Shown here one piece after another: positions 1 through 64,000 of a DNA stretch of 64,000 bases. Source of the DNA: Octopus vulgaris. Lineage: Eukaryota. Below the pieces are notes generated by a model. It did not search any database, had not been told where the DNA came from, and was given only the letters and a program-made list of their open reading frames with translations. The stretch spans positions 72,664,001-72,728,000 of the forward strand of contig OX597826.1 in assembly GCA_951406725.2 (NCBI GenBank), written 5' to 3'. How positions within the stretch are numbered: the first letter of the stretch is position 1; every line of letters begins with the position of its first letter. Both the position numbers and the translations under genes were made by a program.

Positions 1-330
1 CTGCCTCTCTGGTTTTGAAAGTTGTGTTAGGATGTTTGGATAAACATTGAAGACATCATCTCTATTCTATTGGTTTCCACAAACAATATGGCAAAGTGCT
101 ACTGGAAGACTGTACGGATTTGCTTGGAATCAGATAGCACATGTCTGTTCCAGTTACTCACTGCCTTCACCATAGCTCCTAATTGATGGATTTGTTCCTC
201 CTCCACTCAACTCTTCCCTATAACTTTGTTAAAGCTAATGGATGCTGCTATAATTTTCCTCTTTAACTAGATGTACTTCGCCAATTTCCATTTAATTAGT
301 TTGCTAATCTGGTCTCTGAAATCTTTCCAT
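1..330 (-). mobile_element. possible old LINE (L1/Tx1-like) ORF2 remnant
   Basis: Minus-strand translation near 75-140 gives ...DSKQIRTVFQ*HFAILF, resembling the L1/Tx1 ORF2 linker. It is heavily decayed. Confidence 0.3.
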
Positions 331-1404
331 GTTGAGAGAGATGTATTCAACTTTCAGAAACTGAGTCCTTGTCTATTGGTCTTTTCTATTGTCTTCATAA
401 ATAAGGAATGGAGGCTTTATGACTGTATTATTGTGTAATAATTATTGTGCTATATTCATAGTTAATGATACTAAAACATCTGTACAACTCTGATGTTCCC
501 CTGGCAAACATTTGGTGTAGTGACTAAGTACTGCACTATAATTTGAAAATACTGCCATTAGTCCCGTGATGTTGAATTCCTCAAGTTTCTGCGTAGTTCA
601 TGTTTTCTATAAAAATAAGTGTGATAGACTGCACTTGGGCACCATTTAAAACATCTGACTTATTCAAAACATCTCTAAAAATATGAAATTCTCCTGAAAG
701 CTAATCATAAGCCTAAATATATGTGTACAACAAAGTACTGCAATGACTCATCCTAATTAAAGCAGAATTTGTTCGTAATTTAACTACATTTCAAAGCAGT
801 AATCACAGGTTCCCAGATGTGTGTGCATCAATGCATCTCTGTAACTGTTATCCAAGATAAGAGTGAGTTGAGTGGAATCTGTATAGGGCTTTTCTTCTTC
901 TTCTTCTTCTTATAAAAAAAAAAAGGCAAAATACTGTTTTAATCTAAAATCTCAGATTCCATTGACTGAAGGTCTGATGAATAAGTTGTATGCCTTATGT
1001 CATTCATTAATATAGTTTTGTTTTCTAACTGACGATGGTAAATGTCTTTGCAATAAAATATTTACGTTAATGGCTCTAATTTCTTGTCCCAATACTTTTA
1101 TGCAGGAATATGTTTCCTGGCTTGGCAACTTCTCATTTGAAATCAGATTTGTTTTCTTTAAGTTGCTTTGTTGGAGAACTTGCCTAGGGCAGAATTCGAA
1201 CCAAAGGCTTTGAGATACCAATACCCTTCACTAAATTCTCTGTTCACAAACCTGTTCATTCATTGATGTAGTGTTTATTTAATCATTCCTGCTGGACTGG
1301 ATGGATTCATATAACGAGTTTAAATATAAAGAAAGCTTCCAAATTTGTCACTGGCAAAAATATATTCAAGATCTCTTATTTCAGGACCAACTTAACTAGT
1401 CTAG

Positions 1405-1570
1405 TTGTTGTTGTTTAGTCTCAAAACAGCTCTAATATGATGAGGTAAAGACATTCAAACTGTGATCACCTTGTCTTTGTTTAAGGTATCCAGGACTGCA
1501 TTATCTTGGATACGTGTTTCCTTCCATTTTTTAGGCAATAGGCAATGATTTTAGAGAGATTTGACTTCCA
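1405..1570. mobile_element. dispersed ~200-bp repeat (SINE-like family 'E'); related copies ~2400-2570, 20670-20880, 21290-21480 (inverted), 23095-23290, 28040-28290, 30965-31160, 35485-35670
   Basis: The motifs 'gcagacctatgatcaaaggcattccagctgtgaccatc' and 'gatttgagggagatttggctgctatttctagcagg' recur in many degenerate copies. Confidence 0.65.
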
Positions 1571-3276
1571 TAATTCTGAGGTGGCAGTTGTAACTTGGTT
1601 TCATCAGATATTCTGCAGGTGCCACCTTAGCTGTGTTACATGTTTTCACATGAGAGCCTTTACCTTGTGTGCCTCCTTCTCTCTTCTGAAGCCATGGCAT
1701 TGATTCATTCTCTTAACAAATATTTCATTTTGACTACATCCCTCTCTTATTCTTGGAGCCAAATAGAAACTGTGATTGTTTCACAAACCATGATGATTTA
1801 TAGAATCAGTGTTTGTAGTTTTGTTGTCAGATAATGCTAGCCTATCCCATAGAATTTCCTTAGAAAATCCTGCCACCCACTACCTAGCTAGATAAAGTGA
1901 AATCTTTCTGTAAGACATACTAAAAACATTAGTAATGGCATCATCTGATGGAAGTATGAACCAATTATAGATTTAATGATATTGTTGCTCTTGGAAGCAG
2001 TTTGCAAGTTGACCATGTTAAGATTTTTTTTATAATTTTGAGTTATTTTTTGTTTTGTTTTGTTTTTTCTCAAACACAAGCAGGAAAGCTTGACAATATT
2101 TAGTGAACCTCAGCAGGTTTTGAGCTGTTAAAGCAACCTACAACCTACACAAAACTTGAAAACGTCTTCAAATTGCTGGAATTCAGTTTATTGAATTAAC
2201 TGGACACCACCGTCAAAATATTCAGCCATATCACATCAGTACTTGTTAAGGTCATCTCTACAGATATTCTATAGAAATTATGACCAGCACTGATTTTCGT
2301 TTTGACGTTTCATATCCGAGACAATATGTCAGATGTAAACAAACAAGGCATTAGTATCACATCAGTATCTCCCTTCCCAATGTCACCATTGAACAGTAGG
2401 GTTTTTGCTCCGGGTCTGTCTTGTCTGGGCAGACCTATGACCAAAGGTATTTCAGCTATGACATATCTCATCCATCTTTCAGGCTATCTTGGATTATATT
2501 ATTCAATGTCTGTTTTCCTTTTCAAAATAGCATGGTGTGGTTTGAGAGAGCTTTAGTTGCTGTTTCTTCAGTCCCCATCCCACTCACACATCATGTATGT
2601 ATATAAAAAAATGTCTGGCATAACCATTGTATTCTTCCGGGCAAAATTTCCTAACTAAAATAGAATAAACTTTGATAAATTTTCTTTTCATTTTCTTCTC
2701 ATCTCAGTCTTCAAAGCTTTTATAATTATTTTCAAAAATGTTCCTATCTGAATCTTACCATTACTTAGACAATCGGTGTATTTGTTATTCTGTCTCCTGT
2801 ACCTGGGTACCGCCAAAATAACAGCATGTCTGAACAGTCAGTGTCCTAGTGACCCAGCTGACAATGTGATAGGGGATGCTTTCTTCTACTAAGCAATGAA
2901 TCAAAAATTAACCAATCAGAGCAAAGGAATAAACATGAGATAAGCAAGAACAGTTGCCATTGGTGGCAGTATTATCACATTCCTGACACTTTATTCAGTT
3001 TCTTTTTGTGGGAAAGGAAGCTGACCATATGGTGATAATATATAACATTGCTGGCTACTGTCTTGAGGTCATTTCATGCTAATGGGGGTTTTATCTCAGG
3101 AGATAAGAACAGCTGTAGTAAATGTCTTGTGAGGCTGGGTGTATATATAATATATAATTTATTGTTGCTGAACAGCTAACAACAAAGGGAAATGAACTGA
3201 TATAAAGAGTATGGGTATGGCAGAGAATAAAATTATATACTACAACTTTTTCAACACGTGTGTGCATGCGCACACG

Positions 3277-3326
<50 letters not shown>

Positions 3327-3360
3327 TGCACACACAGAGTATAACTCATTTAGTGGTGTG

Positions 3361-3560
3361 TGGCACGCTGGGCGAAATACTTAGCGGTATTTTGTCTGCC
3401 GTTACGTTCTGAGTTCAAATTCCGCTGAGGTCGACTTTGCCTTTCATCCTTTCAGGGTCGATTAAATAAGTACCAGTTACGCACTAGGGTCGATGTAATT
3501 GACTTAATCCCTTTGTCTGTCCTTGTTGTTCCTTCTGTGTTTAGCCCCTTGTGGGTAGTA
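3361..3560 (+). mobile_element. tRNA-derived SINE, family B (central 'gcctttcatcctttcggggtcgataaa' domain)
   Basis: B-box-like GAGTTCAAATTCC followed by the central domain. Dozens of related copies occur in the window. Confidence 0.85.
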
Positions 3561-3561
3561 T

Positions 3562-3993
3562 ATCATCATCATAATTTTAACAGTCATTTTCTTTTCCATG
3601 CTTGCATGGGCCAGGCAGAATTTGTCGAGGTAGATTTTTTTATAGCCAGATGCCCTTCCGGTTGTTAATCGTCATCTGTTTTCCAAGCGAGGTGATACTT
3701 CTTCATGGTTGGACCTGTTACCTTGGAAGATTGGAAATGAAGGGCACTGCCTGTATGTTGCTGGCGTTCCTTTACAGCTGTTGTACCAGATTGCAACATA
3801 TAGACACGCACACATGCGCATCTTCCCATACACACACACGACTGACTTTTTTCCATTTCTGTCTACCAAATCCCACTTAGGAAGCTTTGGTTGGCCTGGG
3901 GCTATAGTAGAAAACACTTCCCCAAGGTGCTCCGCAGTGTGACTGGACTTGAAACAGCATGGTTGGGTAACAAGCTTCTAAACCATATAGCCA
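3562..3993 (-). mobile_element. SINE with tRNA/CORE-type head and RTE-like (GAT)n tail
   Basis: The head (3840-3993) is homologous to the family A head. It is followed by a CA tract, a body and a ...GCATGGAAAAG...TTAAA...GATGATGA tail. A + strand counterpart lies at ~56905-57365. Confidence 0.75.
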
Positions 3994-4215
3994 CGTGTGT
4001 GTGTGTGCATCTTTGTGTCTGTGTTTGTCCACTTGACAACCGGTGTTGGTGTGTTTACATCCCCATGACTTAGTAGTTCAGTAAAAGAGACCAATAGACT
4101 AAGTACCTGGCTTTTAAAAAGTATGTACTGGGGTCAATACATTCGACTAAAAACTCTTCAAGGTTGTGCCCCAGTATGACCAGTCTAATGACTGAAAAAA
4201 GTGAAAGATAAAAGA

Positions 4216-4575
4216 TAGGGTGACACAAAAGTCAATTTCCATTTTAGATTTAAACCCTCATGTTTCTTTTTTCTTTGGATTTATCTTAAAGACAGTTTAT
4301 ATTAACAAGAGTCAAACACTCCAGGAACTGAAGAATAATATTTAAGAGGAAATTAGGATCATTGGAGCCAAATTAGTTATGAACTGACTTGGAACATTGC
4401 CTAGAAAAGGTTTAACTGCAAAGTTGAAAATGGCAGGCATTTGTGGAATGTTATATTTCACAATTCTAAGTAATTTTCAAGGTTTAAAATAAATATATTT
4501 AAAGGAGAAATCTCTTGATCTTGTTATGAAGTGAATTTAACTTTTAAAATAGAAAGTGATTTTTGTACCACCCTC
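4216..4575 (+). mobile_element. internally deleted Tc1/mariner-superfamily element (MITE-like) retaining the transposase C-terminus
   Basis: Imperfect ~33-bp TIRs: AGGGTGACACAAAAGTCAATTTCCATTTTA at the left and TAAAATAGAAAGTGATTTTTGTACCACCCT at the right. The interior reads DLNP..FLWIYLKD..NKSQTLQELKNNI with frameshifts, like the PDLNPCDFFLWGYLK motif. Confidence 0.7.
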
Positions 4576-4684
4576 TGTGTGTCCGTCCGTCCGTGTCCCC
4601 CAAAAGGATCAAAACTCTTTCCCAAGCCATAGGCTAATAAGTTTTTTGGAATTAGTGGTGTATTTATTCTAGCCCTGGATGAGA

Positions 4685-5959
4685 TGCTGGTCTGTTGACC
4701 AGTCTGGGATGGAGGGGTAGCAGTTTTTCATTCATTTTGGCAATTTCATGACAATATGTTTCTGCAGTAATGGTTTTTCCGGGTTTTAAGAAGTTATAGT
4801 GGATAGGCGCAGGAGTGGCTGTGTGGTAAGTAGCTTGCTTACCAACCACATTGTTCCGGGTTCAGTCCCACTGCGTGGCATCTTGGGCAAGTGTCTTCTG
4901 CTATAGCCTCGGGCCGACCAGTGCCTTGTGATTGGATTTGGTAGACGGAAACTGAAAGAAGCCTGTCGTATATATGTATATATATATATATATGTATGTA
5001 TGTATGTGCATATGTTTGTGTGTCTGTGTTTGTCCTCCTAGCATTGCTTGACAACTGATGCTGGTGTGTTTACGTCCCCGTCACTTAGCGGTTCGGCAAA
5101 AGACACCGATAGAATAAGTACTGGGCTTACAAAGAATAAGTCCCGGGGTCGATTTGCTTGACTAAAGGCGGTGCTCCAGCATGGCCACAGTCAAATGACT
5201 GAAACAAGTAAGAGAGTAAAAGAGAAAGGCCAGCAGTACACCACCGAACAGTCACCATAACCTTTTTGAAGAACTTGGGTTTAGGGAAGGTTTTTGGTGC
5301 TTCATTTTGGTCCAACCACAGCTAGTTACAATACGGTTGAGAAACGGATTGGTCTGGTTACAGAGAAGAAGCGATGAGCAAATTTCACATCCGCACATTT
5401 TCTATTTTCATTCAAATTGTGTGGTACCCATTTGAAGAGTTTTTTGATTTTCTGGTCACATGCAAATGGTCGAAGGCAGTTTTCTGGCTAACTTGAAGTT
5501 CTTTTGCCAGTTCTCGAGTGGTTTTACATGGATCTTTCTCAATGATGGTCTTTAATTGACCATCATTGATGACAGATGGGCTTCCACTATGCTCATGAGC
5601 TTCAAGGCTCAGGTCTCCACTGTGAAATCGTTTAAACCATTTTCAAGCTGACCACTCATCGGTCATTTCCTCACCTTATGTTTCATTGATATTGTGAGAA
5701 GTTTCAGCTGCTTCATGTCCTTTTTGGAAGTTGAATAGCAAAATTGCTTGAATATCATGCTTTGATAGTTCCATTTCAAATGATTGTAACAACGGTGTAA
5801 AAAATATCAATGTTAATTTATTGATGCATTTAGGCAAGCCCATGTCTGTATTATAAGACAGTTGCAAAGAAATGTTTTAAATAAATTCAAAACTCTGCAA
5901 AAATCCTGTACAAATTCTTCACAGTTCAAAATGTTGCTTACATTTTACTCAACCTGATA
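4685..5959 (-). mobile_element. decayed mariner (Hsmar1/cecropia-like) transposon, 3'-truncated and split by a SINE
   Basis: A mariner-like TIR TATCAGGTTGAGTAAAATGTAAGCAAC ends at a TA near 5959. ATG at 5774 begins MELSKHDIQAILLFNFQKGHEAAETSHNINE. WVPHNL (the WVPHEL motif) is at ~5410-5430. KKVMVTVRWCTAGL|IHYNFLKPGKTITAETYCHEI spans the SINE. Stops and frameshifts are present. Confidence 0.92.
4806..5225 (+). mobile_element. tRNA-derived CORE-type SINE, family A (octopus OR-like), full length, inserted in the mariner ORF
   Basis: GGCGCAGGAGTGGCTGTGTGGTAAG (A-box), GGTTCAGTCCC (B-box), CORE-like TTGGGCAAGTG, an internal TA/TG microsatellite and an (AAGAGT) tail. Confidence 0.92.
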
Positions 5960-6495
5960 TATATGTGTGTATGTATATATGTATGATTATATGTATATAT
6001 GTGTATATATATATATGTATCATCATCATCATCGTTTAACGATGATGATGATGATGATGATACATATATGTGCATTTATATATATATGTATTTATATATA
6101 TATGTGTGTATGTGTATATATGTGTGTATATATATATGTGTGTGTGTATGTGTGTATATACATATATATATATGTATGTATGTATATATATATGTGTGTG
6201 TATATACATATATATATATATGTATGTATATATATGTGTATATACATATATGTATGTATGTATATATATGTGTATATACATATATGTATGTATATATATG
6301 TGTATATACATATATATATATGTATGTATGTATATATATGTGTATATATACGATGATGATGATATAAACGATGATGATGATGATGATGATGATGATATAC
6401 ATATATATATGTATATATGTATGTATATATGTGTGTAACTATTTATTTATTTTTCCGTGTTAATTGTTAACAAGGTAAAAATACACTCATCTATT

Positions 6496-6530
<35 letters not shown>

Positions 6531-6960
6531 GTGTATATACAAATATATGTGTGTATATGTATGTATGTATATATGTGTGTATATACATATATATATATAT
6601 GTATATGTATGTATATATATGTGTATATACAAATATATGTGTGTATATATGTATATGTATGTATGTATATATATGTGTATATACAAATATATGTGTGTTT
6701 ATATGTATATGTATGTATACATATATATGTATGTATATATGTGTGTGTATGTATATGTATGTATACATATATATGTATGTATATATGTGTGTATGTATAT
6801 GTATGTATACATATATGTATATGTATGTATACATATATATGTATGTATATATGTGTGTATGTATATGTATGTATACATATATATATATGTATGTATATAT
6901 ATATGTGTGTATATTTATGTATATATACATATACGTATGTATATGTGTGTATATATATAA
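5960..6960. repeat. ~1-kb compound TA/TG/CA microsatellite with higher-order units and embedded (GAT)n/(CAT)n
   Basis: Directly visible. It accounts for all the Y/I/M/C/V/H/T ORFs at 5967-7060. Confidence 0.97.
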
Positions 6961-7278
6961 AAACCTTTTTCTGGAGCATATAAATTGTAGGATGGGTGTT
7001 ATTTGTTGTTTGTATATAAAAAAAAGTTTGCACTGGGTGGAATACATTAATTTGTTATGAGGAAGAGGGTGTAGCTTAGCATTAAATTCTTCAGATTCTG
7101 CTGTGTCATTTAGATGTATACAACCTTGTAAAGTTATAAAATAACAGCCCAGTCCTTAGGAAGGGCATGAATGTCACAACATTATCTAGTTGTAAATCTG
7201 TATGTGTTTTTGTTTCACAAAAACAAGCTAATCAATAAATACTTTAGCTTAAGCAAGTGTGTGACTCTATGGTTTAGT

Positions 7279-7535
7279 CATCATCATCATTTAGCGTCCG
7301 CTTTCCCTGCTAGCATGGGTTGGACGGTTCAACTGGGGTCTGGGAAGCCAGAAGGCTGCACCAGGCCCAGTCTGATCTGGCAGTGTTTCTACGGCTGGAT
7401 GCCCTTCCTAACGCCAACCACTCCGTGAGTGTAGTGGGTGCTTTTTACGTGCCACCAGCACAGGTGCCAGACGGGGCTTGCAAACGGCCACTGTCAGATG
7501 ATGCTTTTTACGTGCCACCGGCATGGGAGCCAGTC
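7279..7535 (-). mobile_element. 5'-truncated RTE LINE 3' end; other copies ~29451-29646(+), 34235-34286(+), 46715-46897(+), 51120-51395(+), 62836-63268(+), 63611-63905(-)
   Basis: Conserved terminus CCAACCCATGCTAGCATGGAAAGCGGACGCTAAA(TGA)n and 'ggcacgtaaaaagcacc' subrepeats. The same 3' end is joined to RTE ORF C-termini at 28.8-29 kb and 59.3 kb. Confidence 0.85.
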
Positions 7536-9564
7536 GAATGATGCATGATTGATTTTATGTGCTAGAGGAAATAGGTGTTGTGGTGGTTATGCCTTTCCTA
7601 AAGGGCTGTCAATAGCATTGTAAAAGAAGTTATTGATTTGGTTCACCAGGCCATTATTATCTTCTACTCTCTACATTAATTGCTTAACTGACTGGTCATA
7701 GAGCAAGTGGCCAAGGGGGAACTTTGCCCTTATATCCCCAAAAACTACCTTGATAGAATTGGGTTAATCAACTACAATCCATCCCTTTACTAATAGGGTC
7801 TCTTTTCGTGTATTTGAAAATGTTGATTTTGTATCTTTGCCACAAGGTCACAGATTTCTAAGGGAGTATTGCAGGTTAATTAGATTACAGTATATTACTG
7901 GTATTTTTCCTTGTCAACCCCAGTTTGATAAGATACTACTCTGGAACATCAATAGAATTTGATAAAGAAATGTAAAAATACTGCAAAAGATTTGTTGTGC
8001 CGATCTATAGTTTCTGTACTCCATTAGCTCTAAATACATTGAAATATTTGATTTGGTAGTTATATCTGAAATTCAGTCTGTTGCTATCACAGACTTAGGT
8101 CTCCTATATTCTTTTGGTGCTAGTGGTCTTTGTCTTGAGTACACTTCTTGTAAATATTTGTGTGTGTGTGTGTTCATTCACGTGTGTGTCTTGAGTTGAC
8201 CCAAAACTACAGGAAATCAAAGAATATGTTTGTGGGGTTTTTCCCAACGGTAGGTCAAACCACATAATCAACCAGTTGACTGCCTAGTTCATAGTTCTGT
8301 GGTCAGCTTTCATAAATTTGCAGCTCCAGCAAACATACTTGTAGTAAAATAGATGTTTAAAACAAAATTAAAACAATAATTAAAATTAAAATATATCACA
8401 AAAGACATATTTTCGATACAAAAAAAAAATCTGACATTTTGTGAATTCTTTTTATTAATCTTTTGTCCAATCAATATTTCATCATTTCTCTCTGAACCTC
8501 ATTGAAATGGTGGTGGTAGTGGTGGCGGCAATGGTTGTTATTAATGTTACAGTAACTGGTATGTGAATGAATCTTGCTTTCATTTTTCCCGCTGATATTT
8601 ACTTCAAAAACTTAATTTTGTAGAATATAACTTGAATAAAAACAAAGGTTCGCATATGGTGGAGTAAAACCCTATATTCGAGGAACGGGAACAATATGCA
8701 GTGTGTTTGTTTGGATTGGAATTTAGTTTGGTCAATTATATTTATGTTGATTATCAAATTGTATCGCTTATGTTCATTAAGGCTTTGCTTAATTATTATT
8801 AATGTCTCTCATTGCAAATATAAATTAGGCTATTTTAAGAATATAAATTTGGAAGTTAAGTTGGTTGAATGGTAAGTAAAGTAATCAAGTTTAATGCCTT
8901 TCTGCATTTAATTATGTCTCTCTCAGTTCAAATTCAGTCAAAAAGCAATTTGACCCTTATCCCATGTCAGTTTCTCCGTGACTTGATCATTTGGGATGAA
9001 TGGTATCCATCTATGAATGGGTGATCTGTCCAGTTGACTTGAGAGAGTTCGGATTCGCAAGGGTCATTGGCTAAGTATTTGGAATTGAATTTGGTTTACA
9101 AAGACCTCGTAACCTATGCCATGATGCTTCTCATATCAGTAATATACAGAATAAGTTCAGTTGTCTGTACATCTCTTTCATAGTCTTAAGAAACTGAATT
9201 ATTTCTATTTTGAAAGGGTAAAAAAAACCCCTAAAAAACTGAATGATTATAGCAAGTGGCTGCCAACAAAATTTGCTGGACATTGGGGAAGTAACTTCCT
9301 GAAATCTTTCCTCATTTACCTAATCAACTTTCTCTCTTACCTATCTATCAAGTTTTCCAGCTTGTCTTCAAACTAATACTTTTTCATGGATCTAGTGTTT
9401 ATCTTCAGTTTCTGTAGAGCTTGGTGGACGACAAGCAAGTCTGTTCTTCGACAAGATATTGGTCTTGTACAGTTGATTTCTCCCTTGGTGAAATTGAACT
9501 CAACACTATAGGCCAGTAAATTATTTGTTAATTTCACTGTTTATTGTAGTGATTTATATATAGA

Positions 9565-9950
9565 TGCGGGTGTGGTTGTGTGGTAAGAAGCTTGCTTCCC
9601 AACCACATGGTTCTGGGCTTAGTCCTACTGTGTGGTACCGTGGGCAAGTGTCTCCTACTACAGCCTTGGGCTGACCAAAGCTTTGTGAGTGAATTTGGCA
9701 GACAGAAACTGAAAGAAGCCCATTTTGTGTGTGTGTGTGTGTGTGTGTGTCTTTGTCCCCTACCACTGCTTGACATCTGGTGTTAGTATGTTTACCTCCC
9801 TGTAACTTAGTGGTTTAGCAAAAGAGACTGATGGAATAAGTACCGGGCTTAAATAAAAAAAAAAGTACAGGGGTTGAATCATTCAACTAAAAATTCTTCA
9901 AGGTGGTGCTGCAACATGGCCACAGTCTGAAACAAGTAAAAAAAATAAAA
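9565..9950 (+). mobile_element. family A CORE-type SINE
   Basis: Collinear with 4806-5225. Confidence 0.9.
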
Positions 9951-10286
9951 GCTATCAATCTGTGGTTCCTCTTTGCAGCCAGGTGGACTGGATGGGTGAT
10001 CATAGACACAGTACAGTGAATTACACCACTACACTCTGGTACCTACTTACTGCTACCTGGACTGGTTGACCAGAGTCATAGCATGGTACCAGTTGTAGGA
10101 TCTGAATCACCAACTCCTTTGGTAGTTGAATTCATATTATTGCTTGTCTCAGTTTATGGACTCTAAATAATAGCTTATCAAACATTCTAGACAAAGTTAC
10201 ATGGGATTAGTTATCCTAACAACCAGGGAAAATTTTATTTCATTTCACTTCTTATGTCACTTGTGTATATAACATTAGCACTTATA

Positions 10287-10640
10287 GGCGTAGGAGTGAC
10301 TGTGTGGTAAGTAGCTTGGGCAAGTGTCTTCTGCTATAACCTCTGGCCGATCAAAGCCTTGTTAGTGGATTTGGTAGACAGAAACTGAAAGAAGCCCGTC
10401 GTATATATGTATATATATGTATGTGTGTGTATATGTCTGTGTTTGTGTTTCCCCCCTCCCCCCGCCTGACAACCGATGCTGGTGTGTTTACATCCCTGTA
10501 ACTTAGCAGTTCGGCGAAAGAGACCGGTAGAATAAGTGTGAGGCTTACAAAGAATAAGCCCTGGGGTTGATTTGCTCGACTAAAGGCGGTACTCAAACAT
10601 GGCCACAGTCAAATGATTGAAACAAGTAATAGAGTAGTAG
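10287..10640 (+). mobile_element. family A CORE-type SINE (head partly deleted)
   Basis: Collinear with 4806-5225 except for a deletion after 'gtagctt'. Confidence 0.9.
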
Positions 10641-11225
10641 AGACCTAATTCATAGGCTTTAGTTTTCTTTGATTAGGGTGGACCCAAGCTTGTGTAACAT
10701 TCTCTTACTGCCATCTATTTCTTTTTTCTTTCCTATCTCAAATCTTAATCTTTAAGTGTCTTAGCCCCAAATATTTATCAGCTTAGATTAAATTTTTCCT
10801 CAGGGATGTTTGAATTCCGCCTGTTTTATTCTCACCAAACGAAAAGTTGTTCTCTTCACTTTTGTATCATATTTATCAAATTGAATTGAAATCTGATTTT
10901 TGTTTACCCTGAATTTAAATTGCAGCAAGAATTGATGTATCAATGTATTGTACCATTCAGGAAATATTGGAGTCAATTTACTTCATTGTGCCCCACCCAC
11001 TGCACCACTACATGTTTGTGGCCCTGTGCAGTTGTTACATTATTAGGGAGATGGACTGACAAAAATGTCTTGCGATATTTGAGTCAGCTTTGCTTTTACA
11101 GTCTTCTGGGCTTGATAAAATACATACTGGTCAAGTACTGGAGTTAATTTGGTCAACTGTACACTCCCCTAAAATATGCGGGTTTGTACCTGTGTTAGAA
11201 TATTATTATTGTTATTATTACTACG

Positions 11226-11440
11226 GTGGTGAGATGGCAGAATCGTTAGCACACCGGGCGAAATGCTTAGTGGCATTTCTTCTATCTTTACATTCTGAGT
11301 TCAAACTCCGCTGAAGTTGACTTTGCCTTTTATCCTTTCGGGGGTTGATAAAATAAGTACCATTTGAGAACTGGGGGTCAATATAATTGACTTCTCCATC
11401 CTCCAAAATTGCCTGGTGCCAAAATAAGAAAGGATTATTA
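11226..11440 (+). mobile_element. family B SINE
   Basis: ggcagaatcgttagcacaccgggcgaaatgcttag...gagttcaaactccgc...tcctttcgggggttgataaaataagtacc, flanked by (TTA)n. Confidence 0.88.
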
Positions 11441-11699
11441 TTAACTGCAACAACAACAACTGGAAGCAAAAAGCCATACTGTCAGACTAAACAGTTGTTT
11501 TTAGTTTCATCCTTATTTATCATGAGTTCAAATTTTGCTGGGGTTTACTTTGGCTCCCATCACCCTACAGTGATTAAAATAAATATCCACAATTTACTGG
11601 ATCATTCCCAAATCAACTATTATAGTCTTTTTTTCTTTTCCTATGTTCTATACCCATGTCTTGGTTATCTCTATTTCCAGATCTTTTTTATTTAGATAA

Positions 11700-12153
11700 A
11701 TTTTCCCATTTCTTACACTATTGTTTATTGTGACTTATGCATTCATTAAGATGTATTTTCATTCTTTGTGGTCCTTGATAATATCCAGTTGATTAATTGT
11801 GATCAAGCTGTCTCTGTGGATGGATTAGGAGATATTCCAGAGAATGCTGCATTACCATTCTCTGAGACCTTTCCTGGTGCATGTTTATACCACCTTTTTG
11901 TTGGTATCTTTTATCTTTTACTTGTTTCTGTCATTTGACTCTGGCCATGCTGGGGCACTGCCTTGAAGGGTTTAGTTGAACAAGTCAACACCAACACTTA
12001 ATTTTTTAAAGCCTGTTACTTATTCTGTTGCTTGCTGTTGCTAAGTTACGGGAACATAAACAAACCAACACTTGTTGCCAAGCGATGGTGGTGATGTTGG
12101 GGGGGACAAACACAGTTACATGGACACATGCACACACACATTCATACATATGT

Positions 12154-12188
<35 letters not shown>

Positions 12189-12790
12189 ACATGTTTCCAC
12201 ACAGTTTCCATCTACCAAATTCCCTCGCAAGGCATTGGTTGACCATAGGCTATAATAGTAGATACTGCCTCACAGTAGGACTGAACCCGAAACCGCACTG
12301 ATAACGAGTGGCCATGCCTGCACTTACTAATATTTCTTGCTCTTCCACAGTGGATATTTTATAATAGTTTTCTAGTTGCATATGATCCTTACCTCTCTGC
12401 ATTGTTTCCCTCTTACATATTGCCACTTTGTTGAGTTGATAGTATCATAACTTTTGGGTAGAGCAAAGATATTTATTACTTTAATTTTTGTCATTAGTTC
12501 TGTTGTAAGTATTAATTTAATGCATCTTTAATGTCCCTTCTTAATTTTTTCCATCACTTGTATGTTGTACTTATTGTCTAGTTTATTGATTTCTGGGTAT
12601 TTTTGAATGATCATCTTTGGTCTATGAATTCCCTCATCTGTTTCTTTACAAAGCCTGACAATAGAGCTTGAAATTAATTTTCTTCTCTTTAAGGTTGCCT
12701 TGGGTACATTCTTCTAATTCTGTGTCTTACATCAAATTTTCTAACAAATCTCTGAACTGTCTGCAGCAGTTAATTTAATTCTTATTATCT
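11700..12790 (-). mobile_element. decayed R4/Dong-like (RLE-encoding) non-LTR retrotransposon, interrupted by a family A SINE
   Basis: Frameshifted minus-strand fragments KRWYKHAPGKVSENGNAA..LW..IH..NQLDIIKDHKE resemble the RLE 'WYxHxP..ENxxxxILWD..NRPDI' motif. MEKIKKGH*RCIKLILTTEL resembles the RT C-terminal 'KEYxRRVKLILxTELN'. Confidence 0.7.
11905..12322 (-). mobile_element. family A CORE-type SINE; other minus copies ~21988-22388, 32060-32377, 32885-33345, 55705-56038; + copy ~52645-52960
   Basis: Reverse complement is collinear with 4806-5225. Confidence 0.88.
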
Positions 12791-13039
12791 GCAGCATGCA
12801 AAAGGAAGTCGTCCTTATGCAAAAGATGGTTGCTAGCCTCTCATAGCATTTGCATTGAAGTTCAGTCTGGTTTAATATGTTGGTTGAAAGTGTTAGCACC
12901 AGGCAGAAAAGCAGAGAGATTCTCCTTCAGAGGTTTCTCTTCTAATGGGAACTGGGATTAGTTTTTATAATAACCCCTTTTGTTTGTAAAATCGTTTGTC
13001 AGCTATCCATTGATGTGTTTAATATTATTATTTTGAACA

Positions 13040-14330
13040 AGGTAGCGAGCTGGCAGAATTGTTAGGATGCCAGGTAAAATGCTTAGCAGCATTTCATCCC
13101 TCCTTATGTTCTGAGTTCAAATTCTACCAAGGTTAACTTTGCCTTTAATCCTTTCAGGGTTGATAAAATAAGTAGCAGTTTAACACTGGGGTTGATTTAA
13201 TTGACTTAAACCCCACCCCCACCCCGAAATTGCTGGCCTTGTGCCAAAGTTTGAAATCAATATTATTATCTTGATTATTGATGCTACCTTACTTGTTGTT
13301 AGTGGATTTCAGGATCCACATGCAGGAAACACTTTCAAGAGCCTATCTGGGAGTCAGCCCTTACTATGCTCAGACCATTATTATTTAGAATAGTTTGACC
13401 ATTGGACAAAATGTGTTGTGGTATTTATTATAGCTATTAGCCTTTCATCCCTTATACCAAAGTTGATTTAATTGACTAATTTCTCCCCATCAAAATGTGA
13501 TCATGTATTTGTGTAAGAAATTCTTTTTGCTAAGTTTGACTTTTACTTGCATTCTTTTGGAGTTGATAAAATACCTGTCATGTACTGGGGTTGATTTAAT
13601 TGACTAACCCTTACCTCTTGAAATTTCTGGATTTGCATCTGTGTTAAAAACAATTATTATTTAAGACGACAAGCTGACAGAATCGTTTGCATGCCAAGCA
13701 AACTGTTTAGCGGTATTTTGTCTGCTGCTATGTTCTGAGTTCAAATTCCGCCAAAGTTCACTTTGCCTTTCTTCCTTTCAGGGTCGATAAATTAAGTACT
13801 AGAGAAGCACTGGGATCGATGTAATTGTCTAATCCTCTCCCAACAAATTTCAGGCCTTGTGCCTTTAGTAGAAAGGATTATTATTATTAAGACCAGCTGA
13901 CAAAATTGCTAGTGTGTCAGGCACAGTGCTTAGTAGTATTTCTTCCAACTTTACATTGTGAGTTCAAATTCAATTCAGGTTGACTTTGTCTTTCATTCTT
14001 CAGGGGTCAATAAAATAAATGCCAGTCAGATACTGGTTGTCGATGTAATCAGCTAGTTACCTCCCCCAAAATTTCAGGCCTTGTGCCAAAATTTAAAAGA
14101 ATTATTATTATGTTTTGGGCAGTGAACTGACAAAATCATTAGAACATCAAACGAAATACCTTTCAGTATTTAATTATGGCCCTTTATGTTGAGTTCAAAT
14201 CTTGCTAAATTCACTTTGCTTTTCATCCTTCTAGGGTTGATTAAATAAATATCAGTCAAATAGTTGATATAAGTGACTGTACTCTCTCTCCCTAAAATTT
14301 CTGGTCTTGAGCCTATGTAAAAAAGAAATC
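13040..14330 (+). mobile_element. head-to-tail array of ~5-6 family B SINE copies
   Basis: Repeated units 'ctgagttcaaatt...ctttgcctttcatcc...ttgtgcc' are separated by (TTA)n. Units start near 13040, 13380/13530, 13663, 13893 and 14118. Confidence 0.85.
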
Positions 14331-14654
14331 ATTAATGTTAAGTTTAATCAGTGACTATGGCAAGTGCTCGTTCAACATAATTAATTGTTCAAGAGATAAT
14401 TATATAAGTTGCTCATTTTAATAGAGAAGTTGAAATGAAAGAGAACAATTCAAAATATTTCTCTTTGGAGTAGCAAATGAATTCCTCTGCTCCCATTCTT
14501 GTGGTGACTGAGATTAAAAGGCTGTGACTGTATATCTACTTAATGCTGTGTAATTTATTTACCGTGATGCTCTAGCATGGCCATGACTGTTGAACCTATG
14601 TCAGTTATTACTGGAGTCATCCAAAATGTCATACACGTGGACACACACACACTT

Positions 14655-14701
<47 letters not shown>

Positions 14702-16805
14702 ATACACACATGCACATCTTTTATATGTATGTTTATATGTGTTGCTCAAACTTCAATCTAATATTTCTATAATCATATGTACTTAAAGTTGAATATTTTC
14801 TAACTTTTGAAGAATTTCTTTTACTCAAGTAGTATGTTTCTTGTGGCATACTTTGTCATTCTAGTCTGCTTGCTCACCTGTGAGTCTGGAGATGCCAGCC
14901 TCCTACTAATATGTCTGTTGGCTTTGTAACTTAATATGCCTCTTTGCTACTTTGCTTTAGCAATGAATCACATACTACCTTGATGATAGCCAAAGCTACC
15001 TCCAGCCCATCTTACTCCTTGTATTGCTATTATTTCTTCTATAGTGTTAAGTAGATTAGAGAAGGAGAGAGAGAGAAGTGGGGGTAGAGAAATAGAATGT
15101 ACATGTGTTAGCTACTACTACTGCGACTTATTAATAGTTTCTACAGTAAAACTATTTTCCAACTTGTGTTTGCCTCTAATTGATATGTCCACATTATAAA
15201 GTTTCCTTTCAAAATCATTATCATCATCATCATCATCATGTTGTTTTATGGCAAGAAACAAATACTAGTTAGAAAGAACATTTCTTGGATTTTTTCCATT
15301 ACTTCATTTTTCCTTCTACAGTTGGGGTATAGTATACTAGAGTAGTTAGTATAGCTGCCTGTTTTAATAATGTATCTGTTAAATATATTCTTGATTTCAT
15401 TTTTTACTATGTTTATGTGGTTAGCGATTTCCCTAGTTGGTTTGTTTGGCTTTGAGGTAAATCCAGTATTTAAATTGGTACCATTTGTTTTAAACATGTG
15501 TCAGAATTTGAAAGAATAGTTTAGAGATGAGATGTATGATGTATCCAGAGATATATAAAATAAAATTACTGACATAAAAATAACAGAGGACTGTGATAAT
15601 TGGGGAATATTTTATTCCTCTGAAGATAGAAATATTATTTAAAAGAAGAACTTGTCTTCCTTACCTTGGTTGGTCAACAATTGTTTGCATTTGACAGAAT
15701 CTTGCTGTCTTTATAATAAAAATGTTCAATGGCCCATATATATATACACACACACATAAAAAGGCCCTTAAAACTAAAATAACACCTCTCTTACTTTGTA
15801 TCCTACTTAAGGTTTTCATAGTGGACTTGCTTTAAAGTGGGCTTGTTGCATTTCAGATTTGAAATATTTTATTGAAATGAAATTACATAACTTTCCTTTA
15901 TATAATGTTCTTTGAAAGTCGAGTTTTTTTTCCTTTCAAATTATACCTGTATACCTTTAATCAGTTTACTGCCTAGTTCTACCTTATTTTTTAATTAGAT
16001 TGCATCTAGGTATACCTGATTCTTTAATTAGTTCATACCTAGTTACTAGTTATATCTGAACTCTTTACTTAGCTTAAATCTATCTACCTGTTTCTTTACT
16101 TAGTTTACTTGGTGTGTAATATAGGCAATGGTTTATAATAATTTACAAACTATATCACATTAGCAATACTTGTTTTTCTTTTCTTTTCCTGTCTCTGCAA
16201 AATACTCTAATGAAATTGCTATTTATTTCAAATGCACCTAGGTTGAAGAACTGAAGTGAAACTATCAGACATAATGTTTGTGATATTCAGTTATGGTACA
16301 TTACATTCTGAGTAGAAATCTTGCTGGGGTGAATTTTGCCTTTCATCCCTTTGGGGATTGATAAAATCAGGTAGTAGGGGGTTGATGTAATCAATTAAAC
16401 CTCTCCTCTCAAAAATTGCTGACCTTGTGCCTAAATTAGAAACCATAATTATTATTATCAATTTAATTTTTTTTGTCTGATATTATTCAACATTGAGAAT
16501 ATCTATTTACTTTATAGCTTTGATTCATTTTGTTTTTAGCAATTTGGTGAGGCATGTGTAAACTGTGTGTGCACGTGTGTGTGAGAGAGATTAGTAATTG
16601 AACTAATTAGTAATAAAGCCATTGTAGCTGATACTCTTTGCCAATTGCTTCAGTGTTTTCTCTTTGGTGACAAACGTGAGACACTTTAAAAAAAATTTGA
16701 CATCTGTTCCCAAGAATTCTGATTGTCAGCTGGTATACCATTCTGCCGGTACAATTCCTTCCACTTGTCTTTTAGAGAGATAGTACTGCACTCTGCTGAT
16801 AGGAA

Positions 16806-16889
16806 TGCTAACTACAGCTGGTTGAAGGGGACCAAATGCCTTTTGGATTGATACAATTTGGCCCGATTTCAACCAGCTACAGAGTAGCA
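16806..16889 (-). ncRNA. mir-133: microRNA mir-133 precursor hairpin (mature 3p ~16814-16836; 5p ~16856-16878)
   Basis: The reverse complement of 16814-16836 is UUUGGUCCCCUUCAACCAGCUGU, identical to the pan-bilaterian miR-133-3p. The opposite arm AGCUGGUUGAAAUCGGGCCAAAU pairs with it with a 2-nt 3' overhang and resembles known miR-133-5p. There is a basal stem (tgcta/tagca), an apical UGU right after the 5p arm, and a CNNC (CAGC) 16 nt downstream of the 3p end. Confidence 0.98.
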
Positions 16890-18399
16890 GTCTTAATGAT
16901 ATTGTGGAGTATAACAAAGATGTTGGGTGGAGAAAGACGTATGTCAAACAAACACAATGACCTGACATCACCGAGATGACCCTTGCATTTGACAAATTAC
17001 GTAGACTGAGTCAATGAAGTGATCGGTTCTTGTTGATAGATCCATTATATTAGCAATATATTAGTGTTGATAGGAAGACATGGGAATGGAGCTGGTCAAG
17101 AATCCAAAGGGTTGTTAAAGGGCTCACAGATATAAAAACCACACAGAACTCCCCTAATCCTCTCACTATTTTAACCGGCATATTTAAGTTAAAATTTAGG
17201 ATTAGCTCATCTGAAGGATTTCTTTCTTTAAAGACTCATCTATACATGCCAACACTTTTTTCCTTTTTTTAGGAAAACAAATTAGTAAAGAGCAAATTAT
17301 AAGGAGAAAAAAAGGGGGTAAAAATATCCGAAACAAAGGGCTTCGACAAAGTTAAAGTGAAACAACAATCGAGAGAGAAATAGAAGAATTTACACAAGAA
17401 AACAGCAAAAATACCAAAAGAGAGAGAAATAAAAAGGAATATTAGTAGTGACTGAGGCAAGGCAAAAAGTATCAGCTATTGGGCAGGAGTCATTTGGTAA
17501 AGCAAAACTGGCAGGTCAGTGCAAGGGACAAAATTTGCTGATGAATCTGAGACACAATCCATTCCTAAGTTCTTTTATGCAGTTCTAGATTTTACCCCTA
17601 CATTTTTTTGTTTTTTAAAGAATTTACCTCAAATTTTTGCAACTATCCTCTGCTGTCACATTATGACATAACATTTTTGTTTTGTAGATTTTTCTTTCTC
17701 TGTGAAATCTGACTGATTTCATGTGTGTGTATGTAGATGCCCACATGTGTATATAGATGTCTGTATATATATATGTATGTATATATATATAAAATAAATA
17801 CATGTGTTTACAAGGAGGTATATATGTGTGTGTGTGTATGAGTTGAGTTTAATCATCTACATCTGTGAAAGTTAATTATCTTAAATTAAATTCTGGTCTA
17901 TTTTATATATATTTTTTTGCCTTTTTATTAAGTAGGGGCCGGGTTATGTTATAGAAGTATTCCTTATTTTTGCTTACAGAGATTAATTTTACAAGGGTTT
18001 TCCACACCAAAATCACTCAGTAAAGAAGTTATAATTTGATTGAAAAGTTTACCTGTGTATTTGAAAGAAGGCCAGGTGGGTCACTCTTAAAAGAACAAAC
18101 GTAAATTTAAGGGATCATCTTAAGCTACTTAACATTTGACAATATTTAAGATATAGAGGCGATGTTTTAGGCACAAATATGAAAAAGCAACCGGTATAAC
18201 AAATGACATGCAGCTTCAATGATGTTTCAACTAATACATATGGGTTTACTACTTACTGTTATATCTTCAGCTATGTCCTCCTACCTCAACTCTCTCTCTT
18301 TCTCTCACCCTCTCTCTCTCTCTTTCTCTCTGCTCCTCCTTGACCTCCTCCTCCACTCCTCCCTTATTGATGAATATCCATTGACATAAGGGCATTTTT

Positions 18400-18880
18400 T
18401 GTTTTTTTTTTACCTTAAGTCATCCCTCTATTCTGCAGTTCAAAGCTTACCTGAGTAGCTTTGTAAGTGTGCTCTTGTAGTATATTGCACCCTTTATAGC
18501 GTGTACACCAAGTCTTGGGTCCAGTGTAACCATGACTTAAATAGACATTCTTTTCTCTCTCTCTCTCTTTCTCCCTCTCTCTCCCTCTCCCCCACCCTCC
18601 TCTCTCTCTCTCTCTCTCTTCAAGTTTCTATCTGATGCAGTAGTCATCGATGAAGGTTCTAGTAGTTTCCCCATATAATGCCATGACCATTTGTTGTTCT
18701 AAATATACTCCTGTAGCCCACCACTGCAAATATAGCACGAATTTCTGACATGTATGCATTTCTGTTTAGTAAGTTATGTAGATTGGAGTTATGCTGCTGC
18801 TGCTGCTTGTGATGGTGGTGTAGGTGAGATATGAGGACATAAAGGGGAGGTATCGGTGCTATATATATATACATATATAT

Positions 18881-18917
<37 letters not shown>

Positions 18918-20400
18918 CATACACATATGTATGTGTATGAATATATATCTGTATACACATACACACATATAATAGTGTGTGGTAGCTGCTCAAATTCTAT
19001 CTGCAATGATTCTGCTAGCAGCTTATACACCTATCTTTGTACCCAGATCAACTTCTCTCTTCGCACTACCCCATACCACCACCACCACCACCACCACCAC
19101 CACCATCTTGCCCACCTCTCTAAGTTGGCCAGGGGTGGCAGGCAGCTGGGGTGGTAGTGGGGGATGGTGGTGTGGTGATGTAAATCCTAGAACAAGGCAT
19201 TGTGAAAATACAAAAAAAAAAAATTTTTAAATATATAAAAAAATTGGCGCTGGTTATTATTGTCTTCGTACCCCCCCCCCCCCCGAGCACCACCCACCCC
19301 ACAGCCAATAACTCTATTCCATTTCTCCTCCTCCTCCTCCTCCCACCCCATCCTTCGACACCCAGAGAAGAAACTTTGTGGAGGATGCGGTGGGGGGGAG
19401 GGGTGAAGGATGGGAGGGTGCGAATAAAGGAAGTCGTGGAAGTGGGGTGGGGGTGGGGGGAAGGCAGAATCTTTGGTGAGATATTTGAAGTATTCTCTAT
19501 TTACAGATATTAAATGGGGGAAACGGGATGGGGTGGGTGGGAGTGGATGGTAGGGTATACAGCAGTTTTGGAGGTGTGGGGGTGGAGCGTCGAAACGCGA
19601 GCCATGCACGCACGCACACACGCCTATGCGTGTGCGCGCGAGTTAGGGCACGTGCCCTACCTAAGGTGGGCAGTGTGTGTGCTACGCCAGTAGCGGTGGT
19701 GGTGGTGGTGGTGGCGACGGTGGTGGTGATGGTGGTGGTGGTGGTACTGCTCTCGGGTTACCCTGGAAGTGTGCCTGAAGATGGTAGCAACATTATAACC
19801 CAGAGATTGCTGCCTTGCCATTCCAGTTTAGGCCTCCCCTTCAACTTATAAGGCAATGTCTATCATCTAGCACCATTCTAGGTAGTGAATACAGGGGGGC
19901 TATTTCTGCTACTACTGCTGCTGCTGTTGTTGTTGTTGTTGTTCTTTGCTGCTGCTGTTGATGATTTACTATCAGACTTTTTAGAAAGCTAGCTTCTTAG
20001 AAAACTTGCTGGATCCAACTTGTAGCATGGATGCATAAATTTATTTCTGATTCTTCCTCCTCCTTCTCCTCCGTCATTATCATTTCCACCCACCCACCCA
20101 TCCACTCCTCCCTACTTAGTACCACTCTTGTTGTTTTTGTTGTTGTTGTTACTGCAGGCATCTTCGCTGTGTATCTTTTTAATTTATTTTTTCTCCCCCC
20201 ACCCAAATCAGAGGAATAACTAGATTGATACCATTTTCCTTCAGTTAGTGAAGTAAACTTCCCTCTTTTTCTCAGTTTCTTTTTATTACTGTCTGTCTGT
20301 GTCCAGGGGTTGGTAGTCCCCCCCCCATCACTCACCAAGTCCTTTCAGCCACGAGCCCTTCTCTCTCAGTACTCCTCCTCCTTTTTCCCTGTTGGACTTG
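18400..20400. promoter_or_regulatory. candidate regulatory island between mir-1 and mir-133
   Basis: TE-free, GC/G-run rich, with retained CpGs (19588-19720). It contains a perfect 16-bp palindrome TAGGGCACGTGCCCTA (19644-19659) and near-consensus MEF2/CArG-like words. Function is inferred only. Confidence 0.4.
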
Positions 20401-20429
20401 AATTTAAAACTCAGATATCTGTTGCTATC

Positions 20430-20508
<79 letters not shown>

Positions 20509-21898
20509 CCAATAACGAGGAGTAGGAAACATTTATGTTAGGGTGATGGGGGTGTTGATAATGGTGGTGGTGGTGATGGTGGTGATGATGAATGTGATGG
20601 TGTGAGTGATATTAATGATGCTGATGGTGGTGATGGATGTGGATTGATGATGGTGATAGTAGTGTTATGTTAATTAGCTCCAGGCCTGTTATGATTACAT
20701 AGGCCTATAATCAAAAACGTTCTAACCGTGACCATCCCATCTTTTAATCAAACAGTGTATCTGAGACTACGTTTTTTTTTTTTTCGGTTTTTTTTTTTTT
20801 TAAATGCTAAGGTGTGATTTGAGAGATATTTAGCTGCTATTTCCAGTAGTTTAGATGACTGCATAGAGACTCACTTATCGGTAGTGTTGCTGCTGCTTCC
20901 TTATACTTTGTTCTTCAGAACACCAACTGTTAAATTGATTAAGTTACTTATATATTTCATGTCAATCTCTCCCCCCCCCTTGCCCTCTCATTAACTTCAT
21001 TAGTTCTACTTTAATTATCACAAATATCTTACCACACAATGGCTTTCATCTCACTCTGTTTCTATTACACACCACCTTCCTCCCCTACACAATTAATGGA
21101 ATGAAGTTACAACATATACTCTATTCTGTATACTACGCATACACATGACGTACCATACACATATGCACACCTACATATATACACATATCACACGTACTAT
21201 ACCACACACACAACACATACATCATACACACACTGTTCACACTAAATAAATAAATAAATACACACACACACACCACACTCACCACCAAGGGAGCTTCTAT
21301 GGGGATTGCTTGGTATGCTAGAAATAGCAGCCAAATCTTACTTAATCACATACCACTGCCCTAGAAAAATATAATGTGGTCCTGGGTTCCTGGCAGATAC
21401 AAATACAAGAGGGTTGTCATGGCTAGGTGGTCTTTGATCATTGGTCAGTTCATTGAAGGCTGACCAGGGTTTAAATACTAAGAACAATTATACCACATAC
21501 ATGCAAACGCATACATCAAATACCATGCGTCTACGCAATACATCACACAGATAAACACTGCATCACACACACACATACAAACAACACCACATGCAACACA
21601 AATACCAATCATTGCATACTGTAGCACACACTCACACACCACATGTTCACACTACTCATACACTACACATGCACCCTCACATACTTTACACGTGCAACAA
21701 CAAAATTAATACAACTTCAATTTTTGTTTCTAATTAATTCTCATCCCAGCTGGAGTCATTTCACTTTGTTTCACTAATTCCCACATGAGAGAGGCATAAC
21801 TGCCATCACACCTCTCCAATCATCCTTATAGCTCTTCTACCATATACTGAGAAGTCGTGGGATCCCTACTTTTCTAGTGATCCACTTAGGTTTTATAA

Positions 21899-22190
21899 CA
21901 TGGGTTCCCAACCATTTCTTTTACCTATAGACCCCTTTTATTCCCTTTTATTACTATTTTACTCAGGTGGATTCTCACAGCTATACCACTCTTTTACTTG
22001 TTTCAGCCATTTGACTGTGGCCATGCTGGAGCACCGCCTTTAGTCAAGCAAATCGACCCCAGGACTTATTCTTTATAAGCCTAGTACTCATTCTATCGGT
22101 CTCTTTTGCTGAACCGCTAAGTTACGGGGACATGAACACACCAGCATCGGTTGTCAAGTGATGTTGTGGGGGACAAACACACACACACAT

Positions 22191-22223
<33 letters not shown>

Positions 22224-22669
22224 TGACAGGCTTCTTTCAGTTTCCGTCTGCCAAATCCACTCGCAAGGCTTTGATCAGCCCGAGGCTATAGTAGAAGACA
22301 CTTAACCAAGGTGCCACGCAGTCGGACTGAACCCTGAACCATGTGGTTCATAAGCAAGTTACTTACCACACAGCCACTCCTACGCCCTATTATATATTTT
22401 AATTATTTATTACTAGGAATTAGGAAATTGTTAAAATATTTTGTGTATCTCAGAAGTATAACCAATTTATTGCACATAACTTAGCAGTTTGGCAAAAGAG
22501 GCTGATAGAAAAAATATGTAAGTCCTGGGGTTGATTCATTTAACTAAAAGTTTCTTCTAAGCAGTGCCCCAGCATGGCCACAATCTAATGAATGGAATGA
22601 GGTAAAGAAAAGCTAAAAGATAAATTTCAGGAAAAAAAATCTTATATGGAGCCCGGTTGAAAACCATTG
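21899..22669. mobile_element. hAT (Charlie-like) MITE with nested SINEs; family members ~31255-31505 and ~52065-52220
   Basis: Termini CATGGGTTCCCAACC...GGTTGAAAACCATTG, with 8-bp TSD-like flanks ttttataa/gtttataa. Confidence 0.75.
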
Positions 22670-22866
22670 GTTTATAAGAAGGAATAAAAAAGAGTGATTT
22701 GTTGTTATATTTATAGGAAAGATGGAGTGAGTTGGATTTGATCTCACTATCTCTTTGTTTGCCACAAAGGCAACGAATGAAGCTAACGTTACAAGGTTAA
22801 ATTACAAAAATGTTGGGGGTTTCTAATTTAAGTTCAGATCTCTCCAATGACAATGTTGTGTTTCTT

Positions 22867-22946
22867 GGTGGTGGTGGTGGTGGTGGTAGTAGTGATGTTG
22901 GTGGCAGTGGTGGTGGTGGTGGTGGTAGTAGTAGTAGTAGTAGTGA

Positions 22947-22982
<36 letters not shown>

Positions 22983-23100
22983 AGGTGATGGTGATAATGC
23001 TGGTGATATTGATGGTGGTACTGGTGTTGAAATAGTTGTGGTGGTGGTGGTGATGATGATGTTGAAATGGTGCTTGTGATAATGTTGGTGGTAATGCTGT
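22867..23100. repeat. (GGT)n/(AGT)n trinucleotide low-complexity tract
   Basis: Directly visible. It gives the poly-G/S/V/P/L ORFs. Confidence 0.95.
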
Positions 23101-23394
23101 TTAACCATGTGTAAATTCTGGTTGAACAAACCTATAATCAAAGCTTTCCAGCTGTGACCATCCTGTGTTTCTCTTAAGTACAGTGAACTCAGGACCATAT
23201 TATCTGATGAGCTCTCTTCTTTTCTAAATTGGAAGTGTATGATTTAAGAAATATTTGGCTGCTATTTATTGCAAGTCAAGTGACCACATTGGTGGTGGTA
23301 ATTATCAAATAGCATAAGATCCTGATAGGTGAGGTTCACAACTGTTTTAATTTTCTGGCTGTAGTCATTCCAATTTACCTGAGAAAGTATGAAC

Positions 23395-23725
23395 GTCCAT
23401 CCATCTATCCATCTTGTCTACCCACTATCCCTGGAAAGGTTGTAGTGGGATTAAATCTCCAAGCACCTCCTTCATAGAGTCCTATCAGAAGCAACTGGTA
23501 TTACACTTTCCGGCTGGACTCCCCCAAGCTTGACCTACTGAGGTTATGGATTGGATATTTCCAACCGTCTCGTTCTTAATCTACCCCTAGTCTACCCCAA
23601 GGTCTCCGGCCGGTTGGCTCAGCTTGAAGAATCCATTTTCTTCTTCTTTCCTGCAACAATTCTAGCCGCATGTCAGTTATATCCAAGCTGTTACCTCTCA
23701 ATGTGGAGAAGCAGTGGCTTAATCT
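23395..23725 (-). mobile_element. Rex3/Expander-like RTE-clade LINE 3' end
   Basis: Minus strand reads KPLLLHIER*QLG...AEPTGRRPWGR...RTRRLE and ends in (GATG)n-like GATGGATAGATGGATGG. Confidence 0.75.
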
Positions 23726-24162
23726 GAAGATTGATAATTCTATGCTATTTTAATATCAATAGAAACAACTAGATCTCTGTAACATTTTACACCTGCCTTT
23801 TGTTACTTATGTTATAGATGCCTTATAAACTGTATCTCTGATAATACTGTCAGTGGAACTTTTAGTGAATTCAAATCTGCTTCAAACTCACTTGCATCTG
23901 AGGTTGTTCTTTCTTCAGTTATATTCGCTTATAGTTGCAATCATTGGTATTAACTGAAAGTCTCTAGTACCAACAGCTCCTAAGACTTCATGCACCTGAA
24001 ATCATTGGTTGTTTATCTTTGCAAGATTTAAAACTACTGCGCTTTATTTTTCCAGAAAATTAAAAAATTTTTTATTTCAAACATTATTGACAACCATATT
24101 TGTGAAAATGCGTTGAGAGAGGTGTATACCTGTTTAGATTACATCACAATATTGGGTTAGAT

Positions 24163-24354
24163 CAGGGGTACCCAAACTTTCTAGACCATCGACCCCTTCA
24201 TGGAATATTTGACTCCTCATCAACCCCCAGTCATGTACTGGAAAATAAATAAATAATAATAATAATTAAGTAGATGTGCATTTATCGACCCCCTTGAATA
24301 GTTCCATTGACCCCCCACCCCCGAGGTCAATATTGACCACTTTGGAGACCCCTG
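24163..24354. mobile_element. hAT (Charlie-like) MITE, 192 bp
   Basis: TIRs CAGGGGTACCCAAA / TTTGGAGACCCCTG and an 8-bp TSD ggttagat/ggtttgat. Confidence 0.88.
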
Positions 24355-25709
24355 GGTTTGATTAAAAACAGGAACTTCACAAAAAACAAAAAATCTAAAT
24401 TTTTATAATTTATTTGTAAATATAATATGACACAGAATAATGATAACTGTAAGTTTTCAACTGTGAAGGCATGTGGCTGAGTAGTTAGGTTGTTTCTCTC
24501 ACAATTGTAAGATTGTAGTTTCAATTCCTGGACTGGGTGGTGCACTCTGTTCTTGAGCAAAAGACACTTTATTTCATATTGTCCCAGTTGTAAATGAAGA
24601 CCAGCAATAGTTGGGAAGTTAACCTTGTGATGAATCGACGTTCTCTTCAGGGAGGAGAGTTATTGTCTCAGTCACTTATAAACCATGGAAACCATGCTAT
24701 ACTGTGGCCTTAGGACCCCTAAGGATCATTACAAACCAAAGACCCTAAATTTTTAATAGAATTGTATGGAACTAGTCATTATGTATTGCATCTTGTCACT
24801 TCATATTCAGCTCCTCTTAAAGAAATGTTTGTGCCTACTAATAAGCATATCTTGTATTATGGGTGTGTTTGCTTGTTATTCCTGATGGGTTCTTTGCTTT
24901 TCTGAAAAAAAAACCCCAAAATACCTCTAATTGATGCTGAAATTTTGCTCTCAGAGGAAGCTGTAATGACAACAATGACTTTAAAAACAGCTACTAGACA
25001 GTCTCTCAAGGCTTAAGTTGATAAACATATGTCACTTACTGTCAAAACAGACACTAAATAGTAGGCCTGTGGTGTAGCATTTGTCTTTTAATAATAAAAC
25101 CCTGATTGTTGTTGAGAAAAATCATTGTGCAGTTGATGAAGACCTATGCAATAATTGAGGCTGTCAAAAAGTGGCACTGTTTTCTTTTAAGCAAATGATT
25201 TACCCTTCTAACTGGTCTGAAATCCATAGCTTGTGTGTTCAATCAAAAGCACAAAAATTAATATTAAAAAGTAATAAAGTATGAAACCAGTAATTAGAAA
25301 TTTTATTCTGTGACATTGTCGTTGATCTGGATCTGTTAATGCTGTTATGGATGCACTATAGTGTAACGTTTGTGGTGCTGCTTTGCATAATAACCATTTA
25401 GAACTCCACAAATCTCTCTGCTATCCTGGTCCTACAAGGTCGACGCATTTTGTTAGAGTCCAAAATCTTATGTATTCAGCGGGTGACTTCACACACATTG
25501 TTTCTGGATGCCATATATACCAAAATTTAAAGCAATGGTCAAGCTAATGAACCTTCTACACACTTACATTAGAAGGCATTAGATTGAGAAAATATTCTAA
25601 GATATTCTTCTCACTTGATAATTTGTATTGTTCTAAAAATAATGGTTGTGATTTGTACATTTTCTTTTAAGGATGTGCTAATTTCAAGCAATAATAACAG
25701 TAATAATGA

Positions 25710-25918
25710 TAACCCTTTCTACTGAAGACATGAGGCCTTGAAATTTGGGGGGAGGGGATCAGTTGATTACATCGACCCCAGTGGTACTTAATTTATCGAC
25801 CCCAAAAGGATGAAAGACAAAGTCGACCTCAGTGGAATTTGAACTCAGAATGTAAGGACGGGCAAAATGCCGCTATATATTTTGCCCAGTGTGCTAATGA
25901 TTCTGCCAGCTTGCCGCC
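25710..25918 (-). mobile_element. family B SINE
   Basis: Reverse complement is collinear with 11226-11440. Confidence 0.88.
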
Positions 25919-26726
25919 ATAATGATGATAATAATAATAATGATGATGATAATAAAATGATTGAATCTCCATGCGAGTCTGCAATTGGTGTTTGTCGTTG
26001 CAATAAAGTACTTTATAAACTGCTAACTTTGGACTGTCTTGCCTTAAACTGACTTACCTCCTGAGGTATTCCTGCTTTAGTTACCTAAACACATTTCTCC
26101 TCCTCTAATTTCTTATAGATTTGTGTGTATATCAAATATTGTATCTTCATTATTGGGCAGTTATAGAAAATTGTTTTGGGTGTTTCAGGACCTGTCTGTT
26201 ATGGCTTCAAATCACAATGACTTTTATTCAGTTTATTTATTTCAAAACCTTGCTATTCTAGGTTCAATTCATGATAGGGTTGATTTGGTATAACTGTTTC
26301 AGGGCCTTATTATTCTGGGTTCAAATCCTGCCTTAAATATAAATCCATACCGGTGTTATGTGATCCACTCAGATGATTCATGGTCTGCTACTGAAAAATT
26401 AACCTTGTGACTAATTAAAAGAAACTATTAGTTTTGTCATTCCTAGTTCATTCCACTAAATTCATCATAGATTTTCATTCTTCTGGGGTTGATAAAATTA
26501 CCTGTCATGACCTGGATTTGATTCAGTTGACATCACCAATTCTTGAATTTAGTTATTTTGTGCCAGTGGTGGAAACAATTATTATCAAACTCATTTACAG
26601 TGTTGAAGTTGTTGCATAACCCCAATCAACTCTATAACATTGTTGATGATATTGTGTTGCTCTGACCAAAATACCTTTTGTGTAGGTGTAGTGTTGTTGG
26701 CATTGTAGCATAACCCTGATAATAAT

Positions 26727-27098
26727 AAAACCAAGAGTACACAGAGAACACAAACCTCTGCCAAAGCGACACTAACGTCCTCTCAATGATTAGCCAGAGA
26801 TGATTTTTAAAATGAGAATATCTGAAATAAACTTGAATGCTCTCACAAACAAGAATACTAAAAATGAACCCAAATGCTCTCAAAAATTAAGTAAAAAAAA
26901 CAGGAAAAATAATCCAGAATCCTTGTCCAGTACCGGATTAATCCCCAAATCTAATCAGTTTGTGCCAGTCATGAGGCCAAGTATCCGTGAAAGTTTCATC
27001 CGAATCCATCCAGCAGTTCTTGAGATATCTTGTCCACAGACAAACAAATAAACACGACTGAAAACAATACCTTTGCCTTAGTGAAGGCGGAGGTATTA
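26727..27098 (-). mobile_element. Helentron-associated non-autonomous element (HINE/DINE-1-like)
   Basis: The 5' end on the minus strand is AATACCTCCGCCTTCACTAAGGCAAAGGTATT (sub-TIR hairpin). It is followed by a GTTT/GTCT tract, CAAGATATCTCAAGAAC..GGATGGATT..ATGAAACTT, a 3' sub-TIR GGCAGAGGT and T-rich flanks. Confidence 0.8.
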
Positions 27099-28376
27099 AT
27101 GATAAAATAACCTTTATTGTTGGTGTAGTGTTAGTAGTGTGAAGATTCACAGTCTTGTGGCTAGGGTGTTATATTCACGATCATAGCATTCTGGTTTTGA
27201 TTCTTGAACAGGGAGGTGCATTCTGTTCTTGAGCAAGACACTTCATCCGATATTGATCCATCCCACTCAGCTATGAGTTCCAGCAATTGCTTGGATGTGA
27301 CAGACTGGTGTTCCATCCAGGGAGGAGTGCTGTAATCTCAATCACTTATACACCATAGAAACTGTGTTAAGCCCTGGCAGAATGAGTCCTGGGGCTCATA
27401 ATAAACCTGTGTATTGGTTGTGGTGGCATTGTTCAGAAGTCTTGATTAAACAAGCCTCTTATATTGGTGTGGTATTAGTGGTCCTATAGCAGTGCAGTGA
27501 AGACATGTGGCTTAGTGGTTAGGATACTCAGCTCATGATTGTAAGGCCACGAGTTCAATACCTGGCAGCATGCTGTGTCCTTGAGCAAGGCACTATATTT
27601 CATATGGCCCTAGTCCACTCAGTTGGCAAAAAAGAAAGGCACTGGTAATTCAAAGGACCAACTTTGTCACATTTTGTGTTACACTAAATCTCCACAAGAA
27701 CTACATTAAGGGTACATATGTCTTTGGAGCTTATCAGTCCCTTGCATGTTGATTTCTCGAGCAAGCTGTTCTGTTGATCAGATCAACTGAAACACTTGTC
27801 ATTGTAACTGATGGAGTACCAATTGAAGTGCATCCTCAATCCAACAAACCTGTAGTGTTGATGGTGGTGTTGTATAGTCCTAATCCAGTAAAATTATTAC
27901 ATTAGTGTTGTCATGTAGCCCTGCTCTCCCGCCCCCCAAGTATATTGTGTTGATATAGTATTAGAAGTAATGTTACTGTAGTGTAGTCTTGAATAAACAG
28001 ACTTGCAATGTCCAGGTAGTGTTTAAGTGGTGGTGTTAGGTGTTACTCTGCAACCCCGGTCAACCGTGACTGAGTAAGCTTGTAGCTTATATCTAGTCAG
28101 TTGTCATTGTTTATATTCAGGTAAGCTTTAACCTAAGATCTTAGTCGTTCCCATTATGACCATCCCATCTCATTGTTTATAGTGCATCTAGGACTACATC
28201 TAATGTAGTCTTCTTTAAGACGATAGGTTGCCATTTAAAGGTTGCTATTTACAGTAGGTTCAACAATCTCATATATGCTCTCTTGTTGGTTCATATTTAG
28301 CCAGCTGGATAGCTAAGATAGAACCCATAGACCTGATTCTCCAGATAAACTATCTAATTGAGGACAGTACAATCAC

Positions 28377-28963
28377 CACCATCATCATCATCGTTTAACG
28401 TCCGTTTTCCATGCTAGCATGGGTTGGACGGTTTGACCGGGGATCTGGGAAGCCAGAAGGCTGCACCAGGCTCCAGTCTGATCTGGCAGTGTTTCTACAG
28501 CTGGATGCCCTTCCTAACGCCAAGGGCATCCAGATTGTAGGGCGACCTGCTGTGCTTGAGGAGACCTACTGAGTCAAGTTCATCAACAACAGAATAAAAA
28601 TCAAATGGAAATCTGGCAGTGTTTCTACAGCTGGATGCCCTTAGCGTTAGGAAGGGCATCCAGCTGTAGAAACACTGCCAGATTTCCATTTGATTTTTAT
28701 TCTGTTGTTGATGAACTTGACTCAGTAGGTCTCCTCAAGCACAGCAGGTCGCCCTACGATCCAAGGTACTTTTGAATGAGCTGGGGCCGGTTATGCGAAT
28801 CTGGTGTAGGATACAGCCGTGAACTCACTTTATTTGCCAGGTCTTTGCAGTCACAGCATATCTCCAGAGGTCTCGCTCTTTCGTCATTGCCTCTGTGAGG
28901 CCCAACGTTCGAAGGTCATGCCTGACCACCTCATCCCATGTCTTCCTGGGTCTACCTCTACCT
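28377..28963 (-). mobile_element. 5'-truncated RTE LINE with an internal fold-back inversion
   Basis: Minus strand 28826-28962 encodes GRGRPRKTWDEVVRHDLRTLGLTEAMTKERDLWRYAVTAKTWQIK* (RTE ORF C-terminus). The 3' UTR ends in (GAT)n at ~28380. Confidence 0.92.
28537..28757. repeat. perfect 106-bp inverted repeat with a 9-nt spacer
   Basis: 28537-28642 is the exact reverse complement of 28652-28757 (checked base by base). The spacer is AGCGTTAGG. Confidence 0.97.
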
Positions 28964-29044
28964 ATATATAATAGGATTTTTCAAAATATTGAATTGTTAT
29001 GAGGGCCTATCCAAGTAAAGTAAATATCAAAGGGAGTCCATATG

Positions 29045-29280
29045 CGGGGGTGTGACTTAGTGGTTAGGGTTTTGGACTCATGATCGTAAGATTGTGGTTT
29101 TGATTCCCGGACCGGGCAACGCGTTGTGTTCTTGAGCAAAACACTTCATTTCACGTTGCTCCAGTCCACTCGGCTGACAAAAATGAGTAATCTTGAGATG
29201 GACTGGTGTTCCATCTAGGTGGGGCATTTATACGCCATAGAAACCGGGAAACTGGCCCTTATGAGTCAGCATGAGAGGCT
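29045..29280 (+). mobile_element. tRNA-derived SINE, family C; related copies ~24467-24720, 27150-27410, 27503-27825, 58380-58610(-)
   Basis: TGACTTAGTGGTTAGG (A-box), GGTTTTGATTCCC (B-box), then 'gttgtgttcttgagcaaaacacttcatttcacgttgctccagtccactc'. Confidence 0.8.
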
Positions 29281-30109
29281 TTTCAGTGGACACATAAGGT
29301 CAGATTTCAGGGCTGTCAGCAATGGAGTAGAGTAAAATAGAACCAGTGGAGTGAGGACAGTTGCTGTTTCTCTACACATGTCATTGATGGTTTGTGTCCC
29401 AGGCTAGAAGGTACATAAATGGTTTCAGATTTAGAACATTCTACTAAATCTGGCCCTGGTGCCGGTGGCACGTAAAAAGCACCCCTACACTCTCGGAGTG
29501 GTTGGCGTTAGGAAGGGCATCAAGCTGTAGAAACTCTGCCAGATCAAGATTGGAGCCTGGTGCAGCCATCTGGTTCGCCAGTCCTCAGTCAGATCATCCA
29601 ACCCATGCTAGCATGGAAAGTGGACGTTAAACAATGATGATGATGATCAACCGTCTTTTCTTTGACATTCTTACTTGAAATTACTGTAGAAGGTATTTTT
29701 GCAAAAAAAAAAAAGAAAAAAAAAAACCTAGTATACTGACCAAATTCATCATCATCATCATTGTTGTTGTTCTGTTGCCTCACCAAAAATGGTTTGGCGG
29801 TGGGAGTGGGGAGGCTCTTCAACATTTTTGAAAATGAAAGTTCCATACAATAAAATCAGTGTTGGTTTTGTAAGGAGTGTCTCCTTTGGTATTTTCATTT
29901 CTACTTGACTTTCTAACATCATCCATATTTGTATGTGTTTGTTCTACTTACATGCATTATGATACATGTGTGCATATGCACACACATACACACGTCTTAC
30001 TTGTACAAACGTTCAAATTTGAAGAAACTATCCCACTTTTATTCCCTAGTAAAAAGAAATGGGCCTAAAATTGAATGATTGAATGTATATATCATGTATA
30101 CCCTCTGGC

Positions 30110-30140
30110 GTGTGTGTGTGTGTGTGTGTGTGTGTATGGA

Positions 30141-30187
<47 letters not shown>

Positions 30188-30256
30188 CCATACACATATA
30201 TATATATGTGTATGGATGTATATATGTATATGGATGTATATATATGTGTATAGATC

Positions 30257-30289
<33 letters not shown>

Positions 30290-30384
30290 ATATATATACA
30301 CACATACATCCATACACATATATATATATCTGTATATATGTATATGGATGTATATATATGTGTATAGATCTATATATATATATA

Positions 30385-30419
<35 letters not shown>

Positions 30420-30420
30420 T
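30110..30420. repeat. compound TG/TA microsatellite with a ~120-bp tandem duplication
   Basis: Two copies of 'catccatacacatatata...ggatgtatatatatgtgtatagatctatata'. Confidence 0.9.
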
Positions 30421-32485
30421 CTAACATCTGTTTTTCCATGCACACGAGGGTTGGACAGTTATTTTTTTAGTAAGTGACAGAGCTGTTGAAATGTGGCCCA
30501 AACCCCTTATGTGTATACTCAGGAGTTCTAAATGGGAGTGTAAGATTGGTCCCAGGGAGTAAGGGTGTGTCTTGTTTCACCCCACTTCCATCATTGTTAT
30601 CACACTGTGTTCAGCGCTTATCATTGAAAAATGATATTTTTTTTTACCAACTTTAATTAATCCAACGATGCCAAACCTGATGAAATATTATTCTACATCA
30701 TTCAACCATTTAGTGTATGTGTGTGTGTGAGAGACAGAGAGAAAGGGAGCATATAAGGAATTATGCTAAATATTATAGCCATTTTTTATACATGTGAACG
30801 TTTTAGAATGGTATTTATTTGGAATTTGAACTAAATGGTATAGTTGTTTCTCATATTTAACATTATAACCATTTATTATATATTTGGTGATGTAATATGA
30901 TTAGGCTGGTTGGCTAAAAATGCATTGCGAGTTGATAGTGATGGCGTTTACATTATTTTGTCTATATAACCCCAAGTCAGACCTGATTGAGCAGACCTAT
31001 GATCAAAGGCATTCCACTGATAATCATTCCTTTTTTAGATATCATGTGCCCCACCCTTGGGCTATATTATCTAATCTGCCTTTGTATGACTGTTGGGTGT
31101 AATTTGAAGGAGATTCAATTGCTATTTCTAGCAGGTTTAGTAACTATATAGAAGCTCCCCTTGATTCTCTTATGATTTAGGCAGGAGGGTGAGGGCAGGA
31201 CCCATAGCCTTTACAAACCCATTGTTCAGATAGATATATTCAGTAGAGTTTGACCAGTGGGTCTCAGTTTTTTCCCCTTATGGACCCCTTTGATTCTTAT
31301 TTTACTCTACTGGACCCTCATAGCCATTCAGTACTTTAAAGAAATCCTATTATATTTTCTATAATTAAATGTTATTAGGAATTGCATGAGAAAAACTTGT
31401 TAAAATATTTTACTTATTGCAGAAGTATAGCCAATTTATTGCACAAAAATTTTTTCAACAAAATTTGATATCGACCCCTAAAGGTCATATGGTTGAGAAC
31501 TACTGAGACCAAGGAGAAGATGATGGCTGATAAGATGCCTAGTCATTTTCTCCCAATTCACTGACCATGTCTCCCTAACATAATGCACTATTACACATCT
31601 TCAATCACCCCATTCAATTGTCTACATCCACCACCCCATGTTCAGTGTCATGCAGTATTGGGCATCTTACACTCTTTTCCTCATTAATTCCCATACTCAC
31701 TACCATCTACCATCACACATTATGCATACACTACATTTAACCCTCTACATTCAGTGACCATGTTTCATTGCTGTACAGTGTCGCATATCATATACACACA
31801 CTATATAATCGTTCACATTCACTGTTCTTGTTTCACTACTATATACACTTATGTAACTTATAGCTCTCTACCTCTGCTTTTTTTTTCCCTACCATACACC
31901 ACCTCATGTGGTTCGCTAATTTTACTGACCAAGTTTCATTTTGGTACACCTTCACACATCTTATACACATAACAGAGTCTTGTATTTACTCTTCATGATT
32001 CACTTCTCACATATACTTTGAGTGTATATGTGTGTGTGAAAGTTGAGGGTTTGAACTATTTATCTTTTATTTGTTTCGGTCACTAGTCTGCAGCCATGCT
32101 GGGGCACCACCTTGAAGAATCTTTAGTACTTAATCATTTTATTTTTAAGCCTGATGTTTATTCTATCGGTCTCTTTTGTTAAACCACTAAGTTATAAGGA
32201 CATAAAAGCACCAACACCAGTTGTCAATTGGTTGACAGAAAGACACATACACACATATACAACGGGCTTCTTTCAGTTTTCGTCTACTAAATTTACTCAC
32301 AAGGCTTTGGTTGACCTGAGGCTATAGTAGAAGCTACTTGCTTGGGAAGCAAAATTTTTACCACATGGCCACGACCACTATATATATGGATATGTATGTA
32401 TAAGTGTGTTATGTTACTGAGGGCAAGTACCGGCATGTAAGTAATTTAGTACATAGATATTTGTGTGAATAAGTGTGTGTGTGTG

Positions 32486-32540
<55 letters not shown>

Positions 32541-32719
32541 CATATATACACACACTCACTATTTACTAGAAATGCAGTGAACCAGTGATTGGTCTCTATA
32601 TAGATACATAAAACATATATATATATATACATATATATACACCTACACACGTGTATTTGTATACAAATATATATATATATATTTGCATACAAATACACAG
32701 ATGTGTGTATGTATATATA

Positions 32720-32772
<53 letters not shown>

Positions 32773-33130
32773 TCCTTACTCATATCACTATCGAACCAAG
32801 AGTTTAATTACGGTCTATCCACAGCACTTACTTAGTGTTACTTACCACTCTTTGAGTTTTAGCTGCCAATACCTCATATATATATTTGTTGCAGTCATTT
32901 AACTGAGACCATGCTGGAGCACCACCTTGAAGGGTTTTAGTCAAAAATCGACCCCAGAACTTGTTTAAAGCCTAGTACTTATTTTGTTGGACTCTTTTGC
33001 CAAACTGCTAAGTTACAGGGATGTAAACACACCAATACTGGTTGTGAAGTGGTGATGGAGGTGGCAGTAAACACAGACATACACACACTTAGATATACAT
33101 ATAGATGTGTGTATATATATATATACATAC

Positions 33131-33187
<57 letters not shown>

Positions 33188-34191
33188 GATGGACTTCTTT
33201 CAGTTTCCATCTACTAAATCCACTCACAAGGCTTTGGTCAGCTTGAGGCTATAGAAGACACATGCCCAAGGTGCCACGCAGTGGGACTGAACCTGGAATC
33301 ATGTGTTGGGCAGCAAGCTTCTTACCACACAGCCATGCCTGTACCTATGTGTGAGTGTGTGTGTGAATGTGTTTCTTCCTTTCTTGGGCCCTCAACACCT
33401 AATGGAGTTATATGGGTACTTTAGTTTTGTTTTTGGGTATTTAAAATATGGTGGAACTCCAGCCTTACTAGGTTTGAACACTCCCAATTTCTTTGAGAGA
33501 GAGAGAAGAATCAACCCCAGTACTAAACTTATCCAAGGATAAAGGCAAAGTTGACCTTAGCAGGACTTGAACCTAAACCACTTAGAGCTGAAACAAATGC
33601 CACAGGACATTCTATTCAGTGTCCTAACAACTTTACCAACTCTAAAAGACAGACTAATAGAAACTGAACCATCACATGCTGGGAGACCATTGATTATGCT
33701 GGGTAATTCAAAATGAACAGCATAATTTTTGAAATATATTCATTACAACACTCACCGGTACTATTCATTTTGAATTGCCATTTTATAGCCCATCTCTCAT
33801 TATATATGTGTATATGCACATATGAATATACCATGTGCTGTTGTAAAATTCTTAAGTGGACCAAGTTCATGAGCTATATTTAATTCTATATAAAAATCAA
33901 TTTTACGGGGACTTGTGTTTTTAGGGAGCACATTATCACCAAGACTGAGTCTTTATGCTAAATAATCTTATATACACTGCTATTGTTGTCATCATTATTT
34001 AACATCCATGATGATAGCTGTATATCTAAACTATGTATAGCATAGTTTGAGGTAATAGATCCTAAGTGCACATTTAGCTCCAAGTTTATTCACCTTTAGG
34101 TGGCTGTTGGTCTCTTTCAGTTGATGCCAAAATCTATGATTTAGCCAATATGGATGGAGTAAAGTATTCTTAGTCTGTATTATATTTTTGA

Positions 34192-34232
<41 letters not shown>

Positions 34233-37200
34233 CAGTCCAACCCATGCTAGCATGGAAAACGGACGCTAAATGATGATGATGATGATATATATATATATAT
34301 ATACATACACTGCAAATTGCTATGTATAATATATTACATTTCTGTCTGAAGAAATGTGTGTGTGTGTGTATATATATCCACAGTGCAGGCATAATTAAGT
34401 TAGGAAGTTTACTTTGCTATCACTAGGTCTTTGGTTCAGTCCCAGTGTGTGACATCTTGACCTTTATATAATCTTGAATATACAGAAACTGTGTGGAAGT
34501 CCATTGAATGGATTGCACATATAATTCAAACGGCTACTTTCGTCTGAGGATTATATTGAAAGTACACATGCCTGTGGAATACTCAGCTGTTTAGTGTCAC
34601 AATACTATGAGTAAGTAGTCTGGTAGTTTGGTTGATTGAACAGCTGGTATAGTCACCATGGAAACTGACGAAAGACACATCTACCTTTATTTTTACACTC
34701 ACCTAAACATACCAAAATCACATATACTTGATTTTCTGGCATATAAACATGTTTTTTGTATTTTTAAATGTATCAAAAAATTTCCCTGTCTAATGTGGCT
34801 GTATTATGGACCAAAGACCACGTGCCATAGACTAGAGAGATGGATAAGCATAATTCTACTAGGCCCAATGATAGTTATTAACGATTAAGTATCAATAACA
34901 AGCCAAATTATCGGTCAGAATCAACTTAGTAAAAATTGCTTACAGTACTCTGTGAGTTATGTAGGAAGGTTACACCTTCTCACATCTCCTTCCTCATGTA
35001 CCATGACTTGTATTATTCAATATGTTTATTACCTTTAAGAAACATTTTTTTTAATTATCTAAATGAAAAATTCTCCTAGGAAGATAAAAGGTAAGTTAAA
35101 TTTCCATCTGCCTGCCAGCTATTTGCATTGAGTGGGAGAAAACAAAAACCATAGCAGTAATGCTCCACCCAGGTATTAGATTGAATTAACACAAAACATC
35201 ACACCTGACATGGCAATTCTCCTGGCTAAAAATATCAACTACACAGGTAATCTTAAAGAAAATAAAGCTGAAATACACTACTCCTAAAATATATATTTAT
35301 AAGTTTATAATTTCATTGTGTACTACCACAAGTACTCATTTGGCATAAACAGAATAATACACTTCCTCCTAGAAAACAAGTGTATGATGATGTATTCTAA
35401 ATTTATTTTTTTCCACAAAATATACTTGTGTATAATAGGAGTGTCCTTTTTGCCAGCAAAATTCAGTATATACATACATGTTTCTGTTTAGTGCCAGGTT
35501 AACCCTATGATCAAAAACCTTCCAGCTGTAGTCATCCTGTTGTTTTCTTTTATTTTTCTTAAGTATAGTGCATCTAAGGATTGTATTATCCCAAAGTATT
35601 CTTTTTATGATGGTGGTAGGATATCATTTGAGGGAGATTTGGCTGCTATCTCTGGCAGGTGGGATGACCAAGCAGGTATATGTTAAGTCAGAATGTTTAT
35701 GCTTAGATCTTGAACAGTGAATGATACTATCAGTAAAGTATTGAATACCTTGTGGTCATTTGGTCATGTTCCTGTGTTTGAATCCCACCCATAGTGACTC
35801 TGACTCATTCTTTTGAGGGTTACAAGTACCAGTTAAGTACTGGGGGTTAATATCATTTATGATACTCTTGAAGGTGATGCTGTGTATTATGCGGCTGAGT
35901 TACACATACATACAGGGTTATAGAACTACTTAGTTGTTGATTGGTATTTGGTTAATCCAGTAGGTTGTGGAAACTCCTTGGACTCATCAATGACAATACT
36001 TCTACTGAAGAATTATTTCATCATAACACACTATGTCCGGTACATCTTCAGCTCTGATGTTGACAGTTGGTGAAGTGTTGCAATGACAGTGTAGACTTAA
36101 TTACCTAATTCATTTTCTCTGTCTCTCCCCCACTTTTGGTACATGTTTCCCATTATTTGTTGAGGGTTCTTCAGGTCACCCTAACATCGACATCCAGTTA
36201 GATTTTTTCCACTTACCTCTTACATAACTGTTCATTCTCCAATAAACACTTTATGTACATAAGCAAAAATACAACTTTCGTGTATTTTTTCCCAGTTTCA
36301 CAAATTAAAAATTTCTGATGTAAATTATGAAGGATATGCTATACCTAGTTAACTGTTGTTGCTTACCCGCCAACAACACATACACTTATCTCTCTCTCTA
36401 TTATACACTCATATATAATCTAATTGCACTAAATCAAATCTATTTTGTGGAAGAGATGTTATTTTACTTTTACTCATCGAACCAGAAGGAACTGAGTCTC
36501 CATTTTGATGATATTTTTAGGGTGAAAATACATCTTTTCATTATCCCAGATAGATATTTCCTTCCATAGACTGTTTCCTTATTAGCCTCTAAAAAACACC
36601 TTCCTCTTCAGAACATTGTATTACAGTCATCCATCAGCTTTTTCTTGGGGCCTAAATGCCCTCTCTCAGTCCGTTGATTGCTGTTTTTACATTTGCAGAG
36701 GTCATCAGCAGGTATCATTCATAGAATGTCTTGGATAATAATTCTACTTCTGTTGGCATCCATTTTCCTCTGCCAGTAGCCTGCGATAGAATATGAGTCT
36801 AGCATTGAGGGTGAGGAAAATACTTCTTTTAGTCACACAGAATCCCTGACTGCTTATGCCAGTGAACTGTATCTATCTCCCTACATTTTCAAGTCATTGG
36901 ACCTGGCTGCTGAGGATTCAGTATAAGGTTAGTGATAGGATAACATAGTGCCGACCATTCAAACATTATGTTAGTGCCAACCTCCACAGAACGCAAATAC
37001 TTCTCTAATTTTTGCAAGAACAACTAAGATTTTCAATTAACATCATTTATAGAGTAACTTTCACTTGGGAGGAAAAATTTAGACAGACATGGTGGCAAGA
37101 AAATATATTTTCTTATAAAAACCTATTTAGGTCAAATGAATAATATTAAGTTTCTCTGGTGTTATATAAATTGTGGCTAAGTGAGATTTCTGAAATATAT

Positions 37201-39195
37201 TTTACCAAAGATCCTGAAAAGTATATTTTTTTAAAGACAGGGTGAAAAATAATAATAAAAAACAATCAGTTAATTTCAATTAAGTTTATTTTATTCTTCA
37301 GTTGATTATTGTCTGGTATATAAGAATGTTGCAAATAATTAACTTCAAGTGTGTCAAACCTTGAAGTCTATGATTTTTATTGGATGAAAATCTTCACTGC
37401 CGCCTTTGCTTCTTACCACACTACCCTGAAAAGACTTGATGCCAAGAGAAATGCTAGAAATGAATCATAAAGACATACAGAAAACTCTAAAACATTGTGC
37501 CGGGTGGAGTAGTAGAAAGAACGAAAACTTCATTGAAATACATCAAACTTTTGAGACGTTCCTTATAATGAAAACTTCTATACTACATATTGAATTTTAT
37601 TGAAAAATGTATTTGCTTAGTGTTAAAGGGAGAATGGAAATGGAAGTAATAATGACGTCTTTTTTTTGTTATAAATCTTTACATTTTTGGCAAAGACAGA
37701 TTCAAAGAATTTCTTTACAACAAAAATCTGCACATAATTTTAACTTCAAATTAATTTCATATGATTTATCTTAAATTTTATATTTTTAAATATTTCATTG
37801 TAGAACTTTTTTTCAAATTTTACATCTTTTGTCTAAGAAACCTACCAACTTTTAATAAAATTCTGAACCCCAAGCATTATTTTAATGAATATAATTAAGT
37901 CATTTTTTTTTTCTTTAATGACTGATCATCAAATTCTGAACTGTTTGATGGTTCCTTCCTCCTCCCCCCTCTTTATTCTGTTGACTTGAAGAATAAATGG
38001 CAGGAGGAAAATTGGCTGAATCTTCTTAAAACAGTAGCCAGACAATCTATGTCTAAATTTAGATGTATGTAACTTAATCCTGCTAGACACAACTTCATGC
38101 AGAAACCCTGCTACCATCTATATCAGCTTGTGCTACCTAGTCTTGGAATTTCTTCCCCCTCCCTCCTACACACCCTTTTCTTCAGAGTTCCTTCAAATAT
38201 TTCATTGTACACTAACTTTTATGCTGACTTTGTGAAGTAGATAAAAAGATAAGAGAAAGTTTGTTCTGTTCAAAGAGGCAATGAAATGGAATTCAAATTC
38301 AAATGGTACTGGACTTCAGTGACTGGCATAGAATTTTATTTGGGTTGGGCTATATGTGACCTCTAGCAAATTCTTTTACTTCTCAAGTGTAACTTATTCT
38401 TTTCAGCATATTTTTAAAGGCATTTTTTTCAATATATCTTTAAATATATTTAACTTATAAAAAAAAACCCAGAAGTTATACCTGAGAAAGTTTTTTTCGA
38501 TATTTTTTAAATCTTAAATCTGTAATTTTCTCAAAGTAACCAATTGTTGGATTAAAAACTTGTAGTTTCAATATTAGCATGTAAAATTTCCTATTTGATT
38601 TTCTTACTTATTTTTTAGAATTATTTCAGTAAAAGCTTTCCAATTCTTCCATACAAGGTAATAATGACAGGGTAAGATTGAAGAGAAATTTGTCTACTGA
38701 AATGCATCATGGGAGTTCCACATCCAGATTATTGGGAAAGATAAGCGTTCAGTAGCTTTAGAAATTAATTTTTACTTCATCTATTTAAACTTTTTTTTCA
38801 AGATTAGGAAGTTTGTGAACTTAACTAAACCAAATTAATATAGGCTTAGGATTTTTTTTTTCAGAATATTGTTATAAAATACTTTTGATAACTGAAATAA
38901 AATATTTTAAAAGTCTTTGAAAAGATTTCTAAATTTTGGCACATATAGACACACACACACACATGCATTCACACTTTCTCTCTTCCTCTCATTCTGGTAA
39001 GATATTTAAAATGTCTCACAAAATTTTGATTTGTACATAGAGAGTAGCCACATCATCTGTTAAAACTCACCTTATCTGAGCATAATCTGCTGCAGGGAAT
39101 TCATGAAGAATATGGATTAGTGATGTATCATAAATTTACCGCTGGAATAGTGGATAACATTGGTGTCGATTGGTTTCAGTGTTGTTGCACTTCCA

Positions 39196-39273
39196 TGCAC
39201 AGAGAACATACTTCTTTACATTCCATACTTGGAGTAAATCTATGAGATAGTAAAGAAGAATGTGACTTGTGCA
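39196..39273 (-). ncRNA. mir-1: microRNA mir-1 precursor hairpin (mature 3p 39204-39225; 5p 39241-39263)
   Basis: The reverse complement of 39204-39225 is UGGAAUGUAAAGAAGUAUGUUC (miR-1 family, seed GGAAUGU). The opposite arm ACAUUCUUCUUUACUAUCUCAUA pairs with it with a 2-nt overhang. There is a basal stem (tgcaca/tgtgca) and a CNNC (CAAC) 17 nt downstream. It is on the same strand as, and upstream of, mir-133, which is the conserved order. Confidence 0.98.
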
Positions 39274-40122
39274 CAGCAAATGAACGTTGTACATCCACTC
39301 AGTCTCCGCAATCTTCATTTCGTTTCAATTGTAAATAGTATTACGTACAAGTAAAGGCTACTTGAGTAAAACTTTCAATTTAACTTTTGGGTGAGACCAG
39401 AAAGGCTTTAGACTCCAGCAACAAGGTTCAGGCTAAAGTGGCAGTGATGAGAATCTTCATTGGTAGCTGCCCCCTAAGTATGGCTCCTTAAAGCTCCACA
39501 CTGTATGAAAGCATGAGATAGTTTCACCAATTTCAGTTAAGATGAGATATTCAACTGGTTGGGTCAGCCAATCAGATTCAATGACAAAGTAGGCAAATCA
39601 GAAGGCTTCTGTCTTTTATAAGCTGCTTCTTATACTCTCTTGGTCTGGGTGCCAGCATTGGTTCAGGGTAGGTCCATTTTGGTGGAAAGGGTGGGCAGCT
39701 GGAAAGTAGAAGATCTTTTAAGTCATTGTTGAGTTCAGGTGCATCAAAATGGTATGGCTGCCTGCTCAATGATAAAATAACTTTGTAATGAGTGTTTCCC
39801 AAGCAAGCGTTGTCCACCCTGTTGGATGGTGAATGAATCGAATCATCAAAATGGTGCTAGACCACAAATGGAAAACTTTGCTAAATATGGCTAACAATAT
39901 TCTAACCCATACAGACTACTGATACATCGACTTTGACTTTCGTGGTGGCTGATGGCGGCGGCTTGATGAGGAAGGTGGAGCTACAGTTGGAGGAAATGAA
40001 AAACTGTAGATTTTTTTTACATCTGTTCTTCCTGCCACCCCTACTAGTTCCCCTTCATTTTTTCATATATATATATACGATCTATGTACATATGTGTATA
40101 ATATATATATATATATATATAA

Positions 40123-40155
<33 letters not shown>

Positions 40156-40439
40156 AAACATATTATATGTCTGTACAGTGATTAATTAGTCTGTATTCAG
40201 TTTGGGTATATTCTCATCCTTTTATCTAATTTCAGTTTCTTATGGAGATTGAAGAAAATTTTGGAATTAGTTTTAATTCAAACTTTCTCTTACTTAATTT
40301 TTTTTTTTTTTTTTTTACAAAATGTTACACTTTAAACCAGAGATTATCACTTTTAAATTTGTTTTCCAAAGTTTCTACCGGATTTAGAACCTTAAATACC
40401 AGGCTGGAAGTTCAAATAAAATAACTATATAACTTCTAT

Positions 40440-40592
40440 TTCAATATACATTTATATCTATCTATATTTTTATATACATACATACATACATACATGTGTG
40501 TGTGTGTGTGTGTGTGTAAATACACATACACATATATACGTACACTCTCTCTCTCACACATATTTATCTACTTATATTTATATATATCATCA

Positions 40593-40647
<55 letters not shown>

Positions 40648-40836
40648 CATATATACACATATATCATACACACACACACATCTACGTATAATTATATATA
40701 TAACATATATACACATATATTATACACACACACACACACATCTACGTATAATTATATATACAACATATATACACATATATTATACACACACACACACACA
40801 TCTACGTATAATTATATATATCATCGTGTGTGTGTG

Positions 40837-40875
<39 letters not shown>

Positions 40876-41167
40876 GACACACACACACATTACAGAAACA
40901 TGCGTACATCTGTGTGTGAATATACATTTATTTGAAGAGGGTTAGTTAATGTAGTGAACCGCTTTCAATGTAAACCCCCAACCCCACCACCACACAAACA
41001 AAAATTAAAAACGAAACCCAAAGACATTGAGTTTCTGAGAATATATATGAAAATATTGACCTATCCAACCCAAACCGGCATGGCAAAATGGATATAAAAT
41101 AATGAAGAAGACATGTGTATGTGACTGTTTGTACCTGTGTTTGTGTGTTTATCTGTATATGTGTGTG

Positions 41168-41205
<38 letters not shown>

Positions 41206-41285
41206 AACACATGCATAGAATAGTAACATTTGTGTGTGTGTGTGCATATCTATCCACACCCACAGTTATGTATATGAAATGAGTG

Positions 41286-41363
<78 letters not shown>

Positions 41364-41472
41364 TGTACATAAATATGCAGTCATATACATATCTTCATCT
41401 TATTTTAAATCCACTTTTCCAGGCTGGTATGGGTTGCTTTTTCTCATGTTTGGGTTCATTTATATGTGTGTG

Positions 41473-41519
<47 letters not shown>

Positions 41520-41770
41520 ACACACACACACTATGTAATATATATAAAATTTGTGTATATACATGTATATGTATACATATATATATATATATATACATAT
41601 GTGTGTCTGTGTGTACAGGTATGTCTAAGCATAGGTATGTGTGTATATATATATATAATGTATATATATATAAGTATATATTATGAGTGTATATATATAT
41701 ATGTATATGTCTACCATGTACGTGTATGTGTATATGTATCTATCCTATATATGTGTGTGTGTGTTACTGT
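40440..41770. repeat. TA/TG/CA microsatellite field including a 3x ~60-bp minisatellite (~40645-40822)
   Basis: Unit 'aacatatatacacatatattatacacacacacacacacatctacgtataattatatata'. Confidence 0.92.
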
Positions 41771-43422
41771 ATCTGCAGCAGCATGATAGGCAGAGTTATC
41801 AGTTTCTTTACTTTTAGAACTTTGCTACTGTCTCACAAATATTCACAGTAATTTACTTTCAATTAGAATTTGATTTACACACTGTTACAGTCTCCTTCTT
41901 AAACAGTGTTTAGATAGCTTTAATAGATGTCCCCTCAAATCATAAATACTTTTTTTTTTGTCTTAGATAACCAGGAATGTGTTCTATGATATTGAAACAT
42001 TTCTAAATGATGAGCGATAATCAAACTCATCACCTGTGCTGAAGTATAGAATGTTATATTTTCATCATAACTGATATATGTTCACTAAAATGCACATCAT
42101 AATGATGTTGATGTATTGCTATCTTTTTTACTGTCTGTATGTATGTATCTGTATAAATGTGTGTGTGCACAGTGTGTGCAGGTACACTCACAAGTGCATA
42201 TATACATCTGCACGTTTTGTTGTATTGCAGTTATACGAATTCTTACTTCTAAGAAAGTATTTAAGGAAATATGTTAGTTTTCTTGAGTAATTTGCTAATA
42301 TTAACTTATAATTCCTGAATTAACGAGATCTTTCATGATTTTTTTTTTTTTTTACATACACAATTTTAGTTTCTAAAAAGCAATTACATGGCTGGGTATA
42401 TGATGTTGACACACATTTACACACACACACACACGAGAGAGAGAGAGAGAGAGCCACACACACACACAGATACATTTAAGAAGGAGAGGGAAAGCATATG
42501 TGCGACTTATTGTACTGTTAGTTTGAACTAACTTTTACTAGAAGAGAGCTACTGTACTGTATTATGTTAAGACACCCCACGCCCCTCACTCTGCCACAAG
42601 CACTGTCACCATCTCCACTTTGTTCTACACATGGCTATATAATAATCTTCTAGTCCCAAAGAACTTACTCTGTCTTCAACTGCTGCTTGCTTCTGTGTGT
42701 GACTTTGATTCATAAGTTTTTTTTATACATTAATAGTAAAACCAAACAGATTGTAGCATTATTCTTATTTCCAGGAAATAATTATAAAATAATGATAATA
42801 ATAATAATGAATTTATTATGGAATTTATTTTCTTCAGGTATTCTAGGTAAAACATTTTCTCAGATTATCTTAGCTGTTGCTGCCGATACTACTACTACTA
42901 CAGGCCAACGCAGAATATTCCACATACACACACACACTAAATTATTATCTACCCAGCAGACTCATATTCTTTCTTCTAGCAAGGTAGTGAGTCTCAGGAG
43001 TCATTTATTCTTTGGGACATCTTTGAAGGTTTCTTCATGTAGTAGTTAGTTTTATGTGTATGCAGTTGTGTGTTAGATATATATTGTATGTTACTAGTTG
43101 TACCTACCTCTCCTTATCATGCATTATCTACTTCTGTGTGTGTGTGTGTGTGTGTATGTAATGATAATATATGATATAATACAATATCATATATATTTAA
43201 AATGATATGTATAATACAATATTATACTATACACACACACACATACACATACATATATATAATCATTCTTTTGAATGATTATAAACCATGGCTTATATAG
43301 ACCTATTATTTTATGAATATTATTATTATTATTATTCACAACAAATATTAGGTAATGAACCAGTAATTCATTGAATATAACTATCCCTTAATGAGATTAA
43401 TTTAACCTCTAATTGAATTATA

Positions 43423-43467
<45 letters not shown>

Positions 43468-43518
43468 TATGATATAATACAATATAATTTTATATCATTA
43501 TATATATTATACTATGTT

Positions 43519-43561
<43 letters not shown>

Positions 43562-44289
43562 GAGTCCCAGGGTAGTTCTAAGCAGCTGATAGGTAAATAC
43601 CCTACTCTATCTATAACAGGGACACACTTGAAGCATGACAAATGTAGGAATTCAGATACTTGAAAGAAATCTACCAGTCTACTTTAAGACTGTTCCTCAT
43701 CTCTCTTTTTTTTTTCCTTACTGTAACACTAAGCACTCTTCATAACATTATGGAAGGATGTGGCTCCACAGCTGTAGTGAAAGTGACCTGGTAGGAATGT
43801 TAAACTCTATAGCAAATGTCTGTGAGAGCAGTAATTCTGAATAGAGATTTACATGGGGGAAATGTGGGATACACTAGCCACAAAGAAGACAACCTGACTA
43901 GAAGAACAGTAACTCTGAATAATATGCATGGAGAGGATGTGGCTTCCGTTTGACACAAGAAAAGTAAATTATCTAAGAAGACAGCAGTAACTCTGAATTA
44001 AAACTGATACAGTGTAGAGAGGAGATTTTAGTCTTATCAGACAGTTCCTCTTGTGTGGCTGGTATGATGAATGTACCTGGTCCATGCTCTAAAAATGGCT
44101 TGTGATAGGAAGTGTATCCAGCTGTAAAAGGCACACCATAGACACAATAGTTAGATCAGTGAAAAACCGTAATTGTGTATATAAGGCCAACACTTACTAT
44201 ATTAATACTGCAGACAGTCATGGGATGAACAAATGGGAACATCTATCAATATGTGAAAACCCTTTGATTGTCATCAGATACCTGCACCT

Positions 44290-45900
44290 TTCTTTCAGGT
44301 CCAGAATAAAGATATCAAACAACCTAAACTTAGCCAGGTGCACAATGAAAGGTGGGGGTGATGGGTGGTGGAAAGATTTTAGAGATGTTAGAATGGAAGT
44401 TTGTAGATGTGCATTGTGTAGAAGAAGTAAGATGGTAAGGAACTTCAAGCAGATCCATCATGGGCAAAGAATGCAAGTGAAATTTTTTTTGAGTTGGTAA
44501 CTGCACTGAACTTGATGGAGTAGATGTAGAAAAATGGAACTTGGTATCACAGTATTATAAATGGCTACTAGAGCAAAGGTGATATCCTAGAAAGAAGCAA
44601 TTATTGGGGCATCAAACTGATGGATTAAGTTATTACAGTAACAGAAAGAGTTTATACAGCACAACTAATTAGGAAGAAAATTAGCTGAGATGGGATACAG
44701 TTCAAGGATGTCTCCAGGACAGGTTACTAATGATGTTCTTCCTAGTGAGACAACTGTAGGAAAAGTTGTTAGCAATGTGCAAGCCACTATACCTAGCATT
44801 TGATGAGCCACAGAAAATTCTTAATAGTGTATGACCATCTGTAGCCTGGTTGTTGCTAAGAAAACAATGAGTAGATGAATAACTTGTTGTGAGAGATATG
44901 TAAGCCATATGCAGAGATGCTGTCTGCAAAATGAAAACAATGAGTTTCACACGGAGTTTAGTGATAGGTTAGTGTCCATTAATGCTTCTTTATGAGTCTC
45001 TGCCTGTTTATTTCAGTTCTCCTGGCCATAGGAGTGGACTCTAAAACCAGCTGTCCATGATAACTATTGTATATCAATGACCAAATTCTCATATTTGAAT
45101 CTGTTGAAGTATTGGAGTAAAAAAATTTTTGAACATAGAGCAAGGCCGAGAATCAAAGAGTTATAATGTTAATTTAGAAAATTTAAAAATTTTATTACGA
45201 AGGAAAGAAGATGGGACTCAACTGATAGCACCTGGGAAGGTAGCCCTGTTTGATATGCAGTAGAAGAGATGAGAATTCCATATTGTGTACCTAGTGTAAA
45301 CTTTGGGTAGAAAAGAGGTGCAGTGGTGTCACAAGCTGACAGAGAAGGGCTTCATGTAGCAAATGTGCAAGGGCTGTTAGTAGTAAGAACAACTCTGGTA
45401 TAAACTCTTTCAAAGTTTTAGTGTGCTCCCTAGAAATGGATGGTAGCTTTTGTTACTTTGATAACTTATTTAGCTATGGAACAGGGTGTTCTGAAAGTAT
45501 AGTAGAATGGATTAAAAATAGTAAATGGATTTCCTTTCAGGGTGAAGGTGATTGTATAATGTTTGCATATGAAGTGTGATGTTGCATGGTTGTGAAATAA
45601 GGGCATTGAATGCAGAGGATGTATGAAGGCCTTAACAAAGTGAGGCAAGTATGTTCCACTGGATGTATAATATTAGTGAGCATAAATTGTATAAAACAAT
45701 TTAGCTAAGAGAAATTGGATATGAAACTAGCAGATGTAGTGGCTAAGAAATAAGCCTAAGCTGGTACAGATATGTGATGTATATAGAGGATGGCATTTGG
45801 GTTAAAAAATGCCAGGTAATGTAAGTGAAAGAAACCTGCAAGAGATCAAGGAAAATATGAGAAATGCCTTGTGAGTGGAATGTGGTAGAATGGAATTTGT
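44290..45900 (+). mobile_element. old, degenerate RTE LINE (EN-RT) pseudo-ORF
   Basis: Fragments TMKG..GKILEMLEWKFVDV (EN start), KGDILERSNYWGIKLMD, FLVRQL*EK and KPLYLAF (RT). Many stops and indels. Confidence 0.85.
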
Positions 45901-48564
45901 ATGTAAGCCTGCCAGAAGCTTATTCTTCAGTAGTAGACTTTACATCACACCTGGTCCTTGTGTGCCTTTAGTGGAGCCCACTTTGCTATAAACATCCTCA
46001 GGTCTGAGGATAACGTCATTTCACCAGTCTTTCAAAGGTTCAAAATACAGTTGTGTGTGCTGCTGTCATCCCTCCTGTAAGTAGTAGAGAAAAAGAAAAG
46101 AAACCTCAGTACTTAAGGTACATGAATATATCCATAACTTTTGCAAGCCCTCAAAGGCTTGTATGATAATGTGGCTGGTATCCAGTTTAAGTATCGGTAG
46201 GATGTTTAAGCTGGACATCATCCACATCTGCAAGAAAAAAACATTAGTATATGTGATGGTAGTGAGATTTCAGATGGAAGTAGCTCTTGGGACGAAGGAT
46301 TGTGTGTATGTTTGGGAGAGGGAATATTTTGTGGGCAACAGGATAAGAGTAGAATATGCAGTTTGGGAGGGCAAAAAGAGTTGGTCATTGTAATTGTGAC
46401 AGAAAAGACAAGGTGGAAACTAGCACAATTGGTATTTGATTGTTGTAATAGGGATTTTTTGGCAGTTAGTCATATGATCCCCCTTTTTTTTTTCATGTGG
46501 TCAAAGGTATTTATGTTGGTAGCAGCAGTGGCATTTCATCTATATTTACCAGCAGCACTTCATTGTATAATCTATATATATTAAATGTATCTATATGTAT
46601 ATGTTAAGGGTATGATAATATTTTGAAAACAAAAGTGTTTAATATTTAATGTCATATAGATATTTGTGTGTGTGTGGGAATATAATATATATAGATTATA
46701 CATTTAATAACACTAGTGCCACATAACAAGCACCCAGTACACTCTGTAAAACGGTTGACATTAGGGAGGGCATCTAGCTGTAGAAACCAAGCCAAAACAG
46801 ACAATGGAACCTAGCCTTTCCAGCTCCCGCCAAAGCGTCAAACCCATGCCAGCATGAAAAACAGACGTTAAGTGACGACGCCGATGATGATGATGATATT
46901 AATTGTGGTTGATTTGATGTCAGTTTTGTTTATTTTCTTCTTGCTGGATCCTTTCTTAAACTAATGACTACTAACTAATTAGTTACGAACGTTAACAATC
47001 TGGGTAAAAAAATTCTGCTCAAGTCTAGTTTTCCATTCACCCTTTGATGACGAGTCCCCTTATTCCAGAATTTCAAAATTCCGCTCGCAAAACATTGGTC
47101 AGCCCAAAGCTACAGTGGAAAACACTGCCGAAGTGTCGCATCGTGGGACCAAGGCTAGAACCAAGTCATTATGAAGTTCTTAACTACACGGTTATACTTG
47201 TACTTGTGTTTATTAAATTTACTTTTATAGTTCACGTCCTCTTGTAAAACTAACGAAAAGTTCCTCCTGTGGAGTTACAACACGAAATAATTAAATGTTA
47301 AATCATCTCCGGCCCAGTTCTTACAATGTGAGTTGGCCGCTGATTTTAATTATCAAGGGACGTAACTTAGGAGTTACAGTTCAGTTATTTCCCCTTGGGC
47401 TTTCATATTTGTTCGCGCTCACAGAAATTGTGATAATTATTTTAAGGTGTTTTATGTCAGTCACCATATTCTTCCGTGTTTTAAGGCAGTTAGGGTAACG
47501 GCGGCAGAAACATTGGTTTTCTGTCGCACTTTTCTGTGTTCAAATCTCTAGCATAGGTGATGGTGATAGGGTGATGTTTGGCCTTCCATCCATGCAATAT
47601 CTATTTATATATTTTGTCTGTACAAAAACTGAAATACCACTTCCGCAAAGATGTTGAAGGAAACTTTGTGCTAAATAATGAAAATTTTAATTCTTCTATC
47701 GGACCAAGGTTCTCACAACAATAACAAAAGCAATAAAAAAACTTTGAAAGACCGAAATGTATTTTTCTGGATAAGTTCTTTAGAGTGTCTGGGGAGTAAT
47801 AGTAATTGTATAATAATAATGAGCTTACTGTATCCAGTGCTTACGTGTATTTTCAATGCGTGTATCTAAAGTAAATTTCAATCGGTTCAACCTTCATTTT
47901 GGTATGTCAGTGATTCCAGATTTGATTTAAAGTAGGAATGAAGTTGATAATCTAGTACAATTTAATCTTAGAAGTTGAAATCTAGTTTCCAATCTGTTTT
48001 AGTTATAATAAAAAGAAATTGAATAATACCGTGTTTGATAATATCAATGACTCACAAGTAATTAGACACGCTTCAAGTTCAGCAACGCATATTCAGGCCA
48101 AAAAAGTTTCTAGTGTATTAAAGCTTATGGAAGGCCCAACTTCCCATATAGAACCAGGGGTGATTAAATAACATTTTTTTTTTTTTTAGATATCTTTTAG
48201 GAAGAAACAAGGGCGTCTTTTATGCCATCAAATAGGGTATATGTTTATTCTTGTAAAATATTTAGAATGTTTCTGTTAAGTAAAACGTTTAAATTCTCTA
48301 AACAGTATGGGGGATAATAATGTTTCTATATCGAGAGGTAGGAATTCTGTGATCATCATCACAGCTATGATAGGTATTGCTTTTCAAACCCGTATTCTGC
48401 AAGGAATAGCTTTAACTGAGATGTGAAATATTCTCCATGATGATGATGACGGTGATGGTGAAGATGATAATGGAAGTTGCAGCTTGCTCGGTATCATTGT
48501 GGTGAGAACTTTGCAGGAATTTTCAGGAATGTAATCTTCCATACGCACTACCACTACTGATTTT

Positions 48565-49385
48565 CACATTGTGGCACATGGCCAGAAATTTTGAAGAGAG
48601 GGGCGTTTAGTTGATTACATCAACTGCAGTGCTCAGCTGGTACTTATTTTATCGATCCTGAAAGGAGGAAAGTCGACCTCAGTGGAATTTGAACTTTGAA
48701 TGTTAAGAGCCAGAAGGAATGCTGCTAAGCATTTTGTCCAAATAGCTAACAACTCTACTAGCATTCTGTTTTAGTAATAAAAATAATAATCCTTTCTATT
48801 ATGGGGGAGGGGGCCAGTCGATTAGATTGACCCCAGTACACAACTGATACTTAATTTATTAACCCTGAAAGGATGAAAGACAAAGTCGACCTCAGTGGAA
48901 TTTGAATTCAGAACACAGCGGCAGACAAAATGCCGCTAAGCATTTCACCTGGCGTGCTAATGATTCTGCCAGCTCACCACCTGAATAATAACAATAATAA
49001 TGGTGTAACGTTTTGGCACAAGGCCAGCAATTTTAGGAGTGTGGCTAAGTCATTGACCCCAATGCACTTATTTTATGAACGCCAAAAGTCAACCTCTGCA
49101 GGATTTGAACTGAAAAACACGAAGAGATGGTACAATTGGTGCAAGGCATTTGTCAGCTGTACTTATAGTAATGCAAAGTAAAGGGAAGATTTATTTTCAA
49201 TTAAATACCTTGTTGTATTTCAACATTGTCATCATCATTGTCAACATCATCATCATCATCGTCATGATTAATTAGTATAAGCACAGTCATCCATACTTCC
49301 TCTTACACAACTTAGATGTAGTGTGTCAAAACATTATGCAGTTCTTGTAACTTATTCACAGAAAGCTCTTTATGAAGTGTATGTA

Positions 49386-49423
<38 letters not shown>

Positions 49424-51615
49424 CGTGAAAGAGAATGCCTGTATACCTTCCTGGCATTTCTACTTTCTCTTCTGAAAAAGTTGTTAATGTTAAAACGTAA
49501 ATAACATAGTTTTGTGTGGCATTTTTATCATAATAAACATGGTAGTTACCATTTAGAAATATTTTAACTGCACACGATAATGCTAACTGCTTAAATATGG
49601 AACCTTAGAATTATTGGGGAGAAAGGAAATGTGAGTAATAATAATAATGGTGGTGGTGATGATGATGATTAAATTAGTAAGAGATAAATATTTTGCCAAG
49701 AGATTGAATGTAATGCTTTCAATGGAGTATGAATTCTTGGTTCTTGTAGAGAAATACAGGTACCTAATTAAAATCGCTTCCTTCAATTGCAGCAGCATGT
49801 AACATCACTATCATCTCTATCCATTTATAATAATAATGATAATAATAATAATCCTTTCTACTAAAGGCACATGGCCTGAAATTTTGGAGGAGGGGAGTAG
49901 TCAATTACATCAACCCCAGTATTCAACTGGTACTTAATTTATTGACTCCGAAAGGATGAAAGACAAAGTCAGCCTCAGTGGAATTTGAACTCAGAATGTG
50001 AAGACAGACGGAATAATACTAATGGTTCTTTGATTTTGGCACAATTTTAAGGTTAATTATTAGTCAATTACACTGGCCCCAGTGTTCAACTGGTACTTAT
50101 TTTATTGGCCTTGAACAGATGAAAGGCAAAGGTGACTTCGGCAGAATTTGAGCCCAGAATGTAAAGATGGATGAAATACCACTAAGCATTTTGTTTAGCA
50201 TGCTAACGATTCTGTCATATCACTGCCTTAGATGATGATGATTATTGTTGTTGTTAATGTTTCTAATATAGACACAAGGCCGGAAATTTGTGTGGAGAGT
50301 GTTACTTAATTAGATTTACCAAGTACTTGACTGGTACTTTATTTTATTGACCCTGAAAGGCTGAAAGATAAAGTCAACTTTACCCTTAAAATTACTGTAT
50401 ATAATTTAGATAGAAGGTCAGTAATTTTGAGAGGAGGAGCTAGTCAATTACATTGGGCCCAGCACTTGACTGGTACTTTATTTTATTGACCCTGGAGGGA
50501 GGAAAAGCAAGGCTTCAAGTCAGAACATGAAGGGTCAGAATAAGAACCATAAAGTATTTTGTCCAACACTGTAATGATTCTGTCAACCCACCATCCTCAA
50601 ATTGTTTCTAAATTAAGCATAAAGCCAACAGTTTTGAAGCTTAAGGGTTTAGTTCATATCATAACTAGTTTATCAACTTTGATGAGATGAAAAGCAAAAT
50701 TGTCTTCACCAGAATTTGAACCCAGAACTGTCAGGCTTTTTTTTTTCCCCAACGCTGTAATGATTTTGCCAGCTTGTCTTAATCATAATCATAGTAGTAA
50801 TAATTTTTATTTTCGCTTCCTCTATTGGTACAAGGACTGAAATTTTGGGAGAGTGAGCTAGTCCTTTGACCCCAGTGCTCAACTGCTACGTGTTTCTTTG
50901 ACCCCAGTGCTCAACTGCTACGTGTTTCTTTGACCCCAAAAGGATGAAATGCAAAATCAGTCTAATATTGCTGTACATCCATCCTTTCAGGGTTGATAAA
51001 ATAAGTACTATTCATGTACTGGGGGTGATGTAATCAACTTACACCCCATTCCATCAAAATTGCTGGCATTGTACCAAAAGTAGATAGAATTATTATTATT
51101 ATTATTTTTTTTTTTTTAGTCTTGCAAGTACTTGGTGACCCTGTCAGTGCAGGTGCCACTTAAAAAGCACCCAGTTCACACTGTAAAGTGGTTGGTGTTT
51201 GGAAGGGCATCCAGCTGTAAAAACCTTGCCAAAACTGATCTCGCCTGTGCCATGTAAAAAGCATGAATAGTTGGTATTAAGAAGGGCATCACAGAAGTCT
51301 GGTGCAGACTTCTGCCTGGCCGGCTCTTGTGAAACCATCCCATCCATGCTAGCATGGAACGCAGATGTTAAACGATGACGATGATGATGATGATTAAGGC
51401 AGTGAACAGGTAGAATCATTAGCACACCAGTTAAAATGCTTGGCAGCGTTTTGTAATCTACCTTTACATTCTGAGTTCAAATTCTGCTGGGGTCAACTTT
51501 GCTTTTCATCTTTTCAGAGTCAGTAAAATAAATACCAGTTAATCACTGGAGTCAATGATATTGACTACATCATCCCACAAAATTTCAAGCTTTGTGTCTA
51601 TAGCAGAAAGGATTC
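48565..51615. mobile_element. cluster of ~10 family B SINE copies (mostly minus strand, last ones plus) with an RTE tail inserted at ~51120-51395
   Basis: Repeated 'aaggatgaaagacaaagtcgacctcagtggaatttgaactcagaa' units separated by (AAT)n. Includes a 32-bp tandem duplication at ~50863-50935. Confidence 0.85.
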
Positions 51616-54219
51616 TTGTTGTTGAGAGAATTTTTTTACTCAAGCCCAAAGAAAGATTCAAGTCCTGAAGATAGCCTGTGAGATGTGGTGACAACTATTC
51701 CTTTCTCAAAAATATTCATGATATAAAAAAAAAGGGAGTGAAATTTGAATCCACAATCAGTTCACCAAGTATTTAACCCAATGCCTTACTACTATCTATA
51801 CCAACTTAACAACTGTTGATATCAGTTTGCTGTATGCCCCAACTTTTCCACTCTCTACACCTATACCAACTGGTTGCTGCCTACACCAACTTACTACTGC
51901 CCACACTAACTTGCTACTGTTGACATCAACATTCTACAGTGTACACCTGTACCAACTTTCAACACTTTACATTAACTTTTTATGCCAACTCAGTAGAATT
52001 TCTACCCTCTTACAACTGTCTCTACCCAAGCATAATACTGTCTATACAAACTTGCTAATGTCAACCCCGTCTCAACTGGGGCTCATTATGGCCTTTGAGA
52101 GTCCATATAAGAGTTTGTCGTTAAAATTTATGTGCAATAAACTTGTTATACTTCTACAATACACTAAGTATTTTAATTCTTTTCTATACAATTCCTAAAA
52201 ATACTTAATTATAAAAATATAATAACAGGATATTTTGCTACATATTTTATCAACCCCGAACAGGCGAAAGGCAAAGTCGATCTCAGTGGAATTTGAACTT
52301 AGAACATAAAGATGGATGAAATGCCACTAAGTATTATGCCTGGCATTCTAACGATCCTGCCAGCTTGCTGCATCCCTATTTTACTGCAAGAATGATAAAG
52401 ATTTTGTACAAATTTTCAAAATTCTCTACATGTTTTCCTTATCATTTTTATTCTTAATTTAGTGTTATGATAAAAGTATATGGTGACTTTGCTATCTATT
52501 CTTATGGGGATGGATGGGTGTCATTAAAATAAGTACCAGTTCAGTAAGGTGGTAGGAGTCAATTTAATCTAATGTACTTTCCTCAAAGTTTGTTGTCTTC
52601 AGCTTGTCTTACAATAATAAAATGAAAAAATGATTTTAATGTTATTGGTCATGTGGTTAAAATGTTTGCTTTATAACTTTGTAGTTTGGGATTCAGTCCC
52701 ACTATTCAGCACCTTGGGCAAATGTCCTCTGCTATAGCTGCCTTGTGGATGACTGTGGTAGACAGAAACTGTGGAAGCTTATTGTGTGTGTGTGTGTGTG
52801 TGTCTTTGAATTTATATTGGTTTGTTTACACCCATAACTTAGCATTTCAGTAAAAAGGTATCAATAGAGTATGCACTGGACTTAAAGTAAGTGCAATGGT
52901 CAATTTAATTGGCAACACCCAGTGTGGCTGCAGTCCAATGACTGAAACAAATAAAAGAATGGGTTGTAAGAATTGGTAGTGCACATTTCTGACTCTCTAT
53001 ATACTGAGTTCAAATTCTGCCAAAATCAACTCTAGTCTTTGTTCTTCCAAGGTCATTGAAAGAAAATAGCAATTGAGTACTGTGGTTGATTTAATCAACT
53101 GACCCATCTCCCCAAATATCTAGCTTTGTATCTTTATGAGAATTTTGTCAGTATTATATACTTCAATTGTTTTTAGTTCAAATTTTTTTTATCCCGTTAT
53201 TTAGGGGGTTCAATAAAATTATTTCTAATATAAATATTAAGTTTTGATTTCATCAGTTTTATTGTCACTGATAATGACCTAGTAACTGATTAAAATAAAT
53301 CATTAAGATACTGACATAACACAAACATGGTGATTTTGAAGAAATTATACACTACTAGTGTAAATACTTCTTTGTTTTTCTATGTCGCAAATTCAAATTT
53401 TGCCAAGGTCAACTTGGTCTTTACTCCCCTCTTGGTTGGTCAAAAAATACTATTAATACACCACGGTTTGATTCAGTAGGCTCTATACACTTTCTTTGCA
53501 ATAATTTGACCTCATGCTTAATGAAAAAAGATTGTTTTATTATAACCAGAAGAACTTCTTTATTTGTCTAATAAGGAAAGGCATGCATATCACAGCAACC
53601 TATATAGCTTTAAGATGCCATATTAATCTGTAATGAATCGTTATTTGATTTAGTTTCACTTTTATGAAGCCATAAATGTGATTAGAGTAAAAAAACTGTT
53701 TAAGAAAGTTATTTAAACATCGAAGAAATTTCAACAAACATGAAAAAAATCTACACTTTATGTAAAAATGGGGGGAAAAAATGAAAAACTTGAAGGGAAA
53801 ACGAACTATAAAAAAAAAGCAAAGAAAGAAATTTCCCTTACTTCCTGTTAACCTTCACATGTAACAGTTAGCAGTAGTAGTATTTAGAATTGGTAAAAAT
53901 ATCTAGAAACTATGAATTATTTCTAAAAATGCTGCTTAACTTTCGCCAAGACTAGAACTTGTAACCATTAACAAATTCAACAGTTAAAAATTAATTCACA
54001 CACACACACAATGACAACAACAACAACAACAACAAAACCCAACCAAACTTTCGACAAAAGAGTATCTCTCCCCCCCTCCCCCCCCCCTCCATGCTTTAAC
54101 ATTTATTTTTGTATCGTTTCTTTCGGGGTGTGTGGAGATTAGAAAATTTATCTTTTTTCTCAATTACTGTCAGAAAATGCGTAAACCGATGCTAATGCAC
54201 ATATGCACACTCCATTTTG

Positions 54220-54310
<91 letters not shown>

Positions 54311-54464
54311 CACATACACACATTCTTCCATACTACTTAGTCAGACACACAGAGGGATATATGTGTGTATATATATATATATATGTACGTATGTTTGTAT
54401 GTGTGTGTGTGTATATATATGTATGTATATCCCGTTCTCTCTCTGTCTCCCCTACCTTTCTCTT

Positions 54465-54512
<48 letters not shown>

Positions 54513-54520
54513 TCTCATAC
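54220..54520. repeat. (CA)n(CT)n and TA/TG microsatellites
   Basis: Directly visible. Confidence 0.95.
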
Positions 54521-55033
54521 ACACGTAGACACGCGCACACAGACCATCCTAAGAGATTTCAGCTGTTGTTATTGAAGCCACATGTAAGGTCCAGTTTGCC
54601 GACTGCCATTCTGCGAAAAACGTCTGTATTTAAAATAGATGGAACACCCAAAAACTTACCTGCTCACTCCCCCCCCCCGTCACCCCCACCCCACCCCACC
54701 CTGCCTTCACAAAATACTCCCCGAGTGTAGATAAAATCATTAATTACAAAAAAAAAAAAAAAAGCCCCAAAAGACAAACAAACAAAAACAAAAAAAAAAC
54801 CCCCAAAAAACTGATAAACTTTTATAAAACTTTTGGACAAATGTGTGTATGTAGGTATTTACCTTGTTCAGCAGACTCATTATTGATTCTACTGACAGCT
54901 TGTTCAAATCTGGTGTAGAAATGGTGAGCGCAGCCCTTCATGATATGTGCCATACGCGCATACACACACACACACACACTCACATATACAAACATGTGTA
55001 TGTGAGAGAGAGAGTGAGCGTGTGTGTGCATGT

Positions 55034-55072
<39 letters not shown>

Positions 55073-55369
55073 GCTAGATAGATGTGTGCATACACATATG
55101 GGTTCCTATATATATGTCTGTGTATATATATATGTATATATGTATGTATACATATCCATACATACACACTCACATGTGTGTGTGTGTATACGTGGCATTG
55201 TGCTGCGTTTGAAGCCTGATTTCCTGCACCGTTCCTCTGAATAATATTTCTCTCTCTGTCCTTTCAACTGTTTCTCTGAGGACATTGCCCCATCTAACTG
55301 TAGTAAGATATTTCACACTAGCTAGCTGCTGTCCCATTGAACTACTTTGTCACTGCTATTTAATTTAGC

Positions 55370-55417
<48 letters not shown>

Positions 55418-56039
55418 AACCAACCAACCAACAAAATATTTCTTGCCTGTTTCCTATTGCCATCACATCATATACATGCAGACATCCCACACTCACCCAT
55501 TCTCTCACACTCACTCACTCACTCTCTCTCTCTCTCTCCATATAATTGTTGAAGTGTTGGAATATAATTGTGTGTGTGTGTGAGTGAGCTACCACTTCAT
55601 ATCATTAGTGGTTGTACACTCTGTACAAATAATAGCACCAAAAGCCTTCCATCTCTCAGATAACACAGGCAGGTTTACTGTTCTCGTAGTGTTTGCATCT
55701 TTTAGCTTCTACTTGTTTCAGTCATTAGACTGTGGCCATGCTGGGGCATAGTGCTGAAGAATTTTTGGTCAAACAAATTGAGCCCTAGTAGTTATTCAAT
55801 GTCACTTCTGCCAAACCGTTAAGTTATGAAGACACAAACACACCAACACCAGTTGTCAAGCAGCAGTGGTGACAAACACAGATACAAACACGCATGCACA
55901 CAACAGGCTTCTTTCTGTTTCCATCTACCAAATCTACCCACAAGGCTTTGGAAGAAGACACTTGCTTAAGGTTAACAGGAAATGGAACTGAACCCTGAGC
56001 CATGTGGTTGGACAGCAGACTTCTTACTACAGAGCCATC

Positions 56040-56073
<34 letters not shown>

Positions 56074-58746
56074 TGCACGTATAGTGTTGTGGTTAAGCAG
56101 TTCAGTCTGTTACTATGTGGTTCTGGGTTCAATCCTACTATACAGGAGCCTGTTTTATATATGTGTATATATCTGTATGTGTTTGTGTGATTATGTTCGT
56201 TAGTGAAAACTTTTATCATCGTTCTCATTTAGTCAAATATGATACCTTTTTTTTTTTTTTTCTATAAATAGAAGTTGATAAAATAAGCATCAGTCTGAAA
56301 TAAGTACTTGGCTTGATATGAATGTCTAAAACTCTGGAAAGTGATGCCCCAGCATGACTACAGCCCAATACCTGAAATCAGTAAAAGATACTGCTCCCCC
56401 ACCTATCTCTCTCTCTCTTTCTTTCTAATCTCAAGTTGATATTACCTAGAACCAACATGCTAAATCCCATCCATTTTAATCCATTTAAAAAACCCATCAT
56501 TTTATAGGCACGGTTACTGTCGTTTATCTTTAAAGCTTTTACTTCACTTTCGCTTTCATATGATGCAGGATTTTGTGAAACTTTTGATAGATTGCTTCTG
56601 AATAGTTAAGAGAAAAATATCAGGGCCTGTGATTTTCGTAGGTCCTTACAGATTGGTAAGAATGACACAAATCATGCCCATCCTGAATATTTGCAGGTTA
56701 TACATACTGGATAAACTTGGGTCACATCTGGTATGCAAGTTCTCAACAAAGTGAACTCTGCTAAAGATGCTCAAGAAGGACTAGGCTGTGAACCTTTAAC
56801 CCTTTGGCTCCACAGATTGCTTAAATTTGGGCTCTTTGGATTTTTAGGGCTTCCTTTATGTATTTTGTCTCACAGTTCACTTTGTGTGTGTGATTCTTTA
56901 AACTGTTTTGTAAGGCAAGGCAACTTCCCAGTTACATGTTTTCAAGTTCAGTCCCACTGTGTGGTACCTTGGCCTTGGGCAAGTCTCTTTTACTATTGCC
57001 CTTAGGCTGAATAAAGCCTTGTGAATGTAGATTTCATTGATGGAAATGGAGAGAAGCCTGTCATGTGTGTGTGTGTGTGTTCTTGGCATTGCATGACAAT
57101 TGTAAATGAGTGTCACTGTCATACAGGCAGTCTTTCATTTCCAATATTCTACCCTCTTCCCCAAACTTTCTAGCCTTGTGCCAGAATTTGAAACCAATAT
57201 TCTGCAAAAACATGTCTGGCCATGGGGAAACATTATCCTGCTTGGAAACAAGTGAGGGTTAGTAACAGGAAAAGCATCCAGCTGTTAAAAACTTGCCTCT
57301 ATGAATTTTGTCTAATCCATGCTAGCATGGAAAAGAGGACGTTAAAACGACGATGATGATGATAATGATATTCTATGCTTACATAAGTGGTAGAGTGATG
57401 GTGGAGCAAAGATTTTTACAGTTGGTTGTCTTTTCTACCACTTACCATTCAACCAGGAAGTAAGATGAGAATCAGTTTTTTTGTTTTTTTTTAAATCTAT
57501 CAGAATAGTAGGTATGAAACATACAAGTTTATGGACAAACAGAAAAATTTAACCTAAAACTGACAAATAGAAGTTTGTAACAAGATTAAATAATAACTAT
57601 ATTGTAGACCCCAAGGTTCAAAAACAGCAAAAAAACAAAACAAAGATTAAAAATCCTCTTACCCTCTGAGGTCTCATCAATCACTTAATTCCAACAGTTG
57701 TAATAGAACTGTATCAGTAACCAATTCGCAGAAGTGCACTGAAGATTTTTGATACCAAGAAATAAATATAAAATAAACACACCTCAGGTTTATGTGTGTT
57801 CTTTAAATGTCTAAAATGGCTCTTCCACAGTGTAATTGCTTCGGTTTCAATATAATGGTTTGAGATCAAGTTGCTTGCCAACAATTGTGAAGTAAACTGT
57901 TTTATTAACACTGCAGTTGTATGGCTTTTCAAATTTGTTAAATTTAATCAATACAGTGTTTCAAAATAACCTCAAGCACCTCTTTAATACATACACGCTT
58001 GTGCACACACACACCCACACACACATGCACATCCACACCCACACACATCCACACCCACACACATCCACCCACACACAGAGTCCTTGTCTTGTGAATGAAT
58101 TTGATAGTTGAAAATGAGCAGATGCGTACCATACATGTGTGCGTGTGTTTTTCATTTCTTGATGATTAGTGTTGGTTTGTTTGCATCCCTGAATAATAGC
58201 AGTCAAGCAAAAAGAAACCAAACATAAATGTAAGAACTGGAGGTGGTTTCATTGACTAAATCCTTCAAGGTAGGACCTCACAATGGCTGCGGTCCAGTGA
58301 CTAAAGCAAGTAAAAGAGAGTGTGTGTGTGTGTGTCTTCACACATACTGTCACACATTCTCTCTCTTTATATATCATGATGTTGATATATCAGATGGTGT
58401 TATACATCACTGGTCACAATGTGCTTTGCATTGTCTTAGATTTCGAATGATGCTACCCTGCTGGCTAGGTGAGCAGGCCAACATTCCCCACTTAATCAGA
58501 AGGCTAATCCATCATATACCCATCTACAGCTGAGTGGACTGAACAACAGGAAATAAAGTGTTTTGCTCAAGAACACAACACGCTGCTTGGTCCAGGAATC
58601 GAACCCACAGTCTTGTGTGTGTGAGTGCAATGGGGCTCTCAAGAACTCAAATATGTGTCCACTGCATCTTATAGCAGAAACAACTGTAAGCTAATGAGGT
58701 TCACTTAAGATAATCATTTATTCCTTTGTCATCTTATTTTCTTTTA

Positions 58747-58797
<51 letters not shown>

Positions 58798-58799
<2 letters not shown>

Positions 58800-59005
58800 C
58801 ATTCAAAATCTGACCGCATGTGTATTGTTGGCAATTTTCTTTCCTGTCTTCCCTTCCTAGGATCTTTCTTTTTCCTATGTTTCTGACGAAGAGCTCCGCT
58901 TGAAACATTAAATCCTCCTTCTTTCTTTCTTTCCTTTCCTCAGCGTCCAATAACACTATACTTGTTCCACGTCCTCACGTTGTGTTTTCATGTTTGGATT
59001 AACTT
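58798..59005 (+). mobile_element. probable Penelope-like element terminal fragment in a (TA)n tract, with a degenerate hammerhead ribozyme core (58883-58910)
   Basis: CTGACGA-AGAGC-TCC-GCTT-GAAAC matches the CUGANGA-stemII-GAAA core. It is flanked on both sides by (TA)n, a typical Penelope insertion context. Confidence 0.55.
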
Positions 59006-59342
59006 TATATATATATATATATATATGTTAATTTGTAGTGTTGGAGCACCACTGAAAAGCTTCTTGTTTGTATAATGAATAAAAGTGGGACACACCCTTG
59101 TGCCTGGTTTTCAGAATATTTAGAAGAATAACCTTGGAAACTGATAAAACGCTTGTCATTTATACACTGCTTCTACTGTGATTCCTACGTGTATTCAGTA
59201 GCTGTTTACAGTCAAGTGGATTGAGTCATTGAGGGTTGAATGTCTTTCTCAGGCACAGTGCTAAAAAGTTTGAGGCTATACTTTTGATTTGGCCAACTGT
59301 GCTGCTATGATTACTAATTAACAATTTGGTTGGAGCTAATGA

Positions 59343-59841
59343 CCCTCACAGAGGTAATGACAAGTGACCGAGACCTTTGGAGATATGCTGTGCTTCAGAA
59401 GACTCAGCAAGCCAAGTGAGACTGTAGTCATGGCCTATGCCAGTGTTGCATAACCGGCCCATTTAAGAGTACCCGTCAGTCATTGGGCAACATACTGTGC
59501 TTGAGAAGACCTGTTGAGTCAAGTGAAATCATTGCTATGGCCGATACCAGTACTGCCTGGCTGGCACATAAAAAGCACCATTTGACTGTGGTTGATGCCA
59601 GTGCCCCCTGACTGGCTTCCATGCTGTTAGCACATAAAAAGCACCATTCCAGCGTGGTCAATGCCAGTTGCACATAAAAGGCACCCACTACACTTGAAGT
59701 GGTTGGTGTTAGGAATGGCATCCAGCTGTAGAAACCTTGTCAGATCAGATTGGAGCCTTGCTTGCCAGTCCTCAATCAAGGCCGTCTGACCCATGCCAGC
59801 ATGGAAAGCGGACCTTAAAAGATGATGATGATGATGATGAT
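59343..59841 (+). mobile_element. 5'-truncated RTE LINE (ORF C-terminus plus 3' UTR)
   Basis: LTEVMTSDRDLWRYAVLQKT, then tandem 'ggcacataaaaagcacc' subrepeats and a (GAT)n tail. Confidence 0.9.
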
Positions 59842-62605
59842 TCCCTTCTGAGTTATATATGACTCTCTATCCGCGCACACAAAACTGCTAAACATTAGAA
59901 CTCTCTTCTTTATCTGTCACCACTGATCAGTTCATTTTACTTTGGTTTTAAATGTCAGCGAAATGTATATTTATGATATTTTTGTATTTCTCCCTCTTCA
60001 CTAGTGACACACCGGTGGCCTTCATGGCTTGCCTTTACATGAACTTCTACTGGAAAACAGCATATAATTGACTCTGCCTCTGGTTGACATTTTATTGTTT
60101 GTTGTTGCTATGGAGACAATATAGAACACCACCCTTTTAGGGAGCAGTAAACAAAGACGGTGCTTGTTGCTGGTTACAGAAATTGTTATGAAACTCAGTG
60201 GAAGGTCAATTGAGTTCGGTCAAACAACAGAGGCTCAACAGTATTTGTTTGATCTCTTCTGGAATAAATTAGAGTAAATCGTTAGCAATCAGTGCTGATC
60301 TGTGTCAGGAGATGGCTGCACAATTAATGTATGAAGCTAGATATGGTGTGCTTGTTTAAAACCAGTTTAACCCTGATCCAGCAAACCCATGATGGAGAGG
60401 TTCTGGACATGGCCATCTCGACTTTTATTCAGATGCAAGGTATTTGAGACAACATTGCCTCATATGTACTTCCTTGTTCAGTTCTTTTCTGACAGAACTA
60501 TAGTGAAATGGGTTCCATTTATGACCATCATGTCTTTCATTCAGACATTATTTCGGACTACATTGTTGATTGCATCCTTTCTTATTATTGTTATTTGTTC
60601 AGCCTAACATCAGCCTTAGTCCAGCATCCATCCTCATTGTCCTATGTTCATCAACGGTAGCAGCACCACTGTTCCCCATAAAGGTCTTAAATATGGTTCA
60701 TGTGTAACCATGGTTCATCTTCCTATGTGTCAGTACCCAGAGGATGACTTGGCTGACATGTAACTCTGGCTATCTAAACTGCAGTCATCTTCTTATTTTG
60801 TTTGTCAGCTGGAGGAGGTTGTCTTGGATTTGCCATCTGGAGCATCTGAGTTTGGCAGCCTTTGAGATACTTAGGTGTGGACCTAATCAGAGCACAAGTT
60901 TTGCATCTACCAAAAAGGGTGGGTTGTATGTATGAAGATTCTCTTCTTGAGTTGATGAAAGAGGTAGATCTAGATATTCTTTTTATCACTGAAAGTTTTT
61001 CAGGTAAGACTTTCATGTCTTTCTTCAAGCATGCCTTGCTCTGAATAATCTGGAGTTAATGAAATCAGAAACATGTTTGAGCACCTTGCAATCATATCTT
61101 GAACAGCTTGGCCTTGAGCTGTTGCTTTATTTTGTTGCATTCAGTCTCTGCCACTGAGAGAAGGGCCTAAGTATATGTGATTTAATCTAATAGCAAAGCA
61201 GTATTGTTAACAACATCTAGATGAGTAAGTGTTGCCAGACCAACCATTCTAGACTTTCTTGGTGAAATTGTAAAGTTCAGCTTCTAATATCTAGGACCAA
61301 GTTATCTGTGTCCTTATTTTTAAAATATAGTTGGGTAAGATTTAAGAAAGATTTAACAGCCTTGTCAGGCCAGATGATCACATAGTGGCCCTCTAGTTGG
61401 CTTGAAACGTGTTCTGTGAAGAGAAGAAAATGTAGTGTTTGATGAGTTGGATTGCATTGTTAAATTGCCTATTTGGTCATGCTGCAGCAGTCTGTATCCA
61501 TTTATTAAATACTCTTTAGAGTAGCAGATGTTGCACTGTAGTATTGTTTAACTCTGTTTTAATGGGAGAACGAGAATTAAGGTGGGTCAAGTGAGTGTTT
61601 TAAGAGGAGCTGACCATTGAAGGGTTTCAAATTCAAATCAAGTGACATTGTATAGCCTTCCTTCTTGGGGACAATGGCAATGACTAATAGCTACTAGGTG
61701 TTATTGGAGACAGTGCTGGCGACTGTTGGGAACAGTGAGGAAGTAGACACCCTTAGACACAACTTCTGTAGTCATTAGATGTCTACAATGTATACCTTAC
61801 ATATAAATTATGCATGCATCCATACTATGAAAGCATATGTAAAACTCAATGATGATAATGATGGTGTGTGTGTGTGTGTGTGTGTGTTTGCACACATTTC
61901 AGTATATGCATGTCTGTGTAAACTAATGTGTTAAGTTTTGTCCCTTTATGTCAAATCAGTAACCTAGCCAGTCAATAAATAGAGATCGATAAAATACTAA
62001 ACAGAACTAAGTACTGGAGTGGATATGATTGGTTAAAAGCTTTCAAGATGCTGCTTCAGCAGGGTAGCAGCAGCTCAGTAAGTCATTTCCTGGACTAGAT
62101 TCATTCATTAAGATGATTTTTTTTTTCGAGTGTAAGATTAATTAAATAAAATTTCTACGTTTACTACATCAAAGAATGCTAATACCCACTTTACTATATG
62201 TATATAGCAACTGTTGAGGGTTTTCGTCTTTTTTTCTTTTCAATTTTCAGTCTCACAAAAGAAATTATAAGTCATTCAGTGTCACGTCACTTTGTTATCT
62301 GCCTTAATCTTTTTAACTTGTAAATCACTTAACCCATGCTTAGATTCACTTGTGTACACACACACACACACACACACAGTGGTTGGGAGAAGGTACAGAT
62401 GCTGTATATTTTAACCCTTCTAAAATATGTTATTAAGCAGAGTTCAAAAGAACTACATATGATGAAGATTATTATAATATAACCGAACAGATCCTCACCC
62501 AGTCTTGGAATTTAGAATGGCATTCCTAGGCTGCTTGCCAAAATTACTACCAGCTACACTTTTTCATTTTTGTAATTCTTCTTTTTCTTCTTCTTATTAT
62601 TATTA

Positions 62606-63605
62606 AGGCAGTGAATTTGCAGAATTGTTAGCACATTGGACAAAATGCTTAACAGCATTTCTTCTGGCTCTTTATGTTCTGAGTTCAAATCCCACTGAGA
62701 TCAACTTTGCTAGTCATCCTTTTGGTTTCAATAAAGTACCAGTCATGTATTTGGGTTGATATAATCAACTTACTCCCCCACTACCACCTTCAAAGTTGCT
62801 GGCCTTGTGCCAAAATTAAAAAGAATAATTACCACCTGACTGGCATGTAAAAAACACCATTCAAGCATGACCGATACCAATGTCGCCGGCCTGATGACCA
62901 ATGCCAATGCCACTGGACCGACTCCCGTGCTAGTGGCATGTAAGAGCATGACCGATGCCAATTCCGCTGGACTGACTCCTGTGCTGGTGGCATGTAAAAA
63001 ACAGTGCTAGCGCCTGTGTCAGTGGCATGTAAAAAGCACCATTCAAGCGTGGTCAATGCCAGTGCCACCTGACTTGGCCCCATGCCGGTGGCATGTAAAA
63101 AGTACCCACTACAATCTTGGAGTGGTTGGCATTAGGAAGGGCATCCACCTGTAGAAATCTTGCCAGATCAAATTGGAGCCTGGTGCAGTTTCCTGGCTTG
63201 TCAGTCCTCAGTTAAACTGTCCAACCCATGCCAGCATGGAAAGAGGATGTCAAACGATGATGATGATGGTTATTGGGATTGTTCGGATTGGCAAAATCAT
63301 TGAAGTGTTGGACAAAATGCCTTGTGGTATTTTTGCTACAACTCTTAATGACTTGAGTTCAAATCCTGCACCCTCTGGTGTTGCTTATATAAAATACCAG
63401 TCAAGTACTGGGGTTGATGGTATTAACTTCACTCCCTACCTCATCAAAAGTGCTGGCTTCTCACCTAAATTACAAGCAATCATTATTAGGGTGGAGATTG
63501 GCAGAATTGTTAGAACTTTGGATAAAATACTTTGTGATTTTTTTTCTAACTCTTTATAGTCTGAGTTCAAATCCTGCCAAAGCTACTTTTGCATTTTGTT
63601 CTTCT
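62606..63605 (+). mobile_element. family B SINE copies (62606-62830, ~63285-63605) flanking an RTE 3' end (62836-63268)
   Basis: Homology to the copies described above. Confidence 0.8.
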
Positions 63606-64000
63606 AGAGTTCATCATCATCATTATATGTCTGTTTTTCATGCTGACATGGGTTATATGGTTTGACAGGAGCTGGCAAACTAGTGGGATGCACCAGGCTC
63701 CAGATGCCTGTCCTGGCATGGTTTCTCCGGCTGGATATCCTTCCTAACATCAACCATTTTTCAGAGTGTACTGGGTCCCTTTTTACATGGCACCAGCACT
63801 GGCACTCCCTCGATACTGCTGGCACGGGTGCTTATTATGTGGCACCAGCATGGATGCTTATTACGTCCTGCTGGCAAGGGTGCTTTCAATGTGGCACCGG
63901 CACAGGGTTAATAAAGCAAAGTAACTTTCAAGCACTGGTGTTGATTTAATTAAAAAAACATTTCTGCACAAATCCTGGCCTTTTGCCCAAATTACTGTTT

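Follow-up and report, generated by a model that had tools for sequence, protein, structure and literature searches.

The window, a 64-kb stretch of Octopus vulgaris DNA analysed here at its full length, carries one mir-1 and one mir-133 gene, and it is close to certain that both are nested in a single intron of mind bomb 1 (mib1). Our preferred reading, to which we give a probability of about 0.55, is that the pair lies antisense within this 76 kb intron, that mir-1 is produced mainly from its own transcript of about 2.3 kb, and that transcription of mir-133 is started separately. The features on which this reading is built are collected in Table 1.

Table 1. Features of the mir-1/mir-133 locus, in window positions.
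Feature	Positions	Strand	Attributes
mib1 intron interior	1..64000	+	Part of an intron of 76,172 bases, phase-2, GT-AG
mir-133 hairpin	16809..16885	-	Predicted pre-miRNA 16878-16814, with 3p arm 16836/16835-16814; UGU; CNNC +16
Third-longest repeat-free stretch	16475..21987	.	5.5 kb; mir-133 and its 5' side
Repeat-rich spacer middle	21981..33347	.	About 15-16 segments of 73-643 bases, plus microsatellites
Longest repeat-free stretch	33348..46712	.	13.4 kb with mir-1 at its centre; first in length among 249 gaps
Candidate polyadenylation site	37245..37295	-	Tandem AATAAA at 37295 and 37290, then U-rich
Putative pri-mir-1	37270..39590	-	About 2.3 kb, unspliced, mir-1 only; strand inferred from motifs
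Consensus splice donor	39066..39072	-	About 130 bases 3' of mir-1; unused in three long contigs
mir-1 hairpin	39197..39272	-	Predicted pre-miRNA 39263-39204, with 3p arm 39225-39204; CNNC +17
Candidate pri-mir-1 core promoter	39586..39620	-	TATA at 39620; initiator-like heptamer, A at 39590

Two microRNA hairpins inside mind bomb 1

Scanned against Rfam, the 64 kb returned only two matches at gathering level, both on the minus strand, namely mir-133 (RF00446, 65.1 bits versus a cut-off of 55.5) and mir-1 (RF00103, 49.4 bits versus 45.6). Genome-wide searches likewise recovered a single locus for each family, with no further paralogues among the 65 mir-1 and 59 mir-133 candidates that were scored. 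Both hairpins fold far better than shuffled sequence on the minus strand (z = -4.79 for mir-1 and -6.44 for mir-133, with 0 of 200 shuffles equalling either). Their plus-strand counterparts fold nearly as well (z = -4.76 and -5.15, respectively), so the strand is not fixed by folding and rests instead on the letters of the mature arms, which are present on the minus strand only. The mir-1 3p arm has the seed GGAAUGU and belongs to a stably folding hairpin whose 3' overhang is 2 bases long, and the 3p arm of mir-133 carries the UUGGUCC seed region. The minus-strand order is mir-1 followed by mir-133, with 22.3 kb between them.

An earlier note on this DNA, made from the letters alone, had already proposed these two hairpins in this order, each with a CNNC motif 16-17 nt 3' of the predicted Drosha site, together with an apical UGU in mir-133, and all of these observations hold. 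The CNNC motif falls 17 bases past the mir-1 3p end at 39204 and 16 bases past that of mir-133 at 16814 (about 0.095 per hairpin is expected by chance in registers 16-18), and the UGU occupies pre-miRNA positions 24-26. The locus displays the Microprocessor motifs of a canonical animal microRNA gene (CNNC at +16 to +18 and an apical UGU); a basal UG at -14/-13 is absent from the mir-1 hairpin. The Mir-1 family is already documented in this octopus: reads of Ovu-Mir-1_3p appear in Table S4 of PMC9699675, and Table S5 records Mir-1 from suckers and the central heart. Mir-133 and hairpin coordinates were not found in those supplementary tables of that paper that were consulted.

Given that Mib1 holds the vertebrate miR-1-2/133a-1 pair, the genome was searched with the Mind-bomb SH3 family. 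This yielded 18 matches, two of which are on the plus strand about 33 kb before the window, and the corresponding exon has as its best match an argonaut MIB1 protein (P0003, 92%) and also matches MIB1 in the PDB (E 1.2e-28). When the argonaut protein was mapped onto the window and 200 kb of flank, 22 exon matches of at least 75% identity were found to flank the window on the plus strand, the outermost lying 78.7 kb before and 135 kb after the window start. These exons are collinear, represent argonaut residues 1-1035, and follow the order expected of the Mind bomb 1 E3 ligase (MIB-HERC2/ZZ, SH3 repeats, ankyrins and three RINGs). Within the 64 kb itself no MIB1 exon was detected (best tblastn E 1.4). 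The GT donor of the intron is at window -5406 (contig position 72658594), some 5.4 kb ahead of the window, and its AG acceptor is at 70765 (contig position 72734765), 6.8 kb past the window's end. Both hairpins are antisense to mib1 within this one intron. The earlier note had seen in them the main functional signal of the window and had missed this host, which is the defining context of the pair and one already published; the window is mib1 intron, with exons on either side on the plus strand.

Within the ankyrin region, the codon that the intron splits is that for Ser in RGNP-S-AMR. RGNPSAMR is read straight through in 11 of the 13 other members of the P0003 protein cluster, and four of these 11 are Logan proteins from contigs of 3.7-4.1 kb, consistent with spliced mRNA. 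One of the others, a cuttlefish MIB1 model, stops at RGNPR, which is the read-through of this very donor, and the remaining member is a 91-residue fragment that does not include the motif. Base composition follows the gene as well, with a T-over-A skew on the plus strand in 22 of 23 bins across mib1 that reverses past its 3' end.

Among 120 MIB1 homologues the RGNP motif was present in 89, of which 71 continue with SAMR and 2 differ from it by ordinary substitutions, while the other 16, with models from snail, clam, tubeworm, brachiopod, horseshoe crab, fish and sparrow among them, stop or diverge at the split codon. An intron at this position accounts for many automatic MIB1 models breaking at this codon. 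Since breaks are seen at residues 509 and 575 as well, the evidence is for a shared intron position and not for shared content. The fish and bird models imply that vertebrates, too, have an intron boundary at RGNP/S, which would be that of intron 12. The host intron is the 13th coding intron in octopus by the exon count made here, and, judged from the shared codon position, it may correspond to the vertebrate 'intron 12'.

Published accounts place the pair in intron 12 of MIB1, in antisense orientation, for bee, beetle, frog, chicken, mouse and human (PMC2500172); the same antisense Mib1 nesting is given for mammals (PMC13513748, PMC12214129), and Mind bomb gene models lie beside mir-1/mir-133 in flatworms (PMC4405270). 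The octopus locus is a cephalopod member of this bilaterian mib1-nested arrangement, which is hereby extended to a cephalopod; no paper describing mib1 nesting in cephalopods was found in a search that excluded MirGeneDB and most subscription papers.

Spacing and repeats between the hairpins

Mammalian miR-1-2 and miR-133a-1 lie a few kb apart. The octopus pair resembles this vertebrate pair in its two families, their order and their antisense placement in a Mib1 intron, but unlike it is single copy and 22 kb apart. Wide spacing of about 22 kb had been put forward in the earlier note as a special architecture, yet published distances between cluster members readily include 22.3 kb: miR-1-1 and miR-133a-2 are about 10 kb apart in mammals and birds and 17, 22.2, 37.4 and 40 kb apart in four fish (PMC4177693), flatworm spacers range from 11.7 to 34 kb (PMC4405270), and in Drosophila more than 10 kb separate mir-1 from mir-133 (PMC3763532). 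Unusual spacing was therefore rejected as a feature of this locus. The insect pairs, in or beside MIB1 (PMC2500172) or in Drosophila (PMC3763532), are likewise protostome, mind bomb-linked and loosely spaced, although they belong to a different phylum. A parallel in layout is provided by the flatworms, where Mind bomb adjoins a spacer of similar length and the authors of PMC4405270 already doubt co-transcription; their text speaks of neighbouring Mind bomb genes, whereas the octopus flanks are exons of one gene.

A second supposed peculiarity, that the spacer is TE-rich, fared no better. Interspersed repeats, scored as copies found elsewhere in 264 kb (a measure that undercounts rare families), account for 18.8% of the spacer as compared with 22.0% for the intron and 24.9% for the region, so that the surroundings are at least as rich, and we rejected this description; simple repeats make up 10% of the spacer. 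The spacer repeats are concentrated in its middle (4172 of 11367 bases). Five repeat segments have Pol III A/B-box-like heads, although two further A/B-box matches outside repeat segments mark this as a loose pattern, and 0 of 89 open frames of at least 55 aa matched Pfam at E<=0.01. No remnant of a LINE reverse transcriptase or endonuclease was thus recognised, in a search that short or decayed LINE ends could escape. The SINE/LINE insertions that had been reported in the spacer thus stand as SINE-like copies and fall as far as LINE protein is concerned. A protein-coding gene in the spacer was likewise rejected on the 0 of 89 Pfam result. The 31 frames of at least 120 aa in the window are mostly microsatellite translations, its most frequent 8-mers are microsatellite words, and the tRNA gene count was 0.

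The hairpins themselves lie where repeats are missing. Taking as repeat-free any gap holding no interspersed repeat of three or more copies, the 264 kb contain 249 gaps with a median of 435 bases, and mir-1 and mir-133 fall in the longest and the third-longest of these, respectively. The second-longest gap comprises the last exon of mib1 and the DNA beyond. Together the top three gaps cover about 10% of the region, and the chance of both hairpins lying inside them is therefore roughly 1 in 100. We infer that these islands reflect selection against insertions in control DNA.

On the mir-133 side, 2.7 kb upstream of the hairpin, there is a patch at 19451-19800 in which CpG is denser than anywhere else in the window (16 CpG per 200 bases versus a mean of 1.8, and a GC fraction of 0.6). 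Although speculative, the CpG-rich repeat-free stretch in which it lies could be a separate promoter or enhancer of mir-133. An intragenic MEF2 enhancer is described in mouse (PMC13513748), and the octopus patch could be an enhancer of this kind.

A putative mir-1 transcript and the possible origin of mir-133

Assembled contigs were taken from 4 runs of 4 studies (4 of 24 matching runs, all putative RNA and none on record as RNA) and compared with 34400-40040 only, that is with 5.6 of the 22.5 kb, at the mir-1 end. In three of the four runs we found an unspliced block of 2.0-2.5 kb from about 37.3 to 39.3/39.9 kb that includes the uncut mir-1 hairpin. It consists of one contig each in X3 (37284-39290, depth 90) and X5 (37385-39869, depth 183), and of two contigs at 37273-39524 (depth 25-49) in X11, which carries a second organism label. 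The contigs of these three runs stop about 1.9 kb past mir-1; cover is near zero over 35.9-37.2 kb, and lower down there are only repeat-derived pieces. Of this block, nothing but a simple repeat of 35-51 bases recurs elsewhere in the genome. The fourth run, X1, gave short and patchy contigs of depth 1-12 (outside repeat-inflated bins) over nearly the whole compared stretch, which could represent read-through, mib1 pre-mRNA or DNA.

Contigs carry no strand, start, end or level of a transcript, and the proposed limits of pri-mir-1 were placed with motifs and contig ends together. The TATA/initiator call in Table 1 was made with consensus motifs; 30 bases separate the TATA from the initiator-like A, an X1 contig ends at 39593 near this candidate initiator, and there is an E-box at 39696, but TATA plus initiator matches occur 6 times on the minus and 5 times on the plus strand of the 64 kb. 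At the other limit, the low ends of two contigs (37284 and 37273) are 11 bases apart and beside the tandem AATAAA, a hexamer that is common nearby (6 in 36800-39200). The X5 contig overshoots the proposed start by 280 bases and, at the other side, stops 100 bases before the proposed end is reached. The frequency of both kinds of signal in this AT-rich DNA is a point against the mir-1 unit ends, and scans for MEF2, CArG and E-box sites, made without background comparison, are not counted as evidence. With motifs this common and contigs that are strandless, the data hint only weakly at a mir-1 transcript of about 2.3 kb, and as weakly at a short unit for mir-1 alone in place of one main product of 22 kb. 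The earlier note had proposed a single long transcript crossing the repeats, and it is away from this that the contigs point, if weakly, towards a short unit with mir-1 only. A minor long or spliced form may exist alongside it. As a long pri-miRNA that is cut during transcription would be scarce in poly(A) libraries, its absence says little.

According to our preferred reading, RNA polymerase II would transcribe the pair opposite to mib1, in muscle; Drosha/DGCR8 would cut the hairpins, aided by the CNNC and UGU motifs; and the 3p guides would repress muscle targets, all three steps being expected from knowledge of the families. Motifs and contigs suggest that the mir-1 unit would start near 39590 and be polyadenylated near 37270, and mir-133 would depend on a second start or an enhancer in the CpG-rich repeat-free DNA at 16.5-22 kb, for which the argument is one of sequence. 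SINEs would have widened the middle of the spacer, where they were presumably harmless. What keeps the pair linked would then be the host intron, in which the two genes reside together with their control DNA. We regard the split into two transcription units, taken by itself, as an even bet. Slightly less likely than not, in our view, is the reading under which a linkage of 600 million years would be held by shared control DNA and a host intron and not by co-transcription.

A different account, which we consider a serious possibility without thinking it probable, places one promoter near 39.6 kb for both genes, with most transcripts stopping at the early poly(A) site and a fraction reading through or splicing to mir-133; this is the co-transcription idea of the earlier note with an attenuation step added. 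Bicistronic transcripts are the mammalian rule (PMC13513748, PMC12214129), further papers describe the cluster as ancestral or as co-transcribed in mammals (PMC3145563, PMC13686912, PMC8397000, PMC12257675, 10.1101/2021.09.01.458616), and the order and strand of mir-1 and mir-133 have been kept, although in octopus the contigs hint at a mir-1-only unit. The consensus donor just 3' of mir-1, near 39070, could start a spliced form reaching mir-133, with pyrimidine-rich acceptor candidates upstream of the latter at 17508 and 17452, and the low X1 cover continues beyond 37270. On the other hand, no joint from this donor was seen in the 4 runs, where joints leaving 34400-40040 would appear as mere loose ends, of which there are 82. 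Also against a single promoter is the repeat-free, CpG-rich island of 5 kb that mir-133 has to itself upstream, although an intragenic enhancer of the mouse type would look alike.

That both microRNAs come mainly from one unspliced transcript of at least 22 kb, the 2 kb block being no more than a by-product that is stable, or else a piece of mib1 intron RNA from the plus strand, appears improbable to us. Flat contig depth cannot set transcript ends and the contigs are strandless, both of which leave room for such a product, and the skew described above indicates that the intron is transcribed on the plus strand within mib1. However, the block ends beside a minus-strand AATAAA, with no plus-strand AATAAA in 39200-40100 at its other end, and in three studies it is confined to the same 2-2.5 kb with the uncut hairpin included.

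Gene models and exon structure of mib1

In several invertebrates the automatic models of mind bomb 1 (mib1) stop at the intron that houses the microRNAs, which interrupts the RGNP/S codon (public MIB1 proteins P0006, P0015, P0043, P0049, P0068, P0075 and P0124), so that annotations frequently divide mib1 into two. Such a division may lie behind the 'two Mind bomb genes' described next to the flatworm microRNAs. The exon encoding residues 743-775 (numbering of the argonaut MIB1 protein) gave no match with two vertebrate MIB1 queries, and some Octopus MIB1 isoforms are shorter by 31 residues, suggesting that this is an alternative exon.

At the mib1 locus (L026-L024), T exceeds A on the plus strand in 22 of the gene's 23 bins and also in the 2 bins preceding it; the sign of this skew is reversed in the 3 bins from the last exon onward, hinting at a neighbouring gene convergent with mib1. 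Elsewhere in the genome, 16 of the 18 Mind-bomb SH3 domain matches lie in a single 1.8 Mb stretch (C26, 0.73-2.54 Mb; loci L003, L004 and L006) on both strands, which suggests a tandem expansion of mind-bomb-like genes.

Sequence features within the mib1 intron

The most CpG-rich patch of the window lies 2.7 kb upstream of mir-133 on the minus strand. At both candidate recursive splice sites the pyrimidine tracts are weak (13/20).

Coordinates of features in the mib1 intron and of the candidate alternative exon
Feature	Position	Strand	Remarks
CpG-rich patch	19451-19800		GC content near 0.6; CpG count reaching 16 per 200 bases
TATA-like word	near 18497		between CpG patch and mir-133
Consensus splice donor	18452		between CpG patch and mir-133
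Acceptor-plus-donor word, recursive-splice-site-like	28121	+	mib1 intron
Acceptor-plus-donor word, recursive-splice-site-like	61004	+	mib1 intron
mib1 exon, argonaut residues 743-775	106795-106890 (window scale)		L019

A length difference near mir-1

Relative to the genome, all four sequencing runs compared carry a 25-26 base insertion at window positions 38244-38250, and the individual assembled may therefore be a carrier of a deletion allele.
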